This document shows, one piece after another, positions 1 through 64,000 of a stretch of 64,000 bases of DNA; positions within the stretch are counted from its first letter, which is position 1, and each line of letters opens with the position of its first letter. The position numbers and the translations under genes were made by a program. The notes below the pieces were generated by a model that worked only from the letters and a program-made list of their open reading frames with translations, searched no databases and was not told the DNA's origin. Origin of the DNA: an uncultured Gammaproteobacteria bacterium. GTDB taxonomy: Bacteria > Patescibacteriota > Microgenomatia > UBA10105. The DNA lies in the NCBI GenBank assembly GCA_964387625.1, contig CAYLWN010000001.1, forward strand, positions 35,560 through 99,559, in the 5' to 3' direction.

Positions 1-566
1 GATCAGTTGATAATACTTATAAGATAGCAAAAAAAATACATGTTAAAGTGTTAAAGCATTTGTTAAATCGGGGTTTGGGAGCGGCTCTTGCAACTGGTTT
101 TGAGTATGCAAAAAAACATAAATATGAAATAGTGGTGACATTTGATGCAGATGGTCAGCATAAAGCCTCTGATATTAAGAGGATAATTGTGCCTATTATT
201 GAAGGAAAAGGAGATGTGGTTATCGGAAGTAGAGTTTTGGAGTATAGACAGATGCCTATTTTAAGAAGATTGATAAATTTATTGTCAAATTTAGCAACTT
301 ATATCTTGTTTGGAATATGGACCACAGATTCACAATCGGGCTTAAGAGCATTTAGCTCAAAAGCTTTAAAACTGATAAAATTAAAGTCTGAAAGAATGGA
401 AGTTTCATCAGAAATTTTTAAAGAAATTGGCAGGAATAAATTGCGATTGAAAGAAATACCAATAAAACCAATTTATACCCAATATTCGTTAAATAAAGGA
501 CAGCGGATATCAAATGCTACAAATGTAATTTGGAAGCTGTTCATAAATAAATTTTCTAATATATGA
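1..566 (+). CDS. GT2 polyprenyl-phosphate sugar synthase (DPM1/GtrB/ArnC-like), 5'-truncated at the window edge
   Basis: The frame of ORF 48..566 stays open back to base 3. The C-terminal region contains a DADGQH block and a VIGSR..Y block typical of dolichol/undecaprenyl-phosphate hexose synthases. The TGA stop overlaps the next start (ATGA at 563). Confidence 0.6.
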   Translation, partial: SVDNTYKIAKKIHVKVLKHLLNRGLGAALATGFEYAKKHKYEIVVTFDADGQHKASDIKRIIVPIIEGKGDVVIGSRVLEYRQMPILRRLINLLSNLATYILFGIWTTDSQSGLRAFSSKALKLIKLKSERMEVSSEIFKEIGRNKLRLKEIPIKPIYTQYSLNKGQRISNATNVIWKLFINKFSNI

Positions 567-913
567 GTATACAAATAATTCTCAGTTTATTTTTAGTTTT
601 TGCTATTAGCAGGGTAGTGTTACAAGTAAAATCGGCAAAAATCACCTGGGGTTCATTTTTATTCTGGTGCGGATTATTCATTTTTGCATTGTTCGGAGTT
701 TTGGATCCTAGAATAACCACATATGTAGCTAATATTTTGGGTATTGGTAGAGGAGCGGACGTGGTAATTTATATTTCAATAGTATTAATTTTTTATATGC
801 TTTTTAGGTTATCTATTGCAATAGAAGATACCCGCAGGGAGATATCAAATTTGGTCAGAAAAATTGCTCTTCAAGATGATAAAAATTCGGATACAGATAA
901 AACAAGTAAATAA
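563..913 (+). CDS. small DUF2304-like membrane protein (partner of DPM1-like GT2)
   Basis: 116 aa with three hydrophobic helices and a charged tail. ATG start overlaps the upstream stop. Small membrane proteins of this kind commonly follow DPM1-like GT2 genes. Confidence 0.4.
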   Translation: MSIQIILSLFLVFAISRVVLQVKSAKITWGSFLFWCGLFIFALFGVLDPRITTYVANILGIGRGADVVIYISIVLIFYMLFRLSIAIEDTRREISNLVRKIALQDDKNSDTDKTSK

Positions 914-918
914 TTCAA

Positions 919-2046
919 ATGAAAATACTCTTCATAAGCGAATATTTTCCCACTGATCAATATTTGGATGTTCATGGAGGAATGGAAATGAGAACTTATT
1001 ATGTTGCCAAGCTATTATCTTACAAACATCAAGTTTGGGTTATTACTTCAAGATTAGAAAGTAAATCAAAAAATAAACAAATAAATGGGATTAATGTCAT
1101 ATATGCAGGCATAACAAGATCATATAGCTATATAGGGAGCATTGGTGCAAGAATTATTTTTTCTATCAGCGCTATTTATCTTGGACTATTTACTGAATTT
1201 GATTTAGTTGAGGGAAGCGGATTATTAGGTTGGTTTCCGGCATATATTTTAGGAATTTTAAAGAAAAAGAAAAAAGTCATTATAGTTGCTGATGTTTCAG
1301 AAAACTATTTAACAGGATTTTTAAAGTATATGATTTCAAGGTTTGAAAAATTTATTTTTAAGGTGTCGTGGAATAAGATTATTTGCATCAGTAACACGAT
1401 AAAAAATTATTTGACTATATATGGAATTCAGGAAAAATCTATTGAAACAATTTATTGTGGTATAGACGATAAAATCTCAAATCTTTCAAAAAAAACAAAC
1501 GAGAAATTTAACATAGTTTGTGTTTCCAGACTTGTTCCTTACAAAAGAGTACTTGATCTAGTTAAAGCAGTTCATTTACTTTCACAAAAATACCCACAGA
1601 TTAAATTGGAAATAATTGGTGATGGAGAAGAATATAAAAACATTTATGATTATATAAATAAATATAAACTGAAAAATAATATAAGATTATTAGGTTTTAT
1701 AAAAAAGCATCAAGAGGTGATGGATTATATAAAAAGGGCTTATATTTTTTGTTTACCTTCTATTGTTGAAGGTTTTGGTATTGTAACCATAGAGAGTTTA
1801 GCTCAAGGAGTGCCTGTAATTTTGGCTGATTTGCCAATTCATCACGAAATAACCGAGAATAAGGGGGTAATATTTTTTGATCCTAAAAATTATATTGATT
1901 TAGCAGATAAATTAGAAAATGTTTGGGAAGATGAGATTCTTTATAAGAAGTTACGTACACAAGGACACGAAGTGTCTAAACAATATACTTGGCAAAAAAC
2001 TGCTAATAAAACCGGAAAATTATATGAATATTTGTGTTCTAATTGA
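919..2046 (+). CDS. GT4 family glycosyltransferase
   Basis: C-terminal EGFGIVTIESLAQGVPVI motif, the E-x7-E-like GT-B signature of Glycos_transf_1. ATG at 919. Confidence 0.7.
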   Translation: MKILFISEYFPTDQYLDVHGGMEMRTYYVAKLLSYKHQVWVITSRLESKSKNKQINGINVIYAGITRSYSYIGSIGARIIFSISAIYLGLFTEFDLVEGSGLLGWFPAYILGILKKKKKVIIVADVSENYLTGFLKYMISRFEKFIFKVSWNKIICISNTIKNYLTIYGIQEKSIETIYCGIDDKISNLSKKTNEKFNIVCVSRLVPYKRVLDLVKAVHLLSQKYPQIKLEIIGDGEEYKNIYDYINKYKLKNNIRLLGFIKKHQEVMDYIKRAYIFCLPSIVEGFGIVTIESLAQGVPVILADLPIHHEITENKGVIFFDPKNYIDLADKLENVWEDEILYKKLRTQGHEVSKQYTWQKTANKTGKLYEYLCSN

Positions 2047-3157
2047 TGCATGGGATCCCATTTGGGGTGGTGGTCAAACACACGTATGGGAAATTTCCAA
2101 ATTGTTAATTGGTAAATATAATCATAATATTGATATTTATACTAGAAAAATTATATCTGAAGATAACAATACTTATGTAAACAATGAACAATATTATAAA
2201 GGAAAATTAAAAATAATCAGGATTGGTCCTTTAACCAAGTTTTTTAATCCTTTGGCAAGAACTTTATGGTTCCTTAGTGTTATGGCTTCGGTGATTAAAA
2301 ATCATAGGCAAAAAAAATATACTCTGATTCATGCGCACGCATATTTATCAGGAATCCCTGGCAAAATATTAAGTAAATTACTGGGTATTCCTGTGGTATT
2401 TACTGTTCATGGCAGTAATTTGCTGGATTTGAATAAGAAGACATTGCTGTATTATTTAGAGAAATTTATATTAACTCAAATAAAATATGATCAGGAAATC
2501 TCTGTTTCAAATTCATTTTTAAAATATGAAAATACTAATTCAAACATTGAAGTGATTCCCAATGGCGTAAACGTACAAGAATTTGATAAAGTAAAGAAAG
2601 CCGTTGATAAAAGCAAATTTTCATATTTATGGGTAGGTAGATATGACAAGGTAAAAGGTTTACCCATTTTAATAGAAGCATTTAATAAATTATTATTATG
2701 TTATAAAGATATTCAACTTATTCTGGTTGGAGACGGACCTGAAAAAAACAAAATTCAATTATTGGTTAATAAATTTAAAATAATTGATTTTATTAAGTTT
2801 ATTCCAAAAACTAAACATGAGGATCTCATAAAGATATACAAACAGTCGGATGTTTTTGTTTTGCCTTCATTGACAGAAGGTCAGCCAATTACTATTTTGG
2901 AGGCTTGGGCTGCTAAATTACCTGTGATTGCTTCAAAAGTAGGCGATAACGTAAAATTGATTGAAAATGAAGTCAATGGAATTTTAGTAAATCCAAATAA
3001 TATTGAAGATCTGTACCAAGCGATGCTAAATATATATAGATTTAATAAACGGGAACTTTTGGGAAATAAGGGACACGAGTTAGTTTTAAAAAAATATACT
3101 TGGATAAAGAATGTTATAAAATTAGAACGAATATATAAACAATTGTTCTTATATTAA
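2024..3157 (+). CDS. GT4 family glycosyltransferase
   Basis: TEGQPITILEAWAAKLPVIASKVGD motif. I chose the in-frame ATG at 2024 (MNICVLIDAWDPIWGGGQTH, a typical GT4 N-terminus) over the track start at 1919, which lies inside the conserved C-terminus of the upstream GT4. Confidence 0.65.
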   Translation: MNICVLIDAWDPIWGGGQTHVWEISKLLIGKYNHNIDIYTRKIISEDNNTYVNNEQYYKGKLKIIRIGPLTKFFNPLARTLWFLSVMASVIKNHRQKKYTLIHAHAYLSGIPGKILSKLLGIPVVFTVHGSNLLDLNKKTLLYYLEKFILTQIKYDQEISVSNSFLKYENTNSNIEVIPNGVNVQEFDKVKKAVDKSKFSYLWVGRYDKVKGLPILIEAFNKLLLCYKDIQLILVGDGPEKNKIQLLVNKFKIIDFIKFIPKTKHEDLIKIYKQSDVFVLPSLTEGQPITILEAWAAKLPVIASKVGDNVKLIENEVNGILVNPNNIEDLYQAMLNIYRFNKRELLGNKGHELVLKKYTWIKNVIKLERIYKQLFLY

Positions 3158-3164
3158 TATCAAC

Positions 3165-4646
3165 ATGTTTAAAATTATTAAACACAATATAGTAATTATT
3201 TTAATATTAATTACTGCAGCGGGTTTGTTGAGTATAAATATTAATAAAAAATTTATCGGTATCCATGATTGGAATGGAGTCTGGTATGGAACGATAGCCA
3301 AGAATAATTTAAAACTTGGCCTATTACATACAAAATTAGGATCAGTTAAAGGTACAGGGGACACTCAACTCAGTGCAGGATCTTATTTTACACATTATCC
3401 GGTACTTTTCCCTTTGATTTTGACAGCAGGTTATTATTTAATGGGCGTATCTGAAGCATCCCTAAGAATTACAGTATCGGCGTTTTCATTATTATCGGTA
3501 TTATTTATTTATTTGATTACCAAAAGAATTTTTGATAAAAAAACTGCAATTTATTCCGCAATTTTTACAATTATAACGCCATTATTTATCTATTATGGAA
3601 AAATGCCGGTTCATGAACCTGTGCTGTTGTGTTTGGTCTTAGGCACTGTCTATTTTTATATTAAATGGTTTGACAGTCAAAAAAATAAGGATTTTTTGGG
3701 AATGTCTGTATTTTTGGTCATCAGCCTATTGATCACATGGCCGGCTTATTTTGTACCATTTTTACTATTATGTCATTATTATCTATTTCATAAACAAAAA
3801 AAACATCTAAAATTGTTATTACTGTTGATATTAATTGAAATATCAGCTTTTTTACTTCATTTACTGCATGTTTATATATTAACCGGATCTTTTTTTGGCG
3901 GAGGATTGATAGAAATATTTTTATCCAGGATAAGCTCTGATTCTACAACACAATTGTATTCATTAAATATTACAAAATATCTCACCACAGAAATAAGATA
4001 CTTTTCTTTATATTTTACGCGCATTCTTTTATTTTTTAGCGGTGTATGGTTTTTTACACAAATATATTATATTTTAAGGTTTAAAAAAATATCATATAAA
4101 AATAGTATTATCTGGTTATTTATGATATTTGGAAGTTTATATTTAGTAATTTTCAAAGAAGCTTCATTTTTACATGACTATTTGATTTATTACTTACTGC
4201 CTTTTTTTGTCATTTCTTCTGCAATCATATTTATAAAGTTAATTAATTTTATTACTAATAAGTATTTAAAATACATTGTTATTGTTTTAGCAATTGTTAT
4301 TATTGGTTCTGACAAATATAGTTATTTAGTTGCGTTAATTAAAAGTAATCAAAGCGAAAAAGCATATACTATTGGCAATTTTATCAATAACAATGCATCA
4401 GCTAACGATAAGGTGTTTATTGCGTCCAATGTTTATAGACAATTCTATGGACCTTTTATAACTTACTATTCCAATTATTCTATAATTAATTATGCGGAGT
4501 CATTGGATTTAACTACTGCAAAAAAATATAATTTGATAGTCAGAATTAAATCCCACGATGCCTTGGACCCAAACAGTAAAATTATACTAGCAACAAATTT
4601 CAAACCTAATGAAGATGATAATTTTATTTATTATTTTCCTCAATAA
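3165..4646 (+). CDS. GT-C fold glycosyltransferase (ArnT/PMT, GT39/GT83-like), polytopic membrane protein
   Basis: About 11 predicted TM helices. The first loop carries an acidic motif (IGIHDWNG) and there is a C-terminal soluble domain. Confidence 0.5.
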   Translation: MFKIIKHNIVIILILITAAGLLSININKKFIGIHDWNGVWYGTIAKNNLKLGLLHTKLGSVKGTGDTQLSAGSYFTHYPVLFPLILTAGYYLMGVSEASLRITVSAFSLLSVLFIYLITKRIFDKKTAIYSAIFTIITPLFIYYGKMPVHEPVLLCLVLGTVYFYIKWFDSQKNKDFLGMSVFLVISLLITWPAYFVPFLLLCHYYLFHKQKKHLKLLLLLILIEISAFLLHLLHVYILTGSFFGGGLIEIFLSRISSDSTTQLYSLNITKYLTTEIRYFSLYFTRILLFFSGVWFFTQIYYILRFKKISYKNSIIWLFMIFGSLYLVIFKEASFLHDYLIYYLLPFFVISSAIIFIKLINFITNKYLKYIVIVLAIVIIGSDKYSYLVALIKSNQSEKAYTIGNFINNNASANDKVFIASNVYRQFYGPFITYYSNYSIINYAESLDLTTAKKYNLIVRIKSHDALDPNSKIILATNFKPNEDDNFIYYFPQ

Positions 4647-4649
4647 TTC

Positions 4650-5429
4650 ATGAAAAAAATTGATGTTATCATGCCTGCAAGAAATGCTAGTAAATATTTA
4701 AGGTGTGCAATTGACAGCATATTAAATCAAACTTATGAAAATTTCAGACTTATCATTGTTGATGATGCATCAACAGATAATACTGTAAAAATAATCAAAT
4801 CATATTTGGATAATAGAATATTTTTAATTAAGAATAGATCTCAAATGGGAGTTGCAAAAAGCCTAAATATTGCCCTTAATTATGTAAATTCAGAATATAT
4901 AGCTCGGATGGATGCTGACGATGTTGCTAAATCAAATCGTCTTCAAACACAGTTAGATTACCTGATAAATCATAAAGACGTTGGTGTTGTTGCAAGTGCA
5001 GCTGATCTAATTAATGAAAACGGAAAAATTTGTGGTATTAAACAATATTCATCAAATGAGGTAGATACTTGTAACCAATTAATAAATAGAAATGTAATAA
5101 TTCATCCTACTGTGATGTTTCGGACGCAACTCATAAATAAATACGGTTTATACGATGAAAATTTAAACGGAGCAGAAGATTATGATTTGTGGTTAAGGTT
5201 GGGAAAACACACAAAAATAATTAATTTGCCTCAAAAATTACTAAAATACAGAATACACACAGATAATGTTTCAAATTATGCAATAAAAAAAGTTGAAAAA
5301 GCCACAATAAAAGCTCAAATTAAAGCCTTAATTAAATATAATTATAATCTTGTATTAATTTTATATATAATAAGAAACATTATTTCATATTTAATACCTG
5401 CTTCAATAAAAAAAGCATCTTTTAATTAA
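4650..5429 (+). CDS. GT2 family glycosyltransferase
   Basis: VIMPARN...IVDDASTDNT and RMDADD motifs (GT-A DxD). Confidence 0.7.
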   Translation: MKKIDVIMPARNASKYLRCAIDSILNQTYENFRLIIVDDASTDNTVKIIKSYLDNRIFLIKNRSQMGVAKSLNIALNYVNSEYIARMDADDVAKSNRLQTQLDYLINHKDVGVVASAADLINENGKICGIKQYSSNEVDTCNQLINRNVIIHPTVMFRTQLINKYGLYDENLNGAEDYDLWLRLGKHTKIINLPQKLLKYRIHTDNVSNYAIKKVEKATIKAQIKALIKYNYNLVLILYIIRNIISYLIPASIKKASFN

Positions 5430-5461
5430 TTAAAAGATAGCCTATTTTTTTACTTTTTAGA

Positions 5462-6721
5462 ATGAAAAAAACAACTCCTACACAACTAAGAATTTTGATG
5501 TTGACTGAATATTTTTATCCATTTGATCGGGGAGGCAGTGAATGGAGTGTTTATCATTTATCTAAGTCTTTGCTTGATTTAGGATCAGAAGTTGCAGTTT
5601 TTACGCCTAATTATGGTGAAAAATCCTATGCTGTCAAAGATAAGATTAAAATTTACCGTTTTCCTTTTTTAATTTACTTAAAAAGAAAAAATGCACCCAT
5701 AACCCCTTTTTGGCACTCAAACATATTATGGTTTGTTGTTTCATTTGTCTATTTGTTCATAACAATACTTAAGTTTAAACCTACTCATATTCATATACAG
5801 GGAAAATATTTTATTCCTCAAGCTGTGATTGCAGGAAAAATTATACGCTTACCCGTAATTGTAACTTTAAGAGATTATATAGTTTTATGTCCTTATGCTT
5901 TTTGTATAAACAGGAAAAATAAATATTTATCCTGTTCTTACGGTGATTTAATAAATAAAGATCTAAATTTATTTCAAAAAAATTATCTAAGTAGTAAAAA
6001 TTTAATTAGCTATTTTATAAGTTTTATAGCTGCAATCAGAGGCTATTTGGTGTCAGCAATTTTAAGATTTTTTTTAAGTCAAGATACATATAAAATTGCC
6101 ATTAGTAAAAAAGTCGCATTAATATATAAACTAAACAACATTCACGTAAATAAAGTAATTTATAATTCGATATCTTCCGTTAAAGCATTTCCTTCTAAAA
6201 CTAAGAATTATTTAGTTTATGCAGGCAGATTAACAAAAGGTAAAGGGATTGATTCATTTACTAAAGCATATTTCAGTCTAAGTAAAACAATATTGCTACC
6301 AAAATTGTTAGTTATTGGAGATGGCCCATTAAAGACGCTACTTAAAGAGTATAAGCTAAAAAATATCAGCCTTTTGGGGCATTTAAGACAAGAAGAGGTG
6401 CTTAAGGTTTTTAGGTCGGCTAAGGCTGTTGTAGTGCCTTCAATTTGGGAAGAACCGTTTGGACGGGTAGCTCTCGAAGCTATTATTTGTCAAATTCCTG
6501 TATTAGCCAGTAACAGGGGTGCATTGCCAGAAATTGTCATAAATAACCGTTATGGAAAAATTATTGAACCATCAATAAATAATTTTAAAAAAGAGTTAGT
6601 AAAATTTCTGAAAAATAGAAATATATATAAAAAATATTTACTAACGGACAAAAAATTAATATTAGATAAATTCGCGTATAATCCGATCACTGCTCATTTA
6701 GCTGTATATAAATCATTATGA
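5462..6721 (+). CDS. GT4 family glycosyltransferase
   Basis: EEPFGRVALEAIICQIPVLASNRGALPEIV motif. Confidence 0.65.
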   Translation: MKKTTPTQLRILMLTEYFYPFDRGGSEWSVYHLSKSLLDLGSEVAVFTPNYGEKSYAVKDKIKIYRFPFLIYLKRKNAPITPFWHSNILWFVVSFVYLFITILKFKPTHIHIQGKYFIPQAVIAGKIIRLPVIVTLRDYIVLCPYAFCINRKNKYLSCSYGDLINKDLNLFQKNYLSSKNLISYFISFIAAIRGYLVSAILRFFLSQDTYKIAISKKVALIYKLNNIHVNKVIYNSISSVKAFPSKTKNYLVYAGRLTKGKGIDSFTKAYFSLSKTILLPKLLVIGDGPLKTLLKEYKLKNISLLGHLRQEEVLKVFRSAKAVVVPSIWEEPFGRVALEAIICQIPVLASNRGALPEIVINNRYGKIIEPSINNFKKELVKFLKNRNIYKKYLLTDKKLILDKFAYNPITAHLAVYKSL

Positions 6722-7791
6722 TTTTGAGCGTATTCTTAGCAATTGGCGAAAGTTGGGAAGATTTCCAAAAAAAAGGACAGGATAAACTGCTTATAAAAAA
6801 TAACTTTTACCAATATTCTCAAAATTTTGAAAAAGTTTTTATTTTTTCATACGGAAAAAAAAGTAAAAAACTTCTCAAAAACGTTTTCTTATTAGGTAAT
6901 AAATATAGAATTCACAGATTTGTTTACTCTTTTATTTTTCCTATAATTTACAAAAAGGAAATAAAACAAAGTCGGATAATCAGAGGAATGCAAATAACTA
7001 GCGCCATAGCTGGAAGCGTTAGTAAAATTCTATATAAAAAAAAGGTGATTATTAACTATGGTTATGATTATGGAAACGTGGCAAAGATAGAAAAAAAATA
7101 TTTACACGCGTTATTATTTAAGTTAATGGATAATATTATTTTTAATTTTGTTGACGGTGTGATTGTTACGACAAGACAATTAAAGAAAAAAATTTCTATC
7201 TTAACCGATGTTCCTTTATATTTGATACCTAATAGTATTAATACAAAAATATTTAAACCTATGCGAAGAAAAAAAAGTATTGATATATTATATATTGGTA
7301 GATTAGAAAAACAAAAAAATTTGAAACTAATTATAGATGCAGCTTCTTTATTAAAAAAGAAAATAAGCACAGTGTTTATAGGAGATGGAAAACAAAGAAA
7401 TCTTTTAATAACACACGCGAAGATTAATAAAGTTAATTTAAAAATATTATCTTCTAAACCTCATAATTTACTAAATAATTTTTATAACAAAACAAAAATT
7501 TTTATTTTACCTTCACTTGAAGAAGGACACCCAAAAGCGTTACTTGAAGCAATGAGTTGCGGAGTAGCTGTTATTGGAACCAACGTAACTGGAATAAAGA
7601 ATTTGATTATAAATAACAAAAACGGAATATTATCAAAATTGGATTCTTATGAATTGAGTAAAAAAATTGAACTTTTATTAAAAAATTCAAAACTAAGACA
7701 AAAACTATCTTCAAATGCACGACAATATATAATATCTAATTATAATAGTATCAGCACCTGGAAAAAGGAAATCCTGCTTTTGAAACAATAA
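6718..7791 (+). CDS. GT4 family glycosyltransferase
   Basis: EEGHPKALLEAMSCGVAVIGTNVTGIKNLI motif. ATGA overlap with the upstream gene. Confidence 0.65.
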   Translation: MILSVFLAIGESWEDFQKKGQDKLLIKNNFYQYSQNFEKVFIFSYGKKSKKLLKNVFLLGNKYRIHRFVYSFIFPIIYKKEIKQSRIIRGMQITSAIAGSVSKILYKKKVIINYGYDYGNVAKIEKKYLHALLFKLMDNIIFNFVDGVIVTTRQLKKKISILTDVPLYLIPNSINTKIFKPMRRKKSIDILYIGRLEKQKNLKLIIDAASLLKKKISTVFIGDGKQRNLLITHAKINKVNLKILSSKPHNLLNNFYNKTKIFILPSLEEGHPKALLEAMSCGVAVIGTNVTGIKNLIINNKNGILSKLDSYELSKKIELLLKNSKLRQKLSSNARQYIISNYNSISTWKKEILLLKQ

Positions 7792-7793
7792 TC

Positions 7794-9002
7794 ATGCACA
7801 TTTTATTTGTATGTTCAGAATTTCCTATAGAGAATAGAGCTACCGGTGGTTTCGGAAGTTATGTTGATAAAATTAGTCAGGGATTAGTAAGTTTAGGACA
7901 TAAAGTCACTATAGTTTGTATAGGCGAAAATCCTAAATTTGTAAATGATAAAAAAAGAAATATATGGCTTATTAAGCCAGTTTTAGACGATTTATTATTA
8001 TATTTTTTAAATTCCTCAAGTAGATTTTTAAATCGATTAATAAAATTTATAAGGTACCCTTTAGGATTTAGTTTAGCAGTATATTTAACTATTCAGAAAA
8101 TAAACAAAGCAACTCCTATAGATATTATCGAAGGTGGTGATTTTGGAGCAGAAATGTTCTTTTATTTATTGCTCCGGTCTGCAAAAAATCCTAAAACAGT
8201 AATTAAGCTTCATACGCCAAGTTTTATAATCCGTAAGACAAATGATGAAAAACTAAATAACTTTTATAAAGTAATGGAATTTTTGGAATCCTTCTGTTTA
8301 AAAAAAACAGATGCACTTAATTCTCCAACTAAAGCATTAGCCGAATTTGTTTGTAGATATTTGCATATAAAAGTAACTAAAATCATTCCTTATCCTGTAA
8401 TTCCCATAAAAATGGACGCAAGAATAAAAAGAGATAAGAATCTGGTTTTATATATAGGTAAATTTCAGAAAAAAAAGGGGGTGTTCGTTTTGGTAGATGC
8501 GATTCCAAAAATTATTAAATTATTTCCAAAAGTTAAATTTATACTTATAGGCCCCGACAGTATGACAAACAATAAATCAACAAAAGAGATGTTACAAGAA
8601 AATCTCAAAAAAGGCCATTGTTTAAATAACGTAACTTTTATTGAAAATATCAGCCAAAACGAGCTATATAAATACTATCAAAAAGCGATAATAACAGTAG
8701 TTCCATCAATTTGGGAAAATTTTCCAAACGTTATTTTGGAAGCGATGTTGCTTAAATCTTTAGTTGTTTCTACAAAAGTAGGGGGAATACTGGAAATAAT
8801 TCAACATAAGCAAACTGGTATTATGGTAGAACCCGGAGACAGCAAAGATTTAGCAAAATCAATTATAAAAATTATCAAAAGAAAAAAACAGATAAATAGA
8901 ATGGTTCAATTAGCAAAAAAAGATATTCAAAATAAATATTCATTAATAAAAATTGCACAAAAGACTATTTCTTTTTATGGGAAGATAATGCAAGTGCAAT
9001 AA
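7794..9002 (+). CDS. GT4 family glycosyltransferase
   Basis: WENFPNVILEAMLLKSLVVSTKVGGILEII motif. Confidence 0.65.
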   Translation: MHILFVCSEFPIENRATGGFGSYVDKISQGLVSLGHKVTIVCIGENPKFVNDKKRNIWLIKPVLDDLLLYFLNSSSRFLNRLIKFIRYPLGFSLAVYLTIQKINKATPIDIIEGGDFGAEMFFYLLLRSAKNPKTVIKLHTPSFIIRKTNDEKLNNFYKVMEFLESFCLKKTDALNSPTKALAEFVCRYLHIKVTKIIPYPVIPIKMDARIKRDKNLVLYIGKFQKKKGVFVLVDAIPKIIKLFPKVKFILIGPDSMTNNKSTKEMLQENLKKGHCLNNVTFIENISQNELYKYYQKAIITVVPSIWENFPNVILEAMLLKSLVVSTKVGGILEIIQHKQTGIMVEPGDSKDLAKSIIKIIKRKKQINRMVQLAKKDIQNKYSLIKIAQKTISFYGKIMQVQ

Positions 9003-10215
9003 AAGGGACAATTGGCTCAGTCCATCTTTCTATTAAAATAATAATTATCAATCCCCAAATTTGATATCTTGGAATAAGTATAAATATTAATACTATTTTC
9101 ACTAATTGAGGTAAAACGCCTGCAATAATTTGCGGTTTCTTACGTTTTTGATACATGACCATATCATAAACCACCCATGAAAATGGAAGAGGAATAAGGG
9201 CTAAGCTTAATACCTGTCCGTAAACAATAGCATCTTGGTATTTTGAACCGAAGAAAAAATTTATCAAAATCGGCGTTAATAAAAATAAAAATAAACTCAA
9301 AAAAATACCCAATATAAAAAATTTCCACCAATGAGTTTTTAAGGTATTAAGATGTTCTTTGTTTGATTGTGATGCTAATTTGGCAGTTATTGGTTTATAA
9401 AATACTTGAAAATTTTTCTGCACTGATGTTAAAAATTTGGAAGCTACAGCGTAAATTGCCAATGCTTCAACATTAATAAAATTACCAAGAATAATACTAC
9501 CCAAATTACCGGTTATCCAGGGAATAATAGATAAAATAGTTAAAAATGAACCATAACGAAAAAGCTCCTTATCCTGAGTGTTATTTTTTACTAAACGCAG
9601 ACAGTAATAGAATCCGATTATTGCAGGAATAATTAATGCCATCATATAACTAAATATTAATAATGGTGTTTTAGGAAAATAAAATATGGAAACTGATAAT
9701 AAAACTAAAAAAAATAATGAGGCTAAAGAAGATACAATTGATAAAACAGAAAAATTCCGTTTACCTGTTAAAAAAGCCGGATAAATTGAAAATGGATTTA
9801 AGAAAGGAAAAAGCAAAGCAGCAATCAAGAGACCTGTACTGATCTGATTTTGTTGTTGAAGAAAATGATATCCAGATATGGCCAGAAGTATAGGAATACC
9901 CAATAATGAAAATTTAAATTTTGAATTTATGGCAAATATTAATGAACCGTCAAATTTTTTACTTACTGATTGAGTTAATGCAAGATCTAACCCGGGTAAA
10001 CTAAGAAAAGTTAACATACCTAAATATGAAAGTATTAAATTGTATTCTCCAAAAGTGGTTTTTGAAAGGAAATGACCAAAAAAGTAACTGACAATTAACC
10101 CGCATGTTACACCGATTATTTGTTGTAATGTTGCCCAAAGGCTACTTTTAGTAAAATAAGTAATATCTAATTTTAATAAGCTTAGAAAAAATCTGGGAAA
10201 GGCATTTTTTTGCAT
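8965..10215 (-). CDS. Wzx-like oligosaccharide flippase (MOP/polysaccharide biosynthesis protein family)
   Basis: 416 aa, about 12 TM helices, topology and length typical of Wzx/RfbX. ATG at 10215. Its 3' end overlaps the convergent GT4 gene by 38 nt. Confidence 0.5.
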   Translation of the reverse strand: MQKNAFPRFFLSLLKLDITYFTKSSLWATLQQIIGVTCGLIVSYFFGHFLSKTTFGEYNLILSYLGMLTFLSLPGLDLALTQSVSKKFDGSLIFAINSKFKFSLLGIPILLAISGYHFLQQQNQISTGLLIAALLFPFLNPFSIYPAFLTGKRNFSVLSIVSSLASLFFLVLLSVSIFYFPKTPLLIFSYMMALIIPAIIGFYYCLRLVKNNTQDKELFRYGSFLTILSIIPWITGNLGSIILGNFINVEALAIYAVASKFLTSVQKNFQVFYKPITAKLASQSNKEHLNTLKTHWWKFFILGIFLSLFLFLLTPILINFFFGSKYQDAIVYGQVLSLALIPLPFSWVVYDMVMYQKRKKPQIIAGVLPQLVKIVLIFILIPRYQIWGLIIIILIERWTEPIVPFIALALSSHKKK

Positions 10216-10221
10216 AATTAA

Positions 10222-11199
10222 TCATTTTATTATTGAAAACATTTCATTAAAACGCATAATATATGTGTGATCTTTACGGGTTTTAAGCCAACCATTTTTT
10301 GCAATTCTCTCTCTTTCTTTGTCACGTTTAAGATAATAAATTGCCTTTTGTCTTAGTTCTTTTTTATTTCTGAAAAAAACCATTTCTTGATCTTCAATGA
10401 ATAATTTAGCTAATGCTGGGCAATATTCGCTTAAAATAAATGTACCAACACCGGTTGCTTCAAAATTTCTTAAGTTAGCAGTGTTGATAGGTATACCCTT
10501 TTCTCCCGTTAAAACATTAATAACAATTTTTGCTTGTCTAAAAATATTCTGCATCCTATTTACAGGTAAGTAATTTCGATAATAAGGGGCCATAATGGTA
10601 TGTTTCCAATGCGGATAACCCCAAAGATTAAAATTTAAATCGCAAATTTCAGAAAAATAATTTATTCTCTTTTGAGTCCTGTGTCCAGCAAAAACAATAT
10701 CATAAATTTTGGGTGTTTGAATAATTTTAATATCTGCTTGACCAGCCACTGGTAAATAATATGTTTTTCTTCCTGTTTGATTTAATTTTGTAGTAAGCAT
10801 TGTACAAACAGAAAAAAAATATTTATAGGTTTTTGCTGTTTTTATAAGATTTTGCCACAACACAAGATTATCAGGATACCAGTTTATAGTTATTATTCCC
10901 AAGGAATTAATTTGTTCAATAGTCTTTGGGTAAAACACTTCCCCTTTAACCGTAAAAAAATAATTAGGTTTCAATATTTTAATTTTTTTTATCAATTGAT
11001 GATTTATTCGATTGTTCCTTAATATTTTAAATCTCTTGGAATTGAGTAAGTTTGAGATTATTCCCAGCATACGAGACATTACGTCAGGTTTAAGATAATC
11101 AAATGTAAAGACATCCATTCCAAGTTTTGTTAATGCGTGTTTAATAGGTATAAAAAACGAAGAATTTCTTGGAGAAACGAATAAAATTTTGTTTTTCAT
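10222..11199 (-). CDS. CgeB-family (DUF3880/Glyco_trans_1_2) glycosyltransferase
   Basis: The C-terminal block NLRNFEATGVGTFILSEY...EMVFF..KKEL..K..YYLK...ERERIAKNGW...DHTYIMRF matches the conserved CgeB-like signature. Confidence 0.5.
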   Translation of the reverse strand: MKNKILFVSPRNSSFFIPIKHALTKLGMDVFTFDYLKPDVMSRMLGIISNLLNSKRFKILRNNRINHQLIKKIKILKPNYFFTVKGEVFYPKTIEQINSLGIITINWYPDNLVLWQNLIKTAKTYKYFFSVCTMLTTKLNQTGRKTYYLPVAGQADIKIIQTPKIYDIVFAGHRTQKRINYFSEICDLNFNLWGYPHWKHTIMAPYYRNYLPVNRMQNIFRQAKIVINVLTGEKGIPINTANLRNFEATGVGTFILSEYCPALAKLFIEDQEMVFFRNKKELRQKAIYYLKRDKERERIAKNGWLKTRKDHTYIMRFNEMFSIIK

Positions 11200-11273
11200 A
11201 AAATCTGATTATAACTTATAATTATATCAATATATTATTGACTAAAAGCATAAGACTGTGATACAAATAAACA

Positions 11274-11657
11274 ATGAAAATTATATCAAAATTCCCAGTG
11301 TATAAGGATAATCGTGGTCAAATAGTTAATATATTCGATTTTACTAAAAATAACAAAATTAAGTCGTCATTAATAATTACATCTAAAAAAGACGCTATTA
11401 GAGCTAATCATTACCATAAAACAGATAGTCATTATATATATTTAATATCCGGAAAATTTGAATATTATGAAAAAAAATTAAAAAATAATAGTAAGATTAA
11501 ATCAATAACTATAAACAAAGGTGATTCAATTAATACTGAAACCGGCATAATACATGCAATGAAATTTCTTGAAGATTCAATTATGTTAGTTTTAACTACT
11601 GAAGATAGAGATCAGAAAAAATACGAAAAGGACATAGTAAGAATTAAATTAATTTAA
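11274..11657 (+). CDS. WxcM/FdtA-like cupin (putative NDP-sugar 3,4-ketoisomerase)
   Basis: 127 aa beta-rich protein. The N-terminus reads 'DNRGQIVNIFD...ANHYHKTDSHY', with His pairs like the FdtA/QdtA cupin family. Confidence 0.4.
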   Translation: MKIISKFPVYKDNRGQIVNIFDFTKNNKIKSSLIITSKKDAIRANHYHKTDSHYIYLISGKFEYYEKKLKNNSKIKSITINKGDSINTETGIIHAMKFLEDSIMLVLTTEDRDQKKYEKDIVRIKLI

Positions 11658-12892
11658 ATGATTCTTGGTTTAGGAACTGGAAGAATAAATTTACCCCATT
11701 TACGAAAATTTTTATGATTTTTCATTATTGATTCTGCAAAATTCCAAGCAAGAATAAATAAATAATCAGGTTTGTCTTTATATAATTTTTCCGACTTAAC
11801 TATAGGAATTCTGGTTCCCGGAGTATATAATCCCTGTTTATAAATACTATCTTCAATAATATACTCAATAATTTTATTATTTATTCCAAAATAATTTAAA
11901 AGTGTATTCCCTTTTGCGGGTGCTCCGTATCCGGCAATTCTTTTTCCTTTAGATATTAGCGTATTAAGAACATTTAGAAGAGTAATTTTGTTATTTTCTA
12001 TTCTTTTAGAAAAATTAAGATAAGTGTTTAAAGAATTTAATTTTAGTCTTTTTTCCTCTTTCAGTAATTTAATAACTGAGGATTGAACTTTATATTTACT
12101 TTCATTTAATGCAACAAAAACTCTTAAAGATCCTCCGTGTGAATTAACTCTTTCAGCTCGGAATATTTTCATGTTAAATCTATTAAATAAAATTTGTAAA
12201 GGTACAACAGATAAATACGATAAATGTTCATGATATACAGTGTCAAATAAATTGTTTTGTAAAAAATCAATCAAATAAGGAGCTTCAATTATAAACACAC
12301 CATTTTTGTTTAAAATAATTTTGACTCCGTTGATAATTTCATCTAAATCATGAATATGAGCAAAAACATTTGTTGCGCAGACAATATCAGCTGACCCATA
12401 TTTGTTAAATATTTTTTTTGCTAGTTTTATATTAAAAAATTCTGGTAAAGTTGTTATTTTTTGATCAATGGCTGTTTTGGCAACATTTTTTGCGGGTTCA
12501 ACGCCTAAAACACGCATATTTAGTTTTTTTAGCGGTTTAAGTAAAATTCCGTCATTGCTACCGATATCTATACATAATGAATTATTTTTTAGATGTAAAG
12601 TTTTAGTTACATGATCGGCAAAATCTTGAAAGTGTTTTATAAAAACAGAGGAAGTTGATGAATAGTAAACATAATCTTTAAATAATATTTTTGGAGATAC
12701 TACATATCGAAGCTGTAACAAATAACACTTTTGACAAAAACACACGATTAATGGGTAAAAAGTTTCTTTTTTATTAAGATTTTTCTCATTTATAAATGCA
12801 TTTGCTAGGGGAGTAGGTCCAAAATTAAACACGTCTTTTAAATTGTTGTTTTTGCATATTCTGCAAATTTCAATTTTAGTTATAGTTTTCAT
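11654..12892 (-). CDS. NDP-hexose C-methyltransferase family protein (TylCIII/TcaB9-like; Zn-ribbon + SAM MT + C-terminal domain)
   Basis: N-terminal CRIC...CQKC zinc ribbon, SAM motif I 'CIDIGSNDG', a conserved 'DTVYHEHLSY' block, and a C-terminal 'AGYGAPAKGNTLLNY...YTPGT.IPI' block. Paralog of 28702..29937. Confidence 0.6.
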   Translation of the reverse strand: MKTITKIEICRICKNNNLKDVFNFGPTPLANAFINEKNLNKKETFYPLIVCFCQKCYLLQLRYVVSPKILFKDYVYYSSTSSVFIKHFQDFADHVTKTLHLKNNSLCIDIGSNDGILLKPLKKLNMRVLGVEPAKNVAKTAIDQKITTLPEFFNIKLAKKIFNKYGSADIVCATNVFAHIHDLDEIINGVKIILNKNGVFIIEAPYLIDFLQNNLFDTVYHEHLSYLSVVPLQILFNRFNMKIFRAERVNSHGGSLRVFVALNESKYKVQSSVIKLLKEEKRLKLNSLNTYLNFSKRIENNKITLLNVLNTLISKGKRIAGYGAPAKGNTLLNYFGINNKIIEYIIEDSIYKQGLYTPGTRIPIVKSEKLYKDKPDYLFILAWNFAESIMKNHKNFRKWGKFILPVPKPRII

Positions 12893-12940
12893 TAAAACTT
12901 AGAATTAATTGATAAATTTTGTTACAATAGCGTTCATTAT

Positions 12941-14008
12941 ATGAATAATCCAACAATCAATCAAGATTTAATAGAAATAAGTAAATCTCTTAAAGATGAA
13001 GTAAAAAAACTTAAAAATAAAACGATTTTGATTTCAGGAGGATCAGGTTTTATCGGTAATTATATTGTTAGATTCATTTTATATTTAAACAAAAAATACC
13101 CAAACTTTAAATGCAGAGTTATTTCTATAGACAATTATATAACCGGATCTAAGAATAATTTAAATAAATTTTCCAATAACGGTTTAAAGTTAATTGAACA
13201 TGATATAAGAAATCCTTTAAAAATAAGCGAGCCTATTGATTATATTATTCATGCCGCAGGCGTAGCCTCACCAATTTATTATAAAAAATTCCCAATAGAA
13301 ACAATTGAAACAACGATATACGGAGCAAAAAATCTTCTTGAGTTAGCCAGAATAAAAAAAATAAAAGGGTTTTTATTTTTTAGTTCAAGTGAAATATATG
13401 GTGATCCGGATCCTTCATCAATACCTACGCCGGAAACATATCGGGGAAACGTGTCTTGCACGGGTTCCAGGGCTTGTTATGACGAGTCCAAGCGATTAGG
13501 GGAAACCCTTTGTTTAGCATATCACGAAGTGCATAAAATTCCGATTAAAATTGTCAGACCATTTAATGTATTTGGTCCAGGTATGAAATTAAATGATTAT
13601 CGCGTCATTCCTATGTTCTTTAGTAGAGCGTTAACAAATAAGCATTTACCCGTACATGATAATGGAAATCAAACTCGAACTTTTTGTTATATCACTGACG
13701 CAATAATTGCTATATATAAAGTATTACTAATGGGTAAAAATGGCGAAATATACAACATTGGAAATGATACTAATGAAATAAATATGATGAGTTTAGCTAA
13801 TATTGTTTCTCAATTATTTAAGAAAAAGCCTGAAGTTCGATCGGTGCCTTATCCTTATAAATATCCATCTGATGAGCCTCGAAGAAGATTACCTGATTTA
13901 ACTAAAATAAAAACATTACTGAATTATCAACCTAGTGTTGATTTAATAACAGGTTTAAAACGAACTAAAAAATGGTATAAGGAAATGAATTTAGCTAAAC
14001 TATTTTAA
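12941..14008 (+). CDS. UDP-glucuronate decarboxylase (UDP-xylose synthase, UXS/ArnA-C-like SDR)
   Basis: GGSGFIGN Rossmann motif. The block 'SSSEIYGDP....PE.Y.G.V...G.RACYDESKRLGETLC.AY' closely parallels the UXS 'RACYDEGKRVAETMCYAY' active-site region. An 'FNVFGPGM' block is also present. Confidence 0.65.
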   Translation: MNNPTINQDLIEISKSLKDEVKKLKNKTILISGGSGFIGNYIVRFILYLNKKYPNFKCRVISIDNYITGSKNNLNKFSNNGLKLIEHDIRNPLKISEPIDYIIHAAGVASPIYYKKFPIETIETTIYGAKNLLELARIKKIKGFLFFSSSEIYGDPDPSSIPTPETYRGNVSCTGSRACYDESKRLGETLCLAYHEVHKIPIKIVRPFNVFGPGMKLNDYRVIPMFFSRALTNKHLPVHDNGNQTRTFCYITDAIIAIYKVLLMGKNGEIYNIGNDTNEINMMSLANIVSQLFKKKPEVRSVPYPYKYPSDEPRRRLPDLTKIKTLLNYQPSVDLITGLKRTKKWYKEMNLAKLF

Positions 14009-14072
14009 CATTACCAATCTAACTAGAGTAATAGAAATTAGTAAAATAATTTTTGGGTCAGAATATGAATTT

Positions 14073-14100
14073 AGAGCTAAATTTTGAACAGCTTTTTTTA
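14073..14100 (+). terminator. candidate weak intrinsic terminator downstream of the UXS gene
   Basis: agagct (14073-78) pairs with agcttt (14090-95) to give an AU-rich stem of 4-6 bp, followed directly by a T7 run (14093-14099). It sits about 65 nt after the stop, in a 161 bp convergent intergenic region. Confidence 0.2.
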
Positions 14101-14169
14101 TATATATAGTAATTATTATTGTCCATTTTTACTAAATTTTATTAAAAAATATTTTAGCATAATTCTGAT

Positions 14170-15822
14170 TTATTTTACTTGAATAATGTCAATAATAGGT
14201 CCTAGTCTTTCAATTCTTACGGTCTCTAGCGTATTTGCTGAACCATGAATTAAATTAACAATATTATTGGTATCGTTTGATTTCATGGGAGAAAATCTTT
14301 TTATTAATATATATTTTTGTTTATCTAGTTTATTTATAAGAGATGAATTATAGGACCAGTAATAGTTAAATATATATTTAATATCATTGTTATAGACATA
14401 TTTATTTATATCGTTCACATTATTAACATCAATAACTTTTTCAAAATAAATAATATTTCGTAAATTATCAGAAGATATTGAAGAGTTTATTAGACTTTTT
14501 AATTTTTGATATGAACCTGGTTTATTTTTTTGTATTAAGTTAATTGCTTCCATATTTGGTACGAATGGACTAAAACGAATGGATGTTGAGGCTACTTTAA
14601 TATCTTTAGAAATATTCTGGTTAATCCAAGAAGATGCTTGTATAAACGTAGGAGTTTGTAAATATCTAGATAGCCAAAAACACGAGGGTAAAATGGCTAA
14701 GATTATTATTATTGAGTAAATTATTTTTACTAAAATACCTGATCTATTGATTAAATTCAATCGATATATAAAATACCCAGTGAATATTGGGAAGATAATT
14801 AATACTGGCAACATGTACCTTAAAGATTGGTAAAAAGTTATCGAAATAAATAAAAAATATACAATTGAATAAAAAGCTATAGAAATTAATAATTTTGGTA
14901 AGTATTTAAAAAACCAAATTATACATAAAAAGGTTAGCAATATAACAGGTTCAGTAAATAAAAATTCTTTTAGGTAAAAAATAATATATTTAAAAAATCC
15001 ATCTTGGAAATTACCAAAAAGAATATTTGTAAATTCAGTAGACGCGTATTTATAACTCATTAATCTTGTAAAAAGTATGAATGACAATATAGGCAATAAA
15101 ATGATTAATAAATATTCAAAATAATTATGACCCAATTTTCTAATTCTCCAAAATCTAAAAAACCAGATGATAAATATTAATCCTAAACCATAAACTGCTG
15201 AAAAATGAAAACCGATAGCAAAAGATAAGAAGAAAACAGCAATTAAAGCATCAAAAATTCTATACTTATTTATTTGATATTTGATAAGCCAATAAATAGC
15301 TAGAGAATAGAAAAACAATGACAACATCCATGGTTTTGCCGTATGAGACATTTGAATTTGAGTAATTGAAAATGTAGAAAAAAATAATACCCATAAATAA
15401 ATATTATTTTGTTTAGGAAAAATCAATTGAGTTATTTTAAAAATTACATATACTGTACATGTACCGAATAATGCAGATATAATTCTAGGAATAAACATAA
15501 AATAACCTTCATGTGTCACCAAAAACAACATAAATTGTTCGATAGTGGATACTTGATGTAATATCAGCTTATAAATATAGGCTAAAATAAAAAATGGCAG
15601 CATTATATGGGATCCAAGCGGCGGATATTGCGAACTAGTTACTAGGCTTTTATTAGCTAACATTTGCCATGCAGCAAGGTAATTTGGTACTTCATCCGGA
15701 ATTACATATAATACAGGAGAACCAAAATTTGGATTAACGACACGGATTACAAATCCCACTAATAATATGATTGGAACAAAATATTTTTTTAAATTTGAAA
15801 GTTTTATTATGTTTGTTGGCAT
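14170..15822 (-). CDS. GT-C fold glycosyltransferase (ArnT/PMT-like), polytopic membrane protein
   Basis: 550 aa, 12 or more TM helices. The first loop carries 'VIPDEVPNYLAAW', a DE motif like PMT/ArnT. C-terminal soluble domain. Confidence 0.5.
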   Translation of the reverse strand: MPTNIIKLSNLKKYFVPIILLVGFVIRVVNPNFGSPVLYVIPDEVPNYLAAWQMLANKSLVTSSQYPPLGSHIMLPFFILAYIYKLILHQVSTIEQFMLFLVTHEGYFMFIPRIISALFGTCTVYVIFKITQLIFPKQNNIYLWVLFFSTFSITQIQMSHTAKPWMLSLFFYSLAIYWLIKYQINKYRIFDALIAVFFLSFAIGFHFSAVYGLGLIFIIWFFRFWRIRKLGHNYFEYLLIILLPILSFILFTRLMSYKYASTEFTNILFGNFQDGFFKYIIFYLKEFLFTEPVILLTFLCIIWFFKYLPKLLISIAFYSIVYFLFISITFYQSLRYMLPVLIIFPIFTGYFIYRLNLINRSGILVKIIYSIIIILAILPSCFWLSRYLQTPTFIQASSWINQNISKDIKVASTSIRFSPFVPNMEAINLIQKNKPGSYQKLKSLINSSISSDNLRNIIYFEKVIDVNNVNDINKYVYNNDIKYIFNYYWSYNSSLINKLDKQKYILIKRFSPMKSNDTNNIVNLIHGSANTLETVRIERLGPIIDIIQVK

Positions 15823-15885
15823 TAGTTTTTCTATAAAAAAACAAATATTCTATTAATTAGACCATTATAACAATAAATTTTAAGA

Positions 15886-17049
15886 ATGAAAAATTTATTA
15901 AAGCCTATTAGCTATAACAAACAATCAATTGATACTCTAGACATTAAATCTGTTATTAAGGTTTTAAAATCCGATTTTTTGACACAAGGACCTTTGATTG
16001 AAAAATTTGAAAACGAACTGACAAAATATTGCAAAGTAAAATATGCAGTAGTTTTCTCTTCAGGTACTTCAGCTTTGCATGGAGCATGTTATGCAGCGGG
16101 AATCAAAAAAGGGGATGAAGTGATAACAACTCCTATGACATTTGCTGCTTCAGTAAATTGTGTGATGTATTGTGGTGGTATACCTGTATTTGCTGATATT
16201 AAGCCAGAAATTCCATTAATTGATCCAAACGAAATATTAAAAAAAATTACTAAAAAAACTAAAGCCATAATTCCGGTTGATTATTCAGGAATGCCAGCAG
16301 ACTATGATGAAATTAGTGAAATTGCCAAAAAACATAATTTGATAGTTATTGCTGATGCGTGTCATTCATTAGGAGCTACATATAAAGGAAGCAAGGCTGG
16401 TTCGTTAGCTGACATGTCTATTTTTAGTTTTCATCCGGTAAAATCTATAACTACAGGAGAAGGAGGAGCTGTATTAACAAATAATTATAAATTTTATCAG
16501 AGACTAATATTGTTTCGGACGCATGGCATTACCAAAGATCCTAAACTATTTATTAACAAAAACGAAGGTCCTTGGTATTATGAAATGCAGGATTTAGGCT
16601 TTAATTACCGATTAACGGATATTCAAGCAGCGCTAGGCTTATCTCAATTAGTCAAATTATCTAAATTTATCAAGGTACGTCAAAAAATTGCTGGTTTTTA
16701 TCAACGACAACTAAAAAACATTAGCAATATAAAATTTTTAACAGTTCCCAAAAATAGAACGTCATCTTGGCATTTATTTCCAATACAAATTAGAAACATT
16801 TCATTTTTTCAAAAAACACTATTGGTAAAAATGCTGCATAAAGCCAATATCAAAGTACAAGTTCATTACATACCAGTTCATTTGCAACCGTATTATACAA
16901 AGAAGTTTGGATATAAAAAAGGAGATTTTCCAATTTCTGAAAAATTCTATCAAGAGGAAATTTCAATACCGATTTATCCAAATCTTACAAAAAATGAACT
17001 TAATTATGTACTAATGAATTTACTACTAAATAGTAATAAAATGAATTAG
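15886..17049 (+). CDS. pseC: DegT/PseC-like PLP-dependent UDP-4-keto-6-deoxy-sugar aminotransferase
   Basis: The N-terminus 'QSIDTLDIKSVIKVLKSDFLTQGP' matches the PseC signature. Also 'FSFHPVKSITTGEGG', with the PLP lysine, and 'GFNYRLTDIQAALG'. Confidence 0.65.
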   Translation: MKNLLKPISYNKQSIDTLDIKSVIKVLKSDFLTQGPLIEKFENELTKYCKVKYAVVFSSGTSALHGACYAAGIKKGDEVITTPMTFAASVNCVMYCGGIPVFADIKPEIPLIDPNEILKKITKKTKAIIPVDYSGMPADYDEISEIAKKHNLIVIADACHSLGATYKGSKAGSLADMSIFSFHPVKSITTGEGGAVLTNNYKFYQRLILFRTHGITKDPKLFINKNEGPWYYEMQDLGFNYRLTDIQAALGLSQLVKLSKFIKVRQKIAGFYQRQLKNISNIKFLTVPKNRTSSWHLFPIQIRNISFFQKTLLVKMLHKANIKVQVHYIPVHLQPYYTKKFGYKKGDFPISEKFYQEEISIPIYPNLTKNELNYVLMNLLLNSNKMN

Positions 17050-17473
17050 ATCTGAAGATCGAAAAATTGTTCTTTTGAAATATTTTTAAAGAAATTATAT
17101 TGTTTTTCTTTATTTTTGCTTTTATTGGTATTTTTCTAGTTTTAACCAGCTTTAGGGTTTTTTGAAGAAAGTAGCTTCCATAACCCTGATTTAAAAAACG
17201 TTTATCAATTCCTATAGATAAATAATAAATGTTTCTCGCTAAGTTGTATCTACAATATCCAATAATTATATTTTCTGAATATTTTAAATTGACTTCAAGT
17301 AAAAATATGTAATTATTAGAATTGTCTAAGAATTTTTTATACCACTTTATGTGTTGAGAGAATTGAATTAACTCCGTATTGATAGATTTATTTCTTACGT
17401 GTTTTTGATTTCTGATTAACAATAAACTCTTTGCGTCAGAAAGTTTTGCTTTTCTAATAGACAAATTATTCAT
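17000..17473 (-). CDS. GNAT family N-acetyltransferase (PseH-like candidate)
   Basis: The 'NQGYGSYFLQKTLK' acetyl-CoA motif A is present. I set the start at the first ATG (17473), which forms an ATGA overlap with the stop of the upstream synthase gene. The track start at 17491 is TTG. The 3' end overlaps convergent pseC by 50 nt. Confidence 0.5.
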   Translation of the reverse strand: MNNLSIRKAKLSDAKSLLLIRNQKHVRNKSINTELIQFSQHIKWYKKFLDNSNNYIFLLEVNLKYSENIIIGYCRYNLARNIYYLSIGIDKRFLNQGYGSYFLQKTLKLVKTRKIPIKAKIKKNNIISLKIFQKNNFSIFRSNSFYYYLVVNSLVHN

Positions 17474-18525
17474 TCTTGAATCATTTTCCAACTTAAAGGT
17501 GACCCTTTTTCAATATTTTGTTTTGCAGCTTTTCCAATAATCTGATCTAGATATACAGGCGATATTCCATATCCTGGTCTAATGCACTTAATATTTTTAT
17601 AAGTAATACGTTCTCCTTTTTTTATATCTTTTACAGCAAACAACGAACGTTTAAAAATGATATTTTCAGATTCTTGTTTATCAGGTTTATATGTAATTTT
17701 TCCCATAGCTTTTTCTACATCACGAATAGTTATTACCAATTGTTTCATTTCCTTAGGTTCGAGAGAAAAAGTTGAATCATATCCATCATCTTTTCTGGAT
17801 AAAGTAATATGTTTTTCAATTATTTTTGCTCCCATTGCAACAGCAGTGATTGAAGCAGTTAATCCTAAACTATGATCAGATAATCCGGTAATTACTTTAA
17901 ATTTATGTTGAATATCTTGCATAGTTCTTATGTTCATTTGATTTAAAGTGGCAGGATATGAGCTGATACAATGTAATACTGCAATATTTTTTGATCCTGC
18001 AGTTTTAAGCGTTTTAATGGCTAATTTAATATCTTCAAGCGACGCTAATCCTCTAGAAATAATTACCGGTTTTTTAGTTTTGCCAATACGTTTTAATAGT
18101 TCTAAATCTATATTTTCAAATGACGCAATTTTATATAATGAAACATTCATTTTTTCTAAAAAATCTACCGCAGAATTATCAAATGGGGTAGAAAAACAAA
18201 TCAAACCTTTTTTTTCTGCATAAGATTTTAGCTTGGGTTGCCATTCCCAAGGTGTGTATGTTTTTTGATATAAAGTATAAAGGGTAGTACCTTTCCATTT
18301 TCCGGAAGTTATTTTAAACCATTTTTTATTGCTGTTTATTGTTAATGTTTTGGGAGTATATGTTTGTAATTTTATTGCGTCAACACCAGATTTTGCTGCC
18401 TCATCTACAATTTTATAAGCTTGATCGATATCTTGATTGTGGTTTCCTGACATTTCAGCAACTATAAAACACGGTGAGTTTTCACCAATTGTTTTTTTTC
18501 CGATTTTGAAGTTAATATTATTCAT
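17470..18525 (-). CDS. NeuB/PseI/LegI-family nonulosonic acid synthase (TIM barrel + C-terminal SAF domain)
   Basis: 'GENSPCFIVAEMSGNHNQDIDQAYKIVDEAAKSGVDAIKLQTYT' is the canonical N-terminus of sialic/pseudaminic acid synthases. The C-terminal 'RPGYGISP' block is an SAF domain. Confidence 0.75.
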   Translation of the reverse strand: MNNINFKIGKKTIGENSPCFIVAEMSGNHNQDIDQAYKIVDEAAKSGVDAIKLQTYTPKTLTINSNKKWFKITSGKWKGTTLYTLYQKTYTPWEWQPKLKSYAEKKGLICFSTPFDNSAVDFLEKMNVSLYKIASFENIDLELLKRIGKTKKPVIISRGLASLEDIKLAIKTLKTAGSKNIAVLHCISSYPATLNQMNIRTMQDIQHKFKVITGLSDHSLGLTASITAVAMGAKIIEKHITLSRKDDGYDSTFSLEPKEMKQLVITIRDVEKAMGKITYKPDKQESENIIFKRSLFAVKDIKKGERITYKNIKCIRPGYGISPVYLDQIIGKAAKQNIEKGSPLSWKMIQE

Positions 18526-19657
18526 TCTGTTTTTCCCAGATATTATCTTTTAACCAGTTTCCTTTTTTATCTTTATTCCATACTAAAGAGTTTCTGAATG
18601 AATTTGCAATTTTCCAAAAATCTTTTTCGCTCATGTTGACATATTTAAGCCAATAATTTAAATCCTTAGGTATTATATGGTCATATTTTTTTACCATTTC
18701 TATGCCTTGTTTGCGAGTCATATATCCCATTTTAATATCTTTTGAAGCATGATCAGATGCTCTACCATATCCGAATTTTATATATTTTAAATAGTCATGA
18801 AGACCGTTTTCATAACGGTCATCCAGATTGGAAAAATTTCTATAGGTTCTGTCAAACGGTTTTTTTCTTGGTTTCCAACCGTATTTTTTTTGTATAAGTT
18901 TTGCATGCTGATTAGGATCCCATTTAAAAAAGTTTCCTATATAAAGACCTTTCACTCCTACTTTTAGAATTTCCTCATCAGCCGGATATTTTGCCCATAA
19001 AAGATCTTTTTCAGTAAGTTTTTCTTGAGAATCTGTAATTAAGTCATACCATTCAAAGCCTCTTAAGGAATGCTCATGCCTGCTTCTGTTGCTAAATTCA
19101 ACAAAATCTTCAGGTTCATACATACCTGAAATATCCCAGGCAATTTCTCCCCAAATAATCAATGGAATATTAAATTTGACTGCAATTTGAATTGGATAAG
19201 TTGAGATACCGCAGTGCGCATGCCAATTCATATCTCCCATTTTTCTAAAACATAGGCGGTTTAATTTTTTTAATACTTCCACACTGGGACCAAATACGAG
19301 ATGATCTGCATCAAATTTGTGACGCATTTGATCGCGGTTATAATCACCTTCAGGTAAATAATTATTACCGTGATATGTAACCAAAAGAGGTTTTAATCCA
19401 TATTCTTTAACAATTGTGTGTGTTTGAAAATAACTATCTTTACCGCCACTAACAGGAATTACACAATCATAATTTGACTTATTATTTTTTGTTGTTTGCG
19501 TTATGATCTGTAAAAACTTTTTTTTCCTTATTTTCCAAAACTCGTTTGTTAATTTCTTAAATTTTTCAAATGTCCGACAACTTGAACATACGCCATTTTC
19601 ATCGATATATAAATTGACAGCAACTTCAGGATAGACACATTTTTTACAATATCGCAT
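18518..19657 (-). CDS. N-acetyl sugar amidotransferase (PP-loop ATPase; PseA/WbuX family)
   Basis: N-terminal Cys-rich ribbon (CKKCVYPE...CSSC) and a PP-loop 'SGGKDS' motif. About 380 aa, as in WbuX/PseA. A GGAGG Shine-Dalgarno lies 4 nt upstream of the ATG. Confidence 0.65.
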   Translation of the reverse strand: MRYCKKCVYPEVAVNLYIDENGVCSSCRTFEKFKKLTNEFWKIRKKKFLQIITQTTKNNKSNYDCVIPVSGGKDSYFQTHTIVKEYGLKPLLVTYHGNNYLPEGDYNRDQMRHKFDADHLVFGPSVEVLKKLNRLCFRKMGDMNWHAHCGISTYPIQIAVKFNIPLIIWGEIAWDISGMYEPEDFVEFSNRSRHEHSLRGFEWYDLITDSQEKLTEKDLLWAKYPADEEILKVGVKGLYIGNFFKWDPNQHAKLIQKKYGWKPRKKPFDRTYRNFSNLDDRYENGLHDYLKYIKFGYGRASDHASKDIKMGYMTRKQGIEMVKKYDHIIPKDLNYWLKYVNMSEKDFWKIANSFRNSLVWNKDKKGNWLKDNIWEKQNE

Positions 19658-19660
19658 ATA

Positions 19661-19666
19661 CCTCCA
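19661..19666 (-). promoter_or_regulatory. Shine-Dalgarno (GGAGG) for the amidotransferase gene
   Basis: The minus strand reads TGGAGGTATATG, with the ATG at 19657. Confidence 0.5.
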
Positions 19667-19734
19667 ATTATTTAATAAATAAGATGGTTTTAAATTTTAA
19701 GAGGCAGTATATATCTTATCGTTTTAACACAGCT

Positions 19735-20550
19735 CTATTTTTTATCTATTAAAATCAAATCTGGTGATCTAACATTAAAACCATTTTCAAATAAATACTT
19801 TTTTGCCAAATAAACACTTTGATCAGTATATTGGAAAATATTTGCGGCTGCTATTGCATCAACTTTTGTTTTTGTCAAGGCTTCAGCGAAGTGACTCCAC
19901 TCACCAACTCCGCCACAAGCTATAATCGGGATTTTAACGCAATCTGCGACTTCTTTAATTAAGTGTATGTCATAACCATTTTTGACACCGTCTCTATCTA
20001 CAGAATTTAATAGTATTTCTCCGGCGCCAAAATTTTCGACAGTTTTTGCCCAATCAACAGGATTATAGCATGTTGGTTTAAGACCGTATTCAGACATAAC
20101 GATGTATTTATTATTAATTTTTTTTACATCGATTGAAACTACTATGCATTGTGATCCGAATTCATGTGCAGATTCGGATATAAATTTAGGTTTTTTCAAA
20201 GCTATCGTATTGATAGAAATTTTATCTGCCCCCTTCTTAAGTCTGATTTCAATATCGTTTAAATTTTTTATTCCACCTCCGACCGTAATTGGCATCAAGG
20301 CAACCTTAGAGACGTCATTTATAATATCTAAGAAATTATTTCTATTGGGGTTGTGAATATCATTACGTCGTAGGTCATAATTTTTATTTCTAGATATATC
20401 TAAATATATTAACTCGTCAGCAGCCCATTCACTCAATCGTTTGACTGAAGTTACAGGGTTGCCTAAATTTTGGAAACGTTTAAATTGCTTACTTTGAACC
20501 AACCAACCGTTCTTTAATAGAAGTACAGGTACCAAGCGCTTTTTCTTCAT
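19735..20550 (-). CDS. HisF-like cyclase subunit (WbuZ family) of the sugar amidotransferase system
   Basis: The N-terminus 'RLVPVLLLKNGWLVQSKQFKRF...GNPV' matches the HisF (beta/alpha)8 N-terminus. 'ADELIYLDI' and 'GGGI' blocks are also present. Confidence 0.65.
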   Translation of the reverse strand: MKKKRLVPVLLLKNGWLVQSKQFKRFQNLGNPVTSVKRLSEWAADELIYLDISRNKNYDLRRNDIHNPNRNNFLDIINDVSKVALMPITVGGGIKNLNDIEIRLKKGADKISINTIALKKPKFISESAHEFGSQCIVVSIDVKKINNKYIVMSEYGLKPTCYNPVDWAKTVENFGAGEILLNSVDRDGVKNGYDIHLIKEVADCVKIPIIACGGVGEWSHFAEALTKTKVDAIAAANIFQYTDQSVYLAKKYLFENGFNVRSPDLILIDKK

Positions 20551-21161
20551 AAATTTAGGAAATTATATAAAAGCATTTGTCCGGCTTTTTGGCTTTTTTC
20601 TGGATGGAATTGAACACCGTAAATATTATCCATATTAATAATAGCTGCGAAATTATTTCCATAGTTTGTTTGAGCAATCAAATTTTTTTTATTTTTTGGT
20701 TGAAATACAAAACTATGGACAAAATAAAAATCAAGAGTCTTAAATTGTTTAGTTAATGGTGAGGTTTGTATGACTTCTATATTATTCCAACCGATATGAG
20801 GTAATGGAAGGAATCCTGAATCCAATTTTTTTACTTCTCCCGGAATCCACCCTAGTCCAGTAGTGATTTCAAATTCATATCCTTTATTGGCTAGTACCTG
20901 CATTCCAACGCAAATACCTAAAAAAGGTTTTTTATCTGTAAAAACAGCTTTTTCTAAATGAGTCATAGGGATTAACTGATGGATCTTTCGCATTGCCGCT
21001 GCATATGCGCCAACGCCAGGTAAAATCAAATGAGTAGCATTTTCAATATCACGGGTTTGGTTTGAAATAGTAACATTAGGGTTTAATGTTGTTGCTAAAT
21101 TAAATACAGATTTTACATTACCTGATCCATAGTCCAGAATGCAAATACTAATTTTTTTCAT
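20547..21161 (-). CDS. HisH-like glutamine amidotransferase subunit (WbuY family)
   Basis: 'ISICILDYGSGNVKSV', 'LILPGVGAY', 'PFLGICVGMQVL' with the catalytic Cys, and 'HSF'/'QFHPEKS' with the catalytic His. This is the class I GATase triad. Confidence 0.7.
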   Translation of the reverse strand: MKKISICILDYGSGNVKSVFNLATTLNPNVTISNQTRDIENATHLILPGVGAYAAAMRKIHQLIPMTHLEKAVFTDKKPFLGICVGMQVLANKGYEFEITTGLGWIPGEVKKLDSGFLPLPHIGWNNIEVIQTSPLTKQFKTLDFYFVHSFVFQPKNKKNLIAQTNYGNNFAAIINMDNIYGVQFHPEKSQKAGQMLLYNFLNL

Positions 21162-21293
21162 AACAGCTATTTTTATACAGTCTTAGGTATAGGTAATTAT
21201 AAATTTTGGTTTATAAATTCTGAAGTTTTTAAAAACCAATAATTATATTAATAGTATTATCTACGGTGTTAATAATTTATATAAAAACATATT

Positions 21294-22301
21294 TTATCCC
21301 TTTTTTATTCCAGATGCAGAGTAATATTCTCGGGTTTGCATAGCTTGTTCAAGTAATTTACCTGGTGTATAAAACCTATCACCTAAAATTACACGATCCA
21401 ATATCGGCTTATTATTTTTATCTACTAATTTATTTATTATAAGAGAGCCTTCATTACAAGCGACAAATAAGGAATTTGAATTAATTCGGTATATGATACC
21501 AGTTTGAAAAGGATGAAATTTACCGTCAGTTGTAATACAATAACAATCTTTAATCCTGACTAATTTTCCGTTTAAAAATGTCATAGCACCAGGATAAGGA
21601 TCATCAAAGGCGCAAATGAAACTTTCAATATCAAAAAGTGTCCAACTCCAGTCGATGTATGCGTGTTTATTGGTTGCTAGTCTTGGCCAGTAACTGCTGA
21701 AATATTCAGTTTGTGAAATATGTTTAAATTCGTTATTTTTCTCTATTTTTTTAATAAATGACCCAATAAATTTTAGGTATTGATTCGTAGAAAATTTTTG
21801 AAAATCTAAAGAAATACGACAAAAGGCAGGAAATACATATTCTTCGTAATATACGATATCTCCGGTATCTACTCCGTCGTCAATTAAATGAATTAGGTTA
21901 AATCCTTGCCGGTCTTTCCGTAATATTCTCCAGGAGAATCCACCGCCACCTCTGTCCTGAGGAAGTTTACTACCATGTAGATTAATTAATCTAGAATTAA
22001 ATTTTCTAATAAAACTTGATTTAAAAATCCAAGCAGCTCCTATTGAAATACCTAAAGTAGTTGGAGTGATAATTTCATCAATAATTTTATTATTTAAATT
22101 GGATAATGAAATGTAAGGAATTTTATTCTTATTTAATAATGTGGCTAAAGTAATTCCTATATCAGGAAGGATTTCATTAACGTGTCGTGGGCTGGTGACA
22201 ACAGTAATTTTTTTTTCTTGTTTAGTTAGGGTAATTGCCAATTCACCCAATAATTTTCCGCCGCCAAGAAGTAAATAATGGTCAATTTTTCCAAATCGCA
22301 T
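21294..22301 (-). CDS. formyltransferase-fold protein (Fmt/PurN/ArnA-N-like; putative sugar N-formyl/acyl transferase)
   Basis: 'INLHGSKLPQDRGGG' corresponds to the N-x-H...SLLP..RG catalytic loop. 'LIHLIDDGVDTGDIV' corresponds to the H..D.G.DTG.I motif. There is an Fmt-like C-terminal domain. Confidence 0.5.
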   Translation of the reverse strand: MRFGKIDHYLLLGGGKLLGELAITLTKQEKKITVVTSPRHVNEILPDIGITLATLLNKNKIPYISLSNLNNKIIDEIITPTTLGISIGAAWIFKSSFIRKFNSRLINLHGSKLPQDRGGGGFSWRILRKDRQGFNLIHLIDDGVDTGDIVYYEEYVFPAFCRISLDFQKFSTNQYLKFIGSFIKKIEKNNEFKHISQTEYFSSYWPRLATNKHAYIDWSWTLFDIESFICAFDDPYPGAMTFLNGKLVRIKDCYCITTDGKFHPFQTGIIYRINSNSLFVACNEGSLIINKLVDKNNKPILDRVILGDRFYTPGKLLEQAMQTREYYSASGIKKG

Positions 22302-22584
22302 AATTCAACTTTCCCGAACAGAAATTTGTCTGCCTTTAAGATAGGATTTAATCCGTACTATATCATAGTCTTTTAAAAAAAACATTTTTAATAACATTTT
22401 TTACAGTTGTTTTTCTAGCCTTTTTTATAATCTAATTTTGTTTTGTTTCCCAATTTCAGAAGATATTAAGTACTCCAATAATCAAAATAAATAGATTCCT
22501 GGTTATTAAATAAAATACAACATTAACAACGAAGTTGTTGATTAATAAAATTAATTTAGAATTTTTAACGGCGTAAACAATTAA

Positions 22585-23895
22585 TTATGTGAGGCGAAAA
22601 AATCCTTTATGAGCAGAAGTGCTTTTTAGATGGCTTTCGATATTGTTTTCTTTTATATATTTAGATAATAGTGAAAAAGTAGTATCCAAATGTTTAAGAT
22701 AATTATTTATATGGTTAACTTTATGAGCATATGAAACGTAAAATGCATTAGTTACCAAAAAACCCTTTTCAAGCATGATCTGGATCATCAGTGTTTTTAT
22801 TGCCTGACTATTTGGATAATTAAATTCAAAATGACTTAGAGGATAAATACCGCTAATTGTGATATTAATGTGATTTTTGGATGCAATTTTACGCCATCCA
22901 TTCTGAACAAATTTACCAATTTTATTTATATAAGGAATTATTTTTTTTGTTTTAATAAATTTTATAGTTGCTAAAGCAGTTGTTGGTCCACATCTGTCTG
23001 TCCAAAAAGTGCTGCTAATAAACGAGTCCTGAGCTGCATTCATAAAACTAGATTTTCCTATAATAGCTGCCATGGGAAAACCATTGCTAATAGCTTTTCC
23101 TAAAACAGCAATATCCGGATTAATGTCTAATTTCAAATGGGCGCCTCCCAAACTTAATCTGAATCCAGCAGTAACTTCATCAAAAATTAAAGCGACACCA
23201 TATTTTTGGGTCCGAGATCTGATGGTGGTTAGAAAATCCTTATTGGGATAAGTATTTCGAATAGGTTCCATCACTACTGCTGCCAAATCTTTTTTTAGTT
23301 GATCAAATTTTTGAGTGAATTCTAATAAATTATTATAAGTAAACGGTACAGCGGTTCCAAGAAGACTACGAGGAACACCCTTAGATTCAAGACCAGGTAA
23401 TAAATGATCATCAAGAGCTTTGTCGTTATTTAAATTAGCTGCCAAATACCAGTCATGCCAACCATGGTAACCGCAAAAAAGGATTTTGTCTTTACCAGTT
23501 GCAGCACGAGCAATTCTTACTGCAATAGCCATTGCTTCACCACCGGTTCGGCTATAACGCACTTGTTGTGCCCAAGGATGAAGTTTAATAAGTAACTTAG
23601 CCAATTCAACTTCTTCCGGATTATTGAGAGTACACATATTTCCTTTGTTAATTGCATTTAACGCTGCGTTGTCAATCTCTTTATTAGCATATCCAATAAT
23701 ACTCGCGCCTATGCCCATATAGCTCATATCAAAATAATGTCGACCATCTAAATCCCAAACCTCACATCCTTTTGCTCTTGAATAATATGCAGGCCAAAGA
23801 TCCGGTAAAAACATTTCAGGACGTTTGGATAAAAGCTGAGTACCTCCGGGAATAATTTGTTTTGCAATTTTATATAAACGTTGTGATTTGTCCAT
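22585..23895 (-). CDS. class III PLP aminotransferase, glutamate-1-semialdehyde aminomutase-like
   Basis: N-terminal 'IPGGTQLLSKRPEMFLP...P.YYSRAKGCEVWDLDGRHYFD', with a 'YSRTGGEAM' block. 436 aa. Confidence 0.6.
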   Translation of the reverse strand: MDKSQRLYKIAKQIIPGGTQLLSKRPEMFLPDLWPAYYSRAKGCEVWDLDGRHYFDMSYMGIGASIIGYANKEIDNAALNAINKGNMCTLNNPEEVELAKLLIKLHPWAQQVRYSRTGGEAMAIAVRIARAATGKDKILFCGYHGWHDWYLAANLNNDKALDDHLLPGLESKGVPRSLLGTAVPFTYNNLLEFTQKFDQLKKDLAAVVMEPIRNTYPNKDFLTTIRSRTQKYGVALIFDEVTAGFRLSLGGAHLKLDINPDIAVLGKAISNGFPMAAIIGKSSFMNAAQDSFISSTFWTDRCGPTTALATIKFIKTKKIIPYINKIGKFVQNGWRKIASKNHINITISGIYPLSHFEFNYPNSQAIKTLMIQIMLEKGFLVTNAFYVSYAHKVNHINNYLKHLDTTFSLLSKYIKENNIESHLKSTSAHKGFFRLT

Positions 23896-23904
23896 GAATT
23901 AATC

Positions 23905-24675
23905 CTAAATAACAACTTTCTTATCTAATTTAAGAGATTTTTGATAGCCAATATTTCTAGAGATATATTTATTAATATTTTCCAGTTCCGGGTGTTTTTG
24001 AATGAATTTGATTATATCACTTATGCTAAAATACGGTTTTATATTATATAATCCTTGGTAGATTTTTTTAATAAATTTATAATCTTCCGGATAATCAAGT
24101 GTCCACCTTTTGTTTGAAAGGTCGATAGAGTTTTTAAAATCAAAAATTGAGAACAATTTTGGATGTTTATAAATAAAAGACGTGACATGTTCACGTTCAG
24201 ACAATAATTTTGCTTTTTGCCAGGTTTTTTTTAAAGTTAAATAAGTCATAATTTCAATATCTTCACCATCCGGATAAGTAGGAGGCTGACTATTTGTAGA
24301 ATAATCATTTTTTTGTTTTTCATGGCATAATATCATTTGATCTACCAATTGAGGATCAATCAACGGGCAATCCGAAGTTATACGGATGATGTTTTGTAAT
24401 TGGAATAATCTGGCTGCTTGATAATAGCGATCTAAAACATCATTAGTTGATCCACAATAAACATGTGTTTGTAAATTAAAACAAATTTTCAAAATTTCCA
24501 GATCTTTTTTTTCAATTGTGGTTGCAATAATTAAGATAGAAGACTTTTTAACCCTATTAAGTCTTCTAATTATGTGTTCTAAAACAGTTTTTTTACAAAT
24601 TGGTAAAAGTATTTTATTCGGTAAACGAGTAGATCCGCATCTAGCCTGCACAACGATACCGTATTTATGTGACAT
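23905..24675 (-). CDS. CMP-sugar synthetase / cytidylyltransferase (SpsF/NeuA/KdsB family)
   Basis: N-terminal 'GIVVQARCGSTRLPNKIL' matches the SpsF-like 'QAR.GSTRLP.K' signature. Confidence 0.55.
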   Translation of the reverse strand: MSHKYGIVVQARCGSTRLPNKILLPICKKTVLEHIIRRLNRVKKSSILIIATTIEKKDLEILKICFNLQTHVYCGSTNDVLDRYYQAARLFQLQNIIRITSDCPLIDPQLVDQMILCHEKQKNDYSTNSQPPTYPDGEDIEIMTYLTLKKTWQKAKLLSEREHVTSFIYKHPKLFSIFDFKNSIDLSNKRWTLDYPEDYKFIKKIYQGLYNIKPYFSISDIIKFIQKHPELENINKYISRNIGYQKSLKLDKKVVI

Positions 24676-25642
24676 AATGTTTTGTATTTTTTATATTTAA
24701 AGCAATTCTTAATGTTTGTGAAGCTGATATAACTGAATTTAAGGTATTTCGTTTTTGTTTAACACAGTCCAGAAAATATTTGATTTCATCTATATACATT
24801 TGATTTAAATTATAAGATCTAGGTTCTTCAATCAATTGCCATTTCTTGGTGTTGTGGGAATAAATCTTTACTAAATGTTCTGAAAAATTCCATATGATTG
24901 TGCCTTTTTCGCCGATTATTTTACAATTTCGTGAATAATTATGTTGTAAATAGTCAAGGTGAATATTTACAATCGGGCCTGACTCGAATTTTAAAAGGAC
25001 ATCAGCTACGTCTTCAGTGTCAATATCTAATTTAGATACCTTACCATACATAGATATTTGTTTAATTATTTTTCCAAAAAACCAAATTGCATAATCGAGT
25101 TCATGAATTCCATCAAGAATAATACCGCCTCCCATTATTTTTTGCGCAGAATATGTTTTTCGATAATTGTTTTTTCTCCATTCGGGTAAGTACGAACCTG
25201 ATTCAATATGTGCTGCGTATAATTTACCAATTATTTTCTTTGAGATTAACTCTTTAATCTTACGTATTGCCCAGTAATAACGCATATTACATCCAACCAT
25301 AGTTGTTAAATTTTTATCATCTATTATTGTTAATAATCTTTTTATACTCTTTAAATTGTTTGATAAAGGTTTTTCAATAAAAATGTGGCAACCCATATGA
25401 GCAGCTTTAATAGCATATGATATATGTGTATAAGTTGGAGTATTTATAAAAACTATGTTAGGTAATTGTTGCCAAATACTGTTTATCTTGTTGCAAAAAA
25501 CAACAGAAGGCAGTATTTTTTTAGCCTTAAAAATTTGTCCCTTGGAAGTATCAAAAATAATTACATCCCGATATCCAAGTTTTGATAAATTATTCAAATG
25601 TCGTAAACCTATTGAGCCTACACCAATTAGCGCTATTTTCAT
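24665..25642 (-). CDS. Gfo/Idh/MocA family NAD(P)-dependent oxidoreductase
   Basis: N-terminal 'KIALIGVGSIGLRH' Rossmann motif and an 'EKPL' block typical of the family. Confidence 0.6.
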   Translation of the reverse strand: MKIALIGVGSIGLRHLNNLSKLGYRDVIIFDTSKGQIFKAKKILPSVVFCNKINSIWQQLPNIVFINTPTYTHISYAIKAAHMGCHIFIEKPLSNNLKSIKRLLTIIDDKNLTTMVGCNMRYYWAIRKIKELISKKIIGKLYAAHIESGSYLPEWRKNNYRKTYSAQKIMGGGIILDGIHELDYAIWFFGKIIKQISMYGKVSKLDIDTEDVADVLLKFESGPIVNIHLDYLQHNYSRNCKIIGEKGTIIWNFSEHLVKIYSHNTKKWQLIEEPRSYNLNQMYIDEIKYFLDCVKQKRNTLNSVISASQTLRIALNIKNTKHYVT

Positions 25643-25774
25643 ATTTTTCTGGTTATTAGTTAAATAACTAAAAAGTATATATTGAGTAAAAATTTATATA
25701 TTAAAATTAACTAATAAAAAAATAACTATTGTATAGAACTTGAGATTAGGCCTATTGTATGCTACATTCATACC

Positions 25775-26764
25775 ATGTTTAACTGGTCAAAACAAGTAAT
25801 TCTATTAACAGGAGGTACTGGTTCGTTTGGACAAGCATTCACTAAAACTGTATTAAAACTACATCCACCAAAAAGTTTACGGATTTATAGTCGGGATGAA
25901 TATAAACAATTCGAAATGGAAAAAATAATTTCTCATCCGCATGTAAGATATTTAATTGGTGATGTAAGAGATAAAGATAGATTACAAAGAGCTATGGATG
26001 GCGTAACCCTTGTTATTCATGCAGCCGCGATGAAACAAATAGAGGCTTGTGAATACAATCCCACTGAAGCAATTAAAACCAATATAAACGGAAGTATGAA
26101 TGTAATAGAAACCGCTTTAAATGCAAATGTGGAAAAAGTAATGGGCATAATTACAGATAAAGCTGTATCTCCTGTTAATTTATATGGAGCTACTAAATTG
26201 TGTATGGAAAAACTTATGATACAAGGAAATGTTTATACAGGTAAAAATAAAACTACTATCAGTTGTGTTAGATATGGAAACGTTGCGGGAAGCAGAGGGA
26301 GCGTAATTCCGGTTTTCATAAAACAAAAAGAAAACGGAAAATTCACCGTAACTCATAAAGACATGACTAGGTTTTGGATTACTTTAGAAGAAGCAGTGGC
26401 ATTTGTTATATCATCTATTGAAAAAATGAAAGGTGGGGAAGTATTTATTCCCAAAATGCCAAGTTTTAAAATTATAGATTTAGTTAAAGCAATAGATTCT
26501 AAAGTAAAAATACAATATATAGGAGTTAGATCCGGAGAAAAAATTCATGAGGATTTGGTATCGCAACACGAATCAAGAAATATTGCAGAGTTTAAAAATT
26601 ATTATATTCTATCACCTGATTTTGAATTTTGGAATGATAATAAAAAAACAAATAATAATGGAAATAATAAGGTTATTGTTAATTTTTCCTATAATAGTGG
26701 TAATAATAAATTTTTTCTTACAGTTAAGCAACTAGAAAAACAAATAAGTAATCTTCTTGTATGA
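25775..26764 (+). CDS. pseB: UDP-GlcNAc inverting 4,6-dehydratase PseB (FlaA1 family)
   Basis: Near-collinear match to the remembered PseB/FlaA1 sequence: 'ILLTGGTGSFGQAF...YSRDEYKQFEME...RYLIGDVRDKDRL..AM.GV..VIHAAAMKQIEACEYNPTEAIKTNINGS.NVIE.AL...VEKV..I.TDKA.SPVNLYGATKLC.EKL....N.....KT..S.VRYGNV.GSRGSVIP.F...K......T...MTRFWITL'. Confidence 0.8.
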   Translation: MFNWSKQVILLTGGTGSFGQAFTKTVLKLHPPKSLRIYSRDEYKQFEMEKIISHPHVRYLIGDVRDKDRLQRAMDGVTLVIHAAAMKQIEACEYNPTEAIKTNINGSMNVIETALNANVEKVMGIITDKAVSPVNLYGATKLCMEKLMIQGNVYTGKNKTTISCVRYGNVAGSRGSVIPVFIKQKENGKFTVTHKDMTRFWITLEEAVAFVISSIEKMKGGEVFIPKMPSFKIIDLVKAIDSKVKIQYIGVRSGEKIHEDLVSQHESRNIAEFKNYYILSPDFEFWNDNKKTNNNGNNKVIVNFSYNSGNNKFFLTVKQLEKQISNLLV

Positions 26765-28647
26765 ATACAACGGTAATACTCACCTCTTCTGATTCAGAAG
26801 TTAAATTTGCAATTTCATACCAAAAATCAAATGCTGATAAAAAAGTAATTATTTTAACACCAACTTTAACAGGACAAAAACTATTACGTAATTTAGGATT
26901 AAATTATTTTGATTATTTTAAATATGGTCACGTGAGCCATTCAGATTATTATCAAAAATATTTTTGGAATTTTGAAATTAAAGTAACTTATTTGGTACAA
27001 AAAGTTTTAAAAAATCTTGTAGCAAGATTTCCAGATTTTAAAAAATGGATTTTACCAAATCAGGATTGGTTAGAATTAGTTTATTTAGAAGTATTGGATA
27101 CTTATCAATACTGGCTTTCAATTAATAAATTATTACCCGGATCCCATTATTTGAAATTTTATTATCATAATAAAATACGTACTGACATATATTATCCCTA
27201 TCAAAGTCAAATGCAAATATTATCAATGTTCGTTCCCAAACATAGAATAACTATTATTGATAAACATAATTTTTTAGAAAAAATTATTAAAATATTTATA
27301 AATCTCTACATTTATATTCAGATTATTCCCAACTTATTGATTAATGTTAATACAATAATACACCGATTAATTACTAATTATTTAACTGATAAAAAATTAT
27401 ATAAAACAGATATTTTGATATATTCTGCAGGTAGAAATCTTCTTTATTATGAAAGTTTAATCAAATTACTAAATAAAGAAAAAATATACAAAGGAATTCA
27501 AATTCTTACTGGTTTTCAAACTATCGAAGATGAAGTTGTATTGAATAATACAGGTTTTAAATATATTTCTGCAAATAATGTTATTCCTAACGAATTTAAC
27601 AAGAAAAAGGATAATCTTAAAAAGAAGTTAATAAGTCGCCTTAAGAATATATATACCAGCTATGATTACTCAACCTGTTTAAGTGGTTTTCCAAAATTAG
27701 TTGAAGAAATTTTAATATCAAAGACAAAAGAAGTATTAATTACAAATATTTCAAAAATTATTTCTCAAACAGATATAGCTGAATATTCAATCAAGATGAT
27801 AAAACCACGACTATTGATTACAACTCACGATCCAGGTCCTACTGCATTGCCATTTGTGTTAGCGGCAAAAAAAATGAAAATAAAATCATTATTATTAATG
27901 CATGGATGGCAAAATACACTTATTGGGAATAGATATTATAGTGATTATATTGTTGTTTGGGGAAAATATATAGCTAAATGGTATAAAAAAAGATTAAGGT
28001 ATAATCCAAAAAAAATATTAGCAATAGGATATCCTGCTTTAGATAAATATTTTAAAAATAAGCAGGCTTTTTGGAAAAAAAGACAAATTCTTCCTACGTT
28101 CAAACAAAAAACCAATTTGGGATTGTTATTAACAATGTATTTACCAAACACAGCATTATTATCAAAATTTCTTACTGAACTATTTTGTGAATTAAGAAAC
28201 AATCACAATTTTATTATTAACATCAGACTTCATCCAGGGCAACCCTCTGATGGATTTAAAACACTGGCAAAAGAATTTGGTATAAACGCTAGATTTGGTC
28301 AATCTGTGACTCTTGATAATTTTATTAAAAATAATGATTTTTTGTTGGTTTGGGATACCACCGCAATTATTTGGTGTATGATTTATGGTAAACCATTGTT
28401 TTATTGTGCTCCCAATTGGGGTTTGGGTATAACGCCGATAAATAAATTTGGCGGAGCTTGGTTGGTTAATAGTCCTTCTGATTTATTGATTAAAATTGAA
28501 AATTATATAAAAAATCCAAAAATTATATATAAGTTACATAAAAAGCAAAAAATTTTTTTAAAAAATATAATGGGAATAATTGATGGATCTTCATCAAAAA
28601 GACATAAAAATTTAATTCTAAATTTACTAAAAAGATCTAAATATTAA
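26761..28647 (+). CDS. large hypothetical protein (628 aa), candidate GT-B-like glycosyltransferase; function unknown
   Basis: ATGA-coupled to pseB. No family recognised by eye. The C-terminal half contains 'IINIRLHPGQ', a possible HP motif like CMP-sugar-dependent GT-B enzymes and KpsC/KpsS-like transferases. Confidence 0.35.
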   Translation: MNTTVILTSSDSEVKFAISYQKSNADKKVIILTPTLTGQKLLRNLGLNYFDYFKYGHVSHSDYYQKYFWNFEIKVTYLVQKVLKNLVARFPDFKKWILPNQDWLELVYLEVLDTYQYWLSINKLLPGSHYLKFYYHNKIRTDIYYPYQSQMQILSMFVPKHRITIIDKHNFLEKIIKIFINLYIYIQIIPNLLINVNTIIHRLITNYLTDKKLYKTDILIYSAGRNLLYYESLIKLLNKEKIYKGIQILTGFQTIEDEVVLNNTGFKYISANNVIPNEFNKKKDNLKKKLISRLKNIYTSYDYSTCLSGFPKLVEEILISKTKEVLITNISKIISQTDIAEYSIKMIKPRLLITTHDPGPTALPFVLAAKKMKIKSLLLMHGWQNTLIGNRYYSDYIVVWGKYIAKWYKKRLRYNPKKILAIGYPALDKYFKNKQAFWKKRQILPTFKQKTNLGLLLTMYLPNTALLSKFLTELFCELRNNHNFIINIRLHPGQPSDGFKTLAKEFGINARFGQSVTLDNFIKNNDFLLVWDTTAIIWCMIYGKPLFYCAPNWGLGITPINKFGGAWLVNSPSDLLIKIENYIKNPKIIYKLHKKQKIFLKNIMGIIDGSSSKRHKNLILNLLKRSKY

Positions 28648-28701
28648 TTTTTTTAAAACTTTTCGATAAATAAAAGTGAATATAACTTTAGGATCTTTTC
28701 A

Positions 28702-29937
28702 TTAAATAATCTTTATTTTGGGAACAGGAATGATGAATTTACCGCCATTTTTGCTGTATTTAACTTGTTTGTTTATAATTTCTTTTACAAAATTCCAGGC
28801 TAAAATTAACACATAATCTGGTTGACGGTTAATGATTTCTATTTCAGGATAAATAGGAATATGTGTGCCTGGAGTATAAAGACCTTGTTTATATGATGTT
28901 GAGTCTACTATGAAATCAATTAATTTATTATCAATTTTGCTGTAGTTTAATAATATGTTGCCCTTTGCTGCTGCGCCATATCCGGCAATTGTTTTTCCCT
29001 GTATTTTTAATTTTTTTAATGTTTTTTTTAGTAATTTACATAATTGTTTTACATTTTTTGCAAACTTAATATAAGTTTTTGCATCATACAAGCCAACTTT
29101 TATTTCTTGCTGAAACAGTTTATTTATTTGATTATTTATTTTATATACTGATGATTTTTTAGCTAAAAATATTCTTAAAGAACCTCCATCAATTGACGTG
29201 CGTTGAACATCAATAAGTTTAAGATTGGATCGTTTGATTAGATAAATTAATGGCTTAATTGAAAAGTATGATAGATGTTCATGGTAAATCGTATCGAATT
29301 GATTTTTCCGTATTAAGTCCAATAAATAAGGAAACTCACAGATAAAAACTCCATTATCTGATAATAATTGTTCCACAGAAAGCAATAAGTCTGGTAAATC
29401 ACTGATATGTGCTACCACATTGGTAGCTGTAATAATATCTGCTGAACCATATTTGGATTTAATTTTTTTGGACAACTTAATAGATATGTAATCGTTAATT
29501 GTTTCAATACCTTTAAGAACTGCAATTTTAGCTAAATTTTCAGCCGGATCAATGCCAAGTGTACGGTATCCCAATCCCTTAAAATATGAAAGCATGCTGC
29601 CATCATTGCTTCCAATGTCAATTATCAGAGAATTTGATTTTAATTTAAATTTTTTTTGAGCTTGTAAAGCTATAGTTTCAAAATTGTTCATTCTGGTTTT
29701 TGAAGATGATGGAATATAAACATAATTTTTAAACATTTCCTCCGGATTTACTATTTCCGTAAGTTGTACTAGACCGCAAATATTACAATAACCAGCAGTG
29801 AGTGGATAGAATTTTTCTGATTTTTTTAACTGTTCTTTGGTTAAAAAGCCATTTGGTAAAGGAATTGAGCCAAAAGCAAAAAATTTGGTTATTTTTCTAC
29901 TATTACAAATACGACATTTCGTAATTTTTTTAATCAT
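28702..29937 (-). CDS. NDP-hexose C-methyltransferase family protein (second TylCIII/TcaB9-like paralog)
   Basis: Same architecture as 11654..12892: CRIC...CNIC Zn ribbon, 'IIDIGSNDG', 'DTIYHEHLSY', 'AGYGAAAKGNILLNY', 'YTPGTHIPI'. About 50% identity to the first copy by eye. Confidence 0.6.
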   Translation of the reverse strand: MIKKITKCRICNSRKITKFFAFGSIPLPNGFLTKEQLKKSEKFYPLTAGYCNICGLVQLTEIVNPEEMFKNYVYIPSSSKTRMNNFETIALQAQKKFKLKSNSLIIDIGSNDGSMLSYFKGLGYRTLGIDPAENLAKIAVLKGIETINDYISIKLSKKIKSKYGSADIITATNVVAHISDLPDLLLSVEQLLSDNGVFICEFPYLLDLIRKNQFDTIYHEHLSYFSIKPLIYLIKRSNLKLIDVQRTSIDGGSLRIFLAKKSSVYKINNQINKLFQQEIKVGLYDAKTYIKFAKNVKQLCKLLKKTLKKLKIQGKTIAGYGAAAKGNILLNYSKIDNKLIDFIVDSTSYKQGLYTPGTHIPIYPEIEIINRQPDYVLILAWNFVKEIINKQVKYSKNGGKFIIPVPKIKII

Positions 29938-29975
29938 ATATAAGTGTAGTGAATTTTATAGTGAAAATACTGTTT

Positions 29976-31523
29976 TTACAAGATTGAATATATATATAAT
30001 GTTTCTGAATTAGGACCAGTCATTTGTCCGAATTCATCAAATATTTTAAATAATTTATAATTTTCTAATATTACATTCATTATTTCATTTCTTTCAAAAT
30101 CATTTTTTCCAAAATAATATTTTGATTTATTGATTAATATAATAAATTTAATTTGTTTGTTAGCTATTATATTTTTTAACATTTCATGACTAGTTAAATG
30201 CCATTTTTCAGATTGGTATGAATCGATAATTGATATTGATCCCGGTCCTTCATTCATAGTTAATGGTACATTGCGGTTTATTGCAGCGACAACAGGCATA
30301 TGCATGGTTAGAATTAAATCGTTAGAATTACTATTATCTTCCAAATATGAAGATATTTTATGTAAAACAGAATGTGGGGTAACTAGCATATTACTTAATG
30401 ATATTTTTATAAATTTATGATGGGGGAAGATTGCATATGAGGTAAATATAAGTAAAACTATAAATATTACAAAATATTGCTTCATTTTTTTATTAGTAAA
30501 TTGTTTAACCGTAAAAAAGCCAGCTAAGAAAGAGAGAAATGGAATAGAAGGATAGATGTAAGATGAATCTGCGGGATGATGAATAACTCCTGTAACAAAA
30601 TAAGAAAGACAAATAAAAATAATTAATAAAATATATCCGGATTTCTCATTTTTTAAAAATATTTTTTTAAAATTAAAAAATATTCCAGTAATTATTAATG
30701 CTAAATAAATTCCATAATCACGGGCAGTTAGTGTAATAAAGCTTGTCAATTGTCCTAAGGTTATTGAGTCATTGTCATAAACATATAATAATAATTTATT
30801 AGCAAAAAAAGGCCAAAAAATTCCATATAAAGTATTTTCCCAGCTCAGTAAAAAGTATGGAGTATATATCAAAACTCCAAAGATAATAATAGCAAATGAA
30901 ATAATAAATTTAAATTTTGCAGCATAGTTTCTATAAATAATTAAGTAAAGCCAAACTAGAATTAATACAATCAGTGCTTGGGATCTTACTAAAACTGCAA
31001 GAACTGAAAAAAAGCATGCAATAATATCAAACATAAACCTTCTTTTTTTAAATGACTTAGTTAGCATAAATAAAGAAATGCTTGTAAAAAAAGTCGCATG
31101 TTGTTCAGAAAATGGTACATTAGAAAAATAAATGTATAGAGGGCATCCTAGACCGAGTAATAATGCGGTTAAAATGATTAAATTACGATTTCCAAAGTTA
31201 CTACAGATCTTGAGTATAATTACGAAAACAGATAATGCAATAATTAATCCATAAAACCGCTGCTGTAGTATTGAAGGAGAAAGGAAGAATGACGGTATTT
31301 GATTCAATAAATCGGTCAATAAGCTGTTCCATCCATTATAATTAATAAAAGGTATTAGTCCGGATCGTGCCAATTTACTGTTATATAATAAAATACCATC
31401 TTCGTTTCCAATATATCCATAGTAAATAGTAATTAATCTGAGTAAAATTGACATTAAAACAATGGAAAAAAGTAATAAATTCTTTTTGAAAATATTAAAT
31501 ATACTTCTGATCTTTTTATGCAT
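29976..31523 (-). CDS. GT-C-like polytopic membrane protein (ArnT/PMT-like candidate)
   Basis: 515 aa with many TM helices. The first loop carries 'GYIGNEDGILLYN', an acidic ED motif. C-terminal soluble domain. Confidence 0.4.
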   Translation of the reverse strand: MHKKIRSIFNIFKKNLLLFSIVLMSILLRLITIYYGYIGNEDGILLYNSKLARSGLIPFINYNGWNSLLTDLLNQIPSFFLSPSILQQRFYGLIIALSVFVIILKICSNFGNRNLIILTALLLGLGCPLYIYFSNVPFSEQHATFFTSISLFMLTKSFKKRRFMFDIIACFFSVLAVLVRSQALIVLILVWLYLIIYRNYAAKFKFIISFAIIIFGVLIYTPYFLLSWENTLYGIFWPFFANKLLLYVYDNDSITLGQLTSFITLTARDYGIYLALIITGIFFNFKKIFLKNEKSGYILLIIFICLSYFVTGVIHHPADSSYIYPSIPFLSFLAGFFTVKQFTNKKMKQYFVIFIVLLIFTSYAIFPHHKFIKISLSNMLVTPHSVLHKISSYLEDNSNSNDLILTMHMPVVAAINRNVPLTMNEGPGSISIIDSYQSEKWHLTSHEMLKNIIANKQIKFIILINKSKYYFGKNDFERNEIMNVILENYKLFKIFDEFGQMTGPNSETLYIYSIL

Positions 31524-31533
31524 GTTAGATTAA

Positions 31534-33012
31534 TTATTTTAGTTCGAAAATTACAAATTTTGAATTACTGATAATTGTTTTATACTTATTTTTTAGATAA
31601 TTTAAAAATTCAGGATTTTGCAGAAATTCTGATTCATCAGAAACAACGTATAAAGAAGCTCCCCATTTAATCAAATTTTCAAATTTATCAATTGCACATG
31701 AATTTGTACAACTTGGTTCATTTATATCAAAAGTAGCTCCCCACATATCAGGTCTCAAAGAATAGTAGGTTAATGAAGCATTATTATATGAAGATGTGAT
31801 TATTTTGGAATTTGATTTCGCAATATTTTTTACATTATTAGCGGTTTCTAAAACATATTTATGATTTAGTGAGGAAGCATAAGTTCTAAGTAAATAAGGT
31901 TTTCCAGTAAAAATCATTAAAGTTATGATAATTACGATAGTATAGAATTTTCTTAATTTTATAGTATTTTTTAAATATGTACTTAAATAATCGACTGTGA
32001 TACCTGCAAGTACTGTTAAAGGAAACAAAATTGGTACCTGGTAATACCAATAGTTAATGTTACGGCTAAATAAGAAAACAAAAATTAATAAACCGAACAA
32101 CCATGAAAAGATAAAATTAAATTTTACCTTAGTTTTTATGAAAAAAGCGGTTAATGCAAGCATAAAAACCGGTAAAGTAATGACTTGTTCAATAAAATCA
32201 TAAAAAATATTAATATACCAGTTTAAGTTAAATATTTTATCTAATGCTATCCAGTAATTTGCATTTAATACGAAAGCTGATTGCAGGTTCGGATAAAGTA
32301 AATATACAGATTTAATATGTGTTAACCATAGGAGTATTGGAATACCTGAAATACAATATAAAATTATAAATTTATTTTTAACAAAATTTTTACCGAATTT
32401 TTCATACGCTAAATAAATCATTGGAACCCCAAAATGGAAAAATTGAACTTTTACTAACAAAGTTAACATAAATAATATAATAGAATAAAAATAATCAGAT
32501 ATTTTTCTATAACTTATCCAACAAGAGAAAAAATATAAGCTGCCCATTCCTAAAAATAATCCGAATTGATCAGGTTGGTAGCTTCTGCTTAAAATTATTT
32601 CTTGCGGTGATATTAAATATGCAAATATTAATGCCCATACTGCAACAGTGTTGTTAAAATATTTTCTAATTAGTAAGAAAAAAAATATTGCTAATCCAAT
32701 AGATGAGAAAACAGATATTAATTTGCCCCAAACTTCATTAATTGTTCCAAATATAACATACGGAATAGCAGCTAAAACATTATAGATAGGAAATTCGCAT
32801 AAATAATATCCGGGTTCATCTGCCCAAAGTTTAGTTTTTGTATACAAGACATTAAAATTATCAAGATATAAATTACGAGTAACTTCAGCCGTATGAATTT
32901 CCCGATGTGGTTTAGCGTCTAGTAGGGGCAGATTAATTTTATACAATCTTGGAAATAATCCAATGCATATAATTACCAAAGGTAATAGTTTAAATAATAG
33001 AGATCTATTCAT
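31534..33012 (-). CDS. GT-C-like polytopic membrane protein (ArnT/PMT-like candidate)
   Basis: 492 aa, about 12 TM helices and a C-terminal soluble domain. TAATG overlap with the RmlD-like gene. Confidence 0.4.
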   Translation of the reverse strand: MNRSLLFKLLPLVIICIGLFPRLYKINLPLLDAKPHREIHTAEVTRNLYLDNFNVLYTKTKLWADEPGYYLCEFPIYNVLAAIPYVIFGTINEVWGKLISVFSSIGLAIFFFLLIRKYFNNTVAVWALIFAYLISPQEIILSRSYQPDQFGLFLGMGSLYFFSCWISYRKISDYFYSIILFMLTLLVKVQFFHFGVPMIYLAYEKFGKNFVKNKFIILYCISGIPILLWLTHIKSVYLLYPNLQSAFVLNANYWIALDKIFNLNWYINIFYDFIEQVITLPVFMLALTAFFIKTKVKFNFIFSWLFGLLIFVFLFSRNINYWYYQVPILFPLTVLAGITVDYLSTYLKNTIKLRKFYTIVIIITLMIFTGKPYLLRTYASSLNHKYVLETANNVKNIAKSNSKIITSSYNNASLTYYSLRPDMWGATFDINEPSCTNSCAIDKFENLIKWGASLYVVSDESEFLQNPEFLNYLKNKYKTIISNSKFVIFELK

Positions 33013-33890
33013 TATTTCATCGCTTTCTTCATCTTTAATAAACCTGCTTTTACAGTTATGGGATTAATTTTAAGTAAATTTTCCATTTTTTGAGTTGATA
33101 GGCATGTGTTTCTGGGTCTTGGGGCAAGACCTTTAAAAAATTTACTTTTAACAGGTATAACTAAATTTTTATTGAAATAAAATATTTTTATCAATTCAAT
33201 TGCGAATTCATATCTACTTAATGTGTCTTTACCTCCTATATGGATGATATTTCCGTAGAGTTGTTTATTTATTGATTTCCAAACAGCCTTTGCTGCTTGA
33301 CCGACCCATAAATGATTATTATAAACGTCGCTAACCATATAGGTTTTTTGGTTATCTTTAAATCTTTTTAATAACCATGTGGCTGGATTCTCTCGCTCAA
33401 GAGGATCATTCCAACCATACATATTTGATAGTCTGATAATCATTGAGTGAATCATATATTTTTTGACAATTTCTTCTCCTTCAGCTTTAGTTTTGCCATA
33501 ATAATTTATTGGATTAACAGGATCAGTTTCTGAATATGGAGGGTGTTTACCATCAAATACCCCATTAGAGGAGAAATAGATAAATTTTGACTTTATTTTT
33601 ATAGCTGGTTCCAACAAGTTCTGGGTACCTAAAAAATTAATTTTATAAGTTTCTGTTTTATTTTTCTCGCAGTAATCGGTATTAACCAAAGCTGCTGTAT
33701 GGATGATTAAGTCAGGATGAAGCTTTTCTATTAATTCCTTACAGTTTTTTTTATTTGTAATATCCAAATATATATTTTGTTTGTTCGTAAAAATCTTATG
33801 ATATGTTGGATAAATTAGGTAATTAGATGGAGCAGTTTTTAACAATTCTTTTCCTAATAAGCCCGTAGGACCTGTCAGTAATATTTTCAT
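33012..33890 (-). CDS. dTDP-4-dehydrorhamnose reductase-like NDP-sugar reductase (RmlD family)
   Basis: 'KILLTGPTGLLG', 'IIHTAA', and 'FSSNGVFDGKHPPYSETD', which matches the RmlD 'STDYVFDG...Y.E.D' block. 'YGKTK' supplies the YxxxK. Confidence 0.55.
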   Translation of the reverse strand: MKILLTGPTGLLGKELLKTAPSNYLIYPTYHKIFTNKQNIYLDITNKKNCKELIEKLHPDLIIHTAALVNTDYCEKNKTETYKINFLGTQNLLEPAIKIKSKFIYFSSNGVFDGKHPPYSETDPVNPINYYGKTKAEGEEIVKKYMIHSMIIRLSNMYGWNDPLERENPATWLLKRFKDNQKTYMVSDVYNNHLWVGQAAKAVWKSINKQLYGNIIHIGGKDTLSRYEFAIELIKIFYFNKNLVIPVKSKFFKGLAPRPRNTCLSTQKMENLLKINPITVKAGLLKMKKAMK

Positions 33891-33897
33891 AGTAATT

Positions 33898-34989
33898 TTA
33901 ATTGTATATTATCTTTTTAAATACTTGTTCTAATTTATTAGCATACATGTTTATATTGTATTTACTTTTTATTATTTTTCTGGCATTTCTGCCTATTTTT
34001 TCCCTTAGTGATTGAGATTTATTTAATTTATTAATTGCTAGTATTGCACTGTTAAAATCATATGGAGGTATCACGACGCAATGTTTGTAATTTATAAACT
34101 GATATTCGCCGACTCCTGATGTTTTTGTAAATATTACAGGTTTTTCGCAACTCATGCATCTAAATGCTGTACTTTGTCCGGAAAAATAATGATTTGTTTT
34201 TGTTAAAAGTAAAACAAATTTAGATTGCCAGACTCTTTTTCTTAATGTTTCATAATTAACGTTATATTCAAATATTACATTATTTAACGTCGTAGTTTTT
34301 ATTAAACCCTTGTGAGTAATAACTCTAAATTTTTCATTTGGAAAGTATTTCACTACTTGAAAAAAAAGATCCCAATTTCTGTATATATCAGCACCAATTG
34401 TTAATATTTCATTAGTAGATTTTATTGATTTTTTATAAAAAAATTGAGTATCAATCCCAAAGGGGATAAAAGAAAAACGGTTAATTGGAATTCTCAACAT
34501 CTTAGATAGTAATTTACATTCACTAAAACTACCTCCCGACACTATATGATCTATTTGATTAATTATATTTCTTATAATAAATAATGAAATTGGATTGTTT
34601 GACTTTATTAAACCATCATACATGCCAATCGTATTTAAGATAATTTTAGGTTTTATAAATCCTAATTTTTTCAATAGAGCTATTGGTAATCCATAAGTGT
34701 CTACAGTAGCAAAAATACAATCTGCAATGTTTAATTTTGGAATTAATAATAAAGTTGGAATTATTGAAAAGCCACTTTTATAAAATAAGGATACAAACAA
34801 ATTTAAGTAATATTGAAAAAATAATAGAAATTTATGTTTAAATACTTCATCAGTATAAATTAAGTTAAACTTTTTTATTTTTGTTAATCCATAATATAAA
34901 TCATGAGGGTTTTTATTATACTTGGTTAAATGTAAGTTTTTAGTAATTGGTCTGCGAAAAACATAAAAAAACGATTTTTTAGGCCTCAT
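33898..34989 (-). CDS. GT-B (GT4-like) glycosyltransferase
   Basis: 363 aa with two Rossmann-like halves. The C-terminus reads 'EKIGRNARKIIKSKYNINMYANKLEQVF', typical of Glycos_transf_1. The E-x7-E motif is degenerate. Confidence 0.45.
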   Translation of the reverse strand: MRPKKSFFYVFRRPITKNLHLTKYNKNPHDLYYGLTKIKKFNLIYTDEVFKHKFLLFFQYYLNLFVSLFYKSGFSIIPTLLLIPKLNIADCIFATVDTYGLPIALLKKLGFIKPKIILNTIGMYDGLIKSNNPISLFIIRNIINQIDHIVSGGSFSECKLLSKMLRIPINRFSFIPFGIDTQFFYKKSIKSTNEILTIGADIYRNWDLFFQVVKYFPNEKFRVITHKGLIKTTTLNNVIFEYNVNYETLRKRVWQSKFVLLLTKTNHYFSGQSTAFRCMSCEKPVIFTKTSGVGEYQFINYKHCVVIPPYDFNSAILAINKLNKSQSLREKIGRNARKIIKSKYNINMYANKLEQVFKKIIYN

Positions 34990-35028
34990 AACAGCTATTA
35001 TATCTAAATATGAGATAATATCGAATAA

Positions 35029-36447
35029 ATGAAAGTGTATCCAATTATTTTATGTTTTTTATTATCACTTTTTGCCACTTTAATTATTCCTAGACAATAC
35101 GACTCAGAGGACATGGTTTTGCATCTACCTTTTATTAAAGTCATTAACGATAATTCCTTATATAAAAATGATTATTTAATATCTTCTAGTAATCCTCAAA
35201 ATAATATCACTATTTATTATCAAGTAATTGCAAAAATTGTTTCCATAACTAAACTGACATACGATGATTTATTTTCGATATTACGATATGTGTATTATTT
35301 TTTATGTTTCTATTTTTTTATAAAAATTTCACAATTGCTGTTTAATTCTTTGGATGTAGGATTTTTTATTGGCTTGTTAAGCTTGTTAAGAATCCCGGTT
35401 GGGGGAACAGCGATACAAATACTGGAAACTGAAGCATTGCCAAGAGCTTTAAGCGTTTCATTTGGTTTATGGATTTTATATAGTTTTTTTCACAAAAAAT
35501 ATTTTGTAGCAATTTTAATATTTATAATATCATTTTTAATACATCCCACATCAGCCTTTTTCTTTATTTCCATTTTATTTGTTTATCAATTATGTAAGTA
35601 TTTACATAAATTTAAAAAAATTAAAGTACCTTTAATAATGCTTTCTACATTAATATTAGCAATATTACTTATAGTAGTTAGTCCAATACGTCAAGACTGG
35701 TTAAACATTATTAGTTTAAGAAACAGTTATGCATTTTTAAATCTTTGGAATATTAATAATTTTATCTATTTAGTGATGTTAAATATACCGCTTTTTGTAA
35801 GCCTATTAATAAATGCAACTAAAAACCAAAAATTTCAAATTTTATCAAAAACTGTAATTTTAACTGCATTAATATTTACAGGCATACATGTCATATTTGT
35901 TGTAATAAAACCTGTATCTTTAATAATTAATCTGCAATTATTAAGAATTTGGATATTTCCGTCAATTTTATCTCTATTTGTGGTTTCGTATATTGTCATA
36001 AACAAATTTAATAAATTTCCAAAAATTTTAATTATGAGCATATTATTGGTTTTTATTATATGGAGGAATCTAGTATTACCATCGGTAAAAAGTAAGACTT
36101 CATGGATAGATATACAACAGTGGGTGGGTGGCAATAGTCAGCAAAATTGCGTTTTTTTGGTTCCTTTTTACAATTCCGGTTTTCGAGTTTATTCAAACAG
36201 ATCAATAATAGGAGAATATAAAGACGGAGCTTTGAGTTTTTATTCAAAAGAATTTGCATTGGATTGGAATAATCGGTTGCATGATTTAGGTTATTGGGAA
36301 ATTAATACTAACGATGAAATTATAAAATTACAATCTAAATATAAATTTGATTATTTAGTAAGCGGTACTTTTGTATCAAATAAATTTACTAGGGTTTACA
36401 AAAATAACGAATATAAAGTTTATCAAATTACTAAAGACTGTAATTAA
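35029..36447 (+). CDS. polytopic membrane protein (GT-C or Wzy/polymerase-like candidate)
   Basis: 472 aa, 12 or more TM helices. The first loop reads 'RQYDSEDMVLHLPF' and there is a C-terminal soluble tail. No family recognised. Confidence 0.35.
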   Translation: MKVYPIILCFLLSLFATLIIPRQYDSEDMVLHLPFIKVINDNSLYKNDYLISSSNPQNNITIYYQVIAKIVSITKLTYDDLFSILRYVYYFLCFYFFIKISQLLFNSLDVGFFIGLLSLLRIPVGGTAIQILETEALPRALSVSFGLWILYSFFHKKYFVAILIFIISFLIHPTSAFFFISILFVYQLCKYLHKFKKIKVPLIMLSTLILAILLIVVSPIRQDWLNIISLRNSYAFLNLWNINNFIYLVMLNIPLFVSLLINATKNQKFQILSKTVILTALIFTGIHVIFVVIKPVSLIINLQLLRIWIFPSILSLFVVSYIVINKFNKFPKILIMSILLVFIIWRNLVLPSVKSKTSWIDIQQWVGGNSQQNCVFLVPFYNSGFRVYSNRSIIGEYKDGALSFYSKEFALDWNNRLHDLGYWEINTNDEIIKLQSKYKFDYLVSGTFVSNKFTRVYKNNEYKVYQITKDCN

Positions 36448-36449
36448 AT

Positions 36450-37499
36450 ATGAATATATGTTTTTTTGGATCTTATGATCCCAATTATTCACGAAACAGT
36501 ATATTGATTAATGGTTTAAATCAAAATAACGTTAAAGTATTTCAATGCAGATCAACTTATGGAAGTGTATTTTTACGTTATCCAGACTTAATCCGAAAAT
36601 ATTGGAAGATAAGAAACGAAATAAATGTTATTTATGTTGCGTTTGTGGGTCAGTTGAATATGCCACTGGCTTGGATTTTAGCAAGATTAACTGGTAAAAA
36701 ATTAGTATTTGATATGTTTTATTCAATGTATGATACATATGTTTATGATAGGCAAAGTGCAAAACCAAACAGTATTCAAGCAAAATTATATTTTTCAATT
36801 GATAAAATGGCTACAATTTTGGCTGATGAGGTGATAACCGATACCAAATCTTCAGGAAATTATTACAAAAAATTATTCAATATTAATCCAAACAAGTTAC
36901 ATCATGTTTATGTGGGAGCTGAAGAGATTTTTATCAAGCGAAAACATAAAGATAAGAAAAAATTAATAGTTGAATTTCACGGAATGTTTACTAGACTTAC
37001 AGGAGCCAAATATTTTATAGAAGCAGCAAAAATATTGGAAAATAATAAAAAATTGGAATTTTGGTTAATCGGTGATAGTCAAATATATAAAAAACCATTG
37101 CAATTACTAATAAAGTTAAAACCTAAAAATCTAATATATTTTCCTAAAATGCCTGTAAGGGAATTAGCTAAACATGTTTCACAAGCAGACGTTTCAATAA
37201 GTCATTTAGGAACATCAAAAAAAGCACGAATTGTAATTACCAATAAAACTTTTCATAGTTTAGCTTGCGGGATTGCTGTGATCGTTATCAATTCTTCAGG
37301 AAATAGAGAGTTATTGGAAGACAAGAAGAACGTAGTGATGGTTAGATCCGGTAATACGAAAGATTTAGTTGAGCAGATTTTAATTTTGCTTCATAATCCA
37401 AAACTTCGTCAAAATATTGCTGACAATGGTTATAGGATGTTTCAAAAATTTTTAACCAATAAGCAAATAGCCAAAGATTTGTTAATAAAAATTAGTTAG
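36450..37499 (+). CDS. GT-B (GT4-like) glycosyltransferase
   Basis: 349 aa. N-terminal 'MNICFFGSYDPNYSRN' and a Glycos_transf_1-like second half. Confidence 0.45.
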   Translation: MNICFFGSYDPNYSRNSILINGLNQNNVKVFQCRSTYGSVFLRYPDLIRKYWKIRNEINVIYVAFVGQLNMPLAWILARLTGKKLVFDMFYSMYDTYVYDRQSAKPNSIQAKLYFSIDKMATILADEVITDTKSSGNYYKKLFNINPNKLHHVYVGAEEIFIKRKHKDKKKLIVEFHGMFTRLTGAKYFIEAAKILENNKKLEFWLIGDSQIYKKPLQLLIKLKPKNLIYFPKMPVRELAKHVSQADVSISHLGTSKKARIVITNKTFHSLACGIAVIVINSSGNRELLEDKKNVVMVRSGNTKDLVEQILILLHNPKLRQNIADNGYRMFQKFLTNKQIAKDLLIKIS

Positions 37500-37504
37500 T
37501 TTTA

Positions 37505-39079
37505 TTAATTTGAAATAGATTTGGCAATTATTATATCTCGTTCATCTTTGATTAAATTACCTCTATTATAAGGGAATTCTTCAGGTAACCCGATTATCAA
37601 AGTGTTAGATTTTATTAAATCCTCATTTAAATTAATTTTTCTAAATTCATATTTACCAAAAGAAGCATATCCTATATAAGAATTACGTTTGGTATTTTGA
37701 GATGAGAAAATTACTGTTGGATTTTTCTCTCCATATAATAATATATAAATATATATTTGTTTTATGCTATCAGTAATAATTATTTGATCATATTTACTTT
37801 CTTGTGCTAGAGTATATTGAGCAATTTGTTTAGCTCCGTATTGCCATTGTTGTTTGAATCTTGTAATGCTGTCGTTAAAATAAGCATTAAGAAAATTAAT
37901 AAAACTTATTGTGTAAATTAAGGGAATAACTACTTTTAGTGACAATTTTGAATTATTTAAAGTAATTGATATTAAATGAGTAATACCAAATGCAGTTAAA
38001 AAATCTATTGTAGGAAATAACATAGCGATTCTACCGGCATTTGGAGGTCCTGAAGTTAATGCCCCTGGTAATACCGAAATTATAATCCATCCATAAATAA
38101 ATTTTCGAAATTTTGGAATAAAACTTATTCGATATAATCCAATTATGATAAAGGGAATACTTGTTAAATAAAATAATCCTGTTCCGCATACATTAAAATA
38201 TCTGGTATTACTGGTATCATAAAATAGAACAAAAGGATTAAATTGTTGTACATAATTTAGAATAAATTTAATAATGATATCAATTAATGAAAAATTTGAT
38301 GGATTAAGTCCGATAAATAAATTAATACCGGCAAATCGTGATTGGGAGAATGGTTTAGAAATAATATCTGTAATTAATGGAACTGAAATTAAGATAACAA
38401 TGATCAATGCGCATATAATTTGTTTTAAGGAGATAAATTTTCGAAATATCCAAAATAATAATATTATTAAGAGTGGGGTGGTTAGTCTAGGACTATGATA
38501 TGCGTATACGGATAGTGATAGTATTGAAATTGAAAGAATAAATAATAATTTTGATTTATTACGGATAAATTTAAAAAATAAAGTCAAACCGCATAACTGT
38601 AAAAATAAACCGTATGCAGCATCATGTACAATGCGTGACAGTTGAATGTGCCATGGAGAAATGGATATAAATAGTGTAGATAATAAAGCCAACATACTAA
38701 AAGAAAAATTTTGATTAAGTACTGACGATTTATTTTTAAGTAAAAAAGTTTTTATTAATTCTTTAATAAAAATATAAAATATTATTGTTGTGAATATGCC
38801 CACTAAAGCTGAAGGTAATCTGATGCTAAATTCGTTTAACCCAAATAATGCTATTGCAGGAATAGTTACATAAAAAATAATTGGAGTGACATCCGCTCTG
38901 AAAGAAATAGGAAACTTTTTATTATATTCATCAACTCCATATTTTAAGAGGGTATAAGCATTATACCCAACACCCACTTCATCGCCATGCAAGGAAATGG
39001 GAATTTTTCCAAGTTTAAAAAAAATTAAAAAAACTGTCAGAATAATAATTCCTGTTAAAATCCATATTTTAAACTTCAT
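37505..39079 (-). CDS. GT-C fold glycosyltransferase (ArnT/PMT, GT39/83-like)
   Basis: The N-terminus reads 'KLGKIPISLHGDEVGVGYNAY...' (DE motif in loop 1) and 'IRLPSALVGIFT' (ArnT-like). 524 aa. Confidence 0.6.
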   Translation of the reverse strand: MKFKIWILTGIIILTVFLIFFKLGKIPISLHGDEVGVGYNAYTLLKYGVDEYNKKFPISFRADVTPIIFYVTIPAIALFGLNEFSIRLPSALVGIFTTIIFYIFIKELIKTFLLKNKSSVLNQNFSFSMLALLSTLFISISPWHIQLSRIVHDAAYGLFLQLCGLTLFFKFIRNKSKLLFILSISILSLSVYAYHSPRLTTPLLIILLFWIFRKFISLKQIICALIIVILISVPLITDIISKPFSQSRFAGINLFIGLNPSNFSLIDIIIKFILNYVQQFNPFVLFYDTSNTRYFNVCGTGLFYLTSIPFIIIGLYRISFIPKFRKFIYGWIIISVLPGALTSGPPNAGRIAMLFPTIDFLTAFGITHLISITLNNSKLSLKVVIPLIYTISFINFLNAYFNDSITRFKQQWQYGAKQIAQYTLAQESKYDQIIITDSIKQIYIYILLYGEKNPTVIFSSQNTKRNSYIGYASFGKYEFRKINLNEDLIKSNTLIIGLPEEFPYNRGNLIKDERDIIIAKSISN

Positions 39080-39786
39080 ATTTTTGAAAAACGTAAATTA
39101 ATCACAGTTTTAGTATAGGTTACAAACATGTTAAAAAATTTAGATTTGCTTATTCCATAAGTACGGTTTTTATAAAATACTGGAGTTTCAGTAATTGAAT
39201 ATTTTTTTCTATATATAATATATATTAGACGAATAAAGTAGTCACCAAAACCAAAAAAAATTTTGTATAGCTCAAGTTTTTTCAGGATTGATCTTTTGGT
39301 GATAAAAAATCCGCTGAGATTGTCGCTTATATCATGATTTAGTAAAACACGAATATATAAATTAAAATAATAGCTAAACCATTGGCGGATTCTATTTTCC
39401 ATACCGCCGTTTTTTATATATCTTGACCCTATTACTAAATCAAATTTTTTTGACAACATAAACATTATAGGTATTTCTTTCGGGTTATGATTAAAATCAG
39501 TATCCATTACTAGAATATATTTTCCGCGAGAATGATTGATGCCATATAATATTGCACTGGCCAACCCTTTATTTTTTTTACGGATAAAAACTTTTACTGA
39601 GTGATTGTTTTTAAATTTATTTATTGTTTTTATACCTGTTAAATCCTGACTATCGTCATCCACCATGATGATTTCAGTAGAGATGTTATTTTTTTTGCAA
39701 ATAATAAGTATAGAATTTATAAGTTTTATTATGTTTCCGCTTTCATTGAACGTAGGTAAAATAATAGAAAGATTTTTTGATTTCAT
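39076..39786 (-). CDS. GT2 polyprenyl-phosphate sugar transferase (ArnC/DPM1-like)
   Basis: 'LSIILPTFNESGNI', 'MVDDDSQD', 'VMDTDFNHNP' (DxD), 'IGSRY'. Soluble, 236 aa. Confidence 0.6.
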   Translation of the reverse strand: MKSKNLSIILPTFNESGNIIKLINSILIICKKNNISTEIIMVDDDSQDLTGIKTINKFKNNHSVKVFIRKKNKGLASAILYGINHSRGKYILVMDTDFNHNPKEIPIMFMLSKKFDLVIGSRYIKNGGMENRIRQWFSYYFNLYIRVLLNHDISDNLSGFFITKRSILKKLELYKIFFGFGDYFIRLIYIIYRKKYSITETPVFYKNRTYGISKSKFFNMFVTYTKTVINLRFSKI

Positions 39787-39800
39787 AATATTAGAGGTTT

Positions 39801-40910
39801 TTATTCAGTTGATTTAGAATAAAATTTATTTATAATATGAGTTATATATTTTATTTGAGTGGTTTTAAGATCAATAAATGTGGGAAGATTAATTCCTTGT
39901 TGAAACAACATTTGAGATACAGGAAAATGTTTATTAGATTTATACATAGGAAATTTGGTAATCGGGTAAAAAAACGGTCTGGAATCGATGCTGTTTTGTT
40001 TTAAATATTTAATCAGAGAATTACGTTTAATTTTTCCTCCTGATTTTAGAAGACAGGAAAAAAGCCAACAAACAGATTGGATGTCTTTATTAATTGGTTG
40101 GAATTGAATATTTGGTATTTTTGTAAGTTCCTTACGATATTTTGTGCTTATTTCATTTCTTATTTTAATAAACTTATTCATTTTTTTAAGCTGTGCTATT
40201 CCAATTGCAGCTTGTATATTGGTCATTCGATAGTTATATCCGATAATAGGATGATAATATTTTTTTATCGGTGACATACCGTGATTTTTCAGCAATTTAA
40301 TTTTTTCAGCCAGTTGTTTACTATGTGTAATCAGCATTCCACCTTCACCGGTAGTAATTATTTTATTACCATAAAAACTAAAACAGCCTATATCACCAAA
40401 GGTACCTACATATTTATTGTAATATTTTGCCCCATGAGCCTCAGCAGCATCTTCTACAACATATAATTTATATTTTTTAGCCAAGGACATAATTGGATTC
40501 ATGTCAGCGGGGTATCCGTATAAATGTACCGGCATAATGGCTTTAGTTTTTTTTGTAATAGCTTTTTCAATAAGTTTAGGGTCGATATTCCATGTGTTGG
40601 GATCCACATCTATAAAAATGGGTTTTGCTCCCACATATTTAATAGCATTTGCTGTAGCAACAAATGTTAGAGCTGGTAGAATAACTTCATCACCGGGTCC
40701 TATATTTAAAGCCAAAAGAGCTAAATGAAGAGCGATAGTGCCATTGGAACAACTAATTGCATGTGGTATATGAAAGTACTTTGCGAATTCATTTTCAAAA
40801 GTGTTGATATATTTTCCCGCAGAAGAAATCCATGTACTTTTTATGCAAAAAGTTGCAAGTTTTAATTCTTCTTTTCCTAAACTGGGTTGGGCAACAGGAA
40901 TAAATTTCAT
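39801..40910 (-). CDS. DegT/ArnB/PglE-like PLP-dependent sugar aminotransferase
   Basis: 'IPVAQPSLGKEELK', 'SFYGNKIITTGEGG' with the PLP Lys, 'GYNYRMTNIQAAIG'. Confidence 0.7.
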   Translation of the reverse strand: MKFIPVAQPSLGKEELKLATFCIKSTWISSAGKYINTFENEFAKYFHIPHAISCSNGTIALHLALLALNIGPGDEVILPALTFVATANAIKYVGAKPIFIDVDPNTWNIDPKLIEKAITKKTKAIMPVHLYGYPADMNPIMSLAKKYKLYVVEDAAEAHGAKYYNKYVGTFGDIGCFSFYGNKIITTGEGGMLITHSKQLAEKIKLLKNHGMSPIKKYYHPIIGYNYRMTNIQAAIGIAQLKKMNKFIKIRNEISTKYRKELTKIPNIQFQPINKDIQSVCWLFSCLLKSGGKIKRNSLIKYLKQNSIDSRPFFYPITKFPMYKSNKHFPVSQMLFQQGINLPTFIDLKTTQIKYITHIINKFYSKSTE

Positions 40911-41503
40911 AGTTTCTTAATTTTTAATAAATTATAGCTATATTTGTTCCAAACACGATCATATATAGAAAACGATGCATAAAACTTACCACCGGTTGAT
41001 TTATAAAATTCATTTGCAGGAAAGTTTGATGATAACGTACCTACTTTTAAATGTTTAATATTTATATTAATAAGTTTTTTTTTCAGTTGTGATATTAATT
41101 TATTACCGATTCCCATGCGACGATGATGTTTATCGATTGCCAGAATTAATATTTCAGATGAAATTCCATCAGAGCAATTTCCATAGAAAATTGTTTGCCA
41201 AATATTTATTATAGTTTTTGGAGATATGATAATTTTTTTTAATATAAATGGTAAAAATTTCCAAAATCCTTCAACAAGAGCTTTTTTCATAGTTATTTTT
41301 GTATTGGTAGTTGCTAATATAAAACCAACTAATTCATTTTTGTCATAATATCCTAAATTTATGATCTCGGATTGATTTATTAATTGTGCATGTAAGTTTT
41401 TTAGAAATCTCAGCCCAAATCCGGGAAGAAAATCATTAGTCATTCCTTCATAATGAATCTTAGCAGAAGATATAAGATCACCTTGTTTTAAATTTTTTAT
41501 CAT
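40907..41503 (-). CDS. GNAT family N-acetyltransferase
   Basis: 'LAIDKHHRRMGIGNKLI' is acetyl-CoA-binding motif A (R/Q-x-x-G-x-G/A). Confidence 0.5.
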   Translation of the reverse strand: MIKNLKQGDLISSAKIHYEGMTNDFLPGFGLRFLKNLHAQLINQSEIINLGYYDKNELVGFILATTNTKITMKKALVEGFWKFLPFILKKIIISPKTIINIWQTIFYGNCSDGISSEILILAIDKHHRRMGIGNKLISQLKKKLININIKHLKVGTLSSNFPANEFYKSTGGKFYASFSIYDRVWNKYSYNLLKIKKL

Positions 41504-42456
41504 ATACGATTATTTTTATACCAATTAACAAATTTTTTTATTCCTTGACTAAATTTAGTTTTAGGTTTCCAGCTAATAATTTTTTTAGCTTTATCTATAT
41601 TAGCATAAGTTATTTTTGATTCCGCGCTTATTATTGGTTTATTTATGATAATTAATTTATTTTTAGTATATTTCTCTATATATAATATTAATTTATTTAA
41701 TGTAATAGGGTAAGAATTACCAATATTAAAAATATTAAAAGTCAAAGGTTTTTCAATGCATTTTATAATCGCCTGAACGATATCATCTATGTAGGTAAAA
41801 TCACGTGCAGAATTACCTGGTCCGTATTTAATTACTGGCTTATTGGAATAAGCTGCCTTTGTAAAGATATAAGGAGCCATATCTGGTCTACCATGAGGAC
41901 CATAAACTGAAAAAAATCTTAAAATAACGGTAGGTAGTTTATGTTTTTTATATAGTTTTATAATAATTTTTTCAGCAGTAAGTTTTGATTTAGCATACGG
42001 GGAATTAGGATGCAATTTGCCATTTTCTTTAAAAGGAATTTTAGATATATTTCCATATACACTGCTTGATGAAGAAAAGATAAATTTATTTATATGATTT
42101 TCTATAGATAATTTATATACATTTTTTGTACCATATATGTTGACGTATTCATACAATTTTGGATTGGTAATTGAATTTCTAACTCCAGTAAGAGCTGCTA
42201 AATGAATTACAACTTGGGGTTTATATTTTAGAAATACTTTTTTTAGCTCCAAATAATCGAGAATATCAATTTTTTTAAATTCAAAATTTGGATATTGAGA
42301 AAGAATTTTTAAATTATCTTTTTTGAGTTTTTGAGAATAATTATTGATTATATTATCTATGCCAATTACCAATTTGTATTTTTTGATTAATTCTTGAGAG
42401 GTATGATAACCAATAAATCCCAAAGCTCCGGTGATTAAGATAGTTTGTGGTTTCAT
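41500..42456 (-). CDS. NAD-dependent NDP-sugar epimerase/dehydratase (extended SDR, GalE-like)
   Basis: 'ILITGALGFIGYH', 'FSSSSSVYGN', 'PYAKSKLTAE' (YxxxK). Confidence 0.6.
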   Translation of the reverse strand: MKPQTILITGALGFIGYHTSQELIKKYKLVIGIDNIINNYSQKLKKDNLKILSQYPNFEFKKIDILDYLELKKVFLKYKPQVVIHLAALTGVRNSITNPKLYEYVNIYGTKNVYKLSIENHINKFIFSSSSSVYGNISKIPFKENGKLHPNSPYAKSKLTAEKIIIKLYKKHKLPTVILRFFSVYGPHGRPDMAPYIFTKAAYSNKPVIKYGPGNSARDFTYIDDIVQAIIKCIEKPLTFNIFNIGNSYPITLNKLILYIEKYTKNKLIIINKPIISAESKITYANIDKAKKIISWKPKTKFSQGIKKFVNWYKNNRI

Positions 42457-42554
42457 TTCTTATAGCAGTATGGGGCAAGTTTTAAAACTACAGCAATATA
42501 GATGTCCATGATTTTGTATAATATATCAATTACAACAACCTGTCTAATATTGCT

Positions 42555-43523
42555 ATGATAACTTTTTTTTCCATACCAAAATCAGATAAAAACAATTCTA
42601 ATATCATTCAAAAGAACTCAATCAATAGTTGGCTTAAATTAACAGATGATATTATTCTGTTTGAGGGAAAAAAGGAAATTAATAATTATCAAATCAGTGA
42701 TAATATAAAAATAATTTCTGGTATTAAAGAAAATAAGTATGGAACGCCTATTTTATCTGATGTCTTTAAAAAAGTGTACCAAAAAGCAAAATATCCAATT
42801 TTGGCATATGTAAATACAGATATAATATTATTTCCTGACTTTATCGATACAATAAAACAAATTTATTTTAAGAAATATCTATTGATTTCTAAAAGACAAA
42901 ATATTTTGTTAAAAAAACAAATATCTTTTCAAACTAATTATGTATCAAATTTGACTAAGACATTAAATCAACAAGGGAGAGAAGAACCTATTGGTAATTC
43001 TTCAGAGTTTTTTGTTTTCCCCAAAATCGTTAGGTTTCAAATGCCGAATTTTGCAGTGGGAAGATTATATTGGGACAGCTGGATAATTTATCGGGCCAAG
43101 CTATTAAGAGTTCCGATTATTGATGGGACCAAAACTATTCATTGTTTACATCAAATTCACGATTATGCTCATCATCCAAATGGTAAAGATGGAGTTTGGA
43201 ATGGACCGGAGGCAAATCTAAATTACAGGTTATCAGGTGGTGGAAAAACACGTTTTAAAGTAAATGATGCCGATTGGATAACTACGGAAAATGGAATAAT
43301 TAAGCCAAAAAATTCTATAAGAAGATATATTAGAACAATCAGGATAAAGGGAATAATTTACCCGAAATTAAATATTATTTTCTTTCCTTTATTTTTATTA
43401 TTGAATGTATGTTTTAAATTAATTATTTTAATGAAATTTTTATTATTTAAACGGGGTATTTTAAGTATAATTGATGCAATTAAACATCCGGAGGATATTG
43501 AGTATAAATTTAAAGAATTGTAA
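42555..43523 (+). CDS. hypothetical protein (soluble N-terminal domain and a C-terminal hydrophobic segment)
   Basis: 322 aa. No recognisable motif beyond a 'VNTDIILFPDF' DxD-like block. The C-terminal 'IIFFPLFLLLNVCFKLIILMKFLLF' segment is hydrophobic. Confidence 0.3.
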   Translation: MITFFSIPKSDKNNSNIIQKNSINSWLKLTDDIILFEGKKEINNYQISDNIKIISGIKENKYGTPILSDVFKKVYQKAKYPILAYVNTDIILFPDFIDTIKQIYFKKYLLISKRQNILLKKQISFQTNYVSNLTKTLNQQGREEPIGNSSEFFVFPKIVRFQMPNFAVGRLYWDSWIIYRAKLLRVPIIDGTKTIHCLHQIHDYAHHPNGKDGVWNGPEANLNYRLSGGGKTRFKVNDADWITTENGIIKPKNSIRRYIRTIRIKGIIYPKLNIIFFPLFLLLNVCFKLIILMKFLLFKRGILSIIDAIKHPEDIEYKFKEL

Positions 43524-43526
43524 TTT

Positions 43527-44543
43527 TTATCTTTCGGTGAGCCGGTGTTCAACAGTTTCTCGGACGATATTTCTATCATGAGTAGTAAAGTACCACTCAA
43601 TAGTTTTGTGTAAACCATTAAAAAATTTTACTTTCGGTTTCCAGCCTAGTAATTTATAAGCTAAAGAATTATCAGCGACACGATTTAAAGGCCCAATCGG
43701 CATATTTGGTTTAAATTTTATACGGGGATGAAATTTAGTATATTTACATATTTCCTGCACAGCATCGATAACTTTTATCCTTTCCATGGTTCCTAAATTT
43801 ACTGCCGTACCATCATGGAGTTTTTCAGCTGCCAAAATTGTGCCTTTGACAATATCGCCAACATATGTCCAATTACGTATCTGTTCGCCGTTGCCCCATA
43901 TTTCAAATGGATCTTGTTTGATAAAAGCTTTGGCGATCATGGCTATAACAGCATGATTTTCTAACCCACGTTCACCATAAACTGTAAAGTAACGGCAGGA
44001 AGCAGTTTTGATTCCCCATTCATGATAAAACGCTTTCAATGTCAACTCTCCCATAAGTTTCGCCCAACCGTACATATTGTCTGCATCAAATGGAGGTTTA
44101 ACTAAGTTTTCTTTTAAATAAAGATTTTTTTTAGGATTGGTTTGCAAAAAATTTGGGTAAACACAACCTGAAGAAGCAAAAACGATTTTTTCCACTCCTT
44201 GTTTTATAGCAGTTAAAAACACTGCTCCATCCAAAGTTAAATTGGTGCTGCAAGCTGCTTGATGTAAGTCTACATAACCTCGACCACCATGATCGCATGC
44301 TAAATGAAAGACGACATCAATATTGGAACACGCTTTTTTTGTTACAGCTGAATTCATTAAATCAGCCTGAATAAATTCTATGGCAGAATTTTTTATATGG
44401 CTTTTTAAATTATCTTTTTTTCCGGAGATTAAATTATCAACTACCCGAACCTTTGCTCCTAGTTTCACTAACGCATCGACCAAGTGAGAGCCAATAAAAG
44501 ATGCACCTCCTGTTATCAAGATACGGGTTTTTTTCCAGTTCAT
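43527..44543 (-). CDS. NAD-dependent NDP-sugar epimerase/dehydratase (extended SDR)
   Basis: 'ILITGGASFIGSHLV', 'FASSGCVYP', 'YGWAKLMGE' (YxxxK). ATGA-coupled to the upstream Ugd-like gene, which suggests a uronate 4-epimerase or related function. Confidence 0.55.
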   Translation of the reverse strand: MNWKKTRILITGGASFIGSHLVDALVKLGAKVRVVDNLISGKKDNLKSHIKNSAIEFIQADLMNSAVTKKACSNIDVVFHLACDHGGRGYVDLHQAACSTNLTLDGAVFLTAIKQGVEKIVFASSGCVYPNFLQTNPKKNLYLKENLVKPPFDADNMYGWAKLMGELTLKAFYHEWGIKTASCRYFTVYGERGLENHAVIAMIAKAFIKQDPFEIWGNGEQIRNWTYVGDIVKGTILAAEKLHDGTAVNLGTMERIKVIDAVQEICKYTKFHPRIKFKPNMPIGPLNRVADNSLAYKLLGWKPKVKFFNGLHKTIEWYFTTHDRNIVRETVEHRLTER

Positions 44544-45862
44544 ATTTTATTTAAACCGATTCCAATAGGATAATATTTTATATTATTGATGATATCAACA
44601 GATTTAATAATTCTCCAGCAATCAATAAGTATTGGTTTTCTTTTTTTATTTATTTGAATACTGTTTATTTCTTTAAAAGGAAGTGTTATTACAGATAAAG
44701 GATGATTGTCAATGCATTCCTTTATTGAATTAACATATTTTACTCTATTTCCAAATATTTTTTTAGCATTGTTTTCTGCTTGCGGATCATAAATAGTGAC
44801 GGGCCGTTTGTTTTTTATAAGTAATTGAGCTAATTTTAAACCAAGAGATTCATCAATAACATCAGTATTATTCCTATAAGCTATTCCTATAATTGCGATT
44901 TTATCTTTTGGTTTAACTTTTGAAATTATCAAATTATATATTCTTCTAAATTGATGTGAATTTATTTTGTCAGTAGCATAAGCTAAGGATATTTTTGTTT
45001 TGTAACGATTACCGGTATAAATTAATGCTTTATTATCTCGGGGAAAACAGGGACCACCATAACTTGGACCTCCTTTTAAATACTTATTTCCAATCCGTGA
45101 ATCATTGCCTAAGGCATGTGTTATGGTATCGATATTTGCTCCGGGAATTTTTTCACACAGTTCAGAAAGCATATTTGCATATGATATTTTAGTTGTGATA
45201 AATGTATTTAGGGCAATTTTTGTAATTTCTGCATTAACATGATTCATGGTGATAATTTTAGGATTATTTAAACAAATTTTATTATAAAAATTTGACATTA
45301 TTTTTGAGCTTTTTAAATCAGAAGAGCCAATTAATACGAAGTCGGGATTTAAAAAGTTACTGATTACATTTCCTAATGCTACAAAAGAAGGATTGTAGCA
45401 GATGCCAAAATCTTTACCGGATATCTTTCCCGAAGTTTTTTCTATAATTGGTAAAATGTCTTTTTGTAATGATCCAGGCATAACAGTGCTAACAATTGCA
45501 ACTACATGAAATTCTTTTTTTTGTTTAAGTGAAGCCCCTATTTTTTTTAATGCTGAAATTACAAAACTATTTGTGAAACCACCGCCTGGTAAACTAGGTG
45601 TGGGCACGATTATAAACGAGATGGATGATTTAATTATTGCGTCATTATAATCTAATGTTGCATGGATATTTTTTTTATATTTAATTAAATAATCTTTATA
45701 TAAGGGTTCATTTATGTGTGCTTTGCCTTGATTTACTGATTTTATATTATCATTATTTATATCGACACCTATAATTTTAAATCCTTGTTTGGCACAAGCT
45801 GCAGCGATTGGTGCACCAAGTTTACCTAAACCAAAAATTGATATTGTAGATTTTAAATACAT
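44540..45862 (-). CDS. UDP-glucose/UDP-GlcNAc 6-dehydrogenase family (Ugd/TviB/WecC-like)
   Basis: 'ISIFGLGKLGAPIAAACAKQGFKIIGVDIN' is the N-terminal NAD-binding domain. 'GGPCFPRD' carries the catalytic Cys, matching the GG.C.PKD signature. Confidence 0.65.
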   Translation of the reverse strand: MYLKSTISIFGLGKLGAPIAAACAKQGFKIIGVDINNDNIKSVNQGKAHINEPLYKDYLIKYKKNIHATLDYNDAIIKSSISFIIVPTPSLPGGGFTNSFVISALKKIGASLKQKKEFHVVAIVSTVMPGSLQKDILPIIEKTSGKISGKDFGICYNPSFVALGNVISNFLNPDFVLIGSSDLKSSKIMSNFYNKICLNNPKIITMNHVNAEITKIALNTFITTKISYANMLSELCEKIPGANIDTITHALGNDSRIGNKYLKGGPSYGGPCFPRDNKALIYTGNRYKTKISLAYATDKINSHQFRRIYNLIISKVKPKDKIAIIGIAYRNNTDVIDESLGLKLAQLLIKNKRPVTIYDPQAENNAKKIFGNRVKYVNSIKECIDNHPLSVITLPFKEINSIQINKKRKPILIDCWRIIKSVDIINNIKYYPIGIGLNKI

Positions 45863-45938
45863 TGTAAATTAATTGAAATCTATTAATACATTTTAAGATA
45901 ATACCATATTGTTATAACAATAACTTTAAAAGTTTTTT

Positions 45939-46769
45939 CTAATTTAATGGTATTGCTTTAATTAAAATATGCCAACCAAAATTTTTTTCTAACCATTTAA
46001 AAATTGATTTCGGAATTATTGTCCAATACCAAGTTTTTTGATAAATGTATTTACGGTATTTGTTAATGTTGTATGGAAAAATATGATCAATCCATATATT
46101 CGTGATACGAAAACCTTTTAATAATTCTTTTGCTTGCGGTATTGTATATACATAACTAACAGGAGATCCAATTGCTGCTTCTGAATATTTGCTTATAAGT
46201 TCATTTATCCTCCAGAATGCAGCATTTCCATATTTTAAAATAATCCAGAAAACCTTCCATGAATATTTATGATAAAGCATTATCCGAAGTTCAGTTTTTG
46301 GATACGTATACTTTTTTAATTCTTTTATCACGTTTTTTGGATTAGGCGTGTGATGTATAACTCCAAAAGAATAAATTAAATCATAGGGTTTTATTGGAAC
46401 TGTCTTAGACAGTTGTTCTGCGTTAGCGTGATAGAATTTTATTCTTTTTGTAAGAACAAATATTTGAGAACGTTTTTTGGCAATAGAAATTGATGATTTT
46501 GAAACATCGACCGCAGTTACAAAAGCTCCCGCTCTTGCAAAATTTATCGTATCAGTTCCAATTCCACAACCAATTTCTAATACTTCTTTATTTTTCCATT
46601 TTGCAAACTGAGTAAATTGTGGAATATGCGGTTCAACAAAATATTTCCTTTTTTCTATTTCATTGAAATATTTTTTTGTACCAAATATTGATTTTGAGTG
46701 TTTGATATTACAAGGATGTTTATTCCAAAACTTAGATACAATATTTATAGAAACTGTTTTATAGTTCAT
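45939..46769 (-). CDS. class I SAM-dependent methyltransferase
   Basis: 'VLEIGCGIGTDTINFARAGAFVTAVDVS' is motif I. Confidence 0.55.
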   Translation of the reverse strand: MNYKTVSINIVSKFWNKHPCNIKHSKSIFGTKKYFNEIEKRKYFVEPHIPQFTQFAKWKNKEVLEIGCGIGTDTINFARAGAFVTAVDVSKSSISIAKKRSQIFVLTKRIKFYHANAEQLSKTVPIKPYDLIYSFGVIHHTPNPKNVIKELKKYTYPKTELRIMLYHKYSWKVFWIILKYGNAAFWRINELISKYSEAAIGSPVSYVYTIPQAKELLKGFRITNIWIDHIFPYNINKYRKYIYQKTWYWTIIPKSIFKWLEKNFGWHILIKAIPLN

Positions 46770-47701
46770 TTATTAAATAATAATTTTAATGTAAGCAATG
46801 GAGAATCCATAAAAATATTGATCACTCTTTTGATATTTACTAATGAAGGATAGTGTAAAACACTCTGGATAAGCATTTTGAGTGCTAATAAATTTTTTTC
46901 ATTTATTGCTTGTTGTGCTGTCCAGAAACTTAGTCCACTATATGCTTTATATTTAAGAAAGGGAATCATTTTATATTTAGTATATCTATTTAGAGCTTTA
47001 TCAATCACGATTTTTTTTGCCTTATAAAATCTCATAGCATATCTTTGTGCATGTGAATCATTGTGAGAATATGCTCGATATTTTGATATAACACCAGGAA
47101 TATGTTTCATAGAGAATTTAGAGGCGATTCTGATCCACATTTCAAAATCAGGGCAAGTATCAAGGTTTTTATCAGCATAAAAACCTACTTTTTTAAAATA
47201 TTTTGTTTGTATGAAAGCAGCCTGTGCGGGAGGTACTAGTTCTACACAAAATAGTTTTTTTAAATCATATTGATCTGAAGTTGCGATTTTAATGAGTTTC
47301 CCATTTTTGTCTATGAGGTACACATCTCCATAAATCACTGCATAATCAGGAAAAAGTGAAAAGTTTGTTATAGCCCAAGCACATGCATATGGTAATAATT
47401 CATCATCAGCATTTAAAATTAAAAGGTAATCTCCTTTTGCTTGTTGAATAGCCTTATTTAATCCGTCTGATTGTCCAATATCTTTTTGTGAAGAAATTTT
47501 TATTCTATTAATATATTTTTGTTTTCGATATTTTTTTAAAATTGCCTGAGTATTATCTGTTGATTTTCCGTCATGGATAATATGTTCTACATAGGGATAA
47601 TCTTGATGCAAAACACTTTGAATACATCCGTCTAAAAATTGACCCATATTATAGGTTGGGGTGATGATAGAAATCAGTGGATGATTCTTTGAATAAGTCA
47701 T
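46766..47701 (-). CDS. GT2 family glycosyltransferase
   Basis: 'ISIITPTYNMGQFLDGCIQSVLHQDY', 'HDGKSTDNT', 'LNADDEL'. Paralog of the N-terminal domain of 50195..51826. Confidence 0.65.
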   Translation of the reverse strand: MTYSKNHPLISIITPTYNMGQFLDGCIQSVLHQDYPYVEHIIHDGKSTDNTQAILKKYRKQKYINRIKISSQKDIGQSDGLNKAIQQAKGDYLLILNADDELLPYACAWAITNFSLFPDYAVIYGDVYLIDKNGKLIKIATSDQYDLKKLFCVELVPPAQAAFIQTKYFKKVGFYADKNLDTCPDFEMWIRIASKFSMKHIPGVISKYRAYSHNDSHAQRYAMRFYKAKKIVIDKALNRYTKYKMIPFLKYKAYSGLSFWTAQQAINEKNLLALKMLIQSVLHYPSLVNIKRVINIFMDSPLLTLKLLFNK

Positions 47702-47715
47702 ATTTGTTTATATCT

Positions 47716-48921
47716 CTATATCTTAGTTATAATTAAGGAGCCGCTAAATCCAGAAAAAAATTTTCTGTAATTTTTAATATTTTTAAAATACTCATCAATT
47801 GCATATCTGGCACCAATGCATTGAACATGTCCATAATCCTCAAATAAAATTATTCCTCCCTTTGATAATCTGGGAAAAATTTTTTCGGTTACTAACTTAA
47901 CTGCCCGATAAGAGTCACAATCGACATTTACAAACGAAAAGTGGTTAATTAATAATTTGTCAATCGTATCAAAAAAATCTCCTTTTATTAAAGATACATT
48001 TTTGTATGAAGAAAACATTTTCTTGATACTTATAAAATTTACTTTATGTGTATTACTCCAAAATCTGTCAATACCTAGACGTTCATAAGGAAATTGTTTA
48101 TATGTATCACATAAGAATATTTTTTTATTTATATTTAATCTGCGTACAATCTCACTAATTACTAATCCGGAATGACCTCGATATGTACCAAATTCAGCGA
48201 TTTCACCCTGAACATTTTTAGTTTGTATTAAAGCTTGGTATAAATCTAGTACGTCTTCTAAAGGACATTTAACCTCACATTTTGCTAAGCTATATCTATA
48301 TATATCAAAAACAAGTTTATCATCGAAAACACTAGAAATATAATTTAATGAAGGTGGGTATTGGGTAGGTAGACTCACTTTATAAATTAAATTACGATAT
48401 TTTGTTTTTAAATTTGCTGTTAATATTTTTATCAATTTATATATTGATGAATTGTCATCATAACATAAAACGATATTATCAATTTGATTTTTCTCTTTTT
48501 GATTAAATAACTTTTTTAAAATATATTTTGATAAATCAGATAATGAATTTGATTTTAATGATTGTGCACTAAGTCTTAAAAGTCTAATTGATGCTTTATC
48601 TGATTTGGAGAATGTAGAATATAAATTTGTTATATTTTTACCAGGCCCTATTAAAATGGTAAGTTTATTTGATAAATATTTCTTTATTTCTGATGAAATA
48701 AAAACCAGCCATTGCTGATAAGTAAAACTCGAATTCCATTGATTAATCTTATATTTATCACTCCACAAGTAGAAATATTTATTAGCAGTGTTTTTGATAT
48801 AAGTGATCAAATGTGATTTAATAATTCTCCAATTTAGAAAATCATGTTTAAGTGAATAAATGTTAAATTTTGTTGCTGTTAATTTTAAATAAATTATATA
48901 ATCGATAATATCAGTTAACAT
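47716..48921 (-). CDS. TylF/MycF-family sugar O-methyltransferase domain fused to an N-terminal domain of about 230 aa of unknown function
   Basis: The C-terminal 'GEIAEFGTYRGHSG', 'VDCDSYRA' and 'FEDYG' blocks match the macrocin-O-methyltransferase (Methyltransf_24) metal and SAM motifs. I chose the ATG at 48921, preceded by GGAGA, over the track's GTG at 48942. Confidence 0.45.
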   Translation of the reverse strand: MLTDIIDYIIYLKLTATKFNIYSLKHDFLNWRIIKSHLITYIKNTANKYFYLWSDKYKINQWNSSFTYQQWLVFISSEIKKYLSNKLTILIGPGKNITNLYSTFSKSDKASIRLLRLSAQSLKSNSLSDLSKYILKKLFNQKEKNQIDNIVLCYDDNSSIYKLIKILTANLKTKYRNLIYKVSLPTQYPPSLNYISSVFDDKLVFDIYRYSLAKCEVKCPLEDVLDLYQALIQTKNVQGEIAEFGTYRGHSGLVISEIVRRLNINKKIFLCDTYKQFPYERLGIDRFWSNTHKVNFISIKKMFSSYKNVSLIKGDFFDTIDKLLINHFSFVNVDCDSYRAVKLVTEKIFPRLSKGGIILFEDYGHVQCIGARYAIDEYFKNIKNYRKFFSGFSGSLIITKI

Positions 48922-48974
48922 AAAATAATTTTCTCCGGACACTTAAAAAAATTAAATTAGATAGACGTTATCTT

Positions 48975-50198
48975 ATGAAGAAAAAAATAAAAAAGCAAAT
49001 ATTGATTATAGGTGGAGGATACTGTGGTTGTAGTATTGCCAGAATACTGTCAGACAGAGGATTTGAAGTCAAAATTTTTGAACAAACAAGTCGGATCGGG
49101 GGCATGGCAATTTCATATTATAAAGAGGGCATGGTTTTTGAACTTGGGCCACATGTTATAGCAAATCATGCTTCCAATCAGCTTTCAATGGAGTTTTTAA
49201 AAAAGTATATTAAACTAAATCCGACAGTAATTCATTCAGCAACTTACATTCAAAATAAATATTTAAATTATCCACCGCTTTATCAAGATATTAAACACTT
49301 AAAACAAAACCACAAAATATTTAAAGAACTACTGAATTTACCAAGTAAGCCAGATATTAAAAATTTTGAAACTTACTTGATATCTAAAGTAGGGATATCT
49401 CTATATAAAATATACTTTAAAAGTTTCACCAAAAAATTCTGGAAAATAAATCCCAGATTATTGAGTCATAAATGGGCAAAACTAAGACATCTAGGAAGCA
49501 GTTTATCTGAAAAACAAATGTATTTTAATAACAAATTCTGCAGCTATCCTAAATTGGATTTTAACGAATTATTTGTTAATTTATCAAAAAATATCAATAT
49601 TTTATTCAATCATAAAATAACAAAAATTGATTTTAAAAATTCTACAATTGAGACATCAACGGGACAAAAATTTACAGGAGACCTGATTATTAGTACTATT
49701 AGTATTGATGAATTATTACGATTTAGATTTAATAAATTAGCTTACCGTGGTTATAGTATCAAACCGGTAATAATCCACAAAAGTTATTTTCATCCAATAG
49801 ACAGTAAAACTCACAAGCATTTTGGAATTGTTTATTATCCTGAAAATAATTACACCCATACAAGAATTACGGAATATAAATCATACAATCAAAAACACAA
49901 TACACCGGCGTTTATAAATCGAACCTTAATAACTGTTGAAACACCCTCCAAAATTAAAAAGTATTATCCTATTATGAATGACGAAAATGAAGATATATTT
50001 AAAAAAAATATTAGATTAATATCCGATTATAATCGAGTTGTTAGTTTAGGCAGATTAGGTCTGTATAAATACATGACACTAGACACCACCACGGAACAAA
50101 TATTTAGATTTTTAAAATATTTTGATAAGTGGACAGAAATTTCAAGTAGGGAAAGAGAAGCTGCTTATATGATTATTCGTGGAAGTTGGGATAATTAA
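48975..50198 (+). CDS. glf: UDP-galactopyranose mutase (Glf), FAD-dependent
   Basis: 'ILIIGGGYCGCSIARIL...IGG' FAD motif. 'FTKKFWK' parallels 'YTEKQWG', 'THTRITEYKSY' parallels 'YTRIIEHKHF', and 'YYPIMNDEN..IFKKNI.L....VVSLGRLGLYKYMTLD' parallels the Glf C-terminus. Confidence 0.6.
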   Translation: MKKKIKKQILIIGGGYCGCSIARILSDRGFEVKIFEQTSRIGGMAISYYKEGMVFELGPHVIANHASNQLSMEFLKKYIKLNPTVIHSATYIQNKYLNYPPLYQDIKHLKQNHKIFKELLNLPSKPDIKNFETYLISKVGISLYKIYFKSFTKKFWKINPRLLSHKWAKLRHLGSSLSEKQMYFNNKFCSYPKLDFNELFVNLSKNINILFNHKITKIDFKNSTIETSTGQKFTGDLIISTISIDELLRFRFNKLAYRGYSIKPVIIHKSYFHPIDSKTHKHFGIVYYPENNYTHTRITEYKSYNQKHNTPAFINRTLITVETPSKIKKYYPIMNDENEDIFKKNIRLISDYNRVVSLGRLGLYKYMTLDTTTEQIFRFLKYFDKWTEISSREREAAYMIIRGSWDN

Positions 50199-51826
50199 AT
50201 AAATAAGATATGACTTCTAATAATTAAATAAGTTGAAGCCATATACTGATTGCATATTTTAGCTTGTTTTATAAGTTGTTGATAAATATAATTATAAACA
50301 GTATTTTTAATTTTTAAATATTCAGATAAATATATAGAATTAATGTAAAATTTATCTATAATTAACATTTTTTCAGAAGCAGAACGCAAATAATCAAAAA
50401 ATCCTAATCTGCAATAATTTGACATATTAACGTTGGTAACAGTTTTATTTAGATATTTATAAGGAAAGGTGTCTCCTAATTTTAAAAGTAATTCTAGCAT
50501 ATTGTTAAATTTGACAGTATTATTTATTGATAAATTTTTAACTTTTAAATGCTTTGTTTGTATAAAAGCAGTATAAAAATTTAGATTAAGAATAGACTTT
50601 ATAAAGTATTCTAAATCTAAGGACTGATCATGATATTTATTTGATACTGTTTTTGATTTTATATCATTTATTCCATAAATAACCGCCACATTAGAATGTT
50701 TTAAAAATGTTTTAACTACTAAATGGCATGCTTTTTGATACATTTGATCATTTTGATCAAAGATAACACATATATCTCCGGATATTTTTCTTAGCGCAGC
50801 ATTAATATAATCTATTATATTTTCTGATTGGCATTTTATAATAATCTGCTTAAGTTGAACATTATTTTTAATTATTTTTTTTATATTTTTTATATTTTTG
50901 ACTTGAGTGATAACTATTAGTTCAATATTTGAATAATTTTGATTATTAATGCTTTGTAGACAGGTAATTAGATTATTGGTAATGTTTAATATGGGTAAAA
51001 TAATTGAGATTACAGGTTTTTGGGGTAATGGGTTGTAAATATTTGCATACATTTGTTTTTCCCACAAGTGTAATCCCATATAAGCACATTGTTGGCTATT
51101 CTTTACAGATGGAGATGTTAATTTGTTATTCAATACTTTATTGATTATTTTTTCTTTTTCTTTAACCAATTTGTTTATATTTGAAAATTGTTTACTTCCT
51201 GAATTAGCATGCCATCTATATCTTGCTACATAACCGGGAACATGTTTTATTTTAAATTTTTGTCCTATTCTTATCCACAGTTCAAAATCCATGGCTTTTT
51301 TTATTTTTGGATTATAATATAAACCAACTTGTTCAAAATAACTTTTTTTGATAAATGCAGCTTGTTCGGGGATAACTAATTTTGAACATAGTAATTTCTG
51401 AAAACTATAGTCCGGAGGAATAAACTTATCAATAATTTTATTATTTTCATCAATAACGTATTCATCACCATATATCACTGCATAATTAGGATATTTAATA
51501 AAATTGTCATAAGCCCATTTGCAGGCTGAAGGGTTTAATAGATCATCGCTGTTTAAATTTAACTGAATTTCTCCCTTTGTGTGTTTTAATAAATTATTTA
51601 ATGCAGCTGTATGACCTAGATGTTTTTGTTTAAAATAGCGGATTTTCCCGGGATACTTATTAGCATAATTTTGAATAATTTCTTGACTTTTATCGGTTGA
51701 CCCGTCATCGATAATTAAATGCTCAATGTTAGGATAATTTTGTTTAAGAACACTTTCAATACAGCCCCTGAGAAATTTTTCCATGTTAAAATTAGGAGTA
51801 ATAATCGATATTAACGGGGGTGTCAT
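50195..51826 (-). CDS. two-domain GT2 glycosyltransferase (tandem GT-A domains)
   Basis: The first domain reads 'ISIITPNFNMEKFLRGCIESVLKQNY...DDGSTDKS...LNSDDLL'. The second reads 'ISIILPILN...INNQNYSNIELIV'. 543 aa. Confidence 0.65.
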   Translation of the reverse strand: MTPPLISIITPNFNMEKFLRGCIESVLKQNYPNIEHLIIDDGSTDKSQEIIQNYANKYPGKIRYFKQKHLGHTAALNNLLKHTKGEIQLNLNSDDLLNPSACKWAYDNFIKYPNYAVIYGDEYVIDENNKIIDKFIPPDYSFQKLLCSKLVIPEQAAFIKKSYFEQVGLYYNPKIKKAMDFELWIRIGQKFKIKHVPGYVARYRWHANSGSKQFSNINKLVKEKEKIINKVLNNKLTSPSVKNSQQCAYMGLHLWEKQMYANIYNPLPQKPVISIILPILNITNNLITCLQSINNQNYSNIELIVITQVKNIKNIKKIIKNNVQLKQIIIKCQSENIIDYINAALRKISGDICVIFDQNDQMYQKACHLVVKTFLKHSNVAVIYGINDIKSKTVSNKYHDQSLDLEYFIKSILNLNFYTAFIQTKHLKVKNLSINNTVKFNNMLELLLKLGDTFPYKYLNKTVTNVNMSNYCRLGFFDYLRSASEKMLIIDKFYINSIYLSEYLKIKNTVYNYIYQQLIKQAKICNQYMASTYLIIRSHILFI

Positions 51827-51827
51827 G

Positions 51828-52592
51828 TTAATTATTGTCTAAATAAATTTTTATAATTTTTTCCGCATCTCCTTGTGCTACAATTCTTCCCTTTTTAATT
51901 AGATATACCTTCTTACACAATCTTTTGATGAAATCCATATTGTGACTTATAAAAATAATAGTTCTTTTTTTTTCACTACAAATTTCTTCCATTTTCTTAA
52001 GTGATGCTTCTTGAAATTTATTATCTCCAACGGCAAAAACTTCATCAACTAAAAGAATATCTGGCTCAAGTTGTATGGTGACTGAAAAAGCCAAACGGAT
52101 ATACATACCTGATGAGTAATATTTAACGGGAATATCAATAAATTTTTTTACTCCTGAAAAGTTAACAATTTCAGTAAATTGTTTATCGATTTTTACTTTG
52201 GGAATACCTAAAATAGCTCCTGCTAAATACACGTTTTCTCTACCCGTTAATTCTCCTCTAAACCCGGCACCAACTTCTAATAAGCTACCTATTGTACCCC
52301 GAAGAATAATTTTTCCACTAGTTGGAGTAATAATATTTGCTAAGATTTTTAGTAAAGTAGATTTACCTGCTCCATTAGGCCCAATAACACCGATAGTTTC
52401 ACCTTGATAAATATTGAATGAAATATTTTTTAATGCCCAAAAATTTTCTTTTTGAGGAATAAATTGTACATTTCTAGTTATAACACTTCTTATAAATTTT
52501 TCCATCTCTTCACGAAGACTCAATTTTGGCTGAATTTTCGTCAAAACGTATTTTTTTGACAGTTTTAGACATTCAATAATAGGTTGATTCAT
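51828..52592 (-). CDS. ABC transporter ATP-binding protein, Wzt/TagH-like (polysaccharide export)
   Basis: Walker A 'GPNGAGKSTLLK', signature 'YSSGMYIRLAF', Walker B 'ILLVDEVFAVGD'. No C-terminal carbohydrate-binding extension. Confidence 0.7.
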   Translation of the reverse strand: MNQPIIECLKLSKKYVLTKIQPKLSLREEMEKFIRSVITRNVQFIPQKENFWALKNISFNIYQGETIGVIGPNGAGKSTLLKILANIITPTSGKIILRGTIGSLLEVGAGFRGELTGRENVYLAGAILGIPKVKIDKQFTEIVNFSGVKKFIDIPVKYYSSGMYIRLAFSVTIQLEPDILLVDEVFAVGDNKFQEASLKKMEEICSEKKRTIIFISHNMDFIKRLCKKVYLIKKGRIVAQGDAEKIIKIYLDNN

Positions 52593-53401
52593 ACTATATC
52601 GCTAAAATATTTTTCTAATTTAATAAATATATAGATACCCACAACGAAAAATATTATTGAATATAATCCAATTAATAATAACCCTGGTATATCTATATTG
52701 AACGTATTTATTAATAGTGAATTTCTACTAACTTCTATGAGTCTTGTTAAGGGATTAAAATCAAAAATAGCTCTGTATTTACTTGGAACAAAATTTATAG
52801 GATATAAAATTGGTGTAATTAATAAAAGAATTTGTAAAAAAAAGGGGATTATAAATTTTATATCCCGATAGATAAGATTTAATGCAGAAAAAGCTGAACC
52901 AATTCCAATTGATATTAAAACTGTTAAGAATAAAATGATAGGCATGATGACTATACCTGCTGGATTAAATGAGTATCGATAATAGATTAATAATAAAATT
53001 AGCATTACTAAAGATATAAAAAAATCAACTATATTCACAAAAACTGAAGCAATTGGTAAGATAAGTTTAGGTAAATAAACTTTGGTGATAATGTCTCGAT
53101 TTGCAGATAAACATTCAGTTGCAGAAGTAACAGATTTAGAAAATAAGTTCCAATAAATTAATCCAGTATAAGTCAGTAGTGGATAGGGGATATTACTGAC
53201 AGTTTTTGTCATTTCTCCAAAAACTATATTCAGTATGATCATTGTTAAAAAAGGTTGTAAAATTATCCAAAAAATTCCAATAAAAGTTTGTTTATAACGA
53301 ATTTTTATATCACGCCATGCTAAAAAAAATATCAATTCACGATATTTCCAAAATGTAAATAGATTATAATTTATTGAATTGGGGGATATAACGATCTCCA
53401 T
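52589..53401 (-). CDS. ABC-2 type transporter permease, Wzm/TagG-like
   Basis: 270 aa, 6 TM helices. The N-terminal 'LAWRDIKIRYKQTFIGIFW' block is typical of Wzm/KpsM. ATGA-coupled to the ATPase gene. Confidence 0.6.
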   Translation of the reverse strand: MEIVISPNSINYNLFTFWKYRELIFFLAWRDIKIRYKQTFIGIFWIILQPFLTMIILNIVFGEMTKTVSNIPYPLLTYTGLIYWNLFSKSVTSATECLSANRDIITKVYLPKLILPIASVFVNIVDFFISLVMLILLLIYYRYSFNPAGIVIMPIILFLTVLISIGIGSAFSALNLIYRDIKFIIPFFLQILLLITPILYPINFVPSKYRAIFDFNPLTRLIEVSRNSLLINTFNIDIPGLLLIGLYSIIFFVVGIYIFIKLEKYFSDIV

Positions 53402-53407
53402 ACAAAA

Positions 53408-54604
53408 TTATTTTTTATAGAAGCTTACGATTTTTAAAACAGCATTGATTACGTCAATAATATCTTTATTTGTCATGGCAGGGGATAAAGGGAGAGATAT
53501 TGATCTACTGCCTACAAATTCTGCATTAGGAAAGTCACCTAATTTATATTTATAAGTTTCCCTGTAGTATTTATGTAAGTGCAGTGGCGTAAAGTGTACT
53601 CCACTGCCGATTCCCTCTTTACTTAATGCATTGATAAATGTATCTCTGGAAATTTTCAATTTCTCAATTTTTAGTAAAATTGCATATAAATGTCTGGCGT
53701 GTGTTGTGTTATTTTCTTCCGGGGCAGGCAATATAAGTTCCGGCACATCCTTGAAAGCCTTATTATATATATCCCAATACTTTTGTCTGATTTTAAAATT
53801 TTGTTTAACTTGAGCTAATTGATGAATGCCCAATGATGCTACTAAGTCCATCATATTATATTTATATCCGGGATAAAGTGTTTCATAAGGAGAATATCCA
53901 TCTTTGGAATATCTTTTCCAAGCATCTTTTGATATACCATGTAAACTTCTGATGCGAGCTTCCTGCGCCCAAATGGAGTTATTTGTGGTTAACATACCGC
54001 CTTCACCAGTCATGATATTTTTGGTGACGTAAAATGAAAAAGCTGTGAAATCAGATATAGTGCCAATCTTTTTACTTCTATATATGCTTTCAGCTGCATG
54101 TGCAGCATCTTCTATAACAAAAAGCTGATACTTTTTGGCAATTTGAGAAATTTTATCCATTTGACAAGGTCTGCCGTGTAAATGAACAGGAATTATAGCT
54201 TTGGTTTTTTTAGTAATTTTTTTCTCAATTTGTTTATAATCGATATTCCAGGAATTTATATCAATATCGACAAAAACAGGTTTTGCCTGATGATGGACAA
54301 TGACGTTAGCAGTTGATGCAAATGTAAGAGGTGTGGTAATAACCTCATCGCCTTCCTTTATACCCAACACATCTAAAGCTAAATGCAGTCCTGCAGTACA
54401 GGAATTTAGAGCAACGGCATATTTGCAGCCAATAAATTTTTTAAAATTATCTTCAAATATTTTTGTTTTTGGACCGGTTCCTAACCAACCGGATTTAAGA
54501 GTTTTTACAACTTCATTAATTTCTTTATTGGTTATTTTTGGTTTTCCAAAAACCAGGAAATTTTTTCTTACAGATTTTCCGCCTGCTATTGCTGGTTGAA
54601 TCAT
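53408..54604 (-). CDS. DegT/DnrJ/EryC1/StrS family PLP-dependent sugar aminotransferase
   Basis: 'FLVFGKPKITNKEINEV', 'SFYVTKNIMTGEGG' with the PLP Lys, 'GYKYNMMDLVASLG'. Confidence 0.7.
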   Translation of the reverse strand: MIQPAIAGGKSVRKNFLVFGKPKITNKEINEVVKTLKSGWLGTGPKTKIFEDNFKKFIGCKYAVALNSCTAGLHLALDVLGIKEGDEVITTPLTFASTANVIVHHQAKPVFVDIDINSWNIDYKQIEKKITKKTKAIIPVHLHGRPCQMDKISQIAKKYQLFVIEDAAHAAESIYRSKKIGTISDFTAFSFYVTKNIMTGEGGMLTTNNSIWAQEARIRSLHGISKDAWKRYSKDGYSPYETLYPGYKYNMMDLVASLGIHQLAQVKQNFKIRQKYWDIYNKAFKDVPELILPAPEENNTTHARHLYAILLKIEKLKISRDTFINALSKEGIGSGVHFTPLHLHKYYRETYKYKLGDFPNAEFVGSRSISLPLSPAMTNKDIIDVINAVLKIVSFYKK

Positions 54605-54665
54605 ATGACGAAGTATAACATGTTAAGAAAGTAATTTAAAAAAATATTATTGGTATAATAAGACG

Positions 54666-56723
54666 ATGAAAAAAATTATCAATAAAAATTTTAAAACATT
54701 ATTACCTGTTATAAACGCAATACTAATAGGTTTACAGTGGATGATTGCGGCTTTTCTGATAGTTGGTTTACATCCCAGACCCAGACAGTTGGATTTGTTA
54801 ACTGATTTAGGCAAGTACTGGTATAGACCGGAATATGATTTATTAATTTATATATGCGGTTGTTTTGTTGTTTTATTGTTAATTTTTATTTTTACCCGGA
54901 TAGAGCAAAAACTGCATTTTACGTACAGTTTATTATCATGTGTAATACAATTAATACTAGTTGTGTTTTTTAAAAATTTTATTTTAGACTTCTGGAAACA
55001 ACCTGTTAATTATAACTTAAAAGTTCTGCTGACCATGATCTGGGCATTTATCTTAGTTTTTCCAAGTATGTTAGCTGTATATTTTTCCGTGAAAAATACC
55101 AGATGGAAATTTCCATTCAGCTCGAGACTAAATATGAATCTTATTGACCTGATTTTTCCGCTACTTATCATATTATTAATTTATATTCCGGATATGAAAA
55201 ACCTGTCTGGAAAAATATATTTAAATGATCAATTTTTACATTGGAATTCATTTGCAATCAGACCGGCATTAGGTTTTAGACACGGTTTGACGTTGGGTAA
55301 AGAGATGTTTGTTCAGTACGGTTTGGGATGGCCGGTTGTTATGTCTCTTCTAAATCCTCCCGATTTGACATATAGCAGCATGATCCATGTCGGAATTATT
55401 TATGCAGGAATTTATTATATTGGATTATATATTTTATTGCGTTTATTAACCAGGGATATATTTTGGTCTATCACAGGCACATGTTTGACGCTTTTGTTTC
55501 AATTTTTTACCCGAAATTTTCCTTTACCTTTTTTTTGGGAAACTCCTTCTTCAACAATTCTTAGAATGCCGTTTGACGTTTGGTTTTTTAGCGCTGTTGT
55601 TTTGGCAATAAATTCAGGATTTACGTTTTGGAAAATTGTAGCAGCTATTTTTACCGGTTTAGCAATTTTATTTGAATTTGATACGGGAATTTATCTGGCA
55701 TTTACCTTTGGTTTTTATTTGGTTGTTCCCATAATCAACGCAGTTATAAATAAAAAATATCAAACAGTTAAAAAAGAAATTTATATTTCTTTATTATGTA
55801 TTTTTACAGTTTGCATAATTTTATTTGGTAGCATGGCATTTGTTGTAAAAGTTTCGGTATTAGATATTAAATATTGGTCGGTACTGATTGAAGGAATTAA
55901 GGAGTACGGTGGGGGTATTACTAGTTTACCTCTTGCCACTCTCAGATCGAACAGCTCTTTAATTGTGTTTGAGTTAATTATTGGTATGTATTTATTCGTG
56001 GTAGGTAATTGGTTGATAAAATTTTTGAATAAAAAATCGCATTCAGAAGATATGTTCGTAGCAGGATTAGGTTTTTATGGTTTGGTAATGCTTTTAATCT
56101 TTATTGGCAGATCACATATATTAAATTTAATGTATCCAACTGTGCCGTTTTGGATTTTATTTACCTGGGTAGTAGTAAAGATTTATAAGTTAATGTCTGT
56201 TCACTACAAGCAAATACAATCATATATACCAGCAATATCAGTTATAACTGTAGGAATACTATTATTGACTAATCCGGCTTATCAAAATTACTCCAATATA
56301 TTAAACTCGTATTTTAAAGGAAGTGATAAAAATGAAATATGCTTGTTTCAAGATCATAATGATGTTTGCGGATTGCCGGAAACAGAAAGAAAAACAGCCA
56401 TTGATTTTACAGATATTACTACGAAAATGAAAACATGGCAATCACAAGGAAAAACAGTAGCAGTTTTTGATGACTATGATACAAGATATTATCTTGCTAT
56501 TAATAGTTATCCTAAGTTTAGGTACACGCCATATGATATTTTTACTAAAAAACAACTGGAATATATTAGTCAACAAATTATTAATAAACAACCAGATTAT
56601 ATTCTGATCAGAAAAGACGCTCCAAAAAATGATATTATGACAGAAACACAGGGATTAATAAATAGTTATTATCAGCAGGAGAAAGACTTGAGTATTTTCA
56701 ATGTTTGGCAAAAGAATAATTAG
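54666..56723 (+). CDS. large polytopic membrane protein with C-terminal soluble domain (GT-C-like candidate)
   Basis: 685 aa, about 14 or more TM helices. The first loop carries an acidic stretch 'DLLTDLGKYWYRPEYD'. The C-terminal roughly 150 aa are hydrophilic. Confidence 0.35.
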   Translation: MKKIINKNFKTLLPVINAILIGLQWMIAAFLIVGLHPRPRQLDLLTDLGKYWYRPEYDLLIYICGCFVVLLLIFIFTRIEQKLHFTYSLLSCVIQLILVVFFKNFILDFWKQPVNYNLKVLLTMIWAFILVFPSMLAVYFSVKNTRWKFPFSSRLNMNLIDLIFPLLIILLIYIPDMKNLSGKIYLNDQFLHWNSFAIRPALGFRHGLTLGKEMFVQYGLGWPVVMSLLNPPDLTYSSMIHVGIIYAGIYYIGLYILLRLLTRDIFWSITGTCLTLLFQFFTRNFPLPFFWETPSSTILRMPFDVWFFSAVVLAINSGFTFWKIVAAIFTGLAILFEFDTGIYLAFTFGFYLVVPIINAVINKKYQTVKKEIYISLLCIFTVCIILFGSMAFVVKVSVLDIKYWSVLIEGIKEYGGGITSLPLATLRSNSSLIVFELIIGMYLFVVGNWLIKFLNKKSHSEDMFVAGLGFYGLVMLLIFIGRSHILNLMYPTVPFWILFTWVVVKIYKLMSVHYKQIQSYIPAISVITVGILLLTNPAYQNYSNILNSYFKGSDKNEICLFQDHNDVCGLPETERKTAIDFTDITTKMKTWQSQGKTVAVFDDYDTRYYLAINSYPKFRYTPYDIFTKKQLEYISQQIINKQPDYILIRKDAPKNDIMTETQGLINSYYQQEKDLSIFNVWQKNN

Positions 56724-56766
56724 CAGTTAACGCGAATAAGAGTGGTAGTGATAATCTCATCATCTT

Positions 56767-57972
56767 ATGCCAGTTTTAATATTTTCTATTTTTATATTTA
56801 TTTTGTTTTTTAAAAGTTTATTTGTTTATTTTGTACAGGATGATTTCTATTTTTTAGCTATCACAAGAATTCATACTTTTTCGCAATTTTTTTCATTGTT
56901 TATTCCTGATCCTAATAATGTTTGGTATCGGCCTTTATCTTCACCGGTATTTTTTTATTTATTAAAATTATTGTTTGGTTATAATCCATTTGGATTTCAT
57001 CTGATAGTTTTTGTTACACATGTATTTACCATATGGTTACTTTATTTTTTCATAAAAACGATTTTAAAAAATAATTTAATTGCATTATTATCAGGATTAT
57101 TTTATGGCATTCATCAATTGCATACAGTATCTCTTTCATGGCTCGCAACATACCCATTTATATTAGGGCCGACAATGCTGTTATTAACGTTAATATTTTT
57201 TTATAAACAAAAAATATATTTATCATTACTTTTTTTTATATTCGGATTATTATCTTGGGAAATTATTGTTATCGTACCGATAATTTTAATACTCTTTACA
57301 ATTCTTATAGAAAAGCAAAAAAAGTTTCTCAGAATAACTCCATTTATATGTTTATCAGTGTTATTGGTCATTGTTAGATTAGTTATTTTTAAAACTGAAG
57401 TTAAAACAAATCTTTATAGCATACAATTTTCCTGGGAAATAATAAGTTTGTTTAAATTCTATTTATTGAGACTAGTGGGTTTACCTATGTTGATAACAGA
57501 AATGCCAAATGTAGAAAAAATTATTACTTTATTGCTTTCAGGATTTTTTACAATAATTACAATTTATGGATTCTATTTATCTTATATTAAACGGCATTTA
57601 CAAAAAAGAATTGTGCTATTTTTATTATTACTAATGATTATTGGTATTGGTCCCTTCTTATTTTTACCGAACCATATAGCTCCGCATTATTTATCTGTAG
57701 CTCTTATAGGTTATGCTATTTTATCTGCATACGGTATTTATGAAGTCATACTTAATATAAAACATAAAAAGATAATTTCTACGATAATAATATTGATTTT
57801 TGTAATAAATCAATACATTGGAATAGATTGGACTTATAAAACACATTGGATATTTCAAAGAGCTGTTTTAGCCAAAAAATTAATAGAAAATAATCAATTA
57901 ATTCAAAAAATTGGAACCGAAGAATATTTTTCTTTAGGCGGAGAAAACGGTTATACTGCTTTGCATAAATGA
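56767..57972 (+). CDS. PMT/ArnT-like GT-C membrane glycosyltransferase candidate
   Basis: The N-terminus 'FVYFVQDDFYFLAI' resembles the PMT loop-1 'VVFDEVHF' motif. 401 aa, about 11 TM helices. Confidence 0.4.
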   Translation: MPVLIFSIFIFILFFKSLFVYFVQDDFYFLAITRIHTFSQFFSLFIPDPNNVWYRPLSSPVFFYLLKLLFGYNPFGFHLIVFVTHVFTIWLLYFFIKTILKNNLIALLSGLFYGIHQLHTVSLSWLATYPFILGPTMLLLTLIFFYKQKIYLSLLFFIFGLLSWEIIVIVPIILILFTILIEKQKKFLRITPFICLSVLLVIVRLVIFKTEVKTNLYSIQFSWEIISLFKFYLLRLVGLPMLITEMPNVEKIITLLLSGFFTIITIYGFYLSYIKRHLQKRIVLFLLLLMIIGIGPFLFLPNHIAPHYLSVALIGYAILSAYGIYEVILNIKHKKIISTIIILIFVINQYIGIDWTYKTHWIFQRAVLAKKLIENNQLIQKIGTEEYFSLGGENGYTALHK

Positions 57973-59138
57973 AATCATTGAATATTTTTATAATTAAAAA
58001 TGCATACTTATTTATTTTAATAATTATTGCCACATTAATGTTTTTTCTTGTTTTAGGCAATAAATCTCCCTATTTTTCTTCGGACTCTTATCTTTATAAA
58101 CATTTTTATTATCAGTTTAAAGGGCATTCATTCGATGAATCACGTAATAAAATTCTTAATGAAATTAATGTAACTAATTTTGATGAAGCCACCAAAAATA
58201 TCTTATTAAATGATGAAACATATAGTATAAGTTTAAATTTAGTTAATCGAAGGGTATTTTATCCTTATGTTTCTTTTCTATTAAGTAATTTTATGCAAAA
58301 TGACTATAATAATTTATTAATTCCAGTGTATTTTTCATACATAGGAGTAATTATTATGATTTATGTTTTGATTAAATCTAATAAACCGGTTTTATTTTCT
58401 TTTGGTTCTGCTTTATTATTTTTAAGCTTTTACCCATTTATCTATTGGTCAACATATTTTTTGACTTATACAATTGGGACTTTTTTTTGGATGTTTAACG
58501 TATTTGCAGCTTATAAATATTTGAGGGAAAAATGCAATAAATGGCTAGTTTTATATATTTTTAGTCTGATTTTGTCATTAACTAATCGTGAGACCAGTAT
58601 TTTACTACTGCCTTTTTTAATGTTTGTAAAAATATTTTGTTTATTTAGACCTAATCTTAAACAAACAAAAATACAATTAAATAAGCTATTGTTTTCTACC
58701 ATTTTAATTATTGCAGGCTTTTTCATGTTTATATTTCTATTTAAACAGAAAAATATTATTGACGCTATTGTTTATAACCAAAATAATTTTGGTTTATATA
58801 ACAAACCAAGATCATTAATAGATGTTATATCATTTTGGTTTAATTCAGTAATTTATGTTCATCAGGGTATACTCAATGATTTACTGAAACACAAATATTG
58901 GGGGACAATTTTATTATTAACTTTATTAAATATATTTTTTAGAAAAATAAAGAAAATAGATCAATTGGAAATCATTTTAATCAGTTCCGCCTTTGCATCA
59001 TATTGTGGATTACTGATTTATCCGATATTAAGTTACAGATATTTTTTTCCAATCGTAGCAAGCTTAAGCTATTTTTATTGGGATTTAATCAGTTTTTACT
59101 TAAATAAATTAACGATATTTATCAAAAAAAATAACTAA
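57969..59138 (+). CDS. polytopic membrane protein (GT-C/polymerase-like candidate)
   Basis: 389 aa, multi-TM. ATGA-coupled to the upstream gene. First loop reads 'SPYFSSDSYLYKHFYY'. Confidence 0.35.
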   Translation: MKSLNIFIIKNAYLFILIIIATLMFFLVLGNKSPYFSSDSYLYKHFYYQFKGHSFDESRNKILNEINVTNFDEATKNILLNDETYSISLNLVNRRVFYPYVSFLLSNFMQNDYNNLLIPVYFSYIGVIIMIYVLIKSNKPVLFSFGSALLFLSFYPFIYWSTYFLTYTIGTFFWMFNVFAAYKYLREKCNKWLVLYIFSLILSLTNRETSILLLPFLMFVKIFCLFRPNLKQTKIQLNKLLFSTILIIAGFFMFIFLFKQKNIIDAIVYNQNNFGLYNKPRSLIDVISFWFNSVIYVHQGILNDLLKHKYWGTILLLTLLNIFFRKIKKIDQLEIILISSAFASYCGLLIYPILSYRYFFPIVASLSYFYWDLISFYLNKLTIFIKKNN

Positions 59139-59190
59139 TTAATTTTTTTTGGTTTATTTAAACATCGGACCTTATAAATAATTAAATATA

Positions 59191-60855
59191 ATGTATAAGA
59201 AAATTACCGTTTTCATAATTTGTTTAAGCGTAATTTTACTGTATATGTCTCCATATATAATTTTGGGAGAAAAATCCTATCTACCGATTAACGACAATTT
59301 AGATGGGCCTTTTATAGATTATGTTTTACTGTCAAGAAGCAATAAGATTTTTTCAGGTCTTACTGCGGTTTTGCCTCAAATTGCTAACGGAATATCCAGA
59401 AATGTATTCCCTAGTGAATTTGACTTAACTTTATGGTTTTTTTATTTTTTTCCACCGTTTGCAGCTTATTTTGTTAATCTTTTACTCTATAGAATTTTAG
59501 CATTTTTTGGTATGTTTTTACTGCTTAAAAAGCATATCTTAGATAAGAAAATTAACCAGTTAATATTATTTTCAGTTTCACTGATTTTTGCGCTTTTACC
59601 ATTTTTATCATTTGGCTCGGGTTGTATAGCTTTGTTACCTTTAACTTTTTATATTTTTTTAAATATCAGGAAAAATAAATATTGTTGGTATGATTGGGTG
59701 ATACTGGGATTTATTCCACTGTATTCAAATTTACCTTTAGTTTACACATTTTTTATTTTATTTTTAGGTTTATTATGGTTGTTCGATCTAATTAAATATA
59801 AGAAGATAAATCCGATATTTGTTTATGCATTGATAACATTTTCTGTATTGTTTTTAATTAAAGAATATCGGTTAGTTTATATTACTTTTTTTGATCATAG
59901 TTATATTTCTCATCGGGTAGAATTTGTAATAATAAAAGATTCAATCTCGCAATGTTTACAAAAAACATTGGATATCTTGCATTATGGACAATATCATGCT
60001 CAAAGCAGTGCATTTCCGGTTTTAATAATTTCCTGGATTGTTGCATTTTTACATATTCGAAAAAATAAACTGAAAGCTAATTTTTATTGGACAACTGCAA
60101 TCATATTCTTTTTTGCTCTCTGTTACGGGTTTCGCGATGTCTGGTTTTGGAAAGACATTGGCAGCAAAATTACACTACTGCATGCTTTTGATATCAGTAG
60201 ATTTTTTATGTTGTTGCCCTTATTTTGGTATATAAATTGGGCATATTCATTACAAGTAATATGGCAAATCAAAAAATATGGTCAACAACTAACAGTGTTA
60301 TTAATTGCAATACAATTGATGCTTATTTTTTATAAGAATGAAATAGTGCAAGGATCAATAACATATAAAATAAATTTTAAACAATTCTTTGCAGAAGAAC
60401 TTTTTACTAAAATCAAATCTGATATCGGTGATAAAACAAACAGTTTTCGTATAGTTAGTTTGGGAATTCATCCATCAATAGCATCATATAATGGTTTTTT
60501 TACCTTAGACTTTTACCTTAACAATTATCCACTAAAGTATAAACATGAATTTCGGCAAATAATTTCTGGTGAATTGAAAAAAAACATGGAATTACAGAAA
60601 TTTTTTGATGAATGGGGGAGTCGGTGTTATTTATTTTCTCAAGATCTACCGGTTCATCCTTGGACAAAATCAATATACGAAACAATAAAAATACAAGACT
60701 TAATAATTGATACATACAAATTTAAGAGCATGGGTGGAAAATATTTATTTTCTGCTGCAGAAATTATGCATCCGGAAATTAATAACCTTAAATTTTATAA
60801 AAAATATTCAAATGTAAATTCTGCTTGGGATATTTATGTATATAAATTATTGTAG
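59191..60855 (+). CDS. polytopic membrane protein with C-terminal soluble domain (GT-C-like candidate)
   Basis: 554 aa. First loop reads 'LPINDNLDGPFIDYV'. About 11 TM helices, followed by a roughly 190 aa soluble tail. Confidence 0.35.
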   Translation: MYKKITVFIICLSVILLYMSPYIILGEKSYLPINDNLDGPFIDYVLLSRSNKIFSGLTAVLPQIANGISRNVFPSEFDLTLWFFYFFPPFAAYFVNLLLYRILAFFGMFLLLKKHILDKKINQLILFSVSLIFALLPFLSFGSGCIALLPLTFYIFLNIRKNKYCWYDWVILGFIPLYSNLPLVYTFFILFLGLLWLFDLIKYKKINPIFVYALITFSVLFLIKEYRLVYITFFDHSYISHRVEFVIIKDSISQCLQKTLDILHYGQYHAQSSAFPVLIISWIVAFLHIRKNKLKANFYWTTAIIFFFALCYGFRDVWFWKDIGSKITLLHAFDISRFFMLLPLFWYINWAYSLQVIWQIKKYGQQLTVLLIAIQLMLIFYKNEIVQGSITYKINFKQFFAEELFTKIKSDIGDKTNSFRIVSLGIHPSIASYNGFFTLDFYLNNYPLKYKHEFRQIISGELKKNMELQKFFDEWGSRCYLFSQDLPVHPWTKSIYETIKIQDLIIDTYKFKSMGGKYLFSAAEIMHPEINNLKFYKKYSNVNSAWDIYVYKLL

Positions 60856-60912
60856 GAAAATTATTAAATTTTATGTTATTATCCTAACCAATTAATAAGT
60901 TATATCATTTTT

Positions 60913-61692
60913 ATGCAAGTAATAATTCTTTGTGGTGGTTATGGAACCAGACTTCGGGAAGAAACAGAATTTAAACCGAAACCCATGGTATTTATAGGTA
61001 AAAAGCCGATTATTTGGCATATCATGAAAATATATGCTTATTATGGAATTAATGAATTCATTTTGGCGCTTGGGTACAAAGCTAATAATATTAAAGATTA
61101 TTTTCTTAATCAAAAAGCTTTTACAACTGATTTCATTCTGCATACCAGATCACACAAAACAAAATATTTTCTGGAAAATCGGACAGAAATAGATGATTTT
61201 AAGATAACCTTTGTAGATACTGGTTTAGATACTTTACCTGGAGAAAGGATTCTTCGTTGTGAAAACTATATTAGCAAAAAAGATAAACATTTTATGGTTA
61301 CTTATGGAGATGGCGTTGCAGATATAAATCTTAAAAATTTAATTAATTTTCATAATAAACAAAAAACTATCGGCACCATAATTGGTGTTCATCTCAGATC
61401 AAAATTTGGTTTGATGAATGTAAATACAAAAAATTTGGTTACAAATTTTAACGAAAAACCAGTACTGACTGACTGGGTAAACGGTGGATACATGGTATTT
61501 AACCGAGAAGCTTTTAAATATTTCCGAAACGGGGAATCTGAACATCCGGCTTTAAAACGACTAGCAAAAAAAAGAGAACTGTCGTTTTTTAAGCATACTG
61601 GATTTTGGTTTGCGGTGGACACTATTAAGGAACTGACAGAACTTAATCAAATGTGGACTATTGGAAACTGCCCTTGGAAGGTATGGAAATAG
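60913..61692 (+). CDS. rfbF: glucose-1-phosphate cytidylyltransferase (RfbF/DdhA)
   Basis: 'VIILCGGYGTRLREETEFKPKPMVFIGKKPIIWHIMKIYAYYGINEFILALGYK' is near-collinear with the RfbF N-terminus. Confidence 0.75.
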   Translation: MQVIILCGGYGTRLREETEFKPKPMVFIGKKPIIWHIMKIYAYYGINEFILALGYKANNIKDYFLNQKAFTTDFILHTRSHKTKYFLENRTEIDDFKITFVDTGLDTLPGERILRCENYISKKDKHFMVTYGDGVADINLKNLINFHNKQKTIGTIIGVHLRSKFGLMNVNTKNLVTNFNEKPVLTDWVNGGYMVFNREAFKYFRNGESEHPALKRLAKKRELSFFKHTGFWFAVDTIKELTELNQMWTIGNCPWKVWK

Positions 61693-62642
61693 TAAATAAA
61701 AACATCTTAATAACGGGAGGTGTTGGTTTTATCGGTAGTCATTTAGTTAAAGCCTTAACTGATCAAGGAATTTTTCCAATCGTATTATATCGTTCGATTG
61801 ACCTAAAAAGTTATTTTACTTTACAAAATCTAAATACCAAGACACAATTAATTTATCAAGATATAAACGATTATGCTGGTGTTTATAGAATAATAACAAA
61901 ATATAAAATTAATGTTGTTTTTCATTTAGCAGCTCAGGCTCTGGTTGAATTAGCTTATGATAACCCATTAGATACTTTATTAACAAACATAATTGGAACT
62001 GCCAATATTCTCGAAGTCTGTCGTCAAAAAGGCGATATGGATGCAATAATAGTAGCGTCATCAGACAAAGCATATGGAAAAAAAGGAAATGTTAAATATA
62101 AAGAATCTGATGCATTAGTAGGAAATCATCCTTATGAAACATCGAAAGCCAGCGCAGATCTTATAGCCCAAATGTATATAAAAACTTATAATATGCCAAT
62201 ATCCATAACAAGATTTGGAAATGTATACGGTGAAGGAGATTTGAATTTTTCAAGAATAATTCCTGGAATTATGCAGGCATTAATTAAAAAACAAACGTTA
62301 GATGTTCGTAGTAACGGTAAGTTTATTAGAGATTATATATATGTTGATGATGTTGTTAATGGATACTTATCAATAATAAAAAATTGGAATAAAATTTGTG
62401 GACAATCAATTAATTTTGGTTCAAAAGAAACATTAAGTGTAATGGAAATAGTTCAATTAGTTGAAAAGACCCTCAAATTAAAAATAAAACATAGAATACT
62501 CAATAATTCAAAAAATGAAATAAATTATCAGTCTTTAAATGATAATAAAGCCAGAAAAATACTCAAATGGCGACATAATTATAATCTTAAAAATATGCTA
62601 CCTGAAATTTATTCATGGTATAAAAACAGCTTAACCCAGTAA
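61683..62642 (+). CDS. CDP-glucose 4,6-dehydratase-like extended SDR (RfbG-like)
   Basis: 'ILITGGVGFIGSHLV', 'ASSDKAYG' (RfbG has 'TSDKCY'), 'PYETSKASADL' (YxxxK). I chose the start at ATG 61683 (MEIVNKN), which overlaps the rfbF stop (ATGGAAATAG). Confidence 0.5.
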   Translation: MEIVNKNILITGGVGFIGSHLVKALTDQGIFPIVLYRSIDLKSYFTLQNLNTKTQLIYQDINDYAGVYRIITKYKINVVFHLAAQALVELAYDNPLDTLLTNIIGTANILEVCRQKGDMDAIIVASSDKAYGKKGNVKYKESDALVGNHPYETSKASADLIAQMYIKTYNMPISITRFGNVYGEGDLNFSRIIPGIMQALIKKQTLDVRSNGKFIRDYIYVDDVVNGYLSIIKNWNKICGQSINFGSKETLSVMEIVQLVEKTLKLKIKHRILNNSKNEINYQSLNDNKARKILKWRHNYNLKNMLPEIYSWYKNSLTQ

Positions 62643-62784
62643 TTATTATTTAATTTGAGTTAATATTTTAAGGGAGTGATATTCCACTTCAATAATATCT
62701 TTTTTATAAAGTACTTGTAGCTCTTTTTAAGAAATAATTATGATGTCTTGTAAATATTTATTACGATTAGGAGAATTGTTTTTA

Positions 62785-63960
62785 TCAATGAATCACTTCT
62801 TTTATTCTTCTTATGCCTTCGATTAAGTTATCTTTAGAAGTAGCGTAAGAAATTCGTAAATACCCTTCACCGTATTCTCCAAATGAGGTACCATCTAAAA
62901 GTGCGACTCCGGCTTCCTTTAAAATATAATTAGCCCACCATTTAGAGGATTTGCCTAATTTTTTAATATTAGGAAAAACATAAAAAGCCCCTTGTGGCAT
63001 GCTACAGCTGATACCTGGGATAGAATTCAGTAAATTAACTATCAGTTCTCTGCGAACCGTAAATTCTTTTAACATAGCTTTAAATTCAGTATCTGTGCCT
63101 GTTAATGCGGTTAGAGCGGCTTGTTGGGTAAATGAAGCTGTACAGCCGATAGAATGGGTCAAAAAGCTGTCAACCTTATCAATATTTGCAACTGGTACTG
63201 CCAGATAACCTATCCGCCATCCGGTCATGCTATAAGTTTTAGAAAACCCATCAATCAAAAATGTCCGGTTCTGGACGTCCTTATTAGAGTAAAAACTGTG
63301 ATATTTTTCTAATCCGTACAGAAATCGGGAATATATTTCATCGGTTAAAATCCAACAACCTATATTTTTGATTAAATCAGCAATTTCCGATAAAATTTCC
63401 ACAGGAATTATTCCTCCTGTAGGATTACTAGGAGAATTAAGAATTATCAATTTAGTTTTGGAAGATAATTTTTTTCGGAATAATTTCATGTCGAAACTAA
63501 AGTTATTTTCTTCCAAAAGCGGGATAGGAATCCCAGAACCCCCTAAAAAATTAATCAGTGAAGAATAAGTAGGAAAACCTGGATCCGGATAAATAACTTC
63601 ATCACCATGGTTAATTACCAGAGACATAGCTGTGAAAATGGCATTTTTTGCGCTGGGAGTGACTGCAATTTGCTCGGGATTAATTTCAACATTACGCGAC
63701 CGATTTAAATATTTTGCAATTTCCTGTCTTAAGGATAATATTCCTAAAGGCGGTGTATATTTGGTAAAACCTGCATTTATAGCATGGACACCGGCTTGGC
63801 TAATATTTTTGGGAGTGGAGAAATCTGGTTGGCCGATTTCTAAATGAATAATTTTCTTTCCTTGTTGTTCTAATTGCGTAGCTTTATTTAATACCGAATA
63901 TGCTCCTTCCGGTAACAAAAAACGTGTTTTATTAGTTAATAATGGCGAATTATTTGTCAT
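62785..63960 (-). CDS. class I/II PLP aminotransferase (aspartate/aromatic aminotransferase-like)
   Basis: 'NSPSNPTGG' and 'GFSKTYSMTGWRIGY', the canonical PLP-lysine block of fold-type I aminotransferases. Confidence 0.65.
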   Translation of the reverse strand: MTNNSPLLTNKTRFLLPEGAYSVLNKATQLEQQGKKIIHLEIGQPDFSTPKNISQAGVHAINAGFTKYTPPLGILSLRQEIAKYLNRSRNVEINPEQIAVTPSAKNAIFTAMSLVINHGDEVIYPDPGFPTYSSLINFLGGSGIPIPLLEENNFSFDMKLFRKKLSSKTKLIILNSPSNPTGGIIPVEILSEIADLIKNIGCWILTDEIYSRFLYGLEKYHSFYSNKDVQNRTFLIDGFSKTYSMTGWRIGYLAVPVANIDKVDSFLTHSIGCTASFTQQAALTALTGTDTEFKAMLKEFTVRRELIVNLLNSIPGISCSMPQGAFYVFPNIKKLGKSSKWWANYILKEAGVALLDGTSFGEYGEGYLRISYATSKDNLIEGIRRIKEVIH

Positions 63961-64000
63961 ATGTCTTATTTAACAAATTTGATATATATTCCGGACGGTC

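Follow-up and report, generated by a model that had tools for sequence, protein, structure and literature searches.

Within the 64-kb stretch of DNA analysed here (the window), we found that the open reading frame of a 628-aa protein and its overlap with the pseB stop are real, coordinates and sequence agreeing with the original prediction on both. An exact-sequence look-up returned the product as KKP59983.1 (UniProt A0A0G0ASE3) of Candidatus Gottesmanbacteria GW2011_GWA1_34_13, with the deposited name "hypothetical protein". The start codon (26761-26763) and the TGA stop of pseB (26762-26764) overlap by 4 nt, an arrangement that reads in the sequence as translational coupling, and homologs of the protein align from the same Met. 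The gene pair and the remaining pseudaminic-acid (Pse) block, which spans 15886..25642, comprise the following features.

15886-17049, + strand: PseC (488.5 bits, above curated cutoff)
17000-17491, - strand: PseH-like GNAT
17470-18525, - strand: PseI (461.5 bits, above curated cutoff)
18518-19657, - strand: WbuX (336.6 bits)
19735-20550, - strand: HisF-like
20547-21161, - strand: HisH-like
21294-22301, - strand: formyltransferase-like
22585-23895, - strand: class-III aminotransferase
23905-24675, - strand: CTP_transf_3 cytidylyltransferase
24665-25642, - strand: GFO/IDH/MocA oxidoreductase
25775..26764, + strand: pseB, UDP-GlcNAc 4,6-dehydratase (inverting; TIGR03589, 451.9 bits versus a cutoff of 407.75)
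26761..26764, + strand: ATGA start/stop overlap with pseB (sequence 'gtATGAat')
26761..28647, + strand: gene for the 628-aa GT-B protein, ATG start (ORF list and translation)

With PseB, PseC and PseI above their curated cutoffs and one CTP_transf_3 cytidylyltransferase in the block, the cluster, as judged from its sequences, makes a CMP-sugar. This cytidylyltransferase falls under the level of the PseF model, which counts against a transferase role for the 628-aa protein, and it is closer to KdsB-type enzymes than to PseF. The PseG model (TIGR03590) found no match in those window ORFs of 110 aa or more that went through NCBIfam, and no PseG/MurG-type domain was seen in the window ORFs scanned with Pfam only; most of these family scans, which left out ORFs 48-566, 563-913, 37505-39079, 60913-61692 and 62785-63960, used an E cut-off of 1e-5, at which a very divergent PseG could escape. 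The sialyltransferase, Maf and KpsS-type families had no match in any other scanned window ORF, and no other scanned protein of the window is of the CMP-ulosonate transferase type, such that the predicted pathway gap (neither PseG nor another glycosyltransferase using a CMP-activated nonulosonate identifiable) holds across the scanned window ORFs. PseG was not found in any of ten loci either (the window and nine others), and an essential step is therefore left without a gene, the 628-aa protein being the only conserved soluble unknown apart from a 363-aa protein (33898-34989) that is GT4-like and not PseG-like; this missing step, too, counts against a transferase. A Wzm/Wzt transporter and many GT-C-type membrane proteins are encoded nearby.

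In line with the earlier remark that the 628-aa protein has no recognisable family, it gave no Pfam match at E<=10, and a search of PDB sequences returned nothing meaningful. The families suggested for checking are covered by this result: GT52, GT80, GT38, GT107, Capsule_synth and DUF115 (MAF_flag10) all went without a Pfam match, the last also among the relatives. The only significant curated match was to NCBIfam NF046086, the "BFO_1060 family glycosyltransferase" (E=1.4e-9), with aa 478-623 aligned to profile positions 215-364 of 365; at 37.5 bits it is far under the curated cutoff of 200 and is confined to the donor lobe, both of which count against a transferase. A faint match to TIGR04396 covered aa 394-441 (E=0.042, 13 versus a cutoff of 125 bits), while the PseG model was not matched at E<=10 in the NCBIfam scan of the protein, nor was any PseG chain in four PDB family-profile searches.

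An exhaustive profile search recovered about 60 full-length family representatives (at 50% identity) and thousands of distant GT-B relatives, the latter matching BFO_1060, TIGR04396, TagF-like, KpsC/KpsS-like, epimerase and polysialyltransferase models. NF046086 was matched by 51/52 distant relatives (best 3.3e-35) and TIGR04396 by 51/53 (best 9e-33), followed by Pfam Glyphos_transf (23/53, best 4e-18) and Capsule_synth (23/53); Glyco_transf_52 and A-2_8-polyST were each matched by only 2/53, and the PseG model was touched by 4/53 (best 1.5e-4). The family opened by the 628-aa protein is uncharacterised, but its enzymes are of a known kind and do not make up a new kind of system.

The AlphaFold model of the protein (pLDDT 93.2, pTM 0.92) has a two-lobed GT-B fold, and Foldseek returned 213 matches at E<=1e-3, many of them GT-B structures, with probability 1.00 to UDP-GlcNAc 2-epimerases, TagF, TarL and MshA. 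The GT-B fold that had been proposed for the C-terminal half is present, as the suggested structure search bears out, with a different extent: the module covers approximately aa 215-628. The top matches were UDP-GlcNAc 2-epimerases (E ~2e-9, TM ~0.66 on the target), including the hydrolysing NeuC 5xvs (5e-9), and PseG was absent from the best 50 matches of the full model. The domains and motifs are laid out along the gene as follows.

26761..27402, + strand: aa 1-214, N-terminal domain specific to the family (alpha/beta core of four strands in the models)
27403..28095, + strand: GT-B N-lobe, aa 215-445 (strands 218-222, 246-250, 351-354, 375-379, 396-399, 419-421)
27592-27801, + strand: helical insertion in the N-lobe, aa 278-347 (AlphaFold model)
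27820..27840, + strand: TTHDPGP at aa 354-360, a motif that follows one of the N-lobe strands
27901..27906, + strand: H381-G382, the N-lobe His
28096..28644, + strand: GT-B C-lobe, aa 446-628, with the NF046086 match
28225..28242, + strand: R489-L-H491-P492-G-Q494 'HP' motif (IRLHPGQ, residues 488-494)
28354..28365, + strand: D-T533-T534-A motif, the Ser/Thr pair that binds phosphate in GT-B enzymes of the TagF/sialyltransferase type
28387..28395, + strand: G-K544-P545 motif, aligning with WecB 'GKP' and TagF 'KRP'
28582..28596, + strand: C-terminal DGSSS(xR) motif, common to TagF (NGKAS) and WecB (DGKAC)

The helical part of the N-terminal domain consists of a long hairpin (H63-124) and of helices 171-213. 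Modelled alone, the domain reaches a pLDDT of 90.9, and Foldseek returned nothing significant for it from the PDB (best E=0.034, TM 0.24). It is kept in the ~60 full-length representatives, whereas distant relatives have other sequence in its place. None of its polar residues is invariant, and near-invariance is confined to L42 and to position 127, which is Gly here and Pro in the majority of homologs. Profile searches separate the two lobes of the GT-B module. The only sequence similarity of the N-lobe is a marginal one to the N-lobes of UDP-GlcNAc 2-epimerases, a family to which the NDP-sugar hydrolases of two sister pathways, Neu and Leg, belong; with the best structural matches also falling there, this argues against a transferase, and the N-lobe profile has no detectable TagF similarity. 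The C-lobe, predicted from sequence to be the nucleotide-sugar donor-binding half, matches Cps3D (7e-7), TagF (5e-6), TarL (9e-6), KpsC (1e-5), WbbB (1e-3), WaaA (5e-3) and polysialyltransferase SiaD (8.5e-3), as well as GT28 and WecB.

Residue conservation was counted in 59 full-length family members and 53 distant relatives. H381 is found in 59/59 and 51/53 of these, respectively, and D357 in 53/59 and 42/53; the epimerase residues aligned with them are the Glu of 'EAG' and the Asp of 'GD(T)', respectively, and H381 is a candidate general base, though the N-lobe profile search gave no alignment of it to TagF His444. The sole HP of the protein (aa 491-492) lies in a motif where R/K489 is kept in all family members and 52/53 relatives and H491 in 54/59 and 50/53. 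H491 aligns with TagF His584 (R-M-H584), and it also lines up with the HP region of two CMP-Kdo transferases, KpsC and WbbB. The proposed likeness of IRLHPGQ to sialyltransferase and KpsC/KpsS motifs is thus borne out for the HP and does not extend to their other signatures, a motif search finding the sialyltransferase D/E-D/E-G, DxD and GT107 QxxxKD all absent from the protein. T/S533 and T/S534, kept in at least 58/59 family members and 51/53 relatives, correspond to 'SS' of TagF and 'SGG' of WecB in the alignments, K544 and P545 are kept in 58/59 and 57/59 family members, and the ribose-contact Glu position of epimerases is Trp in this subfamily. Taken as a set, the conserved D357, H381-G382, R489-x-H491-P492, T533-T534 and K544-P545 fit a GT-B enzyme with a CMP or CDP donor.

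All ten loci are Pse clusters, and the gene (homologs 30-39% identical) adjoins PseB in eight of them. The 4-nt stop/start overlap with pseB recurs in four loci (the window, L008, L014 and L015), and in three others the spacing is a 1-nt overlap (L002) or a gap of 3 nt (L003) or 7 nt (L007); in a Chisholmbacteria locus the gene is coupled to the cytidylyltransferase instead. The cytidylyltransferase, oxidoreductase and class-III aminotransferase occur together in the window, L014 and L015. L002, L003 and L004 lack this trio and yet keep the gene coupled to PseB. Distant relatives adjoin Wzt/Wzt_C and sit between Wzx and Wzy, positions typical of transferases.

From the modelled fold and the observed motifs, remote homology and synteny, we somewhat favour the reading that the 628-aa protein is a CMP-pseudaminic-acid transferase of the GT-B type attaching Pse to a surface glycan, and we infer donor, acceptor, individual residue roles and stereochemical outcome on that basis. 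The enzyme would be a cytoplasmic, soluble or peripheral glycosyltransferase moving CMP-activated pseudaminic acid from the surrounding cluster onto a hydroxyl of the growing surface glycan, the sugar probably being an acetamidino derivative because WbuX, HisH and HisF genes lie in the cluster. By analogy with homologous enzymes, the C-lobe would hold CMP, with R489, H491 and T533/T534 contacting the phosphate and K544 contributing, and H381 of the N-lobe, with D357 nearby, would be the base activating the acceptor hydroxyl as CMP leaves. Recognition of the acceptor, or of a partner protein, may fall to the N-terminal domain and the helical insertion, and the finished glycan would be exported and attached by Wzm/Wzt and the nearby GT-C-type membrane proteins. 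Of the original proposal that the gene encodes a nonulosonate transferase or a PseG fusion, the transferase half gains from the NF046086 match, the conserved HP and the Pse synteny, and the fusion falls away: the N-terminal 214 aa have no significant structural match, and neither the protein nor its profiles match PseG.

PseG is itself a MurG-like GT-B enzyme, and NeuC and LegG are epimerase-family GT-B enzymes that hydrolyse in their own pathways. A non-orthologous PseG replacement, in which the GT-B module hydrolyses UDP-2,4-diacetamido-2,4,6-trideoxy-beta-L-altropyranose with H381/D357 activating water and the free sugar passing to PseI, is a reading we consider unlikely. It accounts for loci with PseB, PseC, PseI, the GNAT and the cytidylyltransferase and with no PseG or Glyco_tran_28_C (scanned window ORFs and the nine other loci), where the 363-aa unknown is not PseG-like; the tight, conserved coupling to PseB, the first pathway enzyme, speaks for it as well, as do the NeuC-containing top structural matches and the alignment of D357 and H381 with epimerase catalytic positions. 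Yet neither the protein nor four family profiles have sequence similarity to PseG, whose model is touched by so few relatives when the transferase model takes in 52/53. The protein, added domain included, has roughly double the length of known NDP-sugar hydrolases, and a simple hydrolase explains the 214-aa domain and the 70-aa insertion less well than acceptor recognition does. Tannerella forsythia carries both PseG and a BFO_1060-type enzyme, distant relatives are flanked by wzx and wzy or have wzt as a neighbour, and a hydrolase would leave the cluster without any candidate CMP-Pse transferase; PseG could also be encoded elsewhere in the carrier genomes, outside the loci searched. It is accordingly doubtful that the ~620-aa family is the missing PseG of candidate-phyla-radiation (CPR) bacteria and a second independent recruitment of GT-B as a UDP-sugar hydrolase; such a hydrolase might have arisen from a CMP-nonulosonate transferase or be combined with one, and it could form a complex with PseB, something that the conserved stop/start overlap would suggest.

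Two further readings change the donor or the number of roles. That the protein is TagF-like or another CMP-releasing transferase whose donor is not CMP-Pse, being instead a CDP-alditol, a CDP-sugar or a CMP-acid made by the trio, strikes us as improbable. The conserved partner is PseB and not the trio, which three PseB-coupled loci do without; TagD/TarI/TarJ-type CDP-alditol genes were not seen in the scanned window ORFs; and the protein itself lacks the Glyphos_transf match (E<=10) and the His444 alignment, as set against the 23/53 distant relatives with Glyphos_transf matches, TagF and TarL among the structural and profile matches, the conserved His584 equivalent, a KdsB-like cytidylyltransferase travelling with the oxidoreductase and aminotransferase, and a CDP-glucose 4,6-dehydratase-like enzyme also encoded in the glycan island. 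A dual role (transfer plus PseG-type hydrolysis), or an assembly factor that channels the pathway with PseB docked on its N-terminal domain, would match two missing functions to one conserved unknown with conserved PseB coupling and an N-terminal domain of no known fold match, and seems very improbable: one and the same GT-B active site would need to accommodate a UDP-hexose as well as a CMP-nonulosonate, the N-terminal domain has neither invariant polar residues nor a hydrolase-like fold, and no PseB fusion occurs among the best 150 relatives (lengths <=693 aa).

Characterised Pse/Leg transferases are very few, comprising Maf/PseE, FlmG, KpsS1 (GT118; PMC12887879) and the T. forsythia enzyme (PMC5420450), and their scarcity is known to hold back both glycoengineering and the understanding of virulence-associated Pse/Leg sugars. 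The family described here is well-defined and structurally confident with no Pfam model, and its fixed partner pseB and clear candidate catalytic residues make it directly testable. Its carriers include small-genome CPR bacteria (Gottesmanbacteria, Chisholmbacteria) that invest in a 60-kb glycan island with a Pse pathway in which no PseG is recognisable. The transferase prediction stays within a known enzyme superfamily and alters no general principle, whereas a hydrolase, if true, would revise the canonical six-enzyme Pse pathway.

Compared with known systems, PseG shares the GT-B fold class and would fill the single enzymatic gap of the cluster, but there is no sequence match and the 628-aa protein is more than twice its size. 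UDP-GlcNAc 2-epimerases (5ENZ, 3DZC, 5XVS) are the best structural matches, with D357, H381, H491, T533/T534 and GKP aligning to their GD, EAG, HxxP, SGG and GKP; unlike them, the protein has no Epimerase_2 (PF02350) match, an invariant His for the epimerase Glu and Trp for the ribose-contact Glu. TagF, TarL and Cps3D (3L7I, 8VA1, 8QOY) share the GT-B fold, the aligned R-x-H and Ser/Thr pair and the C-terminal DGxSS, and the TagF-type and proposed reactions both release CMP; they differ in their Glyphos_transf (PF04464) match, dissimilar N-lobe and CDP-alditol rather than nonulosonate context. A TagF-like assignment had been named as grounds for refutation, and we interpret TagF as a superfamily neighbour and a rival function, not a refutation, since the T. 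forsythia transferases are also TagB-like and the protein has no Glyphos_transf match. The retaining ulosonate transferases KpsC/KpsS (GT107), WbbB (GT99) and KpsS1 (GT118) are tied to it by HP-region profile matches to KpsC and WbbB, and unlike KpsC/KpsS it has no QxxxKD, no Capsule_synth match and no sign of an Asp nucleophile; among the enzymes cited, KpsS1 is the only GT-B-type Pse transferase to be biochemically defined (PMC12887879). TIGR04396 ("surface carbohydrate biosynthesis protein"), matched by distant relatives and far above the score of the 628-aa protein in its cutoff, is itself uncharacterised. BFO_1060 is the ortholog of Tanf_01245/TFUB4_00887 of T. forsythia, whose deletion leaves the S-layer O-glycan without its terminal Pse5Am7Gra or Leg derivative and whose native re-introduction restores the sugar, the Pse and Leg transferases not being interchangeable; these enzymes are TagB-like per CDD, and HP, D/E-D/E-G and DxD motifs are described for Tanf_01245 (PMC5420450). 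The 628-aa protein departs from them in length (versus ~445 aa), in its unique 214-aa N-terminal domain, in matching by the C-lobe only and in lacking DxD and D/E-D/E-G, which counts against a transferase, and T. forsythia has the PseG not found in the ten loci. It resembles them in being encoded beside a CMP-Pse cluster for acetamidino-type Pse (a probable product here), in donor-lobe homology, in the HP motif and in a TagB-like GT-B fold.

The gene under study runs from 26761 to 28647 on the + strand and encodes 628 aa from an ATG that, at the junction 'gtATGAat', lies one base ahead of the upstream TGA, giving a 4-nt overlap. The upstream gene is PseB (TIGR03589, 451.9 bits against a cutoff of 407.75), and 'IRLHPGQ' occupies residues 488-494, the site of the protein's sole His-Pro, such that the reading frame, the overlap with the PseB stop and the motif of the original prediction are all borne out by the sequence. 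An identical sequence is on deposit (KKP59983.1 / UniProt A0A0G0ASE3) as 'hypothetical protein UR52_C0001G0063' of Candidatus Gottesmanbacteria bacterium GW2011_GWA1_34_13, and no paralog occurs among the window proteins. One hydrophobic stretch (aa ~175-197) was considered as a membrane anchor and rejected, as it is not kept in homologs, and is probably a composition effect of a 28% GC genome (27.8% in the window). Nothing supports an 85-aa antisense ORF with a TTG start inside the gene, 27945-28202 (-), which is probably spurious in so AT-rich a sequence.

Searching for a family from the single protein, we recovered nothing with Pfam at E<=10 and nothing meaningful with phmmer against PDB sequences, in keeping with the earlier statement that no family is recognisable. 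The one significant NCBIfam match is NF046086, 'BFO_1060 family glycosyltransferase' (E=1.4e-9; 37.5 bits, below the cutoff of 200), spanning residues 478-623 and profile positions 215-364 of 365; a faint match to TIGR04396 was also seen. BFO_1060, from strain 92A2, is orthologous to Tanf_01245 and TFUB4_00887. Deletion of these two genes leaves the Tannerella forsythia O-glycan without its terminal Pse5Am7Gra or legionaminic-acid derivative, and CMP binding has been proposed for the conserved C-terminal portion of their products, which contains an HP motif (PMC5420450).

The wider family was revealed by exhaustive profile search rather than by word-indexed search: the latter gave 9 relatives from the single protein and was of no use when the query was the alignment of distant relatives, while hmmsearch with the alignment of those 9 retrieved 4283 cluster representatives (E<=1e-3), of which 103 reached E<=1e-30; the full ~620-aa architecture is shared by about 60. 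We then scanned 52 distant relatives (about 15-24% identity, aligned mainly over residues ~200/330-630) together with the target against curated libraries. NF046086 was matched by 52 of these 53 sequences (best 3.3e-35) and TIGR04396 by 51 (best 9e-33), followed in Pfam by Glyphos_transf (23), Capsule_synth (23), Epimerase_2 (21) and Glycos_transf_1 (14); the GT52 and polysialyltransferase models each matched 2, and the PseG model only 4 (best 1.5e-4). Because all matches fall on one C-terminal region, they represent superfamily cross-similarity and not fusions, and a NeuC-like N-terminal fusion as source of the strong Epimerase_2 matches was rejected on the same overlap of Pfam matches within the GT-B region. 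The target itself misses the curated threshold of every family tested.

An AlphaFold2 model built from the 59-sequence family alignment (mean pLDDT 93.2, pTM 0.92) forms a GT-B fold over residues ~215-628, and its Foldseek matches to GT-B enzymes agree with the fold first proposed. In the model, N-lobe strands lie at 218-222, 246-250, 351-354, 375-379, 396-399 and 419-421, with a helical insertion (278-347) between them, and C-lobe strands at 451-456, 484-489, 509-512, 527-530 and 546-548, with C-terminal helices after. Foldseek returned 213 PDB matches at E<=1e-3, led by UDP-GlcNAc 2-epimerases (5ENZ, 2e-9, TM 0.66 on the target; hydrolysing NeuC 5XVS, 5e-9) and then by TagF (1.7e-8), TarL and GT4 enzymes. 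Modelled separately (pLDDT 90.9), residues 1-214 fold into an alpha/beta core of four strands plus a long helical hairpin and have no significant Foldseek match (best E=0.034, TM 0.24), from which we conclude that this region is not a PseG- or MurG-like half; the proposed PseG fusion is thus not upheld.

Conservation within the GT-B region concentrates at the following positions, and G382 and W400 are conserved as well.

Conserved target residues, as counts among 59 full-length family members and among 53 sequences (52 distant relatives plus the target)
D357: 53/59 full-length; 42/53 distant set
H381: 59/59 full-length; 51/53 distant set
R/K489: 59/59 full-length; 52/53 distant set
H491: 54/59 full-length; 50/53 distant set
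P492: 31/59 full-length; 45/53 distant set
T/S533: 59/59 full-length; 53/53 distant set
T/S534: 58/59 full-length; 51/53 distant set
K544: 58/59 full-length; 44/53 distant set
P545: 57/59 full-length; 48/53 distant set

Against PDB sequences, the C-lobe profile matched a GT28 diglucosyl-DAG synthase (5.8e-8), the TagF-like polymerase Cps3D (7e-7), WecB (1.4e-6), TagF (5e-6), TarL (9e-6), KpsC (1e-5), WbbB (GT99; 1.3e-3), WaaA (5e-3) and the polysialyltransferase SiaD (8.5e-3). In its TagF alignment, R-M-H584 falls on the target's R-x-H491, the 'SS' pair on T533/T534 and NGKAS on DGSSS. An equivalence of H381 with TagF His444 was sought with the N-lobe profile, which returned from PDB only marginal matches (0.006-0.05), every one an epimerase-family N-lobe, and there the 'GD' Asp aligns with D357 and the 'EAG' Glu with H381, positions that correspond in E. 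coli WecB to the catalytic residues Asp95 and Glu117. By analogy with these enzymes, R489, H491, T533 and T534 would contact the CMP phosphate and H381, together with D357, would serve as the base. The motifs [DE][DE]G, DxD and QxxxKD do not occur in the target sequence. W538 (28372-28374), four residues past T534, marks a donor-lobe change specific to the subfamily: 38 of 59 full-length members have Trp at this position, whereas 41 of 53 distant relatives have Glu or Asp. It aligns within the Glu-Glu pair of WecB 'QEEA', with the first Glu when the full-length profile is used and with the second when the C-lobe profile is used.

Genomic context ties the target to pseudaminic acid (Pse). The nearby block includes PseC (TIGR03588, 488.5 bits), PseI (TIGR03586, 461.5 bits), a WbuX/HisH/HisF amidotransferase trio implying an acetamidino group, a formyltransferase-like protein and the following genes.

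15886-17049 (+), PseC, whose 3' end overlaps that of the convergent GNAT gene by 50 nt
17000-17491 (-), PseH-like GNAT, TTG start as listed, matching PseH only weakly (28 bits; cutoff 93)
22585-23895 (-), class-III (HemL-like) aminotransferase
23905-24675 (-), CTP_transf_3 cytidylyltransferase, the only one in the block, below the PseF model and best matched in NCBIfam by KdsB-type models (about 1e-14)
24665-25642 (-), GFO/IDH/MocA oxidoreductase

Directly after the target, but on the other strand, 28702-29937 (-) encodes a ~411-aa protein with sugar C-methyltransferase domains (Methyltransf_13, Methyltransf_23, Methyltransf_14), 63-70% identical in L003, L014 and L015; it has a paralog of similar length at 11654-12892 (-), scanned with NCBIfam only. 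The cytidylyltransferase, oxidoreductase and aminotransferase recur at 48-66% identity in L014 and L015, are absent from L002-L004, and may make a further modified CMP-sugar. The whole 64-kb window is one large glycan-biosynthesis island of a small-genome CPR bacterium, with at least 8 GT4 and at least 4 GT2 transferases in its outer part, CDP-hexose, RmlD-like and CDP-glucose-dehydratase-like genes, at least 6 membrane proteins with 9-10 helices (some matching PMT_2), and these genes.

44540-45862, UDP-glucose dehydrogenase
48975-50198, UDP-galactopyranose mutase
51828-53401, Wzm/Wzt ABC exporter

For a 127-aa ORF at 11274-11657 (+) the sole match is Polysacc_synt_C, the C-terminal domain of Wzx-type flippases; it may be a gene remnant or have a mis-called start. 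NCBIfam gave no match at an E cut-off of 1e-3 for 54666-56723 (685 aa), 56767-57972 (401 aa), 57969-59138 (389 aa) or 42555-43523 (322 aa), nor at 0.01 for 59191-60855 (554 aa), all on the + strand; the 322-aa ORF had no Pfam match either.

We compared ten distinct loci with visible flanks (the window, L002, L003, L004 (=L005, L012), L006, L007, L008, L009 (=L001), L014 and L015), a genome-contig scan having given one homologous locus and a metagenome scan four. Homologs are 26-39% identical to the target, and the gene adjoins pseB in 8 of the 10 loci. At four of these eight junctions the two genes share 4 nt (ATGA) and at one a single nucleotide; two have spacers of +3 and +7 nt, and at the last the gene order is inverted and 52 nt separate the genes. 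In L006 the homolog lies between an oxidoreductase/cytidylyltransferase/NeuB block and a GT4, and in L009 (Candidatus Chisholmbacteria, JACOWY010000057.1, 870-3114) it overlaps a downstream CTP_transf_3 cytidylyltransferase and does not follow pseB. The L009 homolog is shorter (501 aa, without most of the N-terminal domain), and its cluster of split NeuB, PIG-L deacetylase, two ATP-grasp proteins, HAD hydrolase and PEP-utilising enzyme suggests that a different nonulosonate derivative may be made. Most longer loci, though not L009, share a 515-aa membrane protein, a PMT_2 protein, a divergent GT4, a DUF6798 protein and a 350-aa GT4, and a true Pse-associated methylase (263.6 bits with TIGR03587) is encoded in L003. 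Of two very distant relatives, one sits beside Wzt/Wzt_C and one between Wzx and Wzy. The 350-aa GT4 (Glycos_transf_1 / Glyco_trans_1_2), likely a partner in building the same glycan, is 44-53% identical among loci, lying directly downstream of the target's homolog in three and elsewhere after the DUF6798 membrane protein.

Window, 36450-37499 (+)
L006, 11871-12950
L007, 11188-12258
L013, 1322-2359

PseB, PseC, PseI, GNAT and cytidylyltransferase are present in the scanned window ORFs and nine related loci though PseG is not found, and the UDP-sugar hydrolysis step of these clusters is without an assigned gene, matching the gap first noted in the pathway. In the window, NCBIfam scans of ORFs of 110 aa or longer gave no TIGR03590 match, and the remaining scanned ORFs (Pfam only) had no PseG/MurG-type domain; the scans covered all but five ORFs of at least 110 aa, in part at an E cut-off of 1e-5. 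Neither TIGR03590 nor Glyco_tran_28_C was found in the nine related Pse loci, and we found no literature precedent for Pse clusters lacking PseG. Candidates for a hidden PseG were rejected in turn: the extension of a 671-aa DegT fusion in L006 reads like a GT2-type domain dissimilar to window proteins, and small proteins of syntenic loci are a Pse-associated methylase, formyltransferase-like, PIG-L deacetylase, thioredoxin-like and HAD hydrolase proteins. The only other conserved soluble unknown, a divergent 363-aa protein at 33898-34989 (-) adjoining the RmlD-like gene, was likewise rejected as GT4-like, only its C-lobe matching known GT4 enzymes (PglA, BshA); orthologs are 31-49% identical in L002, L003, L004 and L007, and weaker in L014 and L015.

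Taken together, the evidence groups the target with the GT-B enzymes that use CMP or CDP donors, closest to the one GT-B-type family of Pse/legionaminic-acid transferases that has genetic validation. The gene is tied to Pse clusters that encode a cytidylyltransferase but offer no second candidate for transfer from CMP-Pse. From this placement and this linkage, a CMP-pseudaminic-acid (derivative) transferase acting on a cytoplasmic glycan intermediate is the most likely function, which we favour with guarded confidence. Several independent lines sustain the nonulosonate-transferase half of the original prediction. Its PseG-fusion half is not supported, though a PseG-like activity of the GT-B module keeps a small probability. 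Our confidence goes no higher because the NF046086 homology is partial and sub-threshold, the N-lobe and overall fold most resemble the epimerase family, and PseG is missing from every locus. The latter two observations also favour the main rival, that the target is a non-orthologous PseG replacement, since the epimerase family supplies the NDP-sugar hydrolases of sister pathways; we regard this as unlikely.

Less probable still is a TagF-like or other non-Pse CMP-releasing transferase. A TagF-like match had been named as refuting the prediction, and TagF-like enzymes are indeed superfamily neighbours, but of the target family and the T. forsythia transferases alike, and the target has no TagF Pfam match, so that this test is not cleanly applicable. 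To a dual or scaffolding role we give very little weight. With its preferred assignment as a CMP-Pse transferase, the target adds to a scarce enzyme class a candidate that can be tested directly, and the comparison brings to light a consistent PseG gap in Pse clusters of the candidate phyla radiation. As predicted here, the protein pairs an N-terminal domain lacking a structural match with a fold, motifs and probable chemistry that are those of known enzymes.

Follow-up and report, generated by a model that had tools for sequence, protein, structure and literature searches.

A candidate lipid-carrier glycosylation operon for an amino sugar in a glycan-biosynthesis island of Candidatus Gottesmanbacteria

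The Arn system of Enterobacteria (PmrHFIJKLM together with Ugd) places L-Ara4N on lipid A. In the lipid A hexosamine systems of Francisella (FlmF2/NaxD/FlmK) and Bordetella (LgmA/B/C), an ArnC-like GT2 makes a polyprenyl-phosphate-N-acetyl-hexosamine that an ArnT-like GT-C transfers, and deacetylation of the lipid-linked sugar leads to a cationic amine on lipid A. The Rhizobium proteins RgtE and RgtA-D make polyprenyl-phosphate-galacturonic acid (polyprenyl-P-GalA) and transfer GalA outside the membrane. Three-component systems include GtrA/B/C, CsbB-GtcA-YfhO, GacI/J/L and the GT136 pentofuranose systems (PMC11127046, PMC7389260), while in Mycobacterium tuberculosis PpgS (Rv3631), Rv3632 and Rv3779 act in the addition of galactosamine onto arabinogalactan (PMC3485146).

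The DNA analysed here is a stretch of 64,000 nucleotides (the window), all of which is a single glycan-biosynthesis island of a Candidatus Gottesmanbacteria (CPR) host, with ABC-2 and Wzx exporters, many glycosyltransferases (GTs) and about ten GT-C-like proteins. The sequence of one of its operons inclines us, on balance, to regard it as a lipid-carrier ('three-component/Arn-type') module for extracytoplasmic glycosylation, which would bring an N-acetylated amino sugar to a cell-surface target. The genes and regions concerned are the following:

41500..42456, minus strand: SDR1, UDP-glucuronate 4-epimerase (GAE)-type extended SDR, first gene of the operon
40907..41503, minus strand: GNAT N-acyltransferase, presumed to N-acetylate the amino sugar
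39801..40910, minus strand: DegT-family PLP aminotransferase, perosamine-synthase/LegC-like
39076..39786, minus strand: GT2, soluble, DPM1/DPMS-like, predicted polyprenyl-phosphate sugar synthase
37505..39079, minus strand: GT-C fold glycosyltransferase of the PMT_2 / ArnT-like superfamily
42457..42554: intergenic region of 98 nt separating SDR1 from the divergent orf322, where the promoter of the operon is likely to lie
42555..43523, plus strand: orf322, GT-A fold glycosyltransferase with a C-terminal membrane anchor
43527..44543, minus strand: SDR2, epimerase-type extended SDR (GalE / GDP-sugar 4-epimerase / GME-like)
44540..45862, minus strand: Ugd, UDP-glucose 6-dehydrogenase-type enzyme
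53408..54604, minus strand: DegT398, ArnB-like aminotransferase, a displaced cassette member 11 kb off

The five minus-strand open reading frames of the operon lie exactly where a preliminary description of this DNA had placed them. Its statement that 4-nt overlaps join all five genes holds for three of the four junctions (ATGA at SDR/GNAT, GNAT/DegT and GT2/GT-C), whereas DegT and GT2 are separated by a 14-nt gap. The sole sizeable gap upstream of the operon, 42457..42554, contains one sigma-70-like match on the minus strand (42546-42518, 10/12); promoter-like matches around this region show no enrichment over shuffles, and this match is therefore weak evidence.

With regard to the predicted sugar synthase, GT2 (Pfam GT2 match, 4.2e-28) has the P. 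furiosus dolichol-phosphate mannose synthase (DPMS) 5mlz as its closest solved relative (2.4e-27), followed by ArnC (8e-15) and GtrB; with scores of 99 bits for DPMS and 58 bits for ArnC, it is nearer in sequence to the former. The residues of the Dol-P phosphate site of DPMS, R117/R131/S135, map to R122/R134/S138 of GT2, and those of the A-loop, R202/K208, to R208/K214 (DPMS polyprenyl-phosphate-site and mannose-contacting residues from PMC5526996). The DXD motif reads D95-T-D97-F-N-H100, and no TM or hydrophobic segment was found in the protein sequence. Homology thus gives good support to a soluble polyprenyl-phosphate sugar synthase of the DPM1/ArnC type, as the preliminary description had proposed; the absence of a TM segment and the conserved DPMS phosphate site rule against the processive, membrane-integrated synthase that it had weighed. 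The NCBIfam PpgS model covers nearly the whole of GT2 at 36.5 bits, well under its cut-off, and GT2 is the only DPM1-like protein within the 64-kb window. DPMS Asp89 and His94, which contact O2/O3 of mannose, are both kept in GT2; this would fit a plain mannose donor and counts against an amino-sugar reading.

Gene neighbourhoods were compared among 12 distinct loci, the window included, that each encode a GT-C orthologue; orthologues were identified by score. GT2 adjoins the GT-C in ten of these loci, and seven (the window, L081, L085, L091, L093, L094 and L095) have all five functions side by side, which supports GT2 and GT-C as a conserved, translationally coupled pair. SDR1 and GNAT are the most constant tailoring genes, each accompanying the pair in 10 of the 12 loci. 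GNAT adjoins GT2 in L081, L084/92, L085, L088, L090 (a short contig), L091, L094 and L095; in L088 the order is reversed, GT2 then GNAT, and GT2 is only 50% identical. Furthermore, GNAT::GT2 fusion proteins occur in L086 and L093, and a functional tie between the two is supported by these fusions together with the adjacency, in either order, in most loci. The recurrence of the cassette in independent metagenomic contigs, with order permutations and fusions, indicates that the arrangement is not due to chance. Conversely, a methyltransferase stands in place of DegT in L084/L092 and GNAT is missing from L087; as some related loci can thus do without the one or the other, the sugar would be variable, and any identity given to it tentative.

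The operon DegT (Pfam DegT, 1.2e-126) has the catalytic Lys and the motif SFYGNKIITTGEGG, and scores 390.8 bits for LegC (cut-off 420), 314 for PseC and 253 for ArnB. Its best solved relative is the GDP-perosamine synthase 3bn1 (1.1e-101), and the orthologues in 8 related loci reach 450-545 bits. The usual cassette starts with a second, ArnB-like DegT, which here lies apart, at 53408-54604. The four top solved relatives of this DegT398 are all ArnB (1mdo, 3.6e-81), as is its best NCBIfam match (359 bits, under the cut-off of 631). It is 71-74% identical to the DegT of the related cassettes in L081, L093, L094, L095 and L086; this DegT lies upstream of SDR1 in L086 and overlaps SDR1 by ATGA in the other four, in which SDR1 is the sole SDR. 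The occurrence of two aminotransferases alongside one SDR counts against the reading that we favour. GNAT (Pfam Acetyltransf_1, 1.2e-9; orthogroup alignment A2) has a weak match to WecD, a dTDP-fucosamine acetyltransferase. No formyltransferase is present, and the earlier suggestion that GNAT replaces ArnA formylation is therefore reasonable as an analogy. The pseudaminic-acid pathway of the island has a separate PseB, PseC and GNAT, so that the DegT and GNAT of the module would not be needed there.

A competing explanation, unlikely in our judgement and yet the strongest of those considered, is that two unrelated units are co-transcribed: a DPM1/PMT-like GT2 and GT-C using polyprenyl-phosphate mannose (or glucose) on protein or glycan, and SDR1, DegT and GNAT feeding the cytoplasmic GT4/GT2 enzymes of the island. 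It would account for the closeness of GT2 to bona fide DPMS, with acceptor-site and mannose-contacting residues kept, and for the frequent annotation of GT2 homologues as dolichol-phosphate mannosyltransferase. It also fits the bare GT2-GT-C pair without sugar genes in L089 (GT2 51% identical), the pair located 9 kb from DegT-GNAT in L082/83, the distant GT-C arrays with a DPM1-like GT2 nearby and neither DegT nor GNAT, and the loss of DegT or GNAT elsewhere. However, it does not sit well with the two GNAT::GT2 fusions, with a GNAT-GT2 adjacency that survives gene-order changes or with five functions contiguous in seven loci with overlapping stops and starts, and conservation in GT2 of K178, the O4/O6 contact of mannose in DPMS, is not clear.

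As for the origin of the sugar, SDR1 (Pfam Epimerase, 7.5e-53; orthologues at 298-364 bits in 9 related loci) comes closest, among solved structures, to 5u4q (6.8e-58) and then to B. cereus UGAepi 6zl6 (7.4e-45), and is 36-38% identical to UDP-glucuronate 4-epimerases. All the catalytic and carboxylate-binding residues of these enzymes are kept, with S125-S128, Y149, K153, S178, R185 and R88 (UGAepi numbering) conserved in SDR1 and four aligned orthologues. Disruption of Arg185 converts UGAepi to a decarboxylase (PMC12338863), and the equivalent residue is conserved in SDR1. On all sequence criteria SDR1 resembles a true 4-epimerase. Homology therefore predicts no keto-sugar-releasing enzyme in the operon, and it cannot be assumed that the SDR makes the keto-sugar. 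A dehydratase or decarboxylase is disfavoured, as the acid/base residues of 4,6-dehydratases and of UXS/ArnA decarboxylases are missing and the full 4-epimerase signature is present. Ugd, which matches the NDP-sugar dehydrogenase model TIGR03026 at 295.8 bits (over the cut-off of 189.8) and is AglM-like at 271 bits, lies two genes upstream of the module in the window, and upstream also in L085 and L087; it is the probable supplier of the UDP-uronic acid used by SDR1. The UGAepi carboxylate-binding residues of SDR1 and the upstream Ugd would favour a uronic-acid origin. Our best guess, and the weakest link of the model, is a 4-acetamido-4-deoxy sugar derived from UDP-glucuronate; it would be a pentose were SDR1 to decarboxylate, and otherwise a hexuronate.

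The complete UGAepi residue set, the constancy of SDR1 (jointly with GNAT) beside the pair and the upstream Ugd in three loci would also suit an Rgt-like galacturonic acid system, in which Ugd makes UDP-GlcA, SDR1 UDP-GalA and GT2 polyprenyl-P-GalA, GT-C transfers GalA outside, and DegT and GNAT serve a different sugar. We consider this improbable, as it leaves no role for DegT, DegT398 and GNAT, even though such genes are interleaved, with overlaps, between SDR1 and GT2 and the GNAT is fused to GT2 in two loci.

Orf322, Ugd and SDR2 are probably a separate uronic-acid-adding unit. SDR2 overlaps Ugd by 4 nt and shows very strong conservation, at 579 bits in L085 and 658 bits in L087; its best solved relatives are 4zrm, 6dnt, 8rdg, GME and UXS, its motif reads ASSGCVYP...YGWAK, and the decarboxylase Glu is missing. 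Orf322, which L085 and L087 have in the same place, gave no match in Pfam and NCBIfam searches, and its 58 homologues are all unnamed or 'hypothetical protein'. Its AF2 model (pLDDT 92) matches the GT-A enzymes WrtF, GalNAc-T, K4CP, SpsA and TarP in Foldseek, and residues 271-299 form a TM-like segment. This GT-A enzyme could be the true consumer of the Ugd/SDR2 products, an observation that counts against the main reading.

The product of 37505..39079 has, with confidence, a predicted GT-C fold: its AlphaFold model (pLDDT 95.2, pTM 0.94) matches STT3, ArnT, AglB, PglB, ALG12 and Pmt4 in Foldseek at probability 1.0 each (TMq 0.54 for ArnT 5ezm/5f15), and it bears a C-terminal extracytoplasmic alpha/beta domain. 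PF13231/PF02366 are present in most of its homologues. The loop-1 'DE' motif pointed out previously corresponds to D33-E34; among 119 aligned sequences D33, R87, R149, R248 and R350 are all invariant, while conservation of E34 is at least 90%. That GT2 is instead an ordinary glycan-elongating GT-A, and the GT-C-like protein a polymerase, ligase or structural membrane protein, is most improbable given the DPMS polyprenyl-phosphate binding residues of GT2, the confident fold with its invariant catalytic-loop Asp and the conserved pairing, even though the window GT-C has only a sub-threshold Pfam match (PMT_2, E 0.0024) and no PDB match at sequence level.

In the lipid-carrier model, cytoplasmic enzymes would first make an N-acetyl amino sugar in nucleotide-activated form. 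Ugd would provide SDR1 with its substrate, a UDP-hexuronic acid, the Per/LegC-like DegT and/or the ArnB-like DegT398 would aminate a 4-keto intermediate, and N-acetylation by GNAT would, like formylation in the Arn pathway, make an unfavourable transamination irreversible. At the inner membrane face, the DPMS-like GT2 would then take the sugar off its nucleotide and attach it to polyprenyl phosphate, a step well supported by homology. The lipid-linked sugar would presumably be flipped over the membrane, for which the operon has no candidate gene, and the GT-C, with Asp33/Glu34 in its first outside loop, would transfer it to an outside acceptor, as fold and motif support well. As no deacylase is encoded, the sugar would stay N-acetylated. 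Considering the exporters, GTs and GT-C-like proteins of the surrounding island, a glycopolymer of the cell surface or a glycoprotein glycan is the most likely acceptor.

Compared with known systems, logic and order are like those of Arn: after Ugd, an SDR takes a UDP-uronic acid as its substrate, a DegT aminotransferase provides the amine, which is then N-acylated, a GT2 loads the sugar onto polyprenyl phosphate and a GT-C passes it on outside the membrane. Notwithstanding, the SDR is of the ArnA/UXS decarboxylase type in Arn and of the epimerase type here, GNAT stands where Arn has a formyltransferase, ArnC has membrane helices which GT2, nearer to DPMS, does not, and the module has a second aminotransferase. 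It encodes no equivalent of the ArnD deacylase or of an ArnE/F- or GtrA-like flippase and, with the ArnB-like DegT 11 kb off and Ugd two genes upstream, is not self-contained. The Arn-like reading of the preliminary description is therefore borne out in part, for the GT2 and GT-C roles and the GNAT tie, and not for the SDR role, completeness or closeness of GT2 to ArnC. The host, a CPR bacterium, is not known to have lipid A, so the acceptor must differ from that of Arn. The Francisella and Bordetella systems differ by their deacetylase, which the module lacks. Three-component systems likewise have a GT2 or other synthase that makes the polyprenyl-phosphate-sugar, a GT-C that decorates a finished polymer outside the membrane and genes clustered inside a glycan locus; in contrast to them, the module has a soluble synthase and no dedicated flippase gene, brings along genes that tailor its nucleotide sugar and, in some loci, has the acyltransferase fused to the synthase. 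DPM1-PMT (Ppm1-Pmt in Actinobacteria) provides the best sequence match of GT2, with acceptor-phosphate residues kept, and PMT/PMT_2 domains occur in GT-C homologues; the differences are a GT2 that lies amid amino-sugar tailoring genes, with fusions in some cases, the doubtful conservation of Lys178, and the MIR domains of eukaryotic PMTs, which the module GT-C does not have. The PpgS enzyme uses the common UDP-GalNAc, with the small membrane protein Rv3632 as a helper, whereas the module sugar appears custom-made and no such partner is encoded; what the PpgS system shares is a short soluble GT2 without a membrane domain that makes a polyprenyl-phosphate-N-acetylhexosamine, and GT-C transfer to a polysaccharide of the cell wall in an organism that lacks LPS. 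Set against these systems, the operon of this CPR group appears to be a variant of a strategy already known from bacteria.

All five minus-strand ORFs of the proposed aminosugar module were recovered at exactly the coordinates first assigned to them. They are listed here by Pfam class, together with the other genes that bear on their function.

41500-42456, minus strand: SDR1, an NAD-dependent epimerase/dehydratase SDR
40907-41503, minus strand: GNAT
39801-40910, minus strand: the operon DegT, of the DegT/DnrJ/EryC1 family
39076-39786, minus strand: GT2
37505-39079, minus strand: GT-C, with a sub-threshold PMT_2 match only
44540-45862, minus strand: Ugd
43527-44543, minus strand: SDR2
42555-43523, plus strand: orf322
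53408-54604, minus strand: DegT398, an ArnB-like aminotransferase 11 kb from the operon

The 4-nt overlaps originally said to join these genes are present at three junctions, as ATGA overlaps, while the DegT/GT2 junction is a 14-nt spacer. The GT-C protein is identical to UR52_C0001G0055 of Candidatus Gottesmanbacteria GW2011_GWA1 (CPR/Patescibacteria). The GC content is about 27% across the window, no tRNA genes were found within it, and a scan for promoters and terminators found no excess of matches in this AT-rich sequence over shuffled versions of it. A single glycan-biosynthesis island fills all 64 kb, containing GT4 and GT2 enzymes, a Wzx-like flippase, an ABC-2 Wzm/Wzt pair, a complete pseudaminic-acid-type pathway, a CDP-glucose pathway, two sugar C-methyltransferases, a UDP-galactopyranose mutase and about ten polytopic membrane proteins, several of which have no Pfam match.

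Of the proteins in the window, only the module GT2 is DPM1-like; it has 236 aa and no hydrophobic or TM segment. Among solved structures it comes closest to the catalytic domain of the Pyrococcus furiosus dolichol-phosphate mannose synthase (DPMS; 5mlz, 2.4e-27), followed by ArnC (about 1e-14) and then GtrB. The published PfDPMS residues (PMC5526996) were mapped onto the HMMER alignment with GT2. The motif 89-DADLQH-94 corresponds to D95-T-D-F-N-H100, in which Gln93 is replaced by Asn and the mannose contacts Asp89 and His94 are kept. The dolichol-phosphate positioning site Arg117/Arg131/Ser135 is kept as R122/R134/S138, and Arg202/Lys208 of the A-loop as R208/K214. Lys178, which touches the mannose O4/O6 and the phosphoester in PfDPMS (PMC5526996), aligns within an ambiguous region of GT2 with a 6-residue insertion, where its conservation is not clear. 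With the ArnC equivalog model, GT2 reaches 64.7 bits (cut-off 529). Since GT2 is soluble and retains both the DXD motif and the acceptor-phosphate residues of DPMS, it is predicted to be a soluble polyprenyl-phosphate sugar synthase, and not a processive, membrane-integrated one. This agrees with the DPM1/ArnC-like enzyme first proposed, although in detail the predicted synthase is closer to DPMS than to ArnC.

A sequence search of the PDB with the GT-C protein gave nothing meaningful, so fold prediction was needed. The AlphaFold model, made with an alignment of 119 sequences, is confident (pLDDT 95.2, pTM 0.94), and Foldseek matched it exclusively to GT-C enzymes at probability 1.0 (STT3, ArnT, AglB, PglB, ALG12 and Pmt4), with ArnT (5ezm/5f15) at TMq 0.54 and probability 1.0 and STT3 equally good. 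The PMT_2 profile (PF13231) reaches 18.5 bits on the window protein against a gathering threshold of 26.1; for most of its homologues in the 30-50% identity range, PF13231 and/or PF02366 are precomputed matches. Right behind the first transmembrane helix, Asp33 is invariant and Glu34 is present in at least 90% of the 119 aligned sequences, which bears out the loop-1 DE motif of the preliminary description. As modelled, the module protein is a GT-C fold transferase with a predicted catalytic Asp in the first extracytoplasmic loop. Neither outcome named beforehand as refuting the module, a processive membrane-integrated GT2 or a GT-C without the acidic loop-1 residues, was observed.

A GT-C profile scan over GTDB species-representative genomes returned only relatives at about 30% identity. 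These occur as tandem arrays with two to five members, often have a DPM1-like GT2 within a few kb, and are in no case accompanied by DegT or GNAT. As these paralogues are uninformative on module conservation, contigs with close orthologues (43-50% identity, orthology assigned by score) were retrieved singly. The arrays, found at loci L001-L079 of Microgenomates/Patescibacteria, lie on the same strand with their genes often a few nt apart, and represent a striking GT-C expansion for genomes of such small size; the label 'uncultured Gammaproteobacteria' on several of the MAGs looks like an error.

Gene order in the window and in related loci (L080-L095)
Window: SDR1-GNAT-DegT-GT2-GT-C
L081, L085, L091, L094, L095: SDR1-DegT-GNAT-GT2-GT-C
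L093: five functions kept, with a GNAT::GT2 fusion of 435 aa at 6697-8004
L086: GNAT::GT2 fusion of 428 aa at 4378-5664, GT-C 4 kb downstream
L087: GNAT absent
L084/L092: flanks as in L091, methyltransferase in place of DegT
L082/L083: GT2-GT-C pair only, DegT-GNAT 9 kb off
L080: GT-C by itself
L088 (GT2 at ~50% identity): GT2 then GNAT, DegT and PMT_2 GT-Cs nearby
L089 (GT2 at ~50% identity): bare GT2-GT-C pair in a housekeeping context

Among the 12 distinct loci with an orthologous GT-C, GT2 is adjacent or overlapping in 10, and all five functions are contiguous in seven. These arrangements therefore identify GT2-GT-C as the conserved core, with GNAT tightly and repeatedly tied to GT2 and the remaining tailoring genes modular. 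The neighbourhood comparison suggested earlier thus upholds the GT2-GT-C pairing and the GNAT-GT2 tie, but not a fixed set of five, as DegT or GNAT is missing in some loci. The two GNAT::GT2 fusions come from different metagenomic lineages, and in both a short linker replaces the GT2 start. A pattern scan for the GNAT was limited by divergence: the 7-sequence alignment was too divergent, and a 3-sequence version matched just three metagenome loci. At about 6900-8000 of each locus, L091 and L092/L084 have identical flanks around a 367-aa DegT and a 245-aa Methyltransf_21 (FkbM-type) protein, respectively, which looks like a clean cassette swap of the sugar-tailoring step. Furthermore, a DegT-family protein of 437-441 aa lies just downstream of GT-C in five loci, often after an RmlD-like reductase (L081:12510-13823, L082:12519-13844, L087:10271-11584, L094:10433-11749, L095:9599-10912). 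In the one copy checked, from L081, the usual lysine motif (S-x-x-x-K...GEGG) could not be found, so this protein is perhaps a PLP-dependent dehydratase and not an aminotransferase; the window showed no orthologue.

With regard to the sugar itself, the residues of SDR1 do not favour a role as a generic source of keto sugars. Among solved structures SDR1 is closest to 5u4q (199.6 bits, 38.5% identity) and to 6zl6, the UDP-glucuronic acid 4-epimerase of Bacillus cereus (156.8 bits, 36%). All relevant residues are kept in the window protein and four aligned orthologues: Ser/Thr126-Tyr149-Lys153 for catalysis, Ser127, Ser128 and Thr/Ser178 for carboxylate binding, and Arg185 in the GPxGRPDMA motif, with T126 and T178 of UGAepi present as Ser. 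In UGAepi, Arg185 anchors the UDP-GalA carboxylate, and mutating that anchor yields a primitive decarboxylase (PMC12338863). The SDR1 motif SSSSSVYG lacks the Thr-x-Glu of UXS/ArnA, having no Glu, and the protein reaches 34 bits with the ArnA model (cut-off 777); a 4,6-dehydratase is ruled out by the absence of the Asp/Glu pair. By its residues SDR1 is a GAE-type protein of the predicted UDP-glucuronate 4-epimerase family. Since the carboxylate-binding residues are kept, its ligand is very probably a UDP-hexuronic acid, in keeping with Ugd two genes upstream; by homology, SDR1 should epimerise rather than release a 4-keto product.

The two aminotransferases both have the catalytic lysine. For the operon DegT the nearest matches are GDP-perosamine synthase (1.1e-101) and the LegC family (391 bits, cut-off 420), and the ArnB model gives only 253 bits (cut-off 631). 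DegT398, which adjoins ABC-2 exporter genes, has ArnB as its top NCBIfam match (359 bits, under the cut-off), and ArnB structures take the first four places among its solved relatives. It is the window orthologue (71-74% identity) of a 398-aa aminotransferase that overlaps the SDR1 start by ATGA in L081, L093, L094 and L095 and lies just upstream of SDR1, across a gap, in L086; in those cassettes, SDR1 is the sole SDR that could feed it.

An assignment of the module DegT and GNAT as PseC and PseH of the nonulosonate pathway was rejected, as the island has a bona fide PseB, PseC and another GNAT. A GDP-N-acetylperosamine donor was considered for the combination of a perosamine synthase-like DegT with a DPMS-like GT2, but it is unsupported, no GDP-mannose 4,6-dehydratase having been found in the window. 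Given a UDP-uronate-type SDR1 that could feed an ArnB-like DegT398, the most coherent route is another one, in which Ugd would supply a UDP-uronic acid, SDR1 would act as its C4 oxidase, transamination and N-acetylation by the GNAT would follow, and GT2 and then GT-C would act on the N-acetylated sugar. This route requires SDR1 to depart from its characterised relatives and leaves the presence of two aminotransferases unexplained. The GNAT does occupy the formyltransferase position in the operon, as had been noted, the formyltransferase-like gene of the window being at 21294-22301, inside the nonulosonate cluster. No deacetylase-, deformylase- or deacylase-like ORF was found in or beside the operon, and no GtrA-, SMR-, MATE- or Wzx-type flippase within 37505-46000; the Wzx-like gene at 8965-10215 is unlinked to the module. 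Overall, the architecture and membrane steps of the original interpretation stand, while its sugar chemistry was too confident and incomplete. Searches of the literature for a uronate 4-epimerase/aminotransferase pairing, for UDP-4-keto-pentose with an acetyltransferase, and for PDB entry 7B0M found nothing.

The Ugd-SDR2-orf322 arrangement upstream of the module is kept in L085 and L087, and in every case orf322 sits between SDR2 and SDR1 and is transcribed divergently. SDR2 reaches 579 and 658 bits over 338 aa between loci, and is far more conserved than the neighbouring genes. Its motif ASSGCVYP places a Cys at the position of the catalytic Cys of GDP-mannose 3,5-epimerase (GME); a UXS function is ruled out, as the Glu is absent. 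SDR2 is epimerase-like, related to GalE, GDP-sugar 4-epimerase and GME (PMC12171764). No Pfam or NCBIfam match was obtained for orf322. All 58 members of its family are unnamed or 'hypothetical', and the protein collection contained a 229-aa fragment of orf322 but not the exact full-length sequence. It is confidently modelled (pLDDT 92) with the GT-A fold of a glycosyltransferase and a TM anchor at the C-terminus, making it a candidate for an unclassified GT family and ruling out a flippase, transporter or deacylase. Given the GT-A fold, Ugd-SDR2-orf322 may be a separate unit that adds a uronic acid, which weakens Ugd as direct evidence for the module pathway.

Several other features of the island were observed.

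15886-26764: complete pseudaminic-acid-type nonulosonate pathway
12941-14008: UXS/ArnA-type decarboxylase-like SDR (motif SSSEIYGDP...ACYDESKR), 30 kb from SDR1
14170-15822, 26761-28647, 29976-31523, 35029-36447, 54666-56723, 56767-57972, 57969-59138, 59191-60855: eight large polytopic membrane proteins
48-913, plus strand: edge-truncated GT2 gene, then an overlapping small DUF2304 membrane protein

In the nonulosonate pathway, PseC (488 bits) and PseB (452 bits) are both above the NCBIfam cut-offs, and are accompanied by a GNAT (17000-17491), NeuB/PseI, a cytidylyltransferase, the WbuX N-acetyl-sugar amidotransferase, HisH/HisF-like subunits, the formyltransferase-like gene, a class-III aminotransferase and a Gfo/Idh/MocA oxidoreductase; the WbuX and HisH/HisF-like genes suggest an acetamidino group on the nonulosonate. 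The UXS/ArnA-type SDR adjoins a cupin/FdtA-like protein and a sugar C-methyltransferase (11274-14008), which together with the second C-methyltransferase (28702-29937) suggest a branched or C-methylated sugar pathway. The eight polytopic proteins have 6-13 hydrophobic segments and either no Pfam match or a DUF only (DUF6798, DUF6044), and several show a GT-C-like acidic motif soon after the first helix. Most related loci have a GT4 and DUF6798 pair beside the module; in several of them it is joined by another GT4-like gene, a membrane protein of 607-633 aa and PseB. The genes at 48-913 may be another pair of a synthase and a small membrane partner.

Because CPR bacteria attach to or depend on other cells, the chemistry of their surface matters centrally to their biology, and we know of no experimental work on surface glycans in Microgenomates or elsewhere in the CPR. 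A preprint from 2024 on the Saccharibacteria pilus describes glycosylation processes there as unexplored (PMC11623550). The module offers a compact, conserved set of five to six soluble and membrane enzymes for a lipid-carrier glycosylation route in CPR, and the GNAT::GT2 fusions are a natural handle for pinning down the donor sugar. It also raises the enzymological question of an epimerase-type SDR as keto-sugar source for an ArnB-like transaminase, which, if true, would extend Arn-type logic beyond lipid A and ArnA. In a bolder form, which we regard as rather unlikely, a 4-epimerase-family SDR would have been recruited as a C4 oxidase, with or without decarboxylation, in a convergent, ArnA-independent 'Arn pathway' without lipid A; the product, a 4-acetamido-4-deoxy sugar (pentose or hexuronate) or, since there are two aminotransferases, a diamino sugar, would then pass from polyprenyl phosphate to a surface polymer, S-layer protein or pilin of the CPR cell, with the soluble synthase anchored via its GT-C partner and not by membrane helices of its own.

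The literature search gave no account of a module of this kind in CPR bacteria. The likeness to arnBCADT first put forward is retained for the predicted polyprenyl-phosphate sugar synthase and the GT-C acting outside the membrane. Absent or replaced are ArnD, ArnE/F, the formyltransferase and the decarboxylase of ArnA, with no SMR-like small membrane ORF of the ArnE/F type at the module and with scores below the cut-offs of the ArnC and ArnB models. ArnC, moreover, has C-terminal TM helices and UDP-Ara4FN specificity, whereas the module GT2 has no TM segment. The module is therefore not a strict member of the Arn pathway. The synthase and the GT-C correspond to the three-component design (PMC11127046, PMC7389260), although a dedicated flippase beside the pair is lacking. 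At the level of single enzymes, GT2 has the metal/donor motif, Dol-P site and A-loop residues of a bona fide DPMS, and SDR1 the triad, carboxylate grip, Arg185 and GPxGRPDMA of the UDP-glucuronate 4-epimerases (GAE/UGAepi). The nearest functional analogue is the mycobacterial PpgS/Rv3632/Rv3779 system (PMC3485146), in which a soluble synthase places an N-acetyl-hexosamine on polyprenyl phosphate for use by a GT-C, in cells that have no LPS.
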